Assembly (NCBI GenBank): GCA_010356995.1
Contig: ML996710.1
Location: 30,455-94,454, forward strand
From: Trichodelitschia bisporula
Lineage: Eukaryota
Direction: 5' to 3'
DNA: 64,000 bases
Both the position numbers and the translations under genes were made by a program. Of the stretch, positions 1 to 64,000 are shown piece by piece (position 1 is the stretch's first letter; the number at the start of each line of letters is the position of its first letter). The notes below the pieces were generated by a model, which was not told the origin of the DNA, made no database searches, and saw only the letters and a list, made by a program, of their open reading frames with translations.

Positions 1-48
1 TCAACGACCGTTTTACTCGAACCCCCCAACTAACGTGACATCTCCCAG

Positions 49-588
49 GGCATCCTCATCGGTCCGTCCCTGCAGTCGGCGCTGCAGAAGCAGATTCCCG
101 GCCTCAAGACATACCCCGTCTTGTATGCCGCGTCCCTCGCGACCAACATCAACACGGTGCGCACCGACCAAGCCTCCATCAACAAGGGCGTCGACGCTTT
201 CAAGCAGGCCCAGGGCTGCAGCGTTATCATTGCCGGCGGCTACTCGCAGGGCGCCGCTGTGATGCACAACGTCATCTCCAAGAGCCTTGACGCCGGCATC
301 AAGGCCAAGATTGCCGGTGTTGCTCTCTTCGGCGACACCCGCAACCAGCAGGACAAGGGCCACATCCCCAACTTCCCGACTGAGCGCAGCAAGGTGTGGT
401 GCAACAAGAACGACGGTGTGTGCGGCGGTGCGCTCAACGTCAATGCCGGCCATTTGTCCTACAGCAACGCGCAGATCGGCGAGGCCGCCACCTATCTTGC
501 CACGCAAGCCAAGTCGCTCAAGGCCGGCAGCGGCGCCGTGTCGGGTGTGGCGGAGACGGCGGCGGAGACGACCGAAGCGTCGGGTTAA
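49..588 (+). CDS. Cutinase (CE5), last exon; 5' end lies upstream of the window
   Basis: Branch point CTAAC and acceptor CAG ending at 48, then in-frame GILIGPSLQ... continuing into ORF 121-588. Motifs: GYSQGA (catalytic Ser), ALFGD, CNKNDGVC (Asp), HLSY (His). Confidence 0.93.
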   Translation, partial: GILIGPSLQSALQKQIPGLKTYPVLYAASLATNINTVRTDQASINKGVDAFKQAQGCSVIIAGGYSQGAAVMHNVISKSLDAGIKAKIAGVALFGDTRNQQDKGHIPNFPTERSKVWCNKNDGVCGGALNVNAGHLSYSNAQIGEAATYLATQAKSLKAGSGAVSGVAETAAETTEASG

Positions 589-3365
589 GCGGGTGCTTAC
601 CTTGGGCGTTTTGTCTTGGACTGCGCGTGGCGTCTTGCGTGGCCCTTGGGTGGTAACTCGCCTGGGGCGGTGTTGTAAATAAATGCGCTCAGTTGGAAAT
701 GCGAAACATCTGCATCTGTAGTCTTGCCACTTGTGTGTTGCATTCACTGCTGTCATCACTTCGCTTTCAGTATCCACTGCCACTTCACGGGTACATGGCG
801 CCTACATTTTCGTGACACGCTTGCCACATCTCGGGCCGCCGCTCGCTTGCCGACTCTCGCGATATGGGGTGGTGAGATGCCGAGAGCACTGAAATAAATT
901 GCCTCCTATGGGGCCGCAGGATTCACACTCCCACTCTCGTCTTCGCATAACTCCAACATGCCCGACGTTGACGGCCTGCCAGACGCGGCGCAGGGGTGCG
1001 TTCCGCGGATATCATGGGGCTTAATTAGCGGTTCGGTGAGGGTTCGCCCGGCACTCTGCGCGGCTGGGGAAACCTTGCGCTGCGGGGTCGGTACGGAGAA
1101 GGGCCAGATGCTCCGGAAATCGAGAATGAGCCTTGGGTAAGGCGTTGTAGGCAGTTGACGCCGGCATTGCGCCGACGTATTACGAGTGCAGAAATGACCG
1201 GTCGGGGCGTGTTGGACATACGCGGTTTGCGGCTGGGGTAAGTGGAGCAAATTCCGGAGGAGACATCAGTCAAAGTCATCGCTCTCGATGCTGCTGGCCT
1301 TGCAAAAGCGTAGTACTCTATGGGTCACGGGGCTTCCTGTCGGCAGAGTCAGCAGCGTCGGCAACGGATCGGTCGTCTGGTGGATCAAAGATTCCGGACC
1401 CCACAGTCAATACCTCCGCGGAGGGATCGGCATGCGGGGTTAGATCGTTGAGCGTTCGGGACGCCTGCTGGTCCGGTCCACGTCCGAATCGGGAGCGAGT
1501 GACATTCTCGAACGTTTCATGTCAATGCTTGAACATGGAGCTTAGGATGGCATTTTAGCTCAAACAAGGGGAGCTCGGACACCTTTTTCGATTTGCAAAT
1601 GAAACGTTTGGTGCGAAAATCGAGATAATGGCAAGGAAGAATCAGCGGTGCCCAAGGATGGATATGCCGCCTGCCGACCTGCCCGAATCCGGATTCGCCA
1701 ACCGACCGGCTGGCCTTTTTTCATTCCCGTCGGCGAGATGCTGAGGCCTGCTTGATCAGCGACAATCCATACCCGGCCACTGAACAGGACACTCACCGGC
1801 AAACGGACTATCGGCCGCCCATGGGCATCGAATCGCCCGGCCCTTCCAGCTTGCACTCTTACCCTCCCAGCAACGCCGCGCCGAGCAACGGCACCCTTCT
1901 AGATGCCTTCCATGAATCCTCTCAGTGCTTGCACTAGATGCATAGGCTTGATACGTGCCATAGCTACAGTGTGAAGTAAAAGATCGTGAAAAAGACAAAG
2001 AGTAGAAGAGAGAGAGGAGAGAGGAGAGAGGAGAGAGGAGAGAGGCGAGCCCAAAAAAATAATAATACATATACTGGCCCCTCCTCTGTCCCTTCCTCCA
2101 TATACGCCTTCCTCCCATCGTGCGCCCATTCCATCACATGCACCTTCCACCGCCCCGTCCCTTCCTTTCCTTCAAGCTCCTTTCTCCCATCGTGCGTACA
2201 TTACATCACGCGCCACTCCCACCGCCACGTCCCTCCCAAATACCGACATGCTCCTCCCAACAGTAAACATGTCGCCTTGGTGCCATACATGCCCGAACGC
2301 CCTCTCCGCTTCAGGTCTCTACACCAGCTTCACCGCACGGAGGGCGACCGGCGGGGTTACGGGCGAGGCTTGAGTTGCATGCTGGGAAGACAATGGGGTG
2401 GCTAAGAAGACAGTGTTTGAGGCAAGATGAAGGCGGGAAGGGTGGCCATGATGCGGTGATACATTGCCGCAGCTGATGGCGATCACGTTGGGCTATGGCT
2501 GGCGTTGATGATGGGCCGCGTTGGCGATGGGTGAGAGGGGGCCTACGGCTTAGACCGGTAAGCAGCTGAAGCTTGACATACCCAGACTCGTGTTTGAGAA
2601 GGGATAGGCTGGTGATTGCTACGGACTTGGCCAGAGTTGCTCCGCATCCCGTCGTCTTTGTCGTGCTGTTCCGTCCGGTCAAAAGGACGTGCGTCCTCGG
2701 ACTATACGTTGCCGCCAGACTTGATCATGCGCTGGCCTGGAAGATAGGCCAGAGATGCGATGCCAGGAGTCGGACATGTCTGGGGTTCAAGATAGCTGGG
2801 GCACAAAATGCCACCGGACGAAACGGGACTGGCGCGTTTCTGCTGGCGTGGGGTGAAGGTGGCGGGAATAACTTAATGATAATACCCGGCGCTAGCGCAA
2901 GTTTGCAGGTTTTACCACAGCACCGGGTAGGGAACATTCGCATGCCTCACGCTCTGGGGGGGGGGGGGGTTGATGAGGAAGGGGAGAAATGGCTACGAAA
3001 CTGCAGTAAGCGGACCATTTTACGAGGGTCGGGGTGAGTATGCGACGGGCACAACAAAGCTCAATGCCGCCGTGCATCGCTTGGCTCAAGCACGGCGCGC
3101 GGGCAAATGGCACATAGGAGAAAGCAAACAAGAACAAGAACAAGAACAAGAACGATGAATTCCAAGATGCGAGCACCACACCCAATGCAACACCACCCCC
3201 AATGCAACACCACCACCAATGCAACACCACCACCAATGCAGCCGCAAACCAAAGCCGCCCGACGCCTCCAAATCTAGTCTATACCATGCCATCCATGCAA
3301 CGCTGCAACCCAAACCCCCGCCTTTCCCAAAAAAAAGAAACCACCAAAGCTCAAGAACCCAACCA

Positions 3366-3599
3366 TCACCAGAACCACCGCCGCTGCAGCCTCAACTCCG
3401 CCAACTGCTGATGGATATTGCGCAGCTCGGCCGCACTCGCGGCGCGGGCCTCGTGCAGGGCGCGCACGTGCTCGGCCTTCATTTTGTCGAAGTCCGCCTG
3501 CAGCTCGTGGTGCCAGGGGTAGAGGACTGTGACTTGGAACCCGAGGGCCGTGGAGCCGATGAGCAGGTTGGTGATGGTGAGGGTGCGGGTGAAGCGCAT
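3366..3599 (-). CDS. Small fungal protein (77 aa) with one hydrophobic segment and a coiled-coil-like tail
   Basis: MRFTRTLTITNLLIGSTALGFQVTVLYPWHHELQADF...; GC3-rich codon usage; divergent from the carbonic anhydrase gene. Confidence 0.7.
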   Translation of the reverse strand: MRFTRTLTITNLLIGSTALGFQVTVLYPWHHELQADFDKMKAEHVRALHEARAASAAELRNIHQQLAELRLQRRWFW

Positions 3600-4194
3600 C
3601 GTGGACTTTTTTTGGGGGGTTGCGGGTGTGGTTTGCGGGGTGTGGTGGGAGAGGAGAGGAGTGAGGAGTTGGCTGACGTCAGATCTGAAATGCGGGGAGT
3701 TGTGGTTAGCCTCAGAGTGTGCGGGAGGGAGCAAGGACTGGAGGGAGCAGCTTCATGCACGTACCGATACAGTAAATCGTAGTTGTAGGAAGCGAACGAG
3801 AAGAATGAACAACTTCACGTCCCAAACCAGCCAAAGAGCGACAGATGATAGAAACACTCGTAGACTTCCCCTCCCCCAATTATACCTCTCTCCGCCCATC
3901 AACCGCGCCACCCGCAAACCCCCGAAGTCTCCGAGGCCTCCGAAAAGCCGAACCTCAATTCGTGGCGCGCGGCGCGCTAAAGCACAGTACCTTGCAGCGG
4001 CAGGCGCAAATCGAACCACCTCTCCGCCCCTTCCACACAACGGCGCATCCAGACCAGCGCGATCTGCACCGCAAACGCCTCCCACAGCCGCACATTAGCC
4101 GGGGCACCCCGCACACCGCAAACTTTTTTCTCGTCAAACTTCCTCCTCGAGCCTTTAACTCCCCGTCCTCGCCTTCTCTCCGTCCTCGTTACCT

Positions 4195-4963
4195 ATGCTC
4201 GCCGCCCGCATCCTCTCCACGCCCCTCCGCCGCCTCCCACACTCCACCGCTGGAATCGCATCCTCCGCTCCCCGCTCCGCAATGGCCGTAACACCCCCCC
4301 CGCTGGCCTTCACCCGCACGCCCGTCCACCGTGGCCTCATCCCCAGCACCAGCCAAGCCGGCCTCCCCGCCTCCAAGCCCCAAGTCCTCTGGCTCGGGTG
4401 CAGCAGCAGCGGCTTCCACGAGACGCGGCCGCTAGGCCTGGAAACCGAAGAACTCCTCGTGCACCGGAACATCGGGAACCTGTTCGCCAACCACGATCTC
4501 AGCACGGAGAGCTCGGTCGAGTATGCTTTGCGGATACTCAAGGTGCGTGGAGCGAGGAAATGCGTGTGCAAGGGGATTAATGGGAACAGGTGAAGCACAT
4601 CGTCGTCTGCGGCCATTACGGGTGCAAATTCGTAACCCCGGACCAGGCGGAGGACTCGCCCACGGGGCCGTGGCTCAAGTACGTCCCCCTCCCCACTTCC
4701 CCATCCTTCTTACTAACCGATACCCCAGATCCGTTGTCGATCTCTACGACTCCCTCAAGCCGGCCGTCGACCGCGCCGCCTCCACCCCGGCCGACTGCGA
4801 GCGCATCTTCGCGGAGCTGAACGCGTGGAAACAAGCCCAGGACTTGAAGTCCACGCCGAGCGTGCAGGAAGCGGTGCGCGAGCGCGGGCTGCAGGTGCAT
4901 GCGTTTATGTACGATCCTGTAAGCGAGGAGTGCTGGGAGCTGGCGCCGAAGGATAAGGAGTAG
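4195..4963 (+). CDS. Beta-carbonic anhydrase-like protein; exons 4195-4542, 4590-4678, 4729-4963
   Basis: KPQVLWLGCS, VHRNIGN, VEYAL..LKVKHIVVCGHYGC and LQVHAFMYD motifs. Both GT-AG introns keep frame. Arg/Ser-rich N-terminus resembles a mitochondrial presequence. Confidence 0.88.
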
Positions 4964-7900
4964 GGTGTGGAGGGGTTTGATTAGGGGTTGATAGGGGAAC
5001 GGGCATGGAGCGCTGCTGCATTTGATATCCGGAGCGTTATACGTAGGGCGGTGTTTAGGGAATGGGTGTTTTCGGACTGATGAAGTTTTACTTGACACGT
5101 CGTGACCATTGTCTGATACCTTGATAAATATGCCATTTCAGGCCATACCCCGCCCGCGGTTAAGGCCCCCTACCTCCGTCCACAATCCCATATGACGCCC
5201 CACGCCACATGGCATGCCACATGGCATTTCTCAGCCAGGCCTTCACCCTTCCAATGCGCACGTGCTAAAATGCCTTAGACCTAGAAGCCGTAGCGCATCG
5301 AGACCAATCCAGACGCCATCTCTTCCCCCTCCCTCGCGTGCCCACCCCGCCTCGGCCAGCCCACGCTCAACGAAAAATCCGGGGAGCCTCGGCCCCGCAC
5401 ACGGCACCGGTGCGCGCAGCCGACAGCGGGGCACAAAAGCGCGCGTACTTAGTAGTCTAGCTCCGACTCGTTCTTGTGGTGTCGAGCGCCGCAAGCAGAT
5501 GGTAAGTTGCGGAGAGGTACCTTGCGACACTTCTCCCTTCTCCGCATCTCGTCGCGCATTCCCCAGATCCCGAACGGTAGCGTTTGGAGGGCGTGTGTAC
5601 GGTATCGGTACCGGTATCGGGGGGGAGGGGGAGGGGGGGTTTTCTGGCCTCCGCGGAGTTGCGATGACCCGCGCTAGCCGAGCGCCGGGAATACCAGGAC
5701 GCTAAAGTGTTCTAGCCCGCGCCGAGCGGCCCGAAGGCTCCGGATTCGCGACCCCGCATGGAGAGGCGGGGCGAGGCTGAGATCGGCGGTCTAGCCTTGC
5801 AAAAGATGGCAGGGTTGGTGTTAGGTTAGGGAGGAGGGATGGGAAAGTGGGATGAGAGGGGATTGGTTGGCGGAGAGGGGATGGGATGAAAAAGGTTGCT
5901 GGGGAATAGGAATATTTGAGGCCCGCAGGCGCAAGGTCTCAGCGGAACTTGGATGGTGGAATTGGGAATTGGGGCATCGCCGGCGGTTTGAAAATACGGT
6001 GTAAATCAACTATGATTGCGAGTCCCTGGCCAGCATACGTTTTATGTGGAGTGCAACGAGCTGCTTTGAGTGGTGATAATTTATACTCCCATCTCTCCGG
6101 CGCAGAAGATCTGATTTACGGGTTTGGGCCTCATATGAAGGGATCGTGAATATGGCCTCCAGCGACTACCCCTAGTCTCGCTGCACCGCCATAGCTTCAA
6201 TTGCTATCGAATTTTATGAGTGACTAGATCAAGGCCTATTTTGCATGCTCAAATTGAGTTTATATCCATAAATGCCGTATTCGCCGCGTGATTGCCCGAA
6301 ACGTAGTGGACCCTTCCTATGCACATATATTAGCTTTTCTCTCCCAATTCAAATTGAACCGTTTACAAAGTTAGTAGACCCATCGATGCAGCTCCTTGCT
6401 ACGTCCTAGCAGAATTCCATTAACGTGAGTTGAATGCAGCTTATGATGCGGGGCAGTCCGTCGGCACGCAACCCTTGCAAAAAGCTGCTAAATGCATCAC
6501 TCAGATCCTTTTTTGAAGATGGGCAGCATACTTGCTAGGCCCTTAGATACAGGTTCATATACTGGAAGCAGCTGATATGAGTTGTGTGGGGCTTATGCAT
6601 ATGTTCAAGGGAAGCTCTTGGTGATGTATCCATTCCGCCGCCCTTTCGTACACGTTTTGCTCAGACAACTCGCTCAGCCATTCTAACCGGAGCCTCAGGA
6701 ATTGGACCAGATCGTTTGAGGCCCATCTGAGCTAAACAGAAGCAAGGCAAAGCTCCTGCAAAGCGGCCCGCAAGAGAGCCTTGTCCATGCGGCCCGCCGG
6801 CCCACAGTCCGGGACCCAAGCCTTCCCACAGCAAAGTTACCCGCAACCAGGATAAATAAAAGGCCGGTTCCGGTTTGGTGAACGCACGACCCCTCCGATT
6901 ACCGCATTCGGCCTAGTGCCCACTGTGAATGGTCGCGGACTTAAATTCCAGTTCTCCTGCTTTGAAAACTTCCTCTCCACAACATCATCATCAACATCCA
7001 CTTCTCAAATTTGTGTCTCTGGTATATACCCTAGGGGAAAGGGGAGCAATGTGAGTTTCTCGCAGCGTTCACGAACTATTTGCGTTACTAACATTGACTG
7101 TAGCGTGCAGTGTTACCCAGTATTTGAAGGGTCTGCAGCCATTGCCTCCAGCATTCATCGTCTTTGCTACGATGACTTCCTACGGTCCATTTCGGTACCT
7201 CTGACGGTTGCCTGTTTTCAACTGAAAGTCGGGGGGCTAACCGGCCCCTTCGCTATTTGCATCGTCGCCCCACAAACAGTGGGTGATGCGCGACCTCGGG
7301 GCGGCGCTCATTGCGACCTCGGAGTCGTATCTGCCGTTTGAGTGGAACGCGGCATTGCTCAAGCTGCCGTGCTTGTATATGATGAAGCTGCAACCAAACA
7401 GCGCAATACAGCGGAGAGCTACATTCAGCCCCGAATCTGGCAATCTACCGGGCGGCCGAGGCGGGGACGTCTGGACTGGAGTATATACTCAGCGGAAGTA
7501 TAACTTCAAGCTCCTATCTGGCTCTCTTAGTTCTTGGCGGGAGATGGCCATCATTCAACACCACCCCATTGTTCACCACTCTCTCAACATCACTTCAACT
7601 TACCATTTCCCACAACCACGCCAATTCAGGCGGGGTAAGTACTCCATCTCCAACCCAACAGACGACTGCTAACCATTCTAGGCTGTCGACTTTATACCGC
7701 GTTTAAGTTCACGGAAAAACCCTAAGACCGTGCAAAATGCTGCTCCCAAGGCAGGAACTGGACTATAAAAGCCCGCACAGTTGGTCCACCACATCTTCAC
7801 AACATCCGCAACAACCTCCACCAAAGCTGCCACCAAAGCTGCCAGTAACTCCGCCCACGAAACGCTGACAAAATCTCACACCAACCGCACCTCTAAAAAC

Positions 7901-10900
7901 TTCTCACAATCTGGCCTTGATTTCACCAATCCTAGCACCACCACTTCAATTAATCAGTTCCTTCAACAACTATAAGTCGGGAGGCAGTGTAAGTACTCCA
8001 TCTCCAAACCTGCAGACGGCTGCTAACCATTCTAGCCCCCGGAGTTCACAAGAATGCCGCGAACGACAGCTATAGCGATTATACGCGACGCCAGCACATC
8101 GCCGCTCGTCTCTGAACGAGACAGTATAATCACGGCCCTTCTATTCGTGCGCAACACCGATCCGGACGTTCCCCCCACCATTCCCTCCAAGAAAAACCTC
8201 AAGAGCTCGGGCAAAGGCACCATAAAGACATCGGCCCTCAAAAAGTATAAGGCGGTATCGTCGTCGAAGGTTCTATAGCCCGCATCGTCGAAGGTCCACA
8301 AGGCCTCGACGGCGAAGCCCAAGAAGAAGCTCTTCCAGGCGGTGGACGCCGAAATGGCTGCGACGCTCGGGGCGATCCTGCCGGGACTTCCGAAGGAGTT
8401 TTGAGATGGGGCGCTGAAGGAGCCTCCCATCGAGCCCGTCGCCGAAGAAGCCAATTGCGCAAACGAGGCTAAGAAGGCGGAAACTTTATCCAAGGGAACC
8501 AAGGTCCCAGAGCAGCCTGCCAGCACTCATCGACTGCGACGCCACGGCCAGGGCTGCTATGCCCTTTCCCTTTGCTGAATACAGCACGACTACTGCCCCC
8601 CCTCAGTCTATAGCCGCACCCCGGTGTCGATCACGTCAGGTACAAAACAATTGCGGGGTCTTTGCGTCGGCTGGAGTACGCTCCCATCTCTCCAGTTACG
8701 AGGACCTTGGGCCCACGGGCCCTGGGCAACTGGCCCCGAAGGCTTTGGCGCCGTCCGCGGCGCACATGCCCAGGCTGACCGTCATGGCTACTGGAGCTGA
8801 ACCCGCTATAGTAGCAGTGTGCTTGCGCTATATATCCCCATCATCAAAGATCCTCCAAGATCGCCATCCAACACATGCACACCGACAAGATCGATGCCGA
8901 TGGCGCGGCCGTCGGGGTTCGCTATAACCGTAAGTTCTGCCTTGTGCTCCCCGCATCATGCTGACACAAAGGAGCCAAGCATCAGGGCGTGATTGTCAGC
9001 AAGATGAAGCCCCGAGCGAAAAGTCCAACACCACTCGGACTCAGTCGACGCCAGCGAGGAGATTTCACGCAAATCCCCCTCCTCCGAGGATCGCAAGACG
9101 CCCACGAGTACATGCAAGCCTCCCCGCTCACGCTTTTTGAGCACGATACCAACAGGGTTGGGTATAAAACACTGGAACGTTCATCATCACACCGCTCACA
9201 AGCCGCGCCTAAGCGTGCGCCGGTCGCCCATGGGAAGTCAAACATCAAAAAGGTTCTGGTCAGCCACTTCCCGGATACAACATTCCACTTCAACACCCTC
9301 ATCATTCTTCACCGTTCTCCGACAGGACCGGGATTTCCAGCTCCTCTATAAGATGACGCCTACGATGGGGGGGGGGGGGGGGGGGGGCGGCTGGCCCGAA
9401 GGCCCTCCCATGAAATTCCGTGCACGCAGACCCTGCTTCAGCTGGGTATTATGAGGGGGGGCGACCGCGGCTCTCAAAGTCGCGGGTGACGACGAAGAAG
9501 CTGAGCCTTCGTCGCGTCCCTGTGGCCGCAGAGGACGGTTGCAGACCTACGGCTTGAGCAACATCTGGAGATACCATCCTCTCTCTCATCATCATACGAC
9601 TTTTCGACAGTGGCTTCGCGACGAAGCCGCTGACCGCTTCGCCAAGAGGACGGGCATCAAATTCCGCCCAACGGCGGCTCGCAAAGCCGCCGAGATGGCA
9701 CTTCCGCCGGGCCAGGTAAGTCTTCATTGTTTCTCATATATGGGTATCAGGAACTAACACTGGTGGACCAGTCCGCTGCAAAGTCTGTCATAATGGAGTA
9801 TGACTTCACATGGCTTGACCAAGATTGCAGTTTCGATGACAGATGCTTGTACCGCAGCTCGCTGAAGCTGCTGCAGAGGACGCCGACTGCGGCTCGCGAT
9901 GCCGCATCGGAAGCCGCTGATGTTTATACCCGTGTCTATATACACACTGGTGGCTGCAAGGGGATCAAGCAGCTGTCTAGAATTCCCCTTAGGAGATGAA
10001 CCCCCTTTGACCGGCGAACTACTTCTCACATCTTCGCCGCGCTGCGTTGAACTCAAGCCAGAGGACATCAGTTTCTACTCCCTTCACCTGTTCTCCGATC
10101 ACCAGTCAAAGCGCACCTTGGATTTCGGGTTCAATGGGCCCCTATACGACAATACCCGCTCTCGTTCGAGCGTGGTGCGCCGCCATCGCGGTCCGCGATG
10201 CTTCAATTCATCCACCGAACTCAGACATCCAATTGTGCTTCGACATATATATCGATTCCTCGACTTGAGGGTCTCCGGGTTTGCCTGGCACTATATATCG
10301 ACGGTGAAACAATAGCGCCCATTCTCACCCAGCAGTTGCCCGGATCGCCCCACAAGTCGCTCCGGTCGTGCAGCCTGATGCTCCCGCCGCCGCGCTTGTC
10401 TCTGCCGCTACTCCGGCCGCCCGGTCTGTTGCTCTCGCATCCGAGGATGTCACTGCCACCACTCCGGTGCCCGGCCTGCTGTATACAACCACCGAATCCA
10501 CAGCAACATGTCTGTTCGATTTGTTTCTATATATCGCAAATGCCCGTGCGCTGCACTGCAAGAAGGATGTGGAGAGCCGCGCTTCGGAGAACGAGCATGC
10601 GAATGCGGTGGTCTGTGAGCAGAACGATATATGAAGCCCCACTTTGATGGGCAACCATGCGGATGCCGCGGGCTGTGAGGAGAAGAACAGTGCAAATCCA
10701 GAGAGCCATACTGCCGCTGGGGCCGGCGAGGATGAAACCTATGCAGTAAGTCACCCCAACGTACAAGGACATAGAATGTAAGCTAACAGCTGCAAGTTCT
10801 ATCAGCGTCTTTGGTCGGCCGGCAGAGAGACATCGTACGCAAGACTCCATACCTGTAGGATTATATAGAGCCTGCCGCCGCTCAAACCACCAAGGGTTGT

Positions 10901-12137
10901 CACCCCCGCTTCATCATGAGACCAGACGCCGCGTCGTCCGCACCCTCAACAGCCCCAGCGCAGCCTGTCGGCATCACGAAGGCGAAGCGCCGTGTTAAAT
11001 CCCGCCCCGGCGCATTTCTCAAGATTCTGACGACTTGTCAGACGACATAGTCGCGGCCTTCGTCTTCCAGCCCGAACCGGTGCGGCCGTCGGACTTTAGG
11101 TGGCCTATATATTCGCCTAAAGTCCAGCAGCCCTTGTTTGCTGAGGCTCGCGAAGCTTTGATGGAAGCAAGCGCTGACCTAATTTCCAGTATGTCAGACC
11201 GCGCGGGTTCTGCTGGTTTGATATACTCCGGACGTCTCCTTTGACCATCTACAACTTCGAGGGCGGCCAGGAACAAGTCATCAACACTACGGCGGGCTGT
11301 GGCGAGGCCATCCGTCGCTTTCAGCACATCTATATTTCTACGGCTCGCCGTTGTGGCCATATCAAACCGTCAGCGTCGCCGCAAGGCTCACCGGGAGCAG
11401 GAAGCGACCGCTGCCAACGCTACTGCCGCCGACACTTCTCATGACAACGTCGATTGCTGTGGCACCGCTGCCCTCCTATTGGACCCCGCGGGGCGCAAGC
11501 ACCGCATCCCCGCGCAACGTAGGCGTTGAAGATAATTGATCTGCTGGTTGCTACGAACATTGTGCGCACACTTTCAAACACAGACGGAGAAAGCTCGTCT
11601 TGAGGTCGAGAATGACGAGCACAGGCGGAAGTTCGAAATGTCGTCGAGCGCTTCTTATAGGTATGTGCCATTTGCTGCTTACTTCAACATGATCCACTTT
11701 GCTCACCGTTGTTAGATAGACTTTACCCTCAGATCTACACTCGCGAGGAGCTGGCGCCGGTGCCCCGCCTCTATAGGCCCTCGGCGCAGTCAGTTTATAG
11801 CTATACGTGCGTTCGGGCCGGTGATCCCCAGCTTTTCCAAAGCCACAACCATCATGGTACTGTCCTCCTATATACCGAGTATACGACACCTTCGCTAACA
11901 TCTCAGTCCTCCTTCAAAATGAACTACTCCTCTCTGCCTTCAACATGCTCTACGGCATCACAATCGAAGAGGCCGGGATCATCGTCGTAGTCGAGTAAGT
12001 CAAGTTCGCTCAGGGGTTCATCAGTCGGATCGATGATGCTCGTGAGTCGCAAGGTTGGTCGGGGTACTCAACTTGGCAGCGCACACGATCTTCGCGCCTG
12101 CCTCGCTCGGGCCGGACGATCTGCAGCGCCACGGATA

Positions 12138-12942
12138 GCCCGCATGTCGAGGCAAAGCGCGTATACATCCGTCTGGCGGCCGCCAATATAGTGCCCGGCA
12201 AGCGGGGGAGCTACCCTGTCGAGTTGCTTCTTGCAGTATATATCAGCCCGTACGTACGGCCTGCCCCGCCTAGCTTCTTCTTCATCGTCACGCCTGCCCC
12301 GACAAACTTCACCCTCATGACCGCCCCGGCAAACTTCATCTTCGCCAGCGCCTAGCTGGCTCGCTCTGTCCCACGATCTGCAAGCGCCGTGCCAAACGAT
12401 GGGGACCCAGATTGCGATCAATCGTTACAAGGGCATGCGCGCCCTCGGCTGGAGCAAAGTCAACTCGAGGCTCACGCGCCGTTGGCTGGAGCAAAGTGAA
12501 CGCGCGCCGTTGGCTGGACGAAGCGCCGGGCTCGCAAGAAGCACCACGCTCGCAAGAAGCACCGCGCAAGAAGCACCACGCTTGCAAGAAGCACCGCGGT
12601 CGCAAGAAGCACCGCACTCAGAAGCACCGCGCTCGCAAGAGGCCGCAGACAGCCCAACTTCAGGCAGAGGAAGATGCCGCTTGCACAGGTGTTGTCAGTC
12701 AACGTGAGACTCGACGTGGCCCAGACTCGACTGGTCATCTTGACTGGCTCGCACTACCTCATTGATACGATGAACAAGCGTTCTGATAAGTTCTCCGTCA
12801 ACCAGAAGACAGGCGACAGTGCCCGTACGTCGAGGCAAAGCATGTATACATCCGTCCGTCGGCCGCCAATATAGTGCTCGGCAAGCGGGAGAGCTGCCTC
12901 GCATAGCTGCTTCTTGCAGTATATATCAGCCTGCACGTGCGG
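12138..12942 (+). repeat. Diverged ~122-bp direct repeat (12138-12259 and 12821-12942)
   Basis: gcccg(c/t)a(t/c)gtcgaggcaaagc...gccgccaatatagtgc...ttcttgcagtatatatcagcc is present in both copies. Confidence 0.85.
12531..12642 (+). repeat. Imperfect 15-18 bp tandem repeat (gcaagaagcacc core), QEAPRS-like in one frame
   Basis: About 6 visible units. Confidence 0.8.
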
Positions 12943-15644
12943 TTGATGGCGAAAATTAAGACGAGAAAGACAGCAGTTCAAGCACAGCAGAGTGCGCCCA
13001 GCACTATAAACGTCAACGTATGAAGCAACGGGTCCAGGGAGTCGGCTGCAGGGCCGCGTACCAGCCTCCCGCCGTTTGCCGGACGGCCTCTTCCTGCAGC
13101 ATATATCACTCTCCGAACTCCGTCCATCTTGTGCGTTGCTCGTTTGAGAGGAAAGAGCTCGAGCGGTTCGGCGTCAAAGTGGATGTGCGCGGCGTCCCGT
13201 GGACGGAAAATGCTGCAAAAGGTGGTATATGCGGACGTGGCGCCAACATTGTTGTCATCTAGCTGCGGGCCTCAAGCCGGGAAGTGGAACGTGTTCTCGT
13301 CGCCACGAGATCCTCATCAGCATCCTCTATGCGTGCGGACACGACACGGGCGGGTATGGCTTCCGCCCGTGCAGCCTCCGTCACCCGCCGCATGCGCGCG
13401 CTGAAGATGATCGACGCGCCTGGCCCTAACATCCTCCTCTGGCCTAAGGCTACGACTCTTCAGCCGCCCGTCCCAAAGTCCATCAGCGCGGGAGATATTT
13501 TGATAGAGGATGCCTTCCCATCACCGCCGCCAACGCCGCCGTACACCCAAGGTCCGGCTGCTGGCTTCTCTTGCCCGGTGTCTTCTGCAACTAGGACCGA
13601 GGCGCACGAGTGCACGGCATGCGCTGTCGAGAAGATTCACAAGGAAGCCCAGGATCTGGCCGAAAAGATATAAACCGTTCTTCGCTGCTTCTTGAAGCAT
13701 ATATACCTCATGCCGATCCTCATAAAGGAAGAAGACAGCTCTCCCACGGCGAGCCCGAAGAGTTACGAGCGCATGATCAACGTCGCCTTGCCCTTCCGAG
13801 TTCGGGAGGTTCGGGTGCAGTCGACCCCTGCTGCTGGAAGTATATATCAGCGCGCAGCGTTCTGGCTCCTCCACCATATAAGCGGCCATGAGCTCTCAGG
13901 CCGCTCTGGAAATCACTAAGGCGACCGAGGAAACGTACGGTTGTGAGGGGTCACTGTATGGGCAGGCCGACATATCCATCATCAGCAGTATCAACATGTT
14001 GACTCCGGCATCCATCGCTCGAGGCGAAGTGTCATGGTCTCAGCACGTCAGGCCCTGCCAGTGCGTTGCTGAACCATACCACGTGATGCAGCCGCTCGGT
14101 GCCAAGCCCAGGGTCCACTCCCACCCCGCACCTGCATTCCAGTTCTAGACCTTTCATGTTTCCTCTTCATAGCAGTATTTTCAGTCATACACGCACTCAG
14201 CACATTTGATGTCCCAGACGTTGCCCGTGACACGAAGAGTCTCATATGTTTGCTTTCTCGCCCATCAACCAACAAACGCCTTCGAAGGCACCGGGTCGTC
14301 CCCAGTCGCGTTATGATTCTCGCTTCTCCTTGAAGCATATATCACTCTGTAGCCTAGGCTGAAAGCTCATCATCAGTCGGTCGCCGCTCTATCACGAAGC
14401 TTATGTCGACTCGTGGGCCCCTTCTTCTTGAAGCATATATACGACGCGGCTGAACAGTCTGACGGCACCATTTCGTCTTTCGAGGGCCTTCTGATCGGCA
14501 AGCCTCGGTGGAATGTGCTGCTACCTGCCTGCATTGTTTATAAGCACCGGATTGATCGGCATGTTGATCGGACTCGCGAGACTGCCTTCCGGTTGGGGTG
14601 GGTACTCGACGATTTCGGTCTTTGGCTTACATATATCCGCACCCCGTCCGCTCCCCCCAGAATGTGCTTCCAGATGCACTATCTGTACTCGTGCGGTCAC
14701 GATCCAACAACATCCGCCCTGCCCAAGTGAGTCGGAAGCGTAAGGCCGGAGTCAGCAAAGAAGGACATCGAGCCAAACAAGCGCTGAGACCGGCGGACAC
14801 GACTTCCGCCCACGTCGTCGTCCTGTGGGCTGTGTTCAGTCGGATCGAATATCAAAGTGTTCTCAAGAATTGTATACGGAAAGAAGGCGGATGTCGAAGG
14901 TCGCGGTGGTTTATTTTACTGTAATACTGTTCGTGCCATACTGTGCTGGTGTCTTGTGCCTATGTGACATTTTCAGATGAAGGGGTCGTGGCATCATAAA
15001 GGATATCAGAAGAGTGAGACGACGCTCGAAAATGAATCTATAACGATATCAAGTATCCTCATACTCATTCCTCCCATTATGCGCATGTCAGATCATGCTC
15101 CAGGCTACTTTTGGCTACCAGTCGGCGCACTCCTCGCTGACAAAGAAGAATATCTCGGACTCTGTCACCGCCACCGATCGCGCTATGGAGAGCATGGTAC
15201 GTCAGCGCCGGAAATCCAACACGGCAATATGGTATACAGTCCTACGTGCAGTCTGCCTCATCCTCTCCAATCAACAATATCCCCACACCCAGCCCGCCTC
15301 CGCCCGCCATCCCCCCCCTCCCCAGCCCTAACCGCCCACCGATCGGAAAATTCCTAACCCTAACCCAATCCCCGCGCCGATCCCCCTCAAACAAGGCAAG
15401 CCCCAGCCTCGGCCAACGCAAACATTTCCCAGAAGCGTTGGGCCCGCGCCGTCCCGCAGCGCTAGCCCGGTGGAACACATATGTCCCTGCAGGACCCTGC
15501 ATATTGGCGATACCCGAGTCCGATGGCCCAGGCCCGGCGTCACTCGCGGACTCTATCTGAATTCGGAAATCGGAGGATATATGCCGGGACCCGCACTTCA
15601 ATTGCCCGTTTTGCGCCGATCTCTAACTTGCGTCGCTCACTAGC

Positions 15645-17553
15645 ATGTCTTTCGTTATCCAACTCGCCGGCCTCGCGGCGCTCGCCACGATGGCGGCGGC
15701 GCAGGCCAAACTCGCCTACAACGTGCGCTCACTCTCTGCTCCCGAGCCCGCTGACCGCATCCGCAGTACCCCGACTCCCCCGCCTACCCCGCTCCATCCG
15801 CTTGGGCCGCCCTCAATACCTCCGTCCCGGGCCAGCTCTTCTCCTGCGCAACCTGGAATCATCCCGCCTGCGGCGACGTCTCGCTGCGCGCGACACACGT
15901 CCTGCTCGCGCGGTCAGAGGAGCACATTGCCCCCGCTGTGGCCTTCGCGAGTAAACACAACATTCGGGTTTCGGTGCGGAATACGGGGCATGATTTCATG
16001 GCGCGGTAGGTTGCCCATCTTTGGTATGAATGCGAGCTGAGATGGCAGGCACTCCGCGGCCGGTGGGCTTACGGTCGTCACGGGGGGCATGAAGGGCGCG
16101 ACGCCGGTGGATGTGTGGGTGCCTAGCGCTGGCGGCGAGGCGTTTAAACAGGCTGAGAAGGCGAGGGGGCAACAGGCTGTCATCATTGAGGCGGGCATGA
16201 TGTGGGCAGAAGTCCTCCGCGTGCTCTCTGGCAAGGGGAGGGCCGCGGTGCACGGTGCGGATCCGGTGAGCTTTCATCATCCTCACATCCCTAACCCCAA
16301 CCCTCGCGCTGTTCACCGCATTTGCCCACCTGCTGACCCTTTAGTCCGTCGGCGCCTCCGGCGGGTGGACCCTCGGCGGCGGCCATGGGCCATACGTAAA
16401 CCTGCACGGCCTAGGCTGTGACAACGCGCTCGAATTCACCGTCGTCCTCACCAACGGGACCATACTCACCGCCAACGCCGACAGCCACCCCGATCTTTTC
16501 TTCGCGCTCCGCGGCGGCGGCGGCGGGACCTTCGGCATCGTCACCCGGACGGTGATGAAAACCTTTAACCAACCAAGCATGCCGACGGCCATGCTCACCG
16601 TCAGCTACGGCGACAAGGGGCGGGACGGATATCTCGACGCCATGGCATATTTCTTCGCGCAAACGCCAAAGATGAACGACTTCGGCGTCACCGGGTACCC
16701 GGTCATGAGCGAGACGTCGTACGGCGGGTCGCTGACGGGGCCGGGGAAGACAGAGGACGAGGTGCGCGCTTTTGTCACACCGATGGTGGAGAGGATGCGC
16801 GCGCTTGGGGCGAAGGTGAGCATGACGCTTGGGTCAAGGCTGGGGGGCATGTCGAAGGGCGATTTGGGCGCGCTTGCGGGGCTGTTTGGTGGAGCGAAGG
16901 GCGCCGGGATGGGGGGCTTGCCGAAGGGCGATTTGAGTGCGCTTGCGGGGCTGTTTGGCGGAGCGAAGGGGGCAGCTGCGCCTCGCAATTCGGCGACTCT
17001 GTTCTATGGCCCGGACGGCAGCATCCGCGTGCCTGATGTCCTGGGCGCGCTCCACAGGCACCGCAAGCGGCAGGCTGTCGATATGTCGCCTGTGCACCAA
17101 ACGCCGGTCGCGAGCATGGCATCGCGCCTTCTCGCGCGCTCGGCGCTGAGCGAGGAGAATATTCCAGCCATCCGCGCAATGCTGGCAAACGTCACTGGCT
17201 TCCTGCTGCCGTATGGGAACCTCGGCGGGCAGGTGTCCAAGAACAAGGCCTTGGATGTTGGCGTCAATCCAGCGTGGCGTGAGGCGAGTATGCACCTTAT
17301 TGCGATTAGCTTCAATGTGACGAACAACTTGCGGGCGATGGATGGGTTGAGCGTGGACTCGGCTGCGTACCTGAATGAGGCGGCGGATGTGCAGGAGAAG
17401 GATTGGAAGCGGACGTTCTGGGGGCCGAAGGAGCACTATGCGAGGCTGTTGGAGGTGAAGAAGAAGTATGATCCGACTAACACGCTCTGGTGTTTTCCGT
17501 GTGTTGGGGCGGACGTGTTTGCGCAGAAAGAAGGGCGGTTGTATGTGTCGTGA
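15645..17553 (+). CDS. Secreted FAD-linked oxidoreductase (VAO/berberine-bridge-enzyme-like), ~580 aa; exons 15645-15722, 15767-16005, 16049-16265, 16345-17553
   Basis: Signal peptide; spliced VRNTGHDFMARHS (flavinylation His), SVGASGGWTLGGGHGP, DLFFALRGGGGGTFGIVT, AYLNEA, and C-terminal BBE-type FWG..YARLLEVKKKYDP. All three introns keep frame. Confidence 0.92.
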
Positions 17554-17826
17554 TGTTGTTTGGGAATCAAATGTCTCCGCATATAATATGACGTCATTTT
17601 CGGCTCATTAGCCGGATCACACGCATCGGTCCCGAGATCCACAGAAGTCACTTGCGCAAGTGTACAAGCACTCATTGCAATGAGATTGTATGGAACAAGT
17701 GGGAAAACCAGTCATTGATAAACAGCAAACATATCTCTAAAGTCCCCCAACAGAAGCGAACAATCAAAACAGTAGCGACAGACATAACCATAACCATGAC
17801 AAGAAAACACAACAAGCGACAGGCCC

Positions 17827-18459
17827 CTAAAAGATAGAAATAACCGCCCCAACAATCGGTCCAATCGTCTTGATGATATCGAGCACCTCACCCAGCAACG
17901 CAACAATGCTCCAGTTCATCTTCGTGCGACAATGCAGCGTATTGCTCTGCACAATCCTGGCCCAATTGCGCTGCACATCCGCATTATACCGCGTCTGATC
18001 CGCATCCGAATCACGACTGCCAGGCGAGAAAGTGCCATGAATAGTCCCGGTCCGCGACAGCGCATACGCACGGCCATCAGCATCGCGCAGCGCACACGAG
18101 ATGCCGTAGTTGTACGTCGCGGCGCCGGAGGCGTGGAAGTGCGTCTGGAAGCGCACGTTGCCGTTCGAGTTGAACACCACGAGCGAGCTGCCCGACGCTG
18201 CGACACCGCCGGGGAAATGCCAGTTGTTGGGGTAGGAGAATGAGGTGGGACTGGCGCGCTTGGATAGCGTGCTGTTGTCGAAGCTGGCGATCGGCTCGAT
18301 GGCGGCGTCGAGTGGGATTGCGAGATCGGGATTTGCGGCGGCGGCGGCGGCGGCGGAGGCGTCGTCGGCGATGCTGACTTCGGATGGGAGGGCGGCCGGG
18401 AGGGCGTTGGTGAGGGCGAGGCCGCTCAGAAGGAGGGGAAGGATGGTCAGGAACTTCAT
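17827..18459 (-). CDS. Secreted protein with acidic propeptide and KR (Kex2) site; function unknown
   Basis: MKFLTILPLLLSGLALTNA signal, LSKR|ASP site, beta-rich mature domain with 2 Cys, hydrophobic/amphipathic C-terminus; TATAAA on the - strand near 18606-18611. Confidence 0.85.
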   Translation of the reverse strand: MKFLTILPLLLSGLALTNALPAALPSEVSIADDASAAAAAAANPDLAIPLDAAIEPIASFDNSTLSKRASPTSFSYPNNWHFPGGVAASGSSLVVFNSNGNVRFQTHFHASGAATYNYGISCALRDADGRAYALSRTGTIHGTFSPGSRDSDADQTRYNADVQRNWARIVQSNTLHCRTKMNWSIVALLGEVLDIIKTIGPIVGAVISIF

Positions 18460-21200
18460 GGTGATGGTTGAGGGAGTGTGGTGTAGGGAGTGACTGAAGA
18501 CAAAAACGAAAGTGTCTGAAAGTTGAAGCGAGAGTGGACTTTGATGCGAAGCTGCTTGATGGAGAACTGGAGCGATGGCCTTCTTCTACCGCAGATCGTC
18601 TGCTCTTTATATCCGCGGTCACTGGCAGTCAACTGCATCTGATCCATCGAAGCAAAGGGCTGGCCGTGATGATCGCAAGACCTTGTGCTTTTAGAACATG
18701 GAAACACCCAATGAAGCTCTTCAGCGTACCATCATCAATGGCCCAAAATTTCCACATTCCGAGCTCCGACAGAAGGCTGAGTGCCAACTCACGATACAAC
18801 CGCATCACAGGACGTCCAGCAAAACTAGAACACAAGGCTGAGCCGACAACCCCGCCCCCACATGCGATCTCTGCGTCACTGAAGTCTCCCATCTGATTTT
18901 AGCCGAAACGGCCATGCACCTTGGCCGAGCACCTTGGCCGAGCTCGGCAGCCTCTGTGGGCGACCGGCTGGCCAAACCACGGAGATGCTGCCATCGGCTG
19001 AAAACTTTGCGGAGGGGGCGATTGGATCGAGGGCCGACGAGTATATGGCCAAGGCGGTAGTTGCCGTTGAGCTGAGGTGTGGGGGCCGGTCTTCGGGGCT
19101 GACCGAGCCTTGGCCGATCTGGGCGATCGCTTCTCTCAGTCTGGATGGTCTAGACCCAGACAATGCAAAGATGTGAAGCTTTCGCAAGATTTGTTCATGC
19201 TTCGACTTGCAGGGGGTTATGGCCCTTGGGAGGAGTCTAAAAACGGAACCCGTTGTCGGAGTTCTCATGGCTTTCAAGGATGTCCGTCAAGTGGCCAATC
19301 AGAAGCCCTGGATCCTCCCGCTCTGAACGAGGCTGAACATCGGACGGGAGCACAGCCGCACTACGAGTTCAAGTCCCACGTCTGCCTGCAATTCCAAGGG
19401 TTTTCGAAGCGGTAGAGTGCGTAGTAAATGATGAGTGTCTGTCTTCAGAGCGGCGAGCCGCCTGGGCGATATGGATCAGGACCAAACGCTCTCCGAAAAA
19501 GTCGTGGCCGCCCTGCCGGGTAAGCGTTCTTGACTGAAAACAAATGCAATGAGGAAACCAAGCTCGTATATCGTTGAGCTGCCTCCTACAGCTTGCAATC
19601 TGCTGGAACTGAGTCAACCAGCCGTTTTGTTGCGCTTGATACTGCCTGTCCTCCGTAGCTAAAGAAGACATATATCCAGTGGGGGGCCGACCATCATTTG
19701 TTTGGGGAGACCGACAGAGAGAGTGAGGAGGAAAATGCAGTCTTCGTCCAGCCTAGGTGGTAGGATTGCACATAATAGGACGCTATTTGGATATGTTGTA
19801 GCCAAAGTAGCCAATTGCACTGTCGAGTCCGCCGTCTAGACTGGTCCCGAGAATGGCGGGTAATCACTCCGTCCAGTGGGACGAAGATTTACTATGATCT
19901 AGAACTAGACGGTTCCTGAACATCTTGGCCTGCCCGATCCAACATGCCACAGGTTGAATTTCAACGTCAGGTTACTGGGTTTCCATTTTCTCTATCGTGT
20001 CCATTTTCTATATCTCCCTAGCGGTCTCTATTAGGGACGCCAATGATAGCATCCCGCAGATATTCGCTATGCTTTGACGGGTTACACTGGTACTGCCCTA
20101 GACCGGAGTCGCATATTCCAATTGTCCCATTCTATCTTTATCCCCATCGTTCCCTAACGTTGATATCAGAATATAACGCCTTTCCTCCAGTTCGCCATAT
20201 ACGTACTCGCGTCATCTCTGCACGCTAAAAGCGCGCGCTACTGACAGGTATAGAAGCGAGATCATCGGCCTGAGCAGCTGTCGCTGCAGCACCAAGGGGC
20301 CTCAATCGGCTCGTCGAGATCATTTTCGGATATAGAGGTTATCTGTCGTTGTTCGTCGTTTCCGAGTTGATGAGTTCGTCCGTCTTTTTGTCAGTCGCCA
20401 TGTTCTCGTTGTTCGCAATCTGGTTAGTGGAGGCGCATGTGGTGGTCGGGAGCTCCTGCTTTTTGACTCCACCTGGAGTCCGACGGCGAATGCACCTGGT
20501 ATATAAAGTATACGGTGATATGGCGCATCAGTATAAAGCTGCTTTCGTTAATGATGGCTATTGGGGAGAGCGCAGAGTGTGCAACTGACTGTTACATGCC
20601 TATTCCGCAGCCCCGCTGCAACGACAAGACCTACTGCATGAGGCTGTGACATCGAATCGAACGCCCCGAAACCGCTGGATTGCTGCCGTTCACTTTGGCT
20701 TTCTGCGTGTGGATCTGCGTGTGGATGATAGTCACGCTATATTGTGACGCCTCTGAAGAAGCCAGAGCTCATTGGGGGCGGCCCACAAAAGCTATACGTA
20801 GAACCCATATATGTATAGGGGTTTGGGCCTCCTCGTTATATACACGGACTGTAAGGGTAATACGATTAGCGCCCGACATATCTTAAAGAGGCAAGTTGAC
20901 GCGGTTGACGAAAATAGCATGTCCTTCGGACCCGTGGTGAGTATCCCCTATGGTACAGCTTTAAGAAATACGTGGAACATTAACGCACAGAGCATGCCAT
21001 TTCCCGTGAATAAAGGCACATCCGCTTCATGACAGCTACGAAACAAGCAAACATATGCCCCTTGAATAACTCACGTCTCATTCGCCTACCACACTCCTCT
21101 GGTAACCAGGTTTGCCCTTCGGCAAAGAGACCGAAGTCTCCCTGCCCGCTTTCCGCAAATCTGACACCTCGTTAGTGCTTGAAGACTTCAACCAGAACGC

Positions 21201-21974
21201 CTAAGCCAGCTCCAACCGCTCCAGTCCATCGACCAATCCATCAACGTGACCGTTCTGCTCAAGCGTAACAAGAGTTGAAACCAGGTGGACCCTCTCCTCG
21301 TGGTTGAACACATTCCAGCGATGCAAGACCTCGACTTTGAACTCGTCGCCGTCCTGAAGCCAGTCGTTCTGCGCTCTCGCCACATAACCATCCATAGTAT
21401 GCGCTCTGAGCAGCCACACGCGTCCCCGAATGACAGTCGCAAGATACTCCGGCATTTTTGGCGGGCGCCTCTTGGTGGTGGCCGGCAGATTCTTAAGACG
21501 CAGATTCCAAGCCTTCATAGCCATGAGCACAGCAACAGCCTCGCCAACATGACCATGCCGATCGCGCAGGATGGAGACAACCAAGCCAGTACCCACGAAG
21601 TCGGCGATCACACTTGCAGCCTTGTCACCGAAGGAGTACTGAAGCGAGACGCGGCGCAGGGCGGAACGAAAGAAGTACTCGGAGACGAGAAGGAGGAAGG
21701 CTTCGATCGCCATACGTACGCGGTCTTTCCTGTCCTGGCGGTGGTAGGCTTGCGCGAGGGCAAGCATGCCGACGGCCTCGCTCAGGGTGTTGCACCGGGT
21801 TGCTTCGGCGGCGTTGCCTGGCTGGCTGAGGAGGGTCAGGATGGCGGTTTCGGAGGCGGGGAGGGGATGGGGGATGGCGGAGGAGGAAGGGAAGAGGATG
21901 GTGACTTTGAGGTATTGGAGGTGGCTATTTTGCCACCTCCCGCCGGCGATTGAGCTCCGGACGGCGAGCGGCAT
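21201..21974 (-). CDS. Hypothetical protein, ~257 aa, single exon
   Basis: Likely start MPLAVRSSIAGGRW after a CA-rich leader; natural amino acid composition; no family recognised. Confidence 0.6.
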   Translation of the reverse strand: MPLAVRSSIAGGRWQNSHLQYLKVTILFPSSSAIPHPLPASETAILTLLSQPGNAAEATRCNTLSEAVGMLALAQAYHRQDRKDRVRMAIEAFLLLVSEYFFRSALRRVSLQYSFGDKAASVIADFVGTGLVVSILRDRHGHVGEAVAVLMAMKAWNLRLKNLPATTKRRPPKMPEYLATVIRGRVWLLRAHTMDGYVARAQNDWLQDGDEFKVEVLHRWNVFNHEERVHLVSTLVTLEQNGHVDGLVDGLERLELA

Positions 21975-22537
21975 TATGATGGTGAGGCCGCCGGTGATTG
22001 AGGCGGTTGAGGAGTGATGAATGAGGGATGTTGTTGAGAGAGTGGTGTGAGATGTGGTTGAGGAGGTGATGAATTGGCGTGGTGGTTGGAAATGGTAAGT
22101 TGGGGAAATGGTGTGTGGGAAGTGGAAGGCTGAGGAGGTTGTCGAGGGATGGTGAAAAGAGGAGGTGGTGTGGAAAGTTGTGCATGTTGATACGCAAGTT
22201 TGTGGGCGACGACAGAGTTGGTGAATGGAAGACTGCCAAGGAGCGATATTCAAAGTTGAAGTAGAAGTCTTGGAGGTTTGTCATGTCTAGCCTGCTTTAA
22301 GCTAATAGCTATCGTGTCTTCGCACAGTTTGTGCTGCACGGCCGCCATATACTTAAGCATAGATGGCTGCCTCAGCCTTCTGATCTGTCATTTGATGAGA
22401 AAGTACCTACACAATCATAAGCACACTCTGAATCCCCACAGCCAGCTCACTAGAAAGTCCATCAGCATCTCGAGATCAAGAACGCGGACTCCCGTCTCCC
22501 TCCGCCGAACACAGCCTCCCTCCCACCTCCCACCCCC

Positions 22538-23326
22538 CTAAATCGCCGTCCACCCATTATCCGCCCCCACCAAACTCCCATTCACCGTCCCAACCCCGGG
22601 ACTCGCAAGCAGCACACACAACCGCGCAACCTCCTCCACCTTATTCCACGGCGTCTCAGTAGCAAACGTCTTCCCCACCAACGCCACCCCCTCCGCATGA
22701 TACTCCCTCTTCCGCCCCTCCCCCCCCATCCCCGTCTCCATAGCCCCAGGTAGCACCCCAACTGCCCGAATCCCTTTCGGCCCGTAAAAGGCCGCTGTGT
22801 TCCGCGTTAGGCCCACCAATGCGTGTTTACTCGCTGTGTACGCGGCGCCGGCGCGGTGCCCTCGGATCCCGGCGGCCGAGATTATGTTCACGATCACGCC
22901 GCGCGTGCCGTCGTCTCTGGCCTCCTGGGCGAGAAACTGGCGCACGCAGGCCTGGCTCGTCAAATACGGGCCGGTGACATTGACGAGCAGGTTCTTATCC
23001 CACATTTCGCGCGGGCAGTCCCCGACGGGGGCCATGGCGTCGTTGATGGCGGCATTGTTGATAAGGATGTCGATGCGGCCGTACTTGGTCACCGCTTGTT
23101 CAACTGCCGAGGCGACGTCGGTGTCGGAGGAGACGTCGCAGCGCAGGGTGAGGAGGGTGGGCGAGTCCACGGCATCAAGGGCCGCGGGGCAGGATTCCAG
23201 CGCGGAGGGGTTGACGTCTGCGATGATTACGTTGGCGCCTTCGGCGAGAAGGGCGCGGGAGATGGTTAGGCCGAGGCCGGAGGCGCCGCCGGTTACGATG
23301 GCGGTGTAGGAGGGGAGGAGGGGCAT
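22538..23326 (-). CDS. Short-chain dehydrogenase/reductase (classical SDR)
   Basis: TGGASGLG, DILINNAA, NIISAAG and YTASK motifs. Confidence 0.95.
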   Translation of the reverse strand: MPLLPSYTAIVTGGASGLGLTISRALLAEGANVIIADVNPSALESCPAALDAVDSPTLLTLRCDVSSDTDVASAVEQAVTKYGRIDILINNAAINDAMAPVGDCPREMWDKNLLVNVTGPYLTSQACVRQFLAQEARDDGTRGVIVNIISAAGIRGHRAGAAYTASKHALVGLTRNTAAFYGPKGIRAVGVLPGAMETGMGGEGRKREYHAEGVALVGKTFATETPWNKVEEVARLCVLLASPGVGTVNGSLVGADNGWTAI

Positions 23327-25421
23327 TGTGTTTTGAAGTGGGGGTGATGAACGGAATTTTGAGCTAGGGGATGCGTGCGGGGGAGGGATGTTTTATGCTA
23401 GTCAGGCTTCCGTGGAACGGGATGGGCGCAGGGATAGATTGGATGTGATGTACTAGGGACGGGTAACTTAATATACTTGCCGGGGGATAGGTCGCTTGCA
23501 TTAGGACTGCACATCTCGGGGGCGGATGATGGGGACTGAGGGGAAGGATTATAGTTGTGGTTCGGAACGAGGCTAACCGCTCCAGCTCTCACGGCCCCGC
23601 ACCGACAAGTCCCATCCCATGCAAGGCTGATCCACGTGACCTGCCGCGGAGCTCTCCACCACTCACTCCCCAACGGCGTATATCCTGAGGACCTACAAAA
23701 CACTCAGCTCCCCAGCGCCTCTGACAGGCGCTTCAAAACCACTGAGACTTACACATTTACACCTCATCGACTTTCAGTACCACATGCCCACCTCGAGCAC
23801 CGTGGAAACGGCCTCCCGATCGTCCCAACACCGCGAGCTTTAATGGCGCCCTCAGCGTGCCCCCGTCAAGTTTAAAATTCTTCAAGGAGCTCAACCCGCA
23901 ACCAGCAGTCATGCGGATTGCGCTGTCCGGCCTGGTGTCCGGCCTCCTTCGCGCCGGGCGTAGCAGGGCATGGATCTAGGTCGAGATAGATACTCCGCCG
24001 GGGACTCCATAAGCGGAGAGCAAAACGGAACAAACCTTCCAGCCAGCCCACCCAACCCCCACCACCCCCCCAAACCCCACCCTCCCCCTCAATCCCGATA
24101 CTCCGCTACCTCAATACCATCCCCCCCCGCCAGCCCCCGCGTTCAAAGCAGGGACATATCCCTCCAGCCGCATCATCCCCCGAATCCAACCCCACCGTTG
24201 AACGTAGTCCACGCGGCCAATGGAAACGTCCTTGCATAGCCGCGGTAAGGGCGGGGGGGGGTGTACGTCCCTGGGCTGACCTGGGGAGCTCGCAGGACGT
24301 ACCGAGTATCAGTTGGGGATGTCGGGGGTGGGAGTGGGGGCACGGCATACGCGGACTTGACATGCGGAGGGGGGTGGGGGGGGGGTTAAGCCTTCAGCCT
24401 CACTCTACGCCCTCACATCTTACTAGGACTAAACCAACGCCATCTCCGCACCGCGACCGCACACTCAGCCTAATCCACTCCTCAAACCCAACAGGCAACA
24501 CCACTCCGCCCACCCCGCTAAGCCAACATCAAGAACAGGTCAAAGCCTGCAGGCACGGGCGAGCCTCAACGGACGGCAGCCCAGAGCGGGGGTGAGATCC
24601 CGCGCCGCAGCTCTTAGCACCCGGTGCAGAGCATCCTGCCTAACTCAGCCTCTCGCCCACTCTCAAATGCAAAACGAGAAAGCACCTTCGGCTCGCCCGC
24701 CACCTACACAGGGTCGAGCTTCAATCCCGGTCCGCTTAGTGCTGTTCCTCGAGATTTAGTTTATATACTTCTGTCATCGCGTCATCGCGTCATCACGAAC
24801 GAACACCGCCCTCCGCATTGCGAACTGGCTCAAGACTGGGTTCAGCGAAAGGAGGCGGATGCTTAAGGCCGGTTCGAGGAGGGGAGAGGGGATTCGGACC
24901 TGCTATGTGACGCTGATGGGGAAGGGGGTGCTATGTGCGATTCGGTGGGAGAGGGCGAGAGCGAGGGTGAACTTGTGAGAGGGGGACAGCGAAGCGGATG
25001 GCGGGGGGTAGATGAGGCTGGAGGGGAGGATTGTAGAAGACTCGGTTTGCGGGAAGGGCGGTCTGAAATGGCCGAGGCTGGATGTGGTAGATGGATTGCA
25101 CGTTGGCTGTCAGAAACTTGACGGCACATGTTCTCGAAAAGAAGTGAGAAAGGCAAGGACTCAGAGCCAAAGTCCTAAAGTGAGTAAGGAATGAAGGGCA
25201 CTGCACAAGGGAAAGCAGCATAAAGAGGAAGGCATCTCAATGCCGCCAGCCCAAAGGCCACAAATGCATCACAACGCAATCACGTCAAAGGCATCAACAC
25301 TCAGAGATCCTCATTAGGATTAACGATTAAAAAAAAGGCCTCCCAACGCTTCAACCGCTCCGAGGACCACCCCAAACCATCATCACATATCCAAAAACCC
25401 CATCATGAGCCTGGAGAACAC

Positions 25422-27716
25422 TTAGTTCCAGCTCCCAAAGTCCTTTTGGCACCCAGTGCCACAGTACGCCTCAGTCTGTCCGCAGTACCCCCACTGGGAG
25501 CAGCAGAAGCCCTCGCCGCAGGTGAAGCCAGTGTTGCCACCGCAGATACCGACGGGGGAAATCTTGGCGCCCTTGCGGTCCTTGCCAGCGTGCTTCGGCT
25601 GCGTGTCATGCTTAGGCTTGGACTCGGCAGCACCAGTGGCGACGGGGACGGTGGTCGTGAGGACGGTGGTGACGGTAACGGTCTCGTAGACAACGGCGGG
25701 CTTATCCTCGCCCTTGTGCTCGCCCTTGCCCGCGCCGTGGCTGGGAGCACCAGTCGGCTGAGCGACGGGCTTGACGATTACGGTCGTCACGGTCGTAGTA
25801 ACGACCTTCTCGACAGGCTTGCCACCATGGGGCTTGCCGTTACCCTGTGCAGGCGCCGAAGCGACGGGCGCAGCAGTAACAGACGCAGCCGGGGAACCAT
25901 GCTCAGGCTTGCCCTCGCCCTTGCCGTTGCCATGCTCAGGCTTGCCGTTGCCAGCACCGCTGGAAGGAGCAGCAGCAGCAGACGAAGCTGGGGCAGCACC
26001 GTGGCCGGGCTTGTTGTCGCCGTGCTCGGGCTTGCCGTTGCCGTGGCCCTTGTCAGCACCAGCGGCGCCGGTGGCGGCGGGGAGGTCAGACTCGCAGGGG
26101 GAGGTGGAGGCGGCACCGGCACCGGCACCGTGGCCGGGATTGCCGTGGGCAGGAGCGGAAGCGACCGGGGCAGCAGAGACGGAGGCAGCGGGGGAGCCGT
26201 GGTTGGGCTTGCCGTTGCCAGCACCAACGGAAGGAGCAGCAGCAGACGAAGCAGGAGCGGCGCCGTGGTCGGGCTTGACGTTGCCATGGCCGTTGCCGTG
26301 AGCAGGCGCAGAGACGGAAGGAGCAGCGACAGACGAGGCAGGGGCCGCACCATTGCCATTGCCATGGCCGTGGCCAGCGGTAGCGGAGGCGACATCAGAC
26401 TCGCAAGGCGAGCTGGACGCAGCACCAGCGGGGAGAGACTGAGCGGGGTGCGACTGCACAGGGCGGCTGACGCCGGCACCGCCAGTAGGAGCGACAGCAG
26501 ACGAACCAGCAGGGTGAGACTGCGCAGGGCGGCTGATGCCGGCACCACCAGTCGGGGCGACAGCGGAACCAGTACCGGCAGCGGCGCTCGAGGCACGGCT
26601 CGACGGGTACGAGGCGGAGAAGGAGGACTGGCGCGCGGAGACGGAGTGGATGGAGCTGGCGGCGCCGCTGGCGGAGGCAGAGGCAGAGGCGCTGGCGGAG
26701 GCAGAGGCGCTGGCGGCCGAGGCGCTGGAGCGCGCGGAGACGGAGCCGATGCTGCTGGCGGCTGCGGAGCCGGAGGCGCTGGCAGAGACGCTGGCGGAGA
26801 CGCTGGAGGCGCGAACCGAGCTGGACGAGGCGCGGACCGAGCTGGACGAGGCGCGGACCGAGCTCGACGAGGCGCGAACCGAGCTGGAGGAGACGCGGAC
26901 CGAGCTCGACGAGGCGCGAACCGAGCTGGAGGAGACGCGGACCGAGCTCGACGAGGCGCGAACCGAGCTGGATGACGGGCGGATAGAGCTCGAGGACGAG
27001 GCAGCCACGTTACGGTACCAGTTAGCCTCCGGGTCGCCGAGGCACTGGCCGAGGGTCACAGCGCGGAGGTTCTTGGCCGCGATGGCACGGAGCATGGCAG
27101 GTACAAGAACCTGAGTGGTGGCGGTGTTGACATCGTGGGACAGGGAGAGGGTGCCGCCGGCATCGAGGCCCGCCTGGTACAGGTCGATGGAGGTCTGGAT
27201 GGCATCGGGGTATTCCCAGTCAAGGGTGTCGATGTCAGACATGATGATCTTATAGCCAAGCTTCTTGAGCACGGCGTCGTTGGCAGCGTTGTGGCTGAAG
27301 AACGGCGGGCGGAAGTAGGTCGGGATCTTGCCGATTATGGTCTGGAAGGCGGTCTCCAGCTGGGTGATCTCGGAGGTGAGTGCCGCCTCGTTCAAAGTGG
27401 CGATGTCCGGGTGCGACCAGGTGTGCGAGCCGACCTGGTGACCGTCGGCGATCATGCGCTGCACGGTGGCGACGCGGTCGTAGATGTAGTCGTAGTTCTG
27501 CCCGTTGAGGAAGAAGGTCGCCTTGGCGCCGGCGGCAGCCAGGGTGTCGAGCAGACCATCGGTCAGGGCGGACGGGCCATCGTCAAAGGTGATGGCCACG
27601 GTGTTGGGGACCGTGCACTTGGTGATGACAGTGCCGGCGGCGATGTCGCGGCGGGTAGGGGAGGCAAGGGCCAGGCCCGAAAGCAGTGAAACGAGAGCGA
27701 CAGACTTGATACCCAT
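25422..27716 (-). CDS. CE4 polysaccharide/chitin deacetylase with long Ser/Ala/Gly linker and C-terminal CBM18 (hevein) domain, ~764 aa
   Basis: Signal peptide MGIKSVALVSLL; TFDDGP, HTWSHP, RPPF, DTLDW and LSHD motifs; terminal CGG...C...CCSQWGYCG...YCGTGCQ. Confidence 0.93.
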   Translation of the reverse strand: MGIKSVALVSLLSGLALASPTRRDIAAGTVITKCTVPNTVAITFDDGPSALTDGLLDTLAAAGAKATFFLNGQNYDYIYDRVATVQRMIADGHQVGSHTWSHPDIATLNEAALTSEITQLETAFQTIIGKIPTYFRPPFFSHNAANDAVLKKLGYKIIMSDIDTLDWEYPDAIQTSIDLYQAGLDAGGTLSLSHDVNTATTQVLVPAMLRAIAAKNLRAVTLGQCLGDPEANWYRNVAASSSSSIRPSSSSVRASSSSVRVSSSSVRASSSSVRVSSSSVRASSSSVRASSSSVRASSSSVRASSVSASVSASASGSAAASSIGSVSARSSASAASASASASASASASASGAASSIHSVSARQSSFSASYPSSRASSAAAGTGSAVAPTGGAGISRPAQSHPAGSSAVAPTGGAGVSRPVQSHPAQSLPAGAASSSPCESDVASATAGHGHGNGNGAAPASSVAAPSVSAPAHGNGHGNVKPDHGAAPASSAAAPSVGAGNGKPNHGSPAASVSAAPVASAPAHGNPGHGAGAGAASTSPCESDLPAATGAAGADKGHGNGKPEHGDNKPGHGAAPASSAAAAPSSGAGNGKPEHGNGKGEGKPEHGSPAASVTAAPVASAPAQGNGKPHGGKPVEKVVTTTVTTVIVKPVAQPTGAPSHGAGKGEHKGEDKPAVVYETVTVTTVLTTTVPVATGAAESKPKHDTQPKHAGKDRKGAKISPVGICGGNTGFTCGEGFCCSQWGYCGQTEAYCGTGCQKDFGSWN
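26806..26971 (-). repeat. 21-bp coding tandem repeat (SSSSVRA/V, about 8 units) in the CE4 linker
   Basis: Repeated gaggcgcg(a/g)accgagct(g/c)gac units on the + strand. Confidence 0.9.
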
Positions 27717-30329
27717 TGCGAAAGAGTGACGAGGGTTGGAAAGTGAGTGACTGAAGATGAACTTGCCGATGGGACAAAGGGCAGGCGCGACATACTTATT
27801 ATGCGAGGAAATGAGGGCGCCGAGCGGACTAGCCGCTAGTTCCAAGGGGTGAAGGGGGTTCACGGCAGGGTCATCCGTAAGTCGGTCAGCATGGAGCCCG
27901 GGGTGGCAAGCGCTACCAATCTTTTCGCGATGCCGAAGCCGCATGCAGAAGACCATGCTTTACGCCATGTGGGTTCTTTGTGCTGTACTCCGCGTGCGTC
28001 CTGGCTCGCCCCCATGTCGTCGTATCCAGCTGCTGCCTCACAAAGGAGCCGAATTTCCATGCCCAAGAAGGGGATCGACGACAACAGCATGACTCCGCGA
28101 AGACGCTACATACACTATCGTGGACCGGCGCCTTGGCCTGCAGTTCGACGCGAAGACGGTGCCTCTCGTCTTTTCGCATCGTCCATGGTAGGGCGCAGGT
28201 TGCTCCCAAAAAAAGATGCGCCCCACCCAGCGTGTGGTTTTGCGCTTACTGCCAACGTGCCATTGAGTCGGAAGTGAAGACGATTGAACGAGGTGGTCAA
28301 GCGGAAGAGAGTCGAGCAAGTCCGAATTAGGTCATTGGTGGTTGGGATACCACGGCTCACATGATTTGCGCGCGTCGTTGCCGAGGGATGCGCCAAGTGG
28401 CGGGTGAAATGGCGTTCCTGCGTTAGCGGGCGTACGGGAAGGAGCAAAGAATGACGCGAGTGGAGGTTGGCTGGAAAACGTCTTTTCCAGTCCCTCGGCC
28501 ACTGTTTACCATCGCCTTCGCTGCCACGCTGTCGAGTCCATTTTTGCCGTACTCTCTTCCGGTTGCTCAGGGGCGCAAGGTTTCCGCGGGTTCATGGAGA
28601 GCCAAGGCGCCATCGGCCCTTTACCCCCAAAGCGCACAAGGCAGGGGAAGATGCAATTTTCGCCAGTCGCGCAGTGCCCGTAGTCCGGTAGTCTAACCGC
28701 CTAGCTGCGAGTCCGGTTCCTTGGAGCGGAGACTTGGAGTCGAGAGAGTGGAGCCGTGCCGTCCATCACGGCGAGCAGCAAACTTCGCTATGATGCGTAT
28801 TTCGGGCAGAGCGGCACACTAAACGCGAATAGTCGCGTTTCGCAGGGTGGCATCGCCTTAGTTGTGGCCATTTTTGTCCTTTGGTTCCATGATGTTCCCT
28901 GCTTTTGGCCCTACCCGTGGCCCGACTCCAAATTCTCCCCACTCTTTTGTGATGCTATCGCTGGTTCGCGTGTTGTGTGTGGCCGGTGAGGGAGACGTCG
29001 GGGTTGCATCGCGTGGAAAGGGGAAAGGTTGGGGTGCGGTGTCGGCGGATATCTTTTGTCCGTGGGGCCGGAGGGTCGTGTAGGCTGGCTGCTCGCGAGT
29101 CTGGCGTCTTGGTGGTGAGCATGCGCTGGCTTCACGACGGGCACTTACCTTGTGTCTCTCAAATGAAAGCGACGACCGATGATGCGGGCGATGAGTGGGT
29201 TGCAGTTTGTAGATGATTGGGACGTCGTCGTTTGAGGTCCTTGTGGAGAGCTGAACACGAATCCGCCAAGCGATCTGTGCCACATTCAGCCGCACGCGGG
29301 TGATGGGCAACGGGGCGCATCGCGGGCTGACGTTGAGGGGCTGAATCTGAGATTCTGAGATGCAGTGCGGGGTTGATGGACCTCCTGGAGATTCTCAGCG
29401 TGAACGCCATGTGGTCTGCGATGAACCATATGTCGCATTCTAGATGAAACACCAGTCTCGTAGCTGCAGATCTGAGGATCTGCCTCGTTAATTGGATCCT
29501 GGGCCGTGCAGTCGATGGGAGTAAGGCTCGTACACAGACACAGTATCTGTGTAAACCGAAGATTGAAGTAGAAGACGAGGAGAGGAGAGGAGAGGAAGAG
29601 ACTCGGAGACTCACGATACCTGAATACACCATGTCAAGTATCCTCCTTTCCTCCTTTTTTCTACCATGCGCTCGTTACATCATGACCCTGAGTATGCGCC
29701 TTCCTGACATATCAATGCTCCTTCCATAACCACATCAGCAGTGCCAATCGATGCCTTTGTTTGGTGATGGTTGCCGTTTGAAGTTGTGCACGCCAATGCC
29801 GTTCATGTTGTGAATATCGTGCAGGCTGGCATACAAACATGATACAAAGATGCGCAAGGCAAAGCTTTATCTAGAGAATCAAGTTTGAAGCAAGTAAACC
29901 GTGGTGGTGGACATAGAGCATTTTTAATACCTTTATGTTGACCATCGGTTAAAGTTAAAATGGCCCATCGTGAGCATACGCGTCCAGTGGATCCTCAAAC
30001 CACACCAACGTCCATCTCACAAGATACGGGAAAAATACAGTCACTATAAGAATCAATCGAGAGCGAACTTAATTCCATGCATCATTTGTCAACCGGGATA
30101 TCTACAAAGAACCCAAAACGCCAGCACCGTTGCTCATCCCTAAACGCCATGCGGCCAACGTTTTTACAGCCCATTCCAACGCTCAAATATGACACCCGCG
30201 AGTTATACCGACAGTCGATAAACAGCCCATTGGATAAGGCCTGATGCTCTCAAAAGAGCAAGCCTGAGAGCCAGTATCGTCACTCCCATCAAACGCCAAC
30301 AGAAGGTATCATGAGTACAAAAACAAATC

Positions 30330-30369
30330 TCAGTCACCCTGTCGCGCCATCTTGCGTCTCGGCACCCAG

Positions 30370-30403
<34 letters not shown>

Positions 30404-31334
30404 CAGCCGCCTCCGTGCTGCTGCTCAGCACCGGAGTCTCAGACCGCTTGCGCTTCGGAAAGGGACGCGGAGCCAGCGGTCGCGGCTCACGCTTCTCAGC
30501 GTAGCGCTTCTCAGCCTGCGCAAGCAGCGAGTCCAACTCTGCGTGTGTGATCGAGATGGTCGGAATATCATCGACGCCGTCCAACGCCCCGAGCGGACAA
30601 AAGTCGACGAGAGATAGAACGAGCACACCGTCTGGGACTGATGCAGGGCCCTGGCGAAATGCCACATCCTTTACTGCTGTACTGCATACCCCGATTTCTT
30701 TACCATCTTTCTCCCCCACGGCGTAGCGGTACAGCGAGTATACAGCACGCGGACCGGTGGTTGACGGCCGGTATTCAATATCGACCGTAAGTACGGTGCG
30801 TATGTGGCCCTCCGACAGTTCCATATATTCATGAGCAAGGATGGGAAGAGCAGCCCTCTTGGTCGAGTATCCGATCTCGATGACGAATGGCGGAAACACG
30901 GTATTGTCGAAGCCGAACGCTGAGTCGGGAGACTTAAGTACGCCGTCGCCCAAGTAGATGTCGGAGGTACAATCTAAGTCGATGTTCGCAACTGCAGCAT
31001 TGATCTTGTCATCACCCGTGAGAGCTTTGATGCGCCCGTGAATTGTCCGCGTCAACTTGAACGCAAAGAGGTCGTGCAGCGCCGTAGGCATACGAACCGT
31101 TAGGCAGGCGTCAGTGGGAGAATAGTCGAAGCGCGTTTTGAGCGCGAGGCCACGGAGGGCATGCTCGAAGCCAGCGAACTCGGCGGGTGTGAGGGGGAAG
31201 CTAGTCCACGGCGCGCGGGCGTGGTCGATGTGTGAGAGGATGGCCTGGGCGCGGGGAGGCGGGGATGGCGAGCGAGAGGAGGGTGCGCTCTCGGGCGGCG
31301 TAAGGGTGCGAATCTTGCCTAGCGAGGAGGTCAT
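30330..31334 (-). CDS. Putative Uma2/DUF820-like PD-(D/E)XK nuclease-fold protein
   Basis: RMPTALH, KSPDSAF and PPFVIEIGYS motifs; basic PKRKR patch and poly-Asp tail encoded by (CAT)n at 30371-30400; intronless. Confidence 0.65.
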
Positions 31335-34300
31335 GTCGGAGAGCGGCGCATGGCTGGGGCAGCGAGAGTGCTGGCGGAGGGGATGGAGATGATGCTGTTC
31401 GAGAGTTGGTGATGGTCGGCATTGTCGGCGTCATGGTGTTGAGGGAGTCGGGATGGAATATGTATTTATCCGAAGCATCGCGTTGACAAGTTGTGTGGCA
31501 TGAGTGCGGAACAAAACAAGCATGATTCGTGCTAACACCCGCGAGACCCGCGCTCTTCAGTTCAAGGACTGGTCAAAAAAGTGATGTCCATCCGTCTCAG
31601 CAAAACGTGGGGGAGGAGGGTGACATCACTTTTTCGACTAACCTTCGGTACCTTCGAGTGACAGGCGCTCCTGCTGGCAGCAAGAAGCGCATACGCCAGG
31701 CGCCAGACGCCCAAGGGCTACACGAAAAAGTCGTGGCCGTCCTCGCGCACAAAAGCCGCATGCAGGACTGCCACGATTTTCCCCATAGCCCTTGGCCCAT
31801 TCTCCTACGCAGCCGTGACAGCTCAGCAGTCGCGATCCGGCAGAGGAGCAGGCGCGACCCATTCACGAGAAGGACGTCACAGACCCCGCCTCGCACTTGC
31901 CTGCCCGTCTTCGCGATGCTTTCCTCTGGCTTCAAGGGCGCCAGTAACTCGACGTGCACTCGACCACCTCTTTTCTCCCACCATCAGGCAATATCTACGT
32001 GAATGCCGCTTCTAACTCATGACGGACACGCAGTCTGCTTTGCTACATGACCCCGCTGCTACCCGAACGGTCTGCAGCACTGGCTTGCCGCGTTTCTAGC
32101 CGTGTTCGTGTTCGGGTCCCTTTCGTGATGTTAGTGTTCTCCGGCCCGTCGCAGGCGGCGTCGGTCGCGCAAAACTGTTTAGCTTTCCGCTTCAACCAGC
32201 TACCGCATGCTTTCTCTGACGCTCCGCTTCATCTACTACGTATTTTCTCATGCTGCTCGGCAGCACGGGATTGACATTGACGATAACACTACCAGCAAAG
32301 TTACCAACATCTTCCACATGCTTTTCTCTGACGACGCGTCTCTCTGCTCAAGGCTCCAAGCTTGTGTCTTCCGCTTGCACTCGCGACCGCTGTGCCATCA
32401 GAGGAACAATATGGTACCGAAGCCGTGGTGGAACACGGGGCATCACAGTTTCTTTCCGACGGCGGGATATCTCAGCGATGCTTCAAGGGCCTGTCGTAGA
32501 ATTCGCTGCTGCCTCTGCTTGCTAAACATGCTCATGAATCCTGCAACCTTTTTCGCCATCAACTTTGCCTACTTGGTTCAAGCGGCCGGCCGTGTTATCC
32601 CGTGCTAACTTAACGAGGGCAATTCGAGCGCTTTGCGAGGGTGACCTGAAGGACGTTCGGCCTGACTCGGGGATGAAATGAAGATATTAAAGCCTGAATC
32701 TCATTTCATAAGAATGACGGACGGCTAGCGTCACTTCTGCTGGACATTCGCCCACAGTACGGATGTATGGCCGTGGCTCGCTGCAAATGTTCCGAATGTG
32801 CCGACTTTGCCAGCTTGATGGGGAGGGAGGGCGTGCGTGTCAAGCCTATGATGGGGTCGCGATGGTGAGTGAGAAAAGATGTGGCACGGTTAAAGTCCAT
32901 TCAAGCGTTGAATGCTGTTGGAAGGGGCCAGAAGGATCAGATTGGTAATTACGGAGTTCGAGTGTGTTACAGTTCTTTCTGTTTGCGCAAGCATATCCGC
33001 CACTCTTTATGTATATATATCAGCAGATAGTTAGGTTGCAGGAAATTGACCAACTCATCGCAGTACTCCAAGACCCTAAAGTTACAACAGCCGTCACCAT
33101 CCAAATAGGGGCACGTCACCTTCCATGTATTCCAGGGCTAGGTGTCCTCAAATCAGACAACTCGGCCGCGGTTTCCACGCTAACGATACGGTAGGTTAAT
33201 CCTCTCTACGGAACATTAGCACTTGCGCAAATTGAGGGCGGACACTTACTCGGCGGGCATGAGGAGCCGAAGGGCGCCGCCTTCATACCGAAGGCACGGC
33301 AAGTCATGTTTCGCACATCGAGCACAGGCGTAGTCGAGACCATTCTCATATGTGGTTTTCTGCCTCGAGATGCAGTAGGAGTACATGCATCTAACCTCCC
33401 GAGCCGTAGCGAAGTACTGCTTGTACCACCTGAACTGTTTTGTCTCGACGACATGTTGAAAGCGACGGGTTGCCGCGCCATAGCCGACCGTGGTGTTGAT
33501 GACGAGTTCGTGGCCGTGTTCGAGGGCGTAGACGGTCAGGTTGAACGTCTCGGCTACGTTGGGGCGGTGATCCAGGCGAACGATCTTTATGCCGCGATGG
33601 AGGAAGATGTCATCAGCAAAGCCATCAGGCTTGCTCGGCCTATTCCGCCGAGGCTTTGAGCCAGTCGCGGTTTGAAGCTCTACGTGAGGACCTTCGCAGA
33701 TATTGGCGGCTCCATTGTCGCTCTGTTAAAGGCATGAGTATACTCCCATCTTGATATGCGAAAGGAAGTATTACCGGATTGGTGAAAGCTGGCTGCGGAG
33801 CGGAAGTGTCCCCACTAATGAATGAGCGCGTCTCAACGATCAGGCTGCCGTTTTGGGCAGGGTCCTGCGTCTCAGCCTGAGCTGCTTGCTGCCCGAGTAC
33901 GTTCGCCTGGCTGTAAGGGATCTTAGATGCTGTGCTATTATTGCAACGCCGAGTTAGCAATAGGTTTAGGTTAACGATCTGCTCCGTGCAAGGAGGATGT
34001 TTGCGCGCAGAAAAGGGGCGCGTAACTGGGCGCATTACCTGTCATCCATTATGATACCACAAACGTAGAAGTTGGACTGTTGAATAGAAATTGGCTTTGA
34101 TACTGGTATTTAGGACTGATAGTTGATGGTAGCGGGGTTGAAGGGTGAGATGGAGAAAAGGAGGTGAAAGTCTACCTAGGAGCAATTCTTACCCCCAGTG
34201 CGGTAGCCATGCCTTCTGTTTGCCCAAAGATATGGCCATCTTACACCTCTTCGGACGGAAACCACCTGCACCGGCAATATCTCGCTCTCACCATCGTGCT

Positions 34301-35959
34301 CGCAGACGTTGTCAAGAGTTCAATCGTCTACTTTCAAGAGGCCCCAAACGGGACTAGTATCTTTTCGTGGTGTCTGCTGTAGGGGCATCATTTCGACTAT
34401 TACCAGCCGTAAGCAGCTAGATGTTAGTAGTAGGCCGTCTAGAGTATGTATCTGAGATGAATGGGACAACGGGATCAAATATGCTTAAGCCTGGCGTCCC
34501 TAGATGCCGCTGGCTCGCGGGATGCATCCGACTACTAGCAGCTTCGCTCTTTACCGCAAAGCTCATGCGCGCACTGATCTTGTACTGAGGTCCGGGCCCT
34601 ACTACTTCTCCTATGCATGGCCGAGAAAGGGGGTCCTTAGACCAGTGAATACATACCGGCTAGGTATTGGGAGAGAATGTGGAAAGCAACGTCACAAGCA
34701 GTGAGTGTAAGCAAAAACTAAGTTTAAAGACGAACCTCCGAAGAGGGCCGCGGTGTAGGCTAGTCTAAGTACACTTGGTACCCTCATCACCTTCCCGGGC
34801 TTCGAGGGCTACTACCTTAGCGATAGAGTAAACAACCCAAGGGCCATTACCTCTTATGTGCGGTATGCCTGCTTTATGCCCTCTAGTTACTACTACCATT
34901 ACAGATGTGCCTGCCCTTATACGATGTCTCCTGCCCCACACCAGGAGGAGGGGCTTTCTGATGGAAGTAAAGCTCTCACATGTGGAGCGGCAACTGTATA
35001 AACTAAAGACTGAAATAGAAGACAGAGAGGGTCAGGGAGTCAGAGACTATCGAGACTTAAATGCACATTGCCAAGTATCCTCCAGGGCAGGGAAAGTCTG
35101 CTATTCTCAGCGACGCTGACTGTCGATGACTTCATTCCAGCTGATGTCGACCGCCATCTGTGATGACACCTCTTAGATTTCGGCAGGTTAAGCATTATCT
35201 GGTGACGTCCCTAACAGCCTACAGCAGCACAGAATAGACCACCCTAGCTTCTCAGGCTCGAAATAATCAGTTGTCGTAGCTCGAGTATGAACCCCCGCAT
35301 GATCATATCCCGCTTCTCCGCTTCATGCACATCCGCCTCCTAGTTCTAGAGATCCAAAGCTTTGACAATGCTTCCCTTGCTCCCCACGTCATTATCTCCC
35401 CGCCGCCCGCCCGCTCTCCTCTACATCATCTTCGAAGCACGCTTCGCAGGCGGGAGCGTCTTGGCCCGTCTGCACATGAAGCAGTGCTCGCAGATGTAGT
35501 AGGTGTGCTCAGTGCTGCTATCGTTTTCTGCATCGGACACCGGCGTGTGAATGGAAAGTATGAACTGGTGGTGACAGAGGGATCGAAAAGACAGGATGCG
35601 GGTGGCGCGAGGCATGGTGACTAACGTGAAGGGTGAGTTGCAGGTTTCATTCACGGGGAGAGATGCCTTACCTATTAAGAAGACTTTGATGAGCGAAGGC
35701 GGGGGTAACATAGGTTGTGGGGAAAAGGTCACTCAATTAAATGCGGAATCACCGAAGCTAAACAGTGAATGGCGGCGTGCTCTCTGTTGCGATGGTTGTT
35801 AGGGATTTGAAGCAACGTAGTCACTGTCGCGGCCGGAACAGGGAAAACGATCACAAGGTCTAGGAAGAACACAGCATGAATTAACAATATTAACAGGGAA
35901 GGAGCGGCGCACAACACTCAAGCAAAGCAAAACAGCATAAAACAAACAAGACTCAATCC

Positions 35960-36918
35960 TCAAGCCGTCCCAACCTGCGCCAGCTTCGGGTTAACCTTGC
36001 CCAACCCACCACACTCAACACCACCCCCCTCCGCCGTCTGCAGAATGCTCGTGGACGCACTGCTCCCATCGCAGTACGTAACCCAGCCATCAAGACTCAT
36101 AAGCTTGGTGATAGTCGAAAAGGCCTTGTTGGCGCAGTTCTTGCGCAGCGTGCCCGAGCTAACGCTCCGGCTCGACACATACTCGACATGGTACACCGGC
36201 TTGCCGAACCCGGCGTACGCCTCGCAGTCGCCCGAGTTCTCGACACACTGCTCGTTGACGGCAAACTGGACCGTGTTGGTCACCGACGGGATGATCTCAA
36301 TCGCATTCTTCAGCCCCATCGCCAGGTTGTACTTCGCCGCCTCCGCGGCCAGCCGCCGCGTGTACGAGATGGCGTCGTTGGTCGTAAGGCTGAAGCCGCC
36401 GCCATTCTGGTTGCCATACCCGTCTGAAAGTGTCAGCTGACAGTCAACCCGGGCAAAGGGCCTCACATACCCATGTTATCCGGGTCAATCGCATCGCAGC
36501 CCTTGTCAGACGCAAGCTTGATTCGCTTGGCCATAATGTCAAACACGCTCTGGCTGCGGACGTTCAACCAACGCTCGCCCGGCCACTCCGGCAAGCAAGC
36601 GCCCTTGTCCGACTCCTGGAAGCTGCTCCAGTCCGGCCGCCAGTCCTCGCTGGTGCCCGCGCTGAAGTAGCACATGACCTTGATGCCCTGCGACTTGAGC
36701 ATCGAGATGGTGCTCGCCGGCGTGTTGAACAGGTCGATGTCGAAGATGTCGACGTTGGAGGGCGCGAGCGCCGCGGATGGATTCACCGTCCCCGACAGAA
36801 TCATTTGGATGCTCGACCCGACGTCGGGCTGCCACATGGCCTCCGGGACATCGGGGGTGTCGGGTGTCGGGGCGGCGAGCGCAAGGCTAGCGAGGAAAAG
36901 AGCTGCGAGGGGTGACAT
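35960..36918 (-). CDS. GH114 endo-alpha-1,4-polygalactosaminidase (Ega3-like); exons 36918-36471 and 36423-35960
   Basis: Signal peptide; DIDLF, CYFSAGTSEDWRPD, WPGERWL, spliced DPDNMDGY, GLKNA, AVNEQC and KPVYHVEY motifs; 47-nt intron. Confidence 0.93.
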
Positions 36919-38009
36919 GATTGGCTGAGGAGGTGAGGCTGGAATGCTGATGCAAATGTAGGGATTTAGATGAGTTTGTGGCAGATAGATTGCGGCCGCG
37001 GGCTAGACCTCTTATACTTCGTCGAACCACCCACAGCCAGTGCACCGCTCGGCCGCGCTGGTGCAAGGCACGAGGCACGCAGGCAACGATAACGCGTTAA
37101 TCCCGCAGGCACGAGTCGCTGCACCGCCGCAACGAAAGCAGCAGGTCGGCGCGCGCATCAAACGTGCGTGCGGACGGAAGACTGCTCATGGCTAGACCGG
37201 GATTCTCCCGCCCCAAAGCTTGTTCAGACCCCACGCGGGATCCATGAGCGGGTCATGTCTCGGCCTGCCTGGGGGGGAAGGTGGTGGCCGCCTGCCGCAT
37301 CGGGCCGGGTCTGGGCGCCGCCCGTTGGAGCGATTCTGGATGCGGGAAGAAGCCCACTAGGCGGAAGAGGCTATCGCGGGACGAGGATCATGGAGGATGA
37401 GTGGTGGCGTATTTTTGTGATTCGTGGAATAGTCGCACACGACTCGTTGCGCTGTGATAGATGAGCCTGTGAAGGCCCTTCTCGTTCGCTTTGCGACTGC
37501 GCTTGTACGCTTGCACTCTTCTTGTTGTTCGCTTCGGGTGGGAAACGTAGATCACCCGCCGCCGCACATGCGGGCCGGGAGCTGTGCGGTGCGACCCGAG
37601 ACAAGGTCATCGTTGTGCGCGGGCCACATGAGGGAGAATCGCCACGGGCAATAGTCTGCTTCGGTTAGGTTGCCTTTGGGCAGCAATGGACCGGCGCGTT
37701 GGTTGCGGGTTTATCAAGGCACGATGTCATAAAGACTATTGAGTCGTGTTGTTGCCTTCTCTTTTGATGTCACAGGCGCGACTCGTTGTGATAACGTTGA
37801 TATGAATACTTAAGATATCGGGTATCGTCGGTCGGGGACTTGGTCCGGACCGAAAACAAGCATAGCCAAGTATGGTTTATCCAGAGCGCGCTTTTAAGAG
37901 TCCAGTTTTGTCCCTTTGATACGTCTAGCACCTGCGAGCCTTGCCGTGGGTGGAATGAATGGAGAGGAAGAAATGGAGACTGTGCGTAACTTCCTCACGT
38001 GCTGGTGAA

Positions 38010-38935
38010 TTAGTCGGCGCCCGCTCGGTTGCAGTACGACTTCGAATGGGTGACGGTCTGCCTCGCGCGGCGCATGGTCTTGACTTGGCTCTGGTTCCTT
38101 CTGGGCAAATTCGGCGGCAATGTCCAGCTTAAGTTGCACAACTTGTACTGGAGCTGCTTCGTCAGCTTTCGTCCGCCGTTCGTCCTGTGTTCTTGTTCGG
38201 CAGTCTTACGAGGGCCATCCCCTTCGTCCCTAGTTCTCTTGCGGCTCTGCCTTGATCTCATGGTTCTCTTGCGGCTCTGTCTTGATGTTATGGTTCTCTT
38301 GCGGCTCTGCCTTCGTTTCGTGGTTCTTTTGCGGCTCTGCCTTCATCTCGTGGGCCCGAACCAGGTTTGCCTCTGGGCCCGACATTGCACCGCGTGGGCA
38401 GTCTGTGGCCGTCCTCTTCAGAGCTTCAGCTCTGTTCATTTCGTCCGTCCCTTCAGCCATCTCTTTCGCCCAGAAACCGTCTCTGCTGCGCGCTTAGCAC
38501 CGCTCTTTTCACAATGGGGATCAGATATTCGATTGCCTCATACTGATCATCCACCACAGTACTCAGGCGGCTCAAGGCGACGTCCCCGACAGATGCTTTT
38601 GCTTTCCCCACTTTCAGAATCTGCTCCACCAGCTTTTCGGCGATACGAAGATAGCGTAAGGCTGGTTTGAGGAGGGTATAAACGGTGCGCAGCTACGGGG
38701 GTGTGCGAGGACCGGGGCCGTCTGAGTTTGTAGTGGAAGTGATGAAATACTGGGTACAGAGCTTGAGTAAGGTGCGGTATACGGCCACCAGATTCCTTCC
38801 CAGTTTCGATATGGAGGCGCGCCTTTTTCAAACAGAGTTCTCGATGCGGTGGAGAGTTTTGTCTGCTGATTCTAGGGATCTCTCCGCGGATTCCAGGGAC
38901 CCGGCAGCAATATCGAGAGTAATGGTGTCAGACAT
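38010..38935 (-). pseudogene. Disrupted paralogue of the gene at 40000-40686
   Basis: Collinear translation (KRRAS.SKL..NL.AVYRTL.KL; QY..IEYLIPH; EMAE..DEM.RAEA) with in-frame stops at 38828-38830 and 38693-38695; 30-bp tandem repeat, about 4 units, at ~38230-38350. Confidence 0.85.
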
Positions 38936-39999
38936 GGTGAGAGCGTGTGGGCGTAAGAGAGCGACGATGGTGAGAGTGAGATGATGGCGAGAGTGAGAAG
39001 ATAGTGAGAAGGAGCAGACGATGACGAAAGTGAGAAGATGGTGAGAGGGAGCAGATGGTGCGAGTGGGAGAATAGCTGGTGACGGTACTACTGTGATCAA
39101 TCGACGCCATATCAACGCCTCCACCGCACATGACAAACAAGGGAGCAGGCATCCGCCCCGCCTTGCCAAGATCTTTGGTGACTAAGCCGATGGTTGCTCT
39201 GATGCCGCACTCTTTGATAGCATGAGAACAAGCGATTGAATATTGCTGAGATTTAAATTGAGGATGAAAGACGCGGGTTCTAAATCTGTCTAGCCGGTCG
39301 GATTTTGGATATCTCATTGTGTTGAGTTTCTATGGAAGTACAGCCTTGAGAAGCGTCCGGCTTTTGTCCCATCGCGACCAAGCCACTCAGAAACTCCTGG
39401 CCACCATATGAGGGTGTCAGTGCGGAGGGAAACGGCCACGACTTTCTTAGTAGCCCTTATGTTTGAAGTGGCGACGGAGACAACGATTTAGGTGTTGACC
39501 ACTTCAAAATGTTAAAATGTGCACCTCGTCGACATGATTCTAATGCTATACGGTATCTGTTATCTCACTATACACACGCTGCATGAGTGCATCGTGTTTT
39601 CAACCTCGAATCTGACATTTGATGGGTGCGGGTAAGTCTTGGCGCCGAGCTTACCGTGCTTTTCCTTAGCGTAGCCTTACAGCCTTCATGCCTTTACGGC
39701 CTTCACGGCTGTGCAGGGGTGCGGAGGCCGCCCCTGGTGAGGGCAGGCAGACGCGGGGACGGGTGGAACGGTGAGGTCATTATCTATTCGATGTGATAAG
39801 GTACAATGTGGAAGAACAAAGAACAGGAGCTCCGAATCCAAGCCCAAGTCCAAGTCCAAGTCCAAGTCCAAGTCCAAGTCCAAGCCCAAATCCAAATCCA
39901 ACGCCAACGCCAACTAGACCAAGATCCGTGTCCAGCTTCAGCTCCAGGCACACAAAAGCTAATAGAAACGCCCGTCCTGCTTACACGCTCCTAATGGAA

Positions 40000-40686
40000 T
40001 TAGTGTCGTGCTGACCTTGGTCCAGCACCGCGGCTGCGGCTGCGACCGCCCCGGTACTGCCTTTCGTACCCGACCGATCCGCTGCTGCGACTACCGCTGC
40101 TCAGGTACCGGTTGTCCCTCTCTTTCTCCAGTTCTTCAGCCATCTCTATTGCTTTGACTCTCTTCATTGCCTCGGCCCTCTTCATTGCCTCAGCCCTCTC
40201 CCTTGCTTCAGCCCTCTTCATTTCGTCCGCCTCTTCGGCCATCTCAATTGTTTTAGAAACCGTCCCCTGCGCGCGTTGCACCGCCATTCTCACATGGGGA
40301 ATCAGGTATTCGATCGTGTTGTACTGACCATCTACCACCATGTTTAAGCTGCTTAGGGCGAAGTTGCCCGCATATACCTTCGCATACTCGACGTTTTGGA
40401 TCTGCTTCACCAGCTCTTCCGCGGTATGAAGATGATGCATGCCTGGTTCGAGGTGGGCATGAAGGGCGTACTGCCATGGAAGTATGCGACAACCTCGTCC
40501 ATTTACGTTTGTGGCGGAAGTGGTGCCGTCGTACGGGGTATAGAGCTTGTACAAGGTGCGGTATACGGCATTGAGATTTTCGTGCAATTTCGAAAGAGAA
40601 GCGCGCCTTTTTCCAATTTCGGTCTCGATGAGGAGGAGAGCATTGTCCGCGGATCTGAGGGAATCGGCAACAGTGTTGAGAGACAT
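40000..40686 (-). CDS. Hypothetical helical protein, 228 aa, with EAMKRA repeats and an Arg/Ser/Gly-rich tail
   Basis: Intact ORF with a paralogous copy 1.7 kb away that shares a similar 5' leader. Confidence 0.72.
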   Translation of the reverse strand: MSLNTVADSLRSADNALLLIETEIGKRRASLSKLHENLNAVYRTLYKLYTPYDGTTSATNVNGRGCRILPWQYALHAHLEPGMHHLHTAEELVKQIQNVEYAKVYAGNFALSSLNMVVDGQYNTIEYLIPHVRMAVQRAQGTVSKTIEMAEEADEMKRAEARERAEAMKRAEAMKRVKAIEMAEELEKERDNRYLSSGSRSSGSVGYERQYRGGRSRSRGAGPRSARH

Positions 40687-42000
40687 GGTGAGAGGGTGTC
40701 AGTGATGAGAGAGAGCAGATAATGAAGAGTGAAAAGATGGTAAGTATGATTTGATGTTGAGACCGGGTGAGCAGCTGGTGTTGATACTGTAAGCCAACGG
40801 CGACGACAGCTCGGCCTTTATCCCCAAGACCATGCAAGGTACAGTCGGCGAGCGTCAGCAAGCGGCGAACGCATTTTACTTTTCTTATTAGGAGATCATC
40901 GCACTTCCTGCCGCGGGTGCCGATTCGATGGCCAAAAACGGTGGCCGCGAGCAAGTTACCTAGACGCCTCAGCCTGATCAGGGATGCCGCGAAATCTCAG
41001 CTCCGATTGCAGGGGGGCAGGCCTCCAGAAACTAAGGACCCAATCGCGGCGGCAACGTGCCGGCAGGGCCTCTAACTGCAGGTTAGCGAAAAGAGAGGAG
41101 GCAGCCGGAAGGCACCCGAGTCGGCGAGCCAAATGCGTCGATGCCTCAAAGAAGTCCGCCGGCACTACCCAGAACACACACTGCGGAACAAGTCATCCCC
41201 ATTCAACTCGGAGTCTCTGTTTATCGTCGTCCAGCCCATTCGGTGTCTTCCACGTGCGAATCCTCCGATTCCTCTTCAAGTTCGTGGACGTGGGCTGTCG
41301 GAACTGGAATTTATACTGCGATCCTGGACTCCGTGGCCGGTGCTCCCTCGGGTAAGTGAAGGCGGATCTGAACTTCTGCGAGCTAAATCTTGTTCTTTCA
41401 TCGCTTTCGAGTCGGCTCGAGTACCGGTTGAAGACGTATTCCAGCCGTCATTTGGAGTACAGTAGAGATTTTTGGACCTCAACGCACTCGTGGCGATGCT
41501 GACAGAAAAGGAATGGAGCTGAAGTCGCAAGCTCAATGCAGCGCGTGGCGATGGCTTTATCTAAGGGAACCTCAGAGCACCCGGTCAACTCACTCACAAA
41601 AGTGAGGCGTGAACCGGGCCTTGTCGGACGCATCGAGCCAGATTAATGAGGCGTTTGTAAGGCGGATGCGGCCCCAACAAACCTACACTGCACCGTCGGC
41701 CAGGTCTACTGGCCACAGTCTCATGGAAAGCGACGTTGAGGAAGCGAGAAATTAGACATTCGTATTGATCTCATGTACGCCGACAACACAAACGCCGCCT
41801 GATGTCCAGCCTTAGAGCACCCAGTATGAAAAGCCCAAGCAAAGGTGAGGTACCGATAAACACGGGACCAGCCGCACGTCAAAGCCATTCATGCTTTCCT
41901 CTCACACCAAATGGTAGGCGAGGCGCTGACCTCGTAATCACCCCGCGAGAGCTATAACATCGTCAGCAACGTCTCCAGCCAGCGAACTCGGAAGACCATA

Positions 42001-42390
42001 CTAAAAAGAAACTTCATTGATATCATCAGCAGCCAGTTCGAGCCGGTGCAGCGTGTCGCAAAGAGCGGTCAGCGCATCGCGCACCTTCAACAACCCGTCC
42101 ATTTCGAAACCGCGCCCATTGCGGCATACGCCCAACATGGTACGTCGGAGGTCTTCGCAGCGCGTGATCGCGCTCTTCATCACTGCTATTGCCTCGACAC
42201 TGTGCTTCTGCACGCCCGTCTCTTGGATATGCGCCGTATACTGCATCAGGACCTCGGCCAGTGTCGTCGAGATCTCATCGACGGAGATTTTGAGCGATTG
42301 GAGGTTTTCCGCGGCCTTGGTGTCCCAGTCGCAGAGACCGTAGAACTCGCGGTAGACATCGGAGAGGATTTCGTAGATTTGGCTGAGCAT
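42001..42390 (-). CDS. Array member L6, small helical protein (~129 aa), most diverged copy
   Basis: N-terminus MLSQIYEILSD resembles MLSQFANILDE of L4; C-terminal LCDTLHRLE resembles FWDAIFRLE/LWDAIQRLD of L3 and L2. Confidence 0.65.
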   Translation of the reverse strand: MLSQIYEILSDVYREFYGLCDWDTKAAENLQSLKISVDEISTTLAEVLMQYTAHIQETGVQKHSVEAIAVMKSAITRCEDLRRTMLGVCRNGRGFEMDGLLKVRDALTALCDTLHRLELAADDINEVSF

Positions 42391-43049
42391 TTGGGACGAT
42401 ATGGAGAGAGACCAGAGCGGGTGGGTCGTTGAGACGGGGAGATGGACTGCTATTGAAGCTCTTGTGGACCCCTTGGACCTTACCACAGCCCCCACAAGAA
42501 GGTGGGTGTGGCGGAGCTTGGGTTAAGAGAAACACGATTGAAAGTTTAAATAGTCCACGCAAGGCACTTTCTTATCGTGGAGCGATGGGTCTGCGACGAT
42601 GATCCGACCACAACCAGCGATATATGAATGCTCAAAATTGGTCTGCGAGCACAACCAAATGTGGAACCAGCTTCTAACAATTTTATCAACTTTCTTTGCG
42701 TTGCTGGGAGCTGAGATTCTTTCCAGAGTTCATGGCGTGTATCATCCTTTCTTTCCATTGAGTGATGGCCTTGCATGCGCGACGTCGGGGACCCCGCGTG
42801 GGGGGGAAGTCATGACTGCTTCCCCTGCCGATTTGCCCCAGGTGTGCGGCTATCACTTTTTACGCAGCAAGTGGACGTGACGCATCCTTCAACGAGTGGA
42901 ATATCTCAAGGACGGAGCATAAATCGAAATAAATGGCCATACATAATCCCTTCATCGCTCATACTCGCAGACATCCCTTTCTTGTCCTTCCCAATCCTGA
43001 CAAGCTCCTCCAGATCCAGCTTGAGTAGCTCAATGCACCCCGGAAACGG

Positions 43050-43316
43050 TTAAAGGGTTCTGAGGTCGAGAGCATGCTCGAGATACCGAAGCCTGCGGAT
43101 AATTTTTTGAAGCGGTTCGATTATGGCATGCTTCAACTTCTCTGTGCCTGCTGCGTCCGGTCGTTCCATGAAATCACTGTAGAAGTCCTGGCAAAGCATG
43201 TGAAGTTCCGCAGCCCTTTCGGGGTGTCCCCATTCGGCCTTATCAAAACAGTCCTCAATGAGGGCTTCATTCTCGTCGAGAAATGTCGCAACGATTTTTC
43301 TCATCTCGGATGACAT
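43050..43316 (-). CDS. Array member L5, small helical protein (88 aa)
   Basis: Contains LCQDFYSDFMER, matching the array motif. Confidence 0.6.
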   Translation of the reverse strand: MSSEMRKIVATFLDENEALIEDCFDKAEWGHPERAAELHMLCQDFYSDFMERPDAAGTEKLKHAIIEPLQKIIRRLRYLEHALDLRTL

Positions 43317-43436
43317 TTTGGATTATGCTGATGTTGACGGGGAGTGAAAGAAAGGTTGAAGTCGGACTGAAATACACAATGCATCGAAGCAACCGGCATC
43401 AAAAGCGGGGTCAATCATGTCTAGACGGGGGCGGCG

Positions 43437-43577
43437 TGTTGAATTTGTGGCGGCAACCTGGGGTGGCTGGAGTGGAGCCAGGAGACAGGGGTCGTCTCCC
43501 GGCGATGTATATAGTCAGCTCACTTCCTACTGCTAGTCGGCAAAGCAATTCAGTCAAGTTCACACTTCATTTTAACA
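43437..43577 (+). mobile_element. Solo LTR (141 bp) with 5-bp TSD CGGCG
   Basis: Ends TGTTGAA...TTTAACA; CGGCG at 43432-43436 and 43578-43582; internal TATATA; second copy in reverse orientation at 54049-54190. Confidence 0.88.
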
Positions 43578-43793
43578 CGGCGTCAGTAGGAAACTAAGCG
43601 CAGCAGCAAACTCACAAACGCATAGGCGGCAAGATGAAGCGTACCTCCTTCCCAGCATAATTCCTACCACTCATGCCTCATTTTGAGGCCGCCTTTCTCT
43701 AGCCTTCTCAACTTCTACTACTAGCTCATTCCACGCATCCCAAAGCCTAAAAGCAGACTCGCGCGGATACGGGACGTTCGGACCGCCTACAAC

Positions 43794-44093
43794 TCAGTGA
43801 TCGAGGATGTTGTACACAGCTTGTAAAAGCAGCTGACACTGTTCCGCCGCTATCTTGACCAACATGAGCATCTCGGTGCTTTGCTTTCCTCTCTGGATTG
43901 CTTCCGGTTGGGTGTTCTTGTTCAAATCTTCGTAGAAATCGACGGGGATTGTGCGTAGTTTCTCGTATAGATCGAGGTGCCTTTGTACCAAGAGACTTTC
44001 ATCCAGTTCCTCTCTGGCCTTGATGGACTCGGCCCTGATTTTGCAGATTTCGTCCAGGATATTAGCAAACTGGCTCAGCATTTCTGGTGTCAT
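43794..44093 (-). CDS. Array member L4 (~99 aa)
   Basis: IPVDFYEDLNKNTQPEAIQRGKQSTEML aligns with L3 and L2. Confidence 0.65.
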   Translation of the reverse strand: MTPEMLSQFANILDEICKIRAESIKAREELDESLLVQRHLDLYEKLRTIPVDFYEDLNKNTQPEAIQRGKQSTEMLMLVKIAAEQCQLLLQAVYNILDH

Positions 44094-44303
44094 GTCGGAG
44101 GAGGGTGCCGAAAGATGACGTACTGTGTAGTGAGGGTGGTTGCGGGCGAAGCTTCTTGACCGAGGAAGGCCCAAGGGGCCGCTCGCTAATGTGGCATCGC
44201 TAATGTCACAGCACAGTCACACCGTTACCGCCATCCGGTCACTCATACATTGATCCTCACATTATTGCTGTCTCCACATGTCTGCCAACTGACACCCACC
44301 GGC

Positions 44304-44705
44304 TTACAGCACCTTTTGAAGCCGCGTCTTTTTATCCTTTTCAACATCCTCCTCTAGCCTAAATATCGCATCCCAAAACGCGCGAGCAGTTCTCGCTCTG
44401 AGTAGATCCGTCGCACAGTCTGTTTCGAGCCCCTTTTTGAGAACGTCGGAGAAGCACACGCTCCGCTCGATTATAGCCTCGAGCAACGTGAGCATCTCGG
44501 ACCTGTGATTTCTTCTATCGATCCCCTCCGATTGGTCGTTCTTTCGAAAGTCTTCGAAGAAATCGGTGAAAATTGTGTGCAGTTCATCGAGCAGTTCTCG
44601 GCCTTTATCCGCGGAGAGTGGTGTCGAGCCGTCATATACCCTTTCATCCCATTCGGTTATGATGGTCCGGGCTTCGAGAAGGACTTCTGTGAGCTGATCG
44701 AACAT
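44304..44705 (-). CDS. Array member L3 (133 aa)
   Basis: DELHTIFTDFFEDFRKNDQSEGIDRRNHRSEML; upstream region shares gtgacatccggcta-like sequence with L2. Confidence 0.72.
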   Translation of the reverse strand: MFDQLTEVLLEARTIITEWDERVYDGSTPLSADKGRELLDELHTIFTDFFEDFRKNDQSEGIDRRNHRSEMLTLLEAIIERSVCFSDVLKKGLETDCATDLLRARTARAFWDAIFRLEEDVEKDKKTRLQKVL

Positions 44706-45027
44706 TTGCGATGATATGTCGAGAGGAGTGCCGAATGAAGCGTATTGAGGATAGCTGTCGGCGCGACTTCATACGTACTGCGCAAAGGCAGCTTCTTGAT
44801 GCGGGATCGTTCAGTTACGGCACAAGCCCCGCGTTATCATCCCGTGACATCCGGCTAGTGTCGCCGCGAGCGCGGCCGACATCTACCGCACAGAACTGAT
44901 GTGGTTGCGAGTCCGCGATGATACCGAGTTACGTGATGCGAGCCAGCATTGCGGAGATAGATCTGGGAGACTCTTTTCTTCAACAACAATTCAGTCATTC
45001 ATGCCTTTCCCAAAACACTGCTATGTA

Positions 45028-45444
45028 TCACCATATCCCCCAACAGGAACCGGATTCCACTTCCTTTTGAGATCCCCCTTTTCTGTCCTTTGCAACTTCA
45101 TCCAGCCTCTGTATCGCATCCCAAAGTCGGTGGTGAGTCCTCCTTATCATCCCCGAGAACGCACAGTCTACAGTTCCCTCCGGCTCCTTTTTGAGGACTT
45201 CGTTCATGTCCCGGCACCGTGCGACCACAACGTTGATTGACGCAATGATCTCGGACCTCTGCTTTCCCCTGTCAATTGCATCCGGTGGGTTGTCGTTGAA
45301 GTCTTCTAGGAAATCGGTGAGGACTGTCTGTAGTTCATCGACTATTATGTAGATATCGCTCAAAACGAGCTGTATCCGTGCTGCCCTCCATTTAGTCGTG
45401 ATGTAGGTGGCTTCGCGGAGGACGTCGTCAAGCAGGTCGGACAT
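45028..45444 (-). CDS. Array member L2 (~138 aa)
   Basis: DELQTVLTDFLEDFNDNPPDAIDRGKQRSEII...LWDAIQRLDE, clearly paralogous to L3. Confidence 0.72.
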   Translation of the reverse strand: MSDLLDDVLREATYITTKWRAARIQLVLSDIYIIVDELQTVLTDFLEDFNDNPPDAIDRGKQRSEIIASINVVVARCRDMNEVLKKEPEGTVDCAFSGMIRRTHHRLWDAIQRLDEVAKDRKGGSQKEVESGSCWGIW

Positions 45445-45759
45445 TTCTGGCGATTTGTGGAAGGCGATTGCCGAGAGGAAGGGTTTTGAAGATGGCTGTC
45501 GGTGAGGCGGCTTGATATGGCGTCGTTGGGGCACAGCACAGCCTACCGTTATCGTCACCTGACATCCGGCTAACGTCGCTGTAGGCGGTGATGCCGAACA
45601 GTAGAACTAAACAGAGAAGGCAACTATGCTGGTAGGTAGTCCAAGATGGAAAGTCAGTTGCGGCTCATAACCTTATTTTGTTCCATAAAAAACCCATTGC
45701 ATGAAAGACTCATCATCAACCTAATATAGGTTCTTTGCGCCGGACTCCATCACCGGAAG

Positions 45760-46239
45760 CTAATGCCGATCCCGTCTCGAAGACTTTACCGCCCTCTCGC
45801 CTTCCCGTTTGAACTCTGCACGCTTGGTATCGTGTACAGCTATGTAAAACTGGATGAAATACACGGTTTCGGGGCTGCTATACTCTACCCACGCCTTCTT
45901 CTTCTCCTTAACCGGAGCACACTGGGACGCTTTTGCCTTCTTAAGCTCATCCCAGTATAGCTTACCCCAGACTGTTAGTTCCCTAAGGTAACTAGAAAGC
46001 CGTCCCCACGCTGCGCGGTCGTGAGTCAGCTTCGGCGGGTTCTTGCGAAAGTCGTGGTTGAAGTCCGAGACGTTACTTGTTCGTTCACGCAGTAACGCCT
46101 CTTTCCTGCCGTCTACGGCGTCCTCGTCGACGCAGGAGTTGATTTCACTGGAATGGGCTATGTAGTCTTTGATGAACGCGTCGATGCTGTTCATTGTTGC
46201 TTGCACCGATGGGTTGGGCGTGGAGTTGTCGGGTGGCAT
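45760..46239 (-). CDS. Array member L1 (159 aa)
   Basis: NVSDFNHDFRKNPP motif links the left-arm (DFRKN, NPP) and right-arm (N-I/V-x-DF) copies. Confidence 0.65.
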   Translation of the reverse strand: MPPDNSTPNPSVQATMNSIDAFIKDYIAHSSEINSCVDEDAVDGRKEALLRERTSNVSDFNHDFRKNPPKLTHDRAAWGRLSSYLRELTVWGKLYWDELKKAKASQCAPVKEKKKAWVEYSSPETVYFIQFYIAVHDTKRAEFKREGERAVKSSRRDRH

Positions 46240-46922
46240 GGTGCCCGCAGGTGGCGCGAGATCGCGGGAAATCGACGATATCGAAGGGAGCTTGCTTTAG
46301 GGTAAGGCTGTCGAGGGCGGGGCTCTGGAAAAGAAGTCAGTCTGGAGATATTGTCGCGCGACAGACTGTCGTCGGAGGTGATGTTGAAGACGAGGTCATC
46401 GCCGCACAGCTCAGAACTCAGCGTGTGCGGCGGGACCCTGGGCAGCCTAGAGAAGTTGTAGCCGTCCTGGCTAGGAGTCTTTGTGGAAGGGTCGGTAGCG
46501 ATATTTTTCAGGTTGGCCTTGCCCAAAAGGCTGCCCGACTCGTGAGGGGTAACAATGACATCAGTTCAATCGTCCGCGTCTCGCGATGCTTGCTGGCATA
46601 GCTACATGCTCCGCCTTCCCCTGCCGATAGGCGCAGAAAAATGCGGTTGAGCATCTGAGGCCCCCGAACTATTCGTGGCCGCCCTTCCCCAAGGCTACAG
46701 TCCGAGTACGGAGTACTGTACCACGCAGCTGAGGCCGGGAGGCAGCCACGAGTGTTTCGGGCCGTCCCTTGACTCGCGGACGGGCTTGATGCCTTGCTTG
46801 CTTTAGTTTCTCATGCTCCGAACCGCGTGCGATTTTTGACCGGCCGGTCCGATCAGTGCCTCCCCTGCTTCTACTGCGTACCACTTCTTCATTTCGCTGC
46901 TTCGTCGCTTCGACCAGCCGCC

Positions 46923-47285
46923 ATGCCATCACCGGAGGCCTTGGAAGCGCCCCAGCTACAGAAAATGAATCTCAAAGACATACACTTTCTGGTACTTGAA
47001 CTGTGCGGAGACGATAGGCAAAATGCTAATACCGCGAAGAGTGAAGTCTTCGGCAATGTCTTAGACTTCTGCGACGGTATACTTGCTGAGGGGGATGCCG
47101 CGGTTACCTATAAAATGCTAAGGGAGTTGGCTTTAGAGTCTTTGGGGGACCTCGCCGGTCTGCGCGAAAACACCGAGCAGATCATCTCGGGAATCACCCG
47201 TTTAAATATAGGCATGGACCTGAAGATATGTATTGCGCGTAACCGGTTCGATGAGTGGATCAACAACAACTTGAGGCCAACTTAG
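46923..47285 (+). CDS. Array member R1; probable intron 46992-47039 (48 nt, in frame)
   Basis: LKDIHFL|SEVFGNVLDFCDG; intron GTACTT...GCTAAT...AAG; stop lies inside the conserved TTAGGAAGCCTAC block. Confidence 0.72.
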   Translation: MPSPEALEAPQLQKMNLKDIHFLVLELCGDDRQNANTAKSEVFGNVLDFCDGILAEGDAAVTYKMLRELALESLGDLAGLRENTEQIISGITRLNIGMDLKICIARNRFDEWINNNLRPT

Positions 47286-47517
47286 GAAGCCTACTCAACT
47301 GTTATATCGCATGATCCGTGCTGTGATCTTGCAAGTCCATCTGCGATAACGACTCAAGCAACAGCCAAAGGCTACAGGGAAAACCGTACTACTGGTGATA
47401 CCCCGCTCTCTTTAATCGGCTTCCTAACGCGCCTTTTGAGCAGCTAGCCCGATCTTTGCCTCCGTCTTTGCACAGCCGCTGCATCACTTCGTCACTTCGC
47501 CACTTTTGCCTATCAAG

Positions 47518-47853
47518 ATGCCGTCGTCGGAAGCAAACCAGCAACTCCAGACGCTTTTCAAGGATTTCGAGTTCCTGGTATTGGATGCACGAGAGGACGT
47601 TGCCAACAGCGCTGACATTGTAAAGGATGAACTCTGCATCAACATTTCAGACGCCTTCGACGATGTCAATGTTGAGGGGGTTTCAGCGCTTTTACGAGAT
47701 GTTACTCTTCTCCGCGACGAGATCCAGAAGATCATTTCGTTTGCACGTTTAAAGCATATCAGGGAGACAAAGCTATGTTTTTCGAAGGAGATGATGAGGG
47801 ACATTCATAAAAATGTACTCGAGCTTAATAAGAAGTTATCGACATTAGCATGA
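47518..47853 (+). CDS. Array member R2; probable intron 47578-47625 (48 nt, in frame)
   Basis: FKDFEFL|DELCINISDAFDD...KLCFSKE; intron GTATTG...GCTGAC...AAG. Confidence 0.72.
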   Translation: MPSSEANQQLQTLFKDFEFLVLDAREDVANSADIVKDELCINISDAFDDVNVEGVSALLRDVTLLRDEIQKIISFARLKHIRETKLCFSKEMMRDIHKNVLELNKKLSTLA

Positions 47854-48074
47854 GGCAGTTTAGGAAGCCTATTCCGTTGTTATGTCGTCGTGATCCTTTG
47901 CCGTGTCCTTCAAGTCCATCTAAAACAGAGGCTCAAGCAACGGCTAAGGGCTACCCGAAAGGCTTGTCAGTGCCCCGCTCATTTTAATGCGGGGCATCTC
48001 GACGCCTTTTGAGCGGCTAGTTCTAACCCAATCTACACCCCGTTTCCACCGCTTCGTCGCTTCTGCCTATCGAC

Positions 48075-48457
48075 ATGCCATCGCATACTTCGGAAACTCT
48101 CCAGCAACTTCAAACACTTCTTAAAGATATCGAGTTTCAGGTACTAGATATGTGCGGAGAAGATAGGGAAAAGCTTACACTGCGAAGGATGAGCTGTTCA
48201 GAAACGCCGTCGATCTCTACGACGACCTTACTGGGGATATGAGGTCGGATGAAGCGCTGATTTATGCGAAGCTTAGAGGGGCAGTTTTGATGCACCTAAG
48301 GGAGAACGTCTGTCAACGGGAGTACATCCAGGAGCTTATTTCGAGCTTTCATAACGCGGACGTCAAGTTATGTTTTTCGCGAGAGGGGATGGTGAGATAT
48401 CATACTGAGATGCTCGAATTCAACGAGTTTATGGAGAACAATCTGGGGCCAACTTAG
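48075..48457 (+). CDS. Array member R3 (111 aa); exons 48075-48140 and 48188-48457
   Basis: Removing the 47-nt GTACTA...GCTTAC...AAG segment joins LKDIEFQ to DELFRNAVDLYDD in frame, giving an intact ORF. Confidence 0.72.
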
Positions 48458-48656
48458 GAATCCTACTTACTGTTACCACACAATATCGCCATGACCTGGC
48501 CCTGTGGTGCATATGCATCTGAAATAGCCGCTCAAACGACGGCCAAGGGCCACCGGGGAAAGGCTTATTAGAGCAATACCCTGCACCTTTTGATCGACCA
48601 GCCCAGTTCTCGTCTGATCCCCTGTTCCTACGTCCTCATCACTTCTTCCCATCGGC

Positions 48657-49048
48657 TTGCCATCTCCCGGCACCTCGGAAACGCTGCAGCGACTTGAAGC
48701 GATTTTAAAGGACATCGACCTTCAGGTACCAGATTTGGAAGGAGATGACTGAGAAAAGCTAGTACCGCGAAGGAAGAACTGTGCGCCAATATTATAGATT
48801 TCTGCGACGACACAAAGGATTTTAAAAGGGATGAGGCAGCTGCTTATGAGAAGCTACGGGAAGGAATCTTAACGAAGCTAAAAAGCGTCGCCGTCATACG
48901 TGAGGGCATCCAGGAGTTCATCTCGGACGCTCGTTCCGGTGATGCTGGGGACGTGAAGCCATGTGTTTCGCAAGATACAGTGATGGGATTTCACAAAGCT
49001 GTGGTCGAGCTTCAGGAGTTCGTCGATAATGATATGAGGCTAAGTTAG
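48657..49048 (+). pseudogene. Array member R4: open after splicing 48726-48772, but starts with TTG
   Basis: atcggcTTGccatc versus atcgacATGccatc in paralogues; exon 2 (EELCANIIDFCDD...KPCVSQD) is uninterrupted. Confidence 0.62.
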
Positions 49049-49242
49049 GAAGCCTACATGCTGTTATCATGCAGTATATCGTCATAACATTGCTATGTGG
49101 TGCATATGTATCTGAAATAGCGCCTAAATAATGGCTATTGGCCACCGTGAAAGGCTTATTAATACCCTACGCCGTTTGCTCGACTAGCTCAGCCTTCAAT
49201 ATACATCCCGTTTCCACCTCCTCGTCGCTTCTGCATCTCGAC

Positions 49243-49628
49243 ATGTCATCGACCAGTGTTTCAGAATCGCACCAGCGACTTTAAGCGGTTCTGAAGGACA
49301 TAAAGCTCCAGGTACCAGACATGTGCGGAGACTATAGGGAAAGCGCTAACGCCGCGAAAGGATGAACTATGCGCCAACGCCTTGGAATTTCTTGGACGAC
49401 ATTAAGGGAGATATTAATAGGGATAACGTAGTTGCTTACGAGGGGCATAAGAGAAAAGTTTTAGCGAAGCTAAAAGATTTCGCCCTCATCCGCGAGGCCA
49501 TTTTGGAGATGATCTCGAGTGATGGCGGGGACAGGAAGCTATGCCTTTCGCAGGACGAAGCAATGAAGTTTCACAATCTGGTAGTTGGGCTCAAGGAGTG
49601 GGTCGATAATGAAATGATATCAGCTTAG
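49243..49628 (+). pseudogene. Array member R5, pseudogene
   Basis: TAA at codon 14, where paralogues have CAA/GAA, and a +1 frameshift near 49385-49392; intron 49312-49360. Confidence 0.75.
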
Positions 49629-49810
49629 GAAGCCTACTCGCTGTTGTCGTTATGATTTTGCCCGGTCGTAGATGTGCATCTGATGAAGCGCTTTCAACGG
49701 CTAAGGGTTACTGGGAAAGGCTTATTAATGCCCTACGGCGCTTAATCGACGAGCTTAGCCTTCCTCTTACACATCCCACTTCCACCTCCTCGTCGCTTCT
49801 GCCTATCGAC

Positions 49811-50218
49811 ATGCCATCGACCGGTACTTTAGAAACGATCCGGCAAATCCAAGCGGCTGTGAAGGACATAGACGTTCAGGTACCAGATACGAGTATATGC
49901 GGAGACGACGGGAAAAAGCTAACACCGAAAAGGATGAACAATGCGCTATTATCTTGGACTTCTTCGACGATACTTTCGGGGATAGCAAGGGGAATGATAC
50001 AGTTACTTATCAGAAACTAAGAGTTTTTTTTTTTTTCAGAGTACCGAAGAGAGGTCGTCGACGTTCGTAATCAGTTCCTGGGTACTATCTCGCTCTACGC
50101 CGATTTGAGGGATCGCGTGTACGAGGACTCGAAGATATGTTTTTCGCAAGGTACAGCGAGGAAATTTCGCAGTTGTGTGAGCATTTTCAGTGCATTCATC
50201 GATATTCTAATAAAATGA
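49811..50218 (+). pseudogene. Array member R6, frameshifted at a T13 tract
   Basis: Intron 49880-49932; a T12 tract at 50024-50036 would restore the frame through ...SKICFSQG... to TGA at 50218. Confidence 0.65.
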
Positions 50219-50511
50219 GGCTAGCTTGGGAAGCCTAGTCGCTGTCATCGTTATGACTATTGCCCGTCGTGCGTGTGCATCTGATGAAGCGTTTAAGCAA
50301 CGATATGGCTATGGGCTGGGCGAAAAGATTATACGCCCCTCATTAAAATGTTGTAGCCTGGTTTCACTCGGATTTATACTAAAAAAAGCAGAGACTATGT
50401 GGGGCTGCGGCCATCACCTTTAGGCCCCACTTGCTTTAAGGCCGGGTACTCCCGCAACTTTAATCGGTTAGCCCCTCCGTTTCTGCTACTTCCTCACTTC
50501 AGCACATCACG

Positions 50512-50905
50512 ATGGCATCGTCCGATACCTGGGCGGAAACTCAGCAACATGTCCGCACGATACTTGAAGACATAGACCTTTTAGTACTAGACGCGTACTC
50601 AAATGATCGAGAAAACGCTAACACGACGAAGGTAGAACTCCTAAGCAATATGTCAGACTGCTGCGACGATGCTTTGAATGTGGGAGATTTCAACCAGAAG
50701 CATAGGGATGAAGTCGCAGTGGTGTGTACCGGAGATGGAGATGATGCGTCAGAGTATCCGGATGACCGCCTTGGGTATAGTCCGGGAAGGTGCAGGCAAG
50801 GACGAGAAGACGCATGTTTCCAAGTTTTTCGTGAGCGAGATGAAGAAGTTTCACGACAAAGTTTATGAGTTAAACGACAGTATGAGGAATCCGAAACCTT
50901 CTTAG
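50512..50905 (+). pseudogene. Array member R7, frameshift near 50719-50728
   Basis: LEDIDLL|VELLSNMSDCCDD in one frame; the paralogous C-terminus (EMKKFHDKVYELND) and stop in TTAGGAAG are in another; intron 50584-50631. Confidence 0.68.
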
Positions 50906-51212
50906 GAAGGCCATTTCATGAGGTCTTCTAGAGGAAGGATATTTCGCTGTTGTGACCGCGCACCAGTCGTTCCGCCTAACCTCCCTGTACGAGTACTCCT
51001 ATCGGGGCGTTCCCAGCCTTAGCCTAAGACGTCTTGTATGTCGATCTGAGATGGCGCTTAAGTAACGGCGAAGGGCCGTCTAGAAGGCTTATATCTATGC
51101 TTCGCTCCCTCTAATTAGGTACTCCCGCGACTTCATCGGCCAGCCTAGCCCCAGCCCGCATCTCTAATCACGTCTCCGCCGCCCCGCCGCTTCGCGACTT
51201 CCCCCCAACAAC

Positions 51213-51695
51213 ACGCCAGAGTCCGTCCTCACGCCCGAAACGCTCCAAAACCTTCAAGCCGCCCTCAAAGACCTCGAAACCCTAGTAAACCCCCCCTTAC
51301 GAGGTATCCAGCGAACGAGGGGCAAACCGCTAACCCCGCAAAAGAACGAACTCTGCGCCAACATCGCCGACTGGTGCGAGGACGTCAAGGGAGCCCCAAA
51401 CATCAATGAGCCCGCACGGGAGAATGTATTAGCGATTCTGAAGGCCGGCGCTACACTGCTTCAGAGTGCTACGGAGAGGACGGCGGAGATAATCCGGGAG
51501 AAGGGTAGCGCGAAGGTGAAGGTTTGTTTCCGGCGAGAGACGTTGGAGGAGTTGGATGCTGCCGTGAGGATGCTTACTGAAGTTACGGAGACGTCGATGA
51601 AACGACGATTTTGGGGAGGAATGTTGAGCTGTTCTGCTTTTAGCATCTGCATGTGCATTGGTCGCTTCATTTATTCGTCATGGTCGCCGTCCTAA
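51213..51695 (+). pseudogene. Array member R8: open frame, but ACG at the start position; probable intron 51285-51344
   Basis: ACG-PESVLTPETLQNLQAALKDLETL|NELCANIADWCEDV...VKVCFRRE; missing from the ORF track. Confidence 0.62.
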
Positions 51696-52009
51696 GCATC
51701 TTTACTTTTGCGGCGTCTTGCATCTACCTAATAGCCTTCACGGAGTGGCTGGAGGCTACCAAGCAAATGTGATGACCCAGCCCCCGATAGTCGCTGCCTG
51801 AATCCCCGGCGAAAGCATAGGAAAACCCGACTACGACTTTTGGCCTCGAAGTAATAATTTTTAGGGCTATAAGATGAGGCTCATGAATACCCCGCACGCC
51901 GCGCTCTCTCCAAATACCGCGCACTGCCCCAACTTCTCATCGGCCAGCCTGATACCCACCTGCATCTCCCATGTCGCCCTTCCACCGCCTAGACGTCCCA
52001 CCTGTCGAA

Positions 52010-52399
52010 ATGTCATCATCCGGTATCCCGGCCGAAACCCTCCTACAACTCCGCGAGCTTGTCAAGGACGTGGACTCAATATTCGGTTATGATGATGCTG
52101 ATGGGGAGGCCATCCTCGCACTACTGGATGAAGCACGATGCAATATCTTAGACTTCTACAATGATTTCAAGCGGAATTCCACGGTTACCAATGACAAAAT
52201 GAGGGGGGAGATACTTGGGCTTCTCAGAGCCGCCTGTCGAGAGTTGGACATCATTGAGCGTGCCATGTTGAATGAAGAGGCATGGGCTTTCTGCATGGGG
52301 GCCAAGGTACTTGAGGAGAAGGAAAAAGCGCGCCAGGGATTTTTCAACGCTATTGAGCAGCTCGCCGAGATGAGCGGGTATAAATTGGTGAACCTTTAG
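52010..52399 (+). CDS. Array member R9 (129 aa), apparently intronless
   Basis: ETLLQLRELVKDVD matches the right arm; NILDFYNDFKRN...RGEIL and FFNAIEQL match the left arm. Confidence 0.72.
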   Translation: MSSSGIPAETLLQLRELVKDVDSIFGYDDADGEAILALLDEARCNILDFYNDFKRNSTVTNDKMRGEILGLLRAACRELDIIERAMLNEEAWAFCMGAKVLEEKEKARQGFFNAIEQLAEMSGYKLVNL

Positions 52400-52974
52400 T
52401 AGTCCGTTTCGCTGGTATATCTCCAACATCCACCACGCACTTTTCATTCCGTTCATTTAACCTTATGATAGCCGACATCCCCATCCTCTTCGTCCCGTGG
52501 CGTCTGGCCTGTCCATCTGCGACAGCGCTTGAGCAACACCCAAAGGCACCTCGAACACGCCGCAGCCACCATCGTCCTCAAAACCGCCCAAGCAAGACGG
52601 GCACAATTTTCGGCCAGCACTTTGCACGTCAGCAGCTCGGCCCCGCTGCGCAATACTCGGGACGCGGGCGTGTCGGCGCCATCCCGCCGCTGGCCGAGTC
52701 GGATAGTGCATCAGGCCTGGCAGGTTCTAGCCCGCCCGGCCCTCGACCTGCGCTTGCCACCGGACGCTGTCGATGTGGCCGCCATGGCTGATTTCAGACC
52801 GTCTACATCGCGGCGGACATCTGAGCGGTATACACTTTAGGGGCATCGCGACCGGCCCCGTGCACGCTGCGATGCCGTCAGAGCAGACAGACACAACGAC
52901 ATTGATAAAGCTCGTTATAAAACCCAGGACCCCTTCCCCCCCCTCCCCCCCGCAACCCCCAGCCACCCCCCAAC

Positions 52975-53740
52975 CTACCGCCCCCAAAACCCCTCAAACA
53001 CCCTCACCCTCGTCCCCCCAACCCGCTCCCCCACACGCCAAACCCGCCCATCCGCACCCCGCGCTGTCACCCCTTCCCCTACCAAAGCCTCCTCACTCCC
53101 AACCTCAATCCCCACCTCCCGCCCCCGGATCTCTCCACCATGCACGACACTCAACTCATACACCTCCGGCGCAGCGCGCATGCGGCCCTCCACGCTCATG
53201 AAGGATACTAGCGCGTTTACTTCGGCCGTGGCGACGTGTGCTGAGAAGGCGGCTGAGGTGGCGTATCTGGGCTGTTAGTTGGGGATGCGGNNNNNNNNNN
53301 NNNNNNNNNNNNNNNNNNNNNNNNNNNNNNNNNNNNNNNNNNNNNNNNNNNNNNNNNNNNNNNNNNNNNNNNNNNNNNNNNNNNNNNNNNNNGGGGCGGG
53401 CGAGGGGAGAATGGCAAGGAGGAGGAAGGGAGGGAAGGAAGGAAGGGAAGGCATGAGGACGGGAAAGAGACATACTCCTCCACCATCCACACCCCCGTCT
53501 CGTCCTCCAGCGGCACGCAGGCGGCATACCGCGTCACGCCCGGCTCGTGGGCTTGAGCGTAGCACGCGACGGCGGCCGCGAGGGTTAGGAGCTGTGGGTG
53601 GGCTGGTTAGCTGGCTGGTCTGGGGAGGGTGGAAGGGGTGGCCGGGGGGGGGGGGGGGGGGGGGGGGGGGGAGAGGAGGGGCTCACCTCGTCCCGCGCGG
53701 CGCGGCTGGTCGTGGGCAGGTAGGCGATTATGAAGGGCAT
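52975..53740 (-). CDS. ABM/dimeric alpha-beta barrel protein; exons 53740-53687, 53591-53476, 53266-52975 (C-terminus uncertain)
   Basis: Spliced MPFIIAYLPTTSRAARDELLTLAAAVACYAQAHEPGVTRYAACVPLEDETGVWMVEEYATSAAFSAHVAT... fits the EPG...Y...E.Y....A...H pattern; canonical splice sites. Confidence 0.75.
53291..53392. other. Assembly gap (N run) inside intron 2 of the ABM gene
   Basis: 102 N bases flanked by G-rich sequence. Confidence 0.99.
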
Positions 53741-54048
53741 GATGGATACTGTGGGGGAGTGGATGATGGGGGAGGGGTTATATGCCCGCCTGCCCGCTCG
53801 CTCGGGTACGGTTCTCCGGGGGGTGGGGCTTATCTAGGGTGGATGGTGCGATGCGTGCTGGGCGGGGTGGGTTAGGGTTAGGGTTGGGACGAGGGTGAGG
53901 ATGGGGCTGAGGGTGTGGGCTGAGTGGAGACGGCATGGCGAGGGCGGAGGGGCATTTGGAAAGTCGTGGTGCCGACTGGGATAGTCTTTGCTGCTTGGGA
54001 GGGGAGGGTGTTGGGGGAAAGTGGCCATGACCTTTTGGAGGGGGGAAG

Positions 54049-54190
54049 TGTTAAAATGAAGTGTGAACATGATAGAGTTGCTTAATTGACCAGCAGTGGG
54101 AAGTGAGCTGGCTATATATCTCGCCAGGAGACGACCCCTGTATCCTGGCTCCACTGCAGCCACCCCCAGGTTGCCGCCACAAATTCAACA
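54049..54190 (-). mobile_element. Solo LTR (142 bp) with 5-bp TSD GGAAG
   Basis: Reverse complement of 43437-43577 (16 substitutions and 1 indel by hand count); GGAAG at 54044-54048 and 54191-54195. Confidence 0.88.
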
Positions 54191-55194
54191 GGAAGCGACT
54201 TGGAGGAAGGCCCAGTGGCTGCCCCAGAGGTTATGTCGCCTCCCCACCGGCTCTTGCTGGTACACAGAGACTACCGGCGAGGGGGACTTATCTTTCGGAT
54301 AGCCCGCGGCTTTTGGATGTGTCGGGTAACCCCGCCCCAAAGTCGCTACTTCGTACTCAGCGCACGCCGTACCCAGACACGGCTCCAACTTTCCAGAGTG
54401 GTGCAGCGACCTTTTTAATGCCCTTAGACGCGAGGGAGCGCCGTTCTGCACTCCGCGATACCTGCCATCGTTCCCATCTCCAAAGGCTCAGTCGTCAGAC
54501 CATGCCCGCAGGATTTACCCGAGCAAAAGTAAGCCCGTTTTAACGCGCAATCCCGCCGCAACGCGCGAACAAAGACGCTGCGTACGAGGCGCATTCAGCC
54601 GGAAAGCGGCATTCCGCCGACAAGGCGTGTTTGCATGAGTGGCGCACAGCTTGTTTTGAGGTCTACATACCGTAACAGGACGGCAGCCACGGATTCACAC
54701 GGCGAGTGGAATGGGTTGACGCTGGTGGGTACCGTTACCTAGCAACGGGGGGCGCATATCGCACCGGTGGATGGGGAGGCGATGGTGGTGGTTTGGCTGC
54801 GGAGCTGGGTAGGCTGTAGTAACTTGGGCGTAATGTTGTGCTGCCTGCATGCGAGGGGTGATGGTCGGACTGCAGGCGGATAGGCGGAATGTACTACCTT
54901 TGAGGTTCTTGATGACCGGCGCCGATGTCGGGCATGCGTTTTTGCGAGTTATAGTGGCGGAACGCGCGGCATACTCGGGCACCAGAGCGCCAGTCTCGCA
55001 GGACGGGGCAAAAGAAACGAGCGCTGCTGCTTCCGCCCGTTGTGAGTATCGGGTGAGGAGAGGGAGGTGCGGTTGATGTGGGAGGCGGTTGGCGGCGATG
55101 CTGCGAGGGTTGGGCCCGACACGTTCCTCCCTATGGGATATGCGCGGCGACTTGGAGGCGTGGTGACATATGGTGACTACTGCCTCCTTGCACG

Positions 55195-55313
55195 CTTTGC
55201 TACTCACTTTGCTACTCACTTTGCTACTCACTTTGCTACTCACTTTGCTACTCACTTTGCTACTCACTTTGCTGCTCACTTTGCTGCTCACTTTGCTGCT
55301 TACTTCGCTACTC
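55195..55313. repeat. 12-bp minisatellite (ctttgctactca), about 10 units
   Basis: Directly visible; degenerates toward the 3' end. Confidence 0.95.
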
Positions 55314-56425
55314 GCCTTGCTCGTCCCGGGCGGTAGTGGAACCACGCGGCGCGCGAGATGGCTCGCACTGCATGAGGCGGCAGCGCCGAGAGGGAGGGGG
55401 GGAAGCGAACGACAGGTGCAGTTCCAACGTGAGAAGGTGAAGAGCAGGACTATGGAAGGAAGAGGAAGAAGGAGGAGGAGGAGGTACGTTGTTCGCCTCG
55501 CTGAGAGGGGGCGAGGAAGAGACGATCGGGATCGCTGCGGTGACGGGCGGAGGATAAGAAATCGGGTTGCTTGCGGTGCCTGAAGACGCCTCTGCGTCTT
55601 CTTTTCCTCCTCCAGCTTGTCCGCTGCATCATCGTTCCTCATACCTCCCCTCGTGCAGAGCTATTTTATCCCAACTGATCTATCGCTACGTTTAGGGATC
55701 CTGTGCTGCTGAGTTTATAGACTAGGAGAAACCGCCTATCTTACTTCGTTTATCCAGCAGCATATTTCAGCGCCCCCGCAACGCATTCCTGTTGCGAGGC
55801 CTGAGCGTTGTTACCCCGCAGCTGAGCTGTCGCTAGCTTTGTGGTGGCTTTCACACATCCGCCTGCAAGAGACGAGCTTCCGTTTGCTTCGCTCCTCCTC
55901 TCCTGCTCACAAATAACCGGTGTCCGGATGCCGGGGAGCGTTCTGACGCGTGCCCACTAATTGCGCACCCGCGTACAAGACTCACCGCCCGCTCGCTGAG
56001 CTGCCGCGTCAAACGCCGAGCACACACACACGTAAGCCGCCTGGCTCGTCCTTCTCACTCCCCTCCCTCTCCCTCCCCGCCCAAAGGACCGACAAACGCA
56101 ACAAAGTTTCTCCCAAGCAAACGCACTTTGTCTCGTAGCCGGCTGGCGTCCATCACCAATATACACAAACGTCAAAGCCCAACTCAAACCACCCTCAAAG
56201 ACACAAGCTCCGCCTGTCCCCCCCCCCCCCACGACAAAACTCCTCTCAAACCCAGACAACCTCCCCTCTGTCTCCCCCGCAATCTCCCAAAACTTCAATC
56301 AACACACTCTTCTCCTCCTGTCAACCTGCTAGCTTAAAAGCTCTACTCTCCCCGCAAGGCCTTTTTCAAGCTACGCTTCCGAGCATCACACTCGCCTTCA
56401 CACCCTTTTCAACAGTACGACAGAC

Positions 56426-59400
56426 ATGGCAGACCGACGCGGTCCTCCTCGCGGCCCTCCTCGCCCACAAGGTGGCGGCGGCGGTGCTGGCCGCGGCGGC
56501 AGCGGTGGTGGGTATCAAGGCGGCGGCGGCGGTGCTGGCCGCGGCAGCGGCGGTGGTGGATATCAAGGCGGCGGTGGATATCAGGGCGGCGGCGGTGGCG
56601 GCGCTCCTCGCGGCGGCGCTCCTCGCGGCGGCGGAGGCCGTGGACGCGGAGACGCCCCTGGCGGCTTCCGTGGCGGTGGGCGCGGTGGCGGCGGGCGCGG
56701 GGCCCCAGCCTTCGTGTATAGGTCAGTACTTTGCTCCTCGCGTCCTGCCCTTCCTGATGCTAACGGCCCAGTGCACCCGGCGGCGGGTACCCCGCCCCCG
56801 ACGCCACCGTCACGAGTCTCGAGAACGCAATCCAGGCCTCCGCGCCCGATCTCAGCCGGCTGACGACGCGCGACGACGGGGTCCAGATGCCCATCCGCCC
56901 GGGGTATGGGACGGGTGGCTCGCCTGTGGTGCTGTTTGCGAATTATGTGTCCCTGCAGGCGAGGAACGATATGGTGCTTTATCGGTACCATTTCGATGTT
57001 ACGCCGGACATTCCGCCGAAGAAGAGGGCGCGCGTTGTGCAGTTGCTCATGACGGAGGAGCCGTCGATTGCGGCTGGCGATCCGGTGTCGGATATGAAGA
57101 GTATTCTGATTACGCGGAATAGGCTCGAGCAGGATGAGATGCTGGTCCGCGTTGCGTATCGGCCTGAGGGGTTGGAGGAGGCGGGCGAGAATGCGCCGGT
57201 GTATACGTGCAAGCTGCTGTACACCAACACGCTCTCTATGCAGAGTCTCCTCGACTACCTCAAGAGTCAGAACGCGGTCGCGCGCTACGACGACACGCCC
57301 CATCTCCTCCAAGCCCTCAACATTATCTTTTCTCAATTCGGCAAAATCCAACCCGGCCACGTCACCGTAGGCCAAAACAAAACCTTCAACCTCGGCACCC
57401 AGGACTTTGGCACCCTCGACAAAGGCGGCGCCCTCCTCGCCCTCCGCGGCTTCTTCACGTCTGTCCGCGCCGCCACCGGCCGTCTCCTAATCAACATCAA
57501 CGTCTCCAACGGCGCTTTCTACGGCGACGGCATGCTCGACGACCTCGCCACCGCCGCGAACAAGCGCAAGTTCAAGGATTTCGACAAGTGGGCCAAGGGG
57601 TTGCGGGTTGAGCTCACGTACCTTACGTCCAAGAACGCGGCGGGGCAGACTGTGACCCGCGTCAAGGGTGTGTGGGGATTGGCGAATAAGGGGGATGGGC
57701 AGGGCGGGGCAAATCCGCCGCAGGTGCCGAATCATGGGGCGGATGCGTATGCTGTGAAGTTTTTTTTTGAGGATCAGAGCGTCAAGAAGGCGGAGGGCGT
57801 CCCGAAGAAGAAGAAGGCCCAGGGACCGCTGGGGGCGAGGTATATTTCTGTGGCGGAGTATTTTAAGCAGAGTATGCTCTCCCCTTTCTTTTCTCCCCTT
57901 TCTTTTCTCCCCTATCCCCATCCCCTCCCCGCCCTCACTTGTGCCTGCGCTAATATCCTTAGGGTACAATATCGTCTGTCAGAAGGGACCCCCCGTTGTC
58001 AACGTCGGCAACAAGGCGAACCCGAACTACGTCCCCATGAACCTCTGCAAAGTCATCAAAGGCCAGCCGTACCGCGCCAAGCTCAGCGGCGACGAAACCG
58101 CAGCTATGATTTCCTTCGCCGTGCGCCCGCCCTGGCTCAATGCGAAGAGCATCACGGCAGACGGTTTCCGCACCGTGGGGCTCAATTCCGCTGACAATCC
58201 CCTGCTTGTGAAGTTCAACCTCGCCGTCAATCAGAGCCTGATTACCGTCCCTGGGCGCGTGTTGCCGGAGCCCCGTATCGATTACGCCGGGGGGAAGACG
58301 GCGTTCGTGCGGAATGGCAGCTGGAACATGCGCGACGTGTGCTTCCGCCGCGGCGCGACGCTCAGGAAGACGGATTGGGCGGTATTGTTCCTCAACGCCA
58401 AAGGCGACACCTTTACGCAGGACTACGCCGTCTTCCGGCGCGTCGTCCAGGAGTTCACCGACACGCTCAACAGCATGGGCGTACGCACCGAATTCCCGAC
58501 TATCTTCGAAGACGAGCTGGAAGTCGACCACGTCAACGACGAGGCCAAGCTTGGGAAGAAGTTCACGGAGTATGTGAACCGCCGCCTCAGGCTGATTCTT
58601 GTGATCTTGCCGCGCGAGAAAACGTACCCGCTTTACCCGCTCGTCAAGCATATCGGGGACGTCAAAGTCGGGATTCATACGGTGTGTGTGGGCGCGAATA
58701 AGCTTACGAGTCAGAAGGGCGCGGATCAGTACATGCGCAACGTCGCCCTGAAGGTGAATCTCAAGCTCGGCGGCGTGAATCAGGCTGTTTCCGCCCTCGA
58801 ACAGCCTGGCCTGATGAAGGAAGACAAAACCATGTTGGTGGGATTGGACGTCACGCACCCGCAGCCCGGCGCCCCGCCCACCGCGCCCTCCGTCGCGGCG
58901 ATGGTCGCGAACATCGACTCCGATCTCGCGCAGTGGCCCGCGAGCATCCGCATCCAGGCCCGGAAGCGGCAGGAGGAAGTCGACGACGTGAAGGGCATGC
59001 TGCAGCGTCATCTCGGGCTGTGGAAATCCGCGGGGAAGCACGCTTCCTTCCCGGAGAATATCCTTGTGTACCGCGACGGCGTGAGTGAGGGGCAGTATGA
59101 GCGCGTGCTCACGATGGAGGTCCCGCAGATGAGGGAGGCGTGTCGCGCGGTGTATCCGGCTGATCTGACGAAGCGCGGGTTTCCGCATTTGACTGTGGTG
59201 GTCGTGGGCAAGCGACATCATACCCGATTTTATCCGACGAAGTTGGGGGATGATGATAAGGGGAATACGAAGCCGGGGACGGTGGTTGATCGCGGGGTTA
59301 CGGAGGCGCGGACTTGGGACTTTTTCCTCCAAGCTCACAGTGCTTTGCAAGGCACTGCCCGGCCCGCGCACTACGTCGTGCTGCTGGATGAGATTTTTAG

Positions 59401-59668
59401 GTCTCGGAAGGGGGGGTCGGGGAAGAGTGCGGCGGATACGCTCGAGGGGTTGACGTATGCGCTGTGCAGCGCTTTTGGGCGCGCGACGAAAGCGATTAGT
59501 GTGGTGCCGCCGGCGCGGTATGCGGATTTGGTGTGTGATCGGGCGAGGCATTATGCGAGGGGGGCGTTTGGGGATGATGGGGGGAGTTTGGAGAGTGGGG
59601 TTAGCGAGGTGAGGACGAGTGATGTTTGTGTGCATGAGAGGTTGGTGGATAGTATGTTTTATATTTGA
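56426..59668 (+). CDS. qde-2: Argonaute, QDE-2 type, ~1033 aa; exons 56426-56721, 56772-57871, 57963-59668
   Basis: RGG-rich N-terminus, RPGYGTGG..V.LFANY, LRGFFTSVRAATGRLLININVS, PAZ-region YISVAEYF...NVG, KVNLKLGGVN, PIWI motifs GLDVTHP / QEEV / YRDGVSEGQ / KRHHTRF / GTARPAHY / YADLVC, and terminal MFYI. The symbol denotes family, not proven orthology. Confidence 0.96.
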
Positions 59669-60728
59669 GTTGGAGGGGGGCAAGGTGGAGGGGTGGTTTT
59701 GAGGGAGGGGGGGGGATGGGTTGGGTAATGATGGTAGTAAGGGAGGGATTGGGAGTTGGATTGATCGATTGTATGGATGGTGCGTTCGTTGCTGCTGATT
59801 TGCCTTTGCCTTGTCGGTGATTTAATCTTCAACACCCACCGCCGTGACGCCTGCGGACTTGGACACAGCGGACGTTACTACCGCGCAAGCCCCGCCGGCC
59901 ATCAGACTCACGTATCAAACCCCACCCCACCTCCATTCATCACTCTCTCAACCCCGCGCCCGCCGCCCGGGTACGAGCACCTCCGTATCCACAGCCTACC
60001 ATCAGCCTATCTACGCGACGGCATCGGGCACGGTAAGGCTAGGCGAAGGCATATCACCGCTTGCTGAAGGCGCGCCTGATGGCCCTGGGGGTGGAATGGA
60101 GTTGGAGCGGAGTGGGATGAGGGGAATGGAGGGCTGTGGGAGAAGGGGTGGAAGGGGGTGATGGAGGGGAGGGAGGGGCGGTGGGATGGGTGGGAGGGTG
60201 GAGGGGTGAGGAAGGTGGCGGAGAATTAGACGAGGCAGCGCATACTCGCCGGTTCTTGACAATCGTTTATCTACTCGGTCATCAAACTTCATATACTTAG
60301 CCCGATCTCCGTCCTAAGTTCATCGCGGCGCTGTCTTTCATTCACCGCACAGGGCATATAAAGGCCTGTCCCATCCCCTCCCATCCCCCTCTGCGCCAAA
60401 CACGACCAATACGAGTAAGCTCGCACCGCACGCCATCCCATCCGGTATGGAAGTAAAAAAAACGTCTGGGGAGGTTAACTTCCATATCTGCAGAGTGAGA
60501 AGGGCGCGACGCGGAGAGGACTGAGATAAGCAATGGGTGGATACACGAACTTATCTCTGTGGATGAAGTTTAGAAGGGAATTTGGCGGACAGATTCATTA
60601 ACCTTTTCTTTTACGCCGCGCGAAATGGTCTTCCTCCCTAAACTCATCCCCGCGCCATCTCCGCCCCCCCCCGGCACCATCCACCCTCCACGTCATTAAT
60701 TCCCCCTCCAAAACCGCCCTCAATAAAT

Positions 60729-60817
60729 GCCCCTTTAGCTCAGTTGGTAGAGCGCGGCACTAGTATCTGCTCACAGCGGTGATGCCGAGGTCGATAGTTC
60801 AACTCTGTCAGGGGGCA
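60729..60817 (+). tRNA. tRNA-Thr(AGU) with 16-nt intron (60766-60781)
   Basis: Acceptor stem GCCCCTT/AGGGGGC, D-arm TAGCTCAGTTGGTAGAGC, anticodon stem CGGCA/TGCCG with AGT, T-loop GTTCAA, downstream T-run. Confidence 0.93.
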
Positions 60818-61396
60818 GTTTCTTTTTGGGCATTTGGCTTTTTGGTATTTTGGCGTTTTGATCTTTTGGGCCTTTTTGGCCTTTGTGTGCGGCGAGGGTG
60901 CGGGGCTGGCACGGATGCGGTGTTGGGGTGTGGGTTAGGTGGAGCTGGGGGAGGGGTGGGAGCAGAGGCGGGCGGGGTGGGAGGGGTACGTGCGAGGCTG
61001 GACGAGGCTGGGATGGGAACGGGGTTGTATGGTGGCGTGGGTGGGGGGGAGGGGAGGGCTGGTGGTACGGCGGGGGTTATCTTTGATGTCAGTGGCTGGC
61101 CGATGAAGGGGGTGTTCGACGAGAGGAGCCAGATAGGCTGTGGAGTTTGAATTGCAGTGGTGGGGGCGAGGTGGGGTGGGTACTGCGGGGGAGGAGGGCT
61201 GCGGCGGAGATGTGCAAAAAAACGAAATTGTGATTGAAAGTGCGAATGAAGACAAGGGAAGACGAACGAAAGAGCAGCTCGAGACAAATTGCATTTTGTG
61301 CCGTGTCAGCCCTTAAGATGCTTCCTAAATGAGATATGCACATTCTCGGGTGAGTATAGCTCCTGCCTTAAGGTCTAGCGCAACAAAAAAGACAAT

Positions 61397-61485
61397 GGGC
61401 CCAACCGCGATTCGAACGCGGGGCCTCTCGCATGCTTGGACCTTGAGAACCCAAAGCGAGAATCATACCACTAGACCATTGGGCC
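61397..61485 (-). tRNA. tRNA-Pro(UGG) with ~17-nt intron
   Basis: Reverse complement GGCCCAATGGTCTAGTGGTATGATTCTCGCTTTGGG-[intron]-TGCGAGAGGCCCGCGTTCGAATCGCGGTTGGGCCC, followed by a T-run. Confidence 0.94.
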
Positions 61486-61985
61486 ATCGATTACGTGAGC
61501 CATGTTGTAATTAAAATAATAACTAAGTGGTAAAGTAGGTGGGTGAGGGTGGGGCTTGGAAGGGGGGGTTTGCGGAGATGGACGGAGGGGAGAAAGTGGT
61601 GAGGGTGGGGATTGGGGGAGTGAGGGAGCTGGAGTTGCGGAAGGCAAAGGTGATTCGTTCCAATGTCGGAGGATGGAACAAGAGGGGGATGTGGTTGGCC
61701 ACCGCGGAGAAGGCAGGCCTGGGTAAATGGAGGTGCGGTCGATGCCGCGGGTATTGCCTTGTTTCATGGCAGAGGATCAAACAGGAGACAAATCACGCAT
61801 ATCATGCTGCCCACGGAAAGCAAAGAATCATTCGCTATCTAACCGGGTCCGTCCGAAACCGTCATGGGTATATCCGCCTTGCGCCGTAAACAAACCATTC
61901 ATCCATGTGTCCATCGCTATGACCATCGTCTTGAATATTTACACCTACGAGCGCAATTCCCCCGTCCTCCGCAAGAGTCCTCCGC

Positions 61986-62927
61986 CTAGACCGCCGGGCG
62001 GCGGCGCCGACGGAACACCGGAGCCCCGTCGATCAAGCGCAAGAGAGCCCACCCCGTAAACAGGCCGAACGGAATCGTAAGTCCGAGACCCAGGGCCACG
62101 GCACGGTGCGCGAACTCCGACGAGATTTGCTTGCTGGAGTACAGAGCGCCGTCGGGGGAGAGAGGGTCGACATAGGGGCCGGTGCTGGTGGGGAGGAGGC
62201 AGGTGGTGAGACTGGCGCTTGTGGTGATGGTGGGTGGAGCGTCGGTGGGGATGATTGGGAGGTCCGTGTCCGTGTCTGTATTGAGCGTTTCCTGGGAGAT
62301 GGATGTGCTGAGCGTTGTCGAGGGCGACGTCGAGGAGGACGGCACAACGACCGACACGACCGACGACTGCTGGCCAGGCGGAGCGGACGACGACACGGCC
62401 ACAATCACGCTGGACGACTTAACCGGCTCCGGGGCCACAACCGACACCGACGACACTGCGGCCGCCGAAGTCTCGACCTTGCTAATCTTAAAGACCGACT
62501 TCGTCCCCGGCGTCGGCTTAACCATGCTCGCCTCCACCGTGTGCCCCTCCGCACCACCGCCCGACTCATGAATGGCATCAAAAGGCGGAAGCAGCTTCGG
62601 CATGTTGCTCGCAGTGACCGTGCTCTGCTCCGGCTTGATCTTGACCATACCCGTAACCACGGCGGAGACGATGCGCGTGGTTTCCTGCAGGGAGAGGGCT
62701 GAGGCGAAGACGGCGGCGGGCGGCGCCATGGGAGCTGCGGCGGGCGGGATGGATGCGGCCTCTTTGTGGGTGCGGGAGGCGGGGATGGTGGTGGCCTTTG
62801 GCGAGGGGGCCGGCTCCTCGCTGGCGTAGGTGAAGAGGGCGGACGGTGCGTTGGTGTAGATGGAGAGGGCGTTTTGCGCGGACATGTTTGCGGGTGGTTG
62901 TGAGAGTTTGGTGGCGGTGGGGGGCAT
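61986..62927 (-). CDS. Ser/Thr/Pro-rich protein with one C-terminal transmembrane helix; probably has further 5' exons
   Basis: 313-aa ORF ending in AVALGLGLTIPFGLFTGWALL plus a basic tail; CAG acceptor immediately before the ORF and a GTAAGT donor near 63067. Confidence 0.65.
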   Translation of the reverse strand: MPPTATKLSQPPANMSAQNALSIYTNAPSALFTYASEEPAPSPKATTIPASRTHKEAASIPPAAAPMAPPAAVFASALSLQETTRIVSAVVTGMVKIKPEQSTVTASNMPKLLPPFDAIHESGGGAEGHTVEASMVKPTPGTKSVFKISKVETSAAAVSSVSVVAPEPVKSSSVIVAVSSSAPPGQQSSVVSVVVPSSSTSPSTTLSTSISQETLNTDTDTDLPIIPTDAPPTITTSASLTTCLLPTSTGPYVDPLSPDGALYSSKQISSEFAHRAVALGLGLTIPFGLFTGWALLRLIDGAPVFRRRRRPAV

Positions 62928-64000
62928 CTGGGTGGGTTGGTGAGCGGAGTCTCGGGAATGGGTGAGGGAGCGTGTGGGGATGTGGGGGAGAGAGTTGGTG
63001 AATGCGGTGGAGGAGGGAGTTTGTGGGCGGCGGAGGAGGGGGCGCTTGTTCCGGAAGCAAACTTACATGTACGGCGGCGGGCGGCCCGGAAATAATCCAG
63101 GTCCGGTATAGTCTGATGGTGGAGTTAGATGGTGGTGTTAAGGCTGATGTCGGTTGGGCTGTATGATGGATTCATAGAAGGGTAAGTGTTTGCCTCTCCG
63201 GCAAGTTCGAAGGCCGCCATGCTATAAGTTTGGTGTATGGTACTCGGCTCGGCCTAGTCTAGTGCGGAAGTGGAAATCATAGAAGGTAGGTCTCAAAATC
63301 GGCCTTGCTGTCCACGGGCCAACAGGACCTTCGGTATAGATGCGCCGGTGATGTTTATATCTGTAAGATCCAGCCGCCGCAGATTCCGGTGACTTGCTGA
63401 GCTTGACGTCCTCCGAGGCGGGGTTTCGGTCGGACTCCAAATGAACGGCAGACGAAGGCTGGTATATATCTAGAACGTTAGTAATTCCACGCTGTCAAAA
63501 ACGCAGGGCTCTTCCCCGCGTTTGTCATGGTATTCGCGCAGCTTTTTTATGAATTCCTCATATTCTGGCGTTTTCTCGATGGCTACGGATGGACCGGCCA
63601 CCGAGCTGCGGCGCGGAGGTATCGTAAATAAACGTATATATACTTAAGAATGTTGAGTAACGTAAGTTAGCTCCGGACAGCTAGGAAGTTTACAATCTGA
63701 GGGATGGTTGATGGTTTTGACGTTGCTGAAGGGTGTAGCGCATTCGGGCGCAAAATATGGATCTGCGGCCGTCGAATGTCGTAACCGTGGTTGTATATAG
63801 AGCGACTACGGCCGCCGCCGCCGCCGCAATTGCCGTTGAAGCCTCGATGATAGGCATTGCGGTCGCAACAATAGCCGAACTGGTTGTCACTACGATAATT
63901 AGTACTATTGGACGGAGAAGTTCCCCCTTACATCTCATATTCCTTATTACTGGAGAGGGAAAGCTCGGAGGAGTCGGAAGTTTGGTACCTGTATGGAGAT

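Follow-up and report, generated by a model that had tools for sequence, protein, structure and literature searches.

The window analysed here, a 64,000-nucleotide stretch of DNA, comes from Trichodelitschia bisporula, a dothideomycete that lives on dung. It contains 14 or more small genes that form one family and are arranged in two divergently oriented arms (Table 1). A 683-bp centre separates the minus-strand arm (L1-L5 together with L6) from the plus-strand arm (R1-R9). The 15 ORFs or units and the centre of about 680 bp reported in a preliminary description were all recovered in place, and its 13 quoted core motifs are all present in the translations. The public annotation covers three of the units: L3 (P0001), R1 (P0002, EJ06DRAFT_552046) and L1 (P0003). 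An exact look-up in the public protein collection found neither the L2 nor the R9 sequence.

Table 1. Units of the array and the centre between its arms (window positions)
Unit	Position	Strand	Description
L6	42001-42390	-	129-aa acidic helical ORF; covered by an RNA contig
L5	43050-43316	-	truncated member, 88 aa, DFYSDF; family HMM E 3.9e-24
L4	43794-44093	-	99 aa, DFYEDL; member shortened by an in-frame stop
L3	44304-44705	-	intact, 133 aa, DFFEDF
L2	45028-45444	-	intact, 138 aa, DFLEDF; covered by RNA contigs
L1	45760-46239	-	intact, 159 aa, DFNHDF
Centre between divergently oriented arms	46240-46922	.	683 bp
R1	46923-47285	+	intact, 104 aa spliced, DFCDG; intron 46992-47039 (48 nt)
R2	47518-47853	+	intact, 95 aa spliced, DAFDD; intron 47578-47625 (48 nt)
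R3	48075-48457	+	intact after splicing, 111 aa, DLYDD; intron 48141-48187 (47 nt)
R4	48657-49039	+	DFCDD; frame open once predicted intron 48726-48772 (47 nt) is removed
R5	49243-49628	+	transcribed broken copy, NFLDD; intron 49312-49360 (49 nt)
R6	49811-50218	+	broken copy, DFFDD; intron 49880-49932 (53 nt)
R7	50512-50905	+	broken copy, DCCDD; intron 50584-50631 (48 nt)
R8	about 51201-51695	+	divergent, GC-richer, DWCED; intron 51285-51344 (60 nt)
R9	51971-52399	+	intact, 142 aa, DFYNDF; without the right-arm intron

Transcription and splicing of the array

The RNA evidence consists of contigs from two runs of one sample, whose label as RNA is itself a guess. The contigs cover both arms and the array genes are transcribed; a wholly silent array, which the preliminary description had envisaged as counting against it, was not found. 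In the left arm the contigs are colinear with the genome, among them those at L5 (42840-43463), at L4 (43550-44136) and across L3 (44234-46373). In both runs contigs end at 46372/46373 and start at 46564/46569, inside the centre, which hints that these edges mark transcript ends. The centre is presumed to be a bidirectional promoter, from which the two arms would be transcribed in opposite directions.

The right arm is spliced. GT..AG joints were found at seven of the eight introns of 47-60 nt predicted in R1-R8, and one more lies after the R9 stop codon, where a contig covering 51910-52413 is joined to 52471 across a 57-nt intron (52415-52471). The R1 joint is 46990>47039 (GT..AG), and a single spliced contig spans both R1 and R2. 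The joints of R3 and R7 are present in both runs, the introns of R5 and R8 are also backed by joints, and that of R6 is seen in one low-depth contig whose shorter side is 27 nt. No joint for the R4 intron was seen in the contigs of the two runs. Splice signals are retained in all eight units, in the form of a conserved GTA... at the 5' site and a branch site resembling GCTAAC.

Family membership and predicted fold

The family HMM was run against every stop-to-stop ORF of the window with 40 aa or more (998 ORFs). It found 16 ORF pieces at E<0.01, all of them within 43053-52396, a pattern far beyond chance. The two arms are bridged by R9, which matches both the left-arm HMM (E 2.5e-8) and the right-arm HMM (E 1.1e-7) although it was excluded from both; the left and right profiles align with an hhalign P of 7.4e-5. 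On this sequence evidence L1-L5 and R1-R9 are one family, in agreement with the preliminary description. Its count of six minus-strand members holds for L1-L5. It finds no support for L6, which has a family HMM E of 0.16, a best BLASTP match to L2 (colinear over 122 aa with 22% identity, E 0.42) and no DFxxDF-type motif in its translation; L6 is possibly a very divergent member. By comparison, L2 and L3 match each other at a BLASTP E of 2.75e-16, and even the divergent R8 reaches a family HMM E of 9.6e-28.

The tree groups L2-L5 (support 93/88) and R1-R8 (87/83) as clades, L1 and R9 branching deeply, and protein-level profiles are still significant between the clades. In the core shared by the left-arm copies and R9, DEL-x(5)-DF-x-x-D closes helix 2, helix 3 has a conserved basic position, and a conserved Cys lies where helix 4 starts.

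None of the 12 array proteins compared with Pfam has a hit at that database's cut-off. When 1.84 billion representatives were searched exhaustively by HMMER with the left-arm/R9 profile, nothing was returned but L3 and L1 of the locus itself and 14 repeat proteins; word-based searches of 5.8 billion proteins, the word-limited method by which right-arm-like relatives were sought, returned only proteins of the locus. The 14 repeat proteins (P0004-P0017) are metagenome Ser/Asp-repeat proteins of 592-1344 aa and were rejected as a coincidence of motif. Their high scores against the left-arm profile (E 3.9e-24 to 8e-4) arise because D-F-Y-x-D-F...P-x-A-[VI] recurs 3-8 times in each protein. The match covers just 14-34 residues, with an hhalign probability of 17% and a BLASTP E of 0.26 per repeat, and these long proteins with their repeated ...SDFYSDFQSRVPKAV... 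motifs are unlike the array family in architecture and composition. The family thus appears new and lineage-restricted, having no detectable relatives in the searches run; these covered protein collections, and unannotated relatives may exist in other fungi. The preliminary description had likewise recognised no known family.

The predicted proteins are soluble, of 95-159 aa, and acidic (pI 4.5-5.3) as first described, except for L1, which is the sole basic copy (pI 9.0). In a heuristic hydropathy scan none of the 19-residue windows reaches a Kyte-Doolittle value of 1.5, that is, no membrane segment was found, and no amphipathic membrane segment is predicted. The helical appearance noted earlier is borne out by AlphaFold2, which models L3 from a six-sequence alignment as a four-helix bundle (pLDDT 83.9, pTM 0.76), and by a model of spliced R1 as three helices (pLDDT 78.3, pTM 0.55). 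We propose from these models that R9 and the copies of the left arm fold as four-helix bundles of the up-down type.

The fold comparison that the preliminary description had suggested returned helical bundles, but generic up-down ones only. For the L3 model there was no Foldseek match at E<=0.001, the identities being 5-14% and the TM scores up to 0.72. The model superposes on the four-helix bundle 6w6x_A with a Z of 14.1 and an rmsd of 2.0 over 118 residues, on the vinculin tail (3jbi_V) with a Z of 12.3 and on p130Cas (3t6g_D) with a Z of 12.2. The matched set includes designed as well as natural bundles, namely de novo ones such as ABLE and the FAT-type domains of p130Cas, GIT1 and the vinculin tail. 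Since Z values up to about 13-14 are usual for any helical bundle, these scores indicate a similar arrangement of helices and not shared membership. The HeLo/HET-s N-terminal and MLKL-type bundles are also fungal and helical, lack a signal peptide and are tied to conflict loci; nevertheless, among 12 array proteins there was no Pfam hit to these families at E<=1.

Duplication, decay and an intron in place of a coded linker

In a blastn comparison, positions 48038-49399 align with 48620-49970 at 68.6% identity over 1397 nt, with an offset of 582 bp and the spacers included. The array would have grown by local tandem duplication of a unit of about 0.57-0.8 kb within each arm. Like other lineage-specific tandem families that gain and lose copies, it consists of tandem units, has pseudogenes among its intact copies and has expanded clade by clade. 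The RIP signature is absent from the array (TpA/ApT 0.74, (CpA+TpG)/(ApC+GpT) 1.17), so that nothing there bears on the argument from RIP in the preliminary description.

Complete ATG-to-stop frames are present in seven of the 14 units. True damage is found in five (L4, L5, R5, R6 and R7), while R4 and R8 are open but lack an ATG: R4 has TTG at the expected position, and R8 lies in a stop-to-stop frame from 51168. L5 stops early relative to L2 and L3. In L4 the homology runs beyond the stop, tblastn of L2 and L3 reaching 43677/43683. In R5, exon 1 contains a stop and the reading frame shifts right after the intron, which leaves an 88-aa ORF from 49362; R6 is frameshifted at a T-run near 50020, and R7 between its middle and C-terminal parts. 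The interleaving of intact and broken copies is therefore as previously reported, except that some copies taken as broken merely bear introns. In R3 the apparent break is an intron, because its RNA joint is seen and splicing restores one ORF.

With 40% random substitution, just 0.8-1.9% of such ORFs remain open. In all 14 pairs compared pN is smaller than pS. For 11 of them dS is computable, and there the pN/pS ratio spans 0.25-0.73, values that are rough because dS is saturated. The nucleotide identity is 59-72% in exon 2 and 64-89% in the intron and spacers, against 58% given by the same aligner on shuffled sequence; exon 2 being no better conserved than its surroundings, either the constraint on protein sequence is weak or the numbers are uninformative. 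Duplication would create copies, and nonsense, frameshift and start-codon mutations would eliminate them, with about half of the copies kept open under purifying selection.

In the family alignment R1-R8 show a gap of 21 columns against L1-L5 and R9 at the place of their intron, which would sit exactly at the linker that the other members code between helix 1 and helix 2. Left unspliced, R1, R2 and R7 read through their 48-nt introns, and the resulting ORFs align across the segment that is coding elsewhere in the family. Because the intron replaces the coded linker, splicing yields a shorter protein, for which three helices are predicted. We infer from the alignment that the intron arose from coding sequence (intronization). 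Introns are in frame and free of stops in four of the eight right-arm copies, which is only suggestive, because the copies are related. The polarity may also be the opposite, with the intron state first. As in intronization of exonic sequence generally, the intron stands where paralogues code. What sets the array apart is that the coding and intron states adjoin within a single locus of the same genome and that RNA supports this. The title of one report (PMC2740785) calls intronization rare in Cryptococcus.

Possible roles of the array proteins

About 4 kb beyond the end of the array lies a gene for an Argonaute with ArgoN, L1, L2 and Piwi domains. Among solved proteins this Argonaute matches N. 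crassa QDE-2 best (2.1e-93, versus 1.3e-70 for the best human one, argonaute-3), which would fit the QDE-2-type assignment of the preliminary description. The idea that the array encodes RNAi- or chromatin-linked factors of this QDE-2-like Argonaute, for example charged four-helix-bundle binders of histones or Argonaute, draws on this distance and on Rex1BD. The S. pombe Rex1BD (C4H3.06) is described as a histone-binding protein that connects HDAC with RNAi at tandem repeats and whose conservation extends from yeast to humans (PMC10723143). It is a small, soluble, charged four-helix bundle like the L3 model, and its structure 8j0h_C appears at Foldseek rank 26 (E 0.66, TM 0.60, 6% identity). 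However, dozens of unrelated or designed bundles score as well or better, Rex1BD has no Pfam or PDB sequence match to the array proteins, and its conservation differs from the state of the array, a multi-copy orphan family. Furthermore, the transcribed R9 3' region, an assembly gap and other DNA lie between the array and the Argonaute gene. The proximity is most likely coincidental, and a role in RNAi is very improbable.

Three other readings leave the Argonaute aside. The units might be transcribed, largely functionless young ORFs, either proto-genes or decaying duplicates giving little or no fitness, as suggested by the lack of detected homologues, the damaged and ATG-less units, the upper pN/pS values, the coding DNA conserved no better than spacers and the sparse annotation. 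Yet seven complete ORFs persist where neutral drift would leave about 1-2%, pN is below pS throughout, the clades are still linked at the protein level, six sequences suffice for a confident bundle model and no right-arm unit has lost its splice signals; this reading is rather unlikely. The cytoplasmic defence proteins of fungi are as a rule small and specific to one lineage, as are these multi-copy, fast-diverging proteins, which lack a secretion signal by the hydropathy heuristic and belong to a dung-dwelling fungus. Anti-feedant or anti-competitor binders or toxins held in the hyphae, diversifying under pressure from antagonists, are nonetheless unlikely, since Pfam, PDB and fold searches gave no similarity to a known lectin, pore-former or protease inhibitor, and an amphipathic membrane segment is not predicted. 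The head-to-head layout, the turnover of copies, the orphan status and the position of the one basic member, L1, at the shared centre among acidic ones would suit a conflict within the species (poison-antidote, spore killing or allorecognition) in which members of the two arms act on each other. The proteins are, however, unlike known drive and incompatibility families, with no HeLo or HET hit in Pfam at E<=1; they lack a membrane segment, and the single RNA sample contains transcripts of the array; such a conflict is distinctly unlikely.

The locus probably, though by no means securely, encodes soluble binding proteins of a family that is restricted to this lineage, spreads by tandem duplication and both gains and loses copies. 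The lack of a catalytic or cofactor motif and of a membrane segment, together with the many diverging paralogues, suggests that the array proteins most likely bind other macromolecules stoichiometrically, as adaptors, inhibitors or decoys. The binding of helical peptides by natural FAT-type bundles might, by analogy, be a model for how the proteins of the array work.

Array layout and family membership

The array in T. bisporula (Dothideomycetes, Phaeotrichales) is a real orphan family, transcribed, spliced and predicted to be protein-coding. It comprises at least 14 units in tandem and is gaining and losing copies. Unit positions were taken from an ORF listing, from tblastn of each ORF against the window and from frame-by-frame translation. 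All three bear out the six minus-strand ORFs (L1-L6) and nine plus-strand units (R1-R9) at the coordinates of the preliminary description, and all 13 core motifs quoted there are found in the translations. A distance of 683 bp separates the L1 start codon from that of R1. Units R3 to R6 form a continuous tandem repeat with a unit of ~582 bp, spacers included, and 68.6% identity over 1397 nt (blastn).

Units of the array: position in the window, strand, coding frame and intron
Unit	Position	Strand	Frame	Intron
L6	42001-42390	-	doubtful member	
L5	43050-43316	-	truncated, 88 aa	
L4	43794-44093	-	truncated by in-frame stop; homology runs on past the stop	
L3	44304-44705	-	complete ATG-to-stop frame	
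L2	45028-45444	-	complete ATG-to-stop frame	
L1	45760-46239	-	complete ATG-to-stop frame	
R1	from 46923	+	complete ATG-to-stop frame	48 nt, RNA joint
R2	from 47518	+	complete ATG-to-stop frame	48 nt, RNA joint
R3	from 48075	+	complete once spliced, 111 aa	47 nt, RNA joint
R4	from 48657	+	open frame, TTG instead of ATG	signals present; no RNA joint seen
R5	from 49243	+	broken: exon 1 stop and frameshift	49 nt, RNA joint
R6	from 49811	+	broken: frameshift at T-run	53 nt, RNA joint
R7	from 50512	+	broken: frameshift	48 nt, RNA joint
R8	from about 51201	+	open frame without ATG	60 nt, RNA joint
R9	51971-52399	+	complete ATG-to-stop frame	

The two arms belong to one family, as had been proposed. 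R9 matches both a profile built from L1-L5 (E 2.5e-8) and one built from spliced R1-R4 and R8 (E 1.1e-7; Z=1000 in both cases), although it was included in neither. The left and right profiles also align with each other when the right-arm sequences are spliced (hhalign P 7.4e-5); this comparison supersedes an earlier one that used L1 as master and unspliced right-arm ORFs (P 0.026). BLASTP is significant within each arm (L2-L3, 2.75e-16; R3a-R6a, 4.4e-8) and gives no significant match directly between the arms. The family HMM was run against every stop-to-stop ORF of 40 aa or longer in the 64-kb window, 998 in all, and significant matches were confined to 43053-52396. L6 scored E 0.16 in this search and E 0.11 with the left HMM, and its best BLASTP match, to L2, is colinear and has an E of 0.42. 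The initial count of about 15 paralogues therefore becomes 14 demonstrable units and one doubtful one. In a maximum-likelihood tree calculated without L6 and without an outgroup, the breaks in R5, R6 and R7 being read through as X, L2-L5 form one clade (93/88) and R1-R8 another (87/83), while L1 and R9 are deep single branches.

L3, L1 and spliced R1 are the only array members present in the public protein collection. The spliced R1 product is the NCBI protein EJ06DRAFT_552046 (P0002), which a profile search brought up. Exact look-up there gave no match for L6, L5, L4, L2, R9 (with two candidate starts) or unspliced R2. Public annotation seems to lack 11 of the 14 units, an illustration of how small genes are missed by gene calling.

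Transcription, splicing and coding status

The transcript evidence consists of contigs from two runs (X1 and X2) of one sample; the label "RNA" is a guess, and the GT..AG joints in the contigs show that the runs contain cDNA. The contigs cover both arms and include splice joints. The right-arm introns had been predicted beforehand from conserved 5' sites (GTA...) and branch sites resembling GCTAAC, and the joints agree with this prediction. GT..AG borders and a CTRAY-like branch site are present in all eight of R1-R8, and joints at the intron were found in seven. The public model of R1 cuts out the identical 48 nt. The remaining unit, R4, is inside a stretch without contig cover (48727-49080), which is not taken as silence. 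In R3 the RNA joint shows that the apparent frameshift is a spliced intron and that the ORF is intact after splicing. R5, R6 and R7 are transcribed and spliced despite their damage.

The left-arm contigs (42840-43463, 43550-44136 and 44234-46373) are colinear with the genome, showing that the left-arm genes have no intron. The last of these bridges L3, L2 and L1, and a single contig at 46569-47818 bridges R1 and R2 with both introns removed. The spacers are thus transcribed, which does not imply single transcripts; the bridging contigs could be overlapping UTRs or read-through transcripts. In both runs contigs stop at 46372/46373 and start again at 46564/46569, which hints weakly at a compact, bidirectional promoter at the centre of the array.

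Two further features were seen in the contigs. In both runs a 57-nt GT..AG intron (52415-52471, plus strand) is removed 15 nt past the stop codon of R9; it is either a 3'-UTR intron or a piece of a longer transcript extending past 52600. In the spacer between L5 and L4, contig depth in the bin 43417-43770 rises to about 14,000 (X1) and 3,000 (X2). Many contigs with loose, differing ends enter there at 43434-43439 and leave at 43482 or 43528, and a segment of ~50-95 nt seems to be common to other highly expressed transcripts. Rfam gave no match across 40000-56000, this spacer included.

Intact and broken copies occur together in the array, L1, L2, L3, R1, R2, R3 and R9 being complete and L4, L5, R5, R6 and R7 truncated or broken. 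In all 14 pairs compared pN is smaller than pS, with ratios of 0.25-0.73 for the 11 pairs that have a computable dS, synonymous sites being near saturation. In simulations with 40% random substitution, such ORFs stayed open in 0.8-1.9% of trials, whereas half of the array units are complete ATG-to-stop frames. Exon 2 has a nucleotide identity of 59-72%, which does not exceed the values for the intron and spacers; because the aligner gives 58% on shuffled sequence, no conclusion is drawn from this comparison, and the proposal of faster divergence in exon 2 than in the spacers was dropped.

RIP is indicated when TpA/ApT exceeds about 0.89 and (CpA+TpG)/(ApC+GpT) falls under about 1.03. The array, with values of 0.74 and 1.17, has no such signature; the rest of the window has 0.67 and 1.22.

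Predicted fold and searches for relatives

The array proteins are 95-159 residues long. Their description as acidic holds (pI 4.5-5.3) with the exception of L1, which is basic (pI 9.0). The highest 19-residue Kyte-Doolittle window is 0.18-1.47 and the N-termini are polar; by this hydropathy heuristic, which is not a signal-peptide predictor, no stretch reaches membrane level.

The AlphaFold2 model of L3, calculated from a six-sequence alignment of the left arm and R9, is an up-down four-helix bundle (helices 2-24, 32-55, 62-91 and 97-132; pLDDT 83.9, pTM 0.76). The DFxxDF motif is at the end of helix 2, and the beginning of helix 4 carries a cysteine kept in most copies of both arms. For spliced R1 (P0002) the prediction has three helices, 17-38, 41-77 and 90-101 (pLDDT 78.3, pTM 0.55). 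Both models agree with the helical character suggested by the sequences. A complex prediction for L3 and spliced R1 scored 0.00; it was run without alignments or controls and carries no weight for or against binding.

Neither sequence nor structure searches linked the proteins to a known family, in agreement with the preliminary description. None of 12 proteins reached a Pfam-A gathering cut-off, the best score being 21.6 bits against a cut-off of 35 (BORCS6, with L6 only). The HeLo, HET-s and MLKL Pfam models gave no match at E<=1 for any of the 12, and no HeLo, MLKL or pore-former entry stands out among the matches listed for either model by Foldseek or VIA-align, where the top matches are generic or designed bundles. 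The best-ranked neighbours in structure, designed bundles together with FAT-type domains, have Z values of 12-14, a range usual for helical bundles. A PDB profile search gave nothing usable (best E 0.087, a designed repeat protein), and the ESM Atlas gave for L3 no usable feature match and only generic helical neighbours. For R9 the ESM Atlas offered BssR/YliH (feature score 0.80), which was rejected as shuffled sequences reach the same range.

Copies elsewhere in the T. bisporula genome were sought among its annotated proteins, and relatives in other organisms among proteins. HMMER, run exhaustively over 1.84 billion representatives and with the left-arm/R9 profile only, returned 16 proteins, two of which are the array's own L3 and L1. 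The other 14 (P0004-P0017) are metagenome proteins of 592-1344 aa with Ser/Asp repeats and a recurring ...SDFYSDFQSRVPKAV... segment. In one-to-one comparison one of them, P0005, gave an hhalign probability of 17% over 34 columns and a BLASTP E of 0.26 over 16 residues, and we regard the match of the whole group as coincidence in a motif. Among 5.8 billion proteins, word-based searches that used L3, the right-arm profile and the whole-family profile found the array's own proteins only. The 14 metagenome proteins contain repeats such as LSDFYSDFQSRVPKAVATNSQLSDLHSDLRSYL, have N-termini conserved in five of the six sequences compared, match no convincing Pfam family and form an uncharacterised repeat family of their own, unrelated to the array. 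The literature listings searched, among them papers naming T. bisporula (its genome paper is PMC7082219), contain no account of the array family, which is called undescribed within that scope.

Intron origin, surroundings and possible role

The right-arm intron falls exactly on the stretch that in L1-L5 and R9 codes for the last part of helix 1, the linker and the first part of helix 2, and R1-R8 show a 21-column gap at this position in the family alignment. In R1, R2 and R7 the ORFs that read through without splicing can be aligned over the segment that is absent from spliced R1-R8, and in four of the eight copies, R1, R2, R7 and R8, the intron keeps the reading frame and contains no stop. 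We infer that a coding segment was probably intronized on the branch leading to R1-R8. The opposite polarity, de-intronization in the other members, is possible with an unrooted tree of this kind. The array also contains a neat coding-versus-intron polymorphism among paralogues.

The Argonaute gene (~56.4-59.7 kb, plus strand) encodes the domains ArgoN, L1, L2 and Piwi. Its best solved match is N. crassa QDE-2 (2.1e-93), in agreement with the QDE-2-type Argonaute reported ~4 kb from the array. That distance is all that connects the two. The interval contains the transcribed 3' region of R9, a run of 102 N (53291-53392; an assembly gap or a masked stretch) and a long low-complexity stretch (54695-55660, minus strand; 55167-55583, plus strand), one strand of which encodes (SKVS)n while its complement encodes (LLLT)n. 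The frame upstream of ArgoN (56333-56863, plus strand) is Gly/Arg-rich, with GGGGYQGGGG and RGG-type repeats, and is presumably the N-terminal region of the Argonaute. On the other side of the array, a 232-aa ORF (40000-40698, minus strand) combines a helical N-terminal part with an AEAMKR repeat of acidic and basic residues and a tail rich in Arg, Ser and Gly; it matches no Pfam family and does not score with the array family HMM. The RNA contig covering L6 is 2601 nt long and extends toward this ORF. A glycoside hydrolase family 114 gene with a hydrophobic N-terminus (35960-37002, minus strand; Pfam E 2e-38) appears to be split over two frames, probably by an intron.

As to the molecular role, the most economical guess is that these small helical bundles act as stoichiometric binders; roles in conflict, defence and silencing each have a low probability. 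For silencing, a lead is Rex1BD of fission yeast, described in one account (PMC10723143) as a histone-binding, charged four-helix bundle through which HDAC is linked to RNAi at tandem repeats. Its structure (8j0h_C) is found by Foldseek at rank 26 with E 0.66, TM 0.60 and 6% identity, and has no sequence match to the array proteins (Pfam E<=1; PDB profile search E<=10).

A bolder reading, to which we give little credence, takes the array for a set of intracellular helical-bundle binders, diversifying and not seen before, that serve in conflict, with a remodelled right arm. Such binders might act within the species, in poison-antidote action or allorecognition between arm types, or against antagonists, or over silencing as histone- or Argonaute-binding modulators beside QDE-2. 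The right-arm clade would have passed from four helices to three as the linker between helices 1 and 2 became an intron.

Should the overall reading of the array hold, a 10-kb locus would carry a protein family without a relative in the 1.84 and 5.8 billion sequences searched. Its intact, start-less and broken copies would provide a natural series on gene gain and loss in a filamentous ascomycete, a series that carries no RIP footprint. Being expressed and confidently foldable, the family would lend itself well to study as a taxonomically restricted one. Because the same segment is coding in some paralogues and a spliced intron in adjacent ones, the origin of the intron and its effect on the fold would be directly testable.
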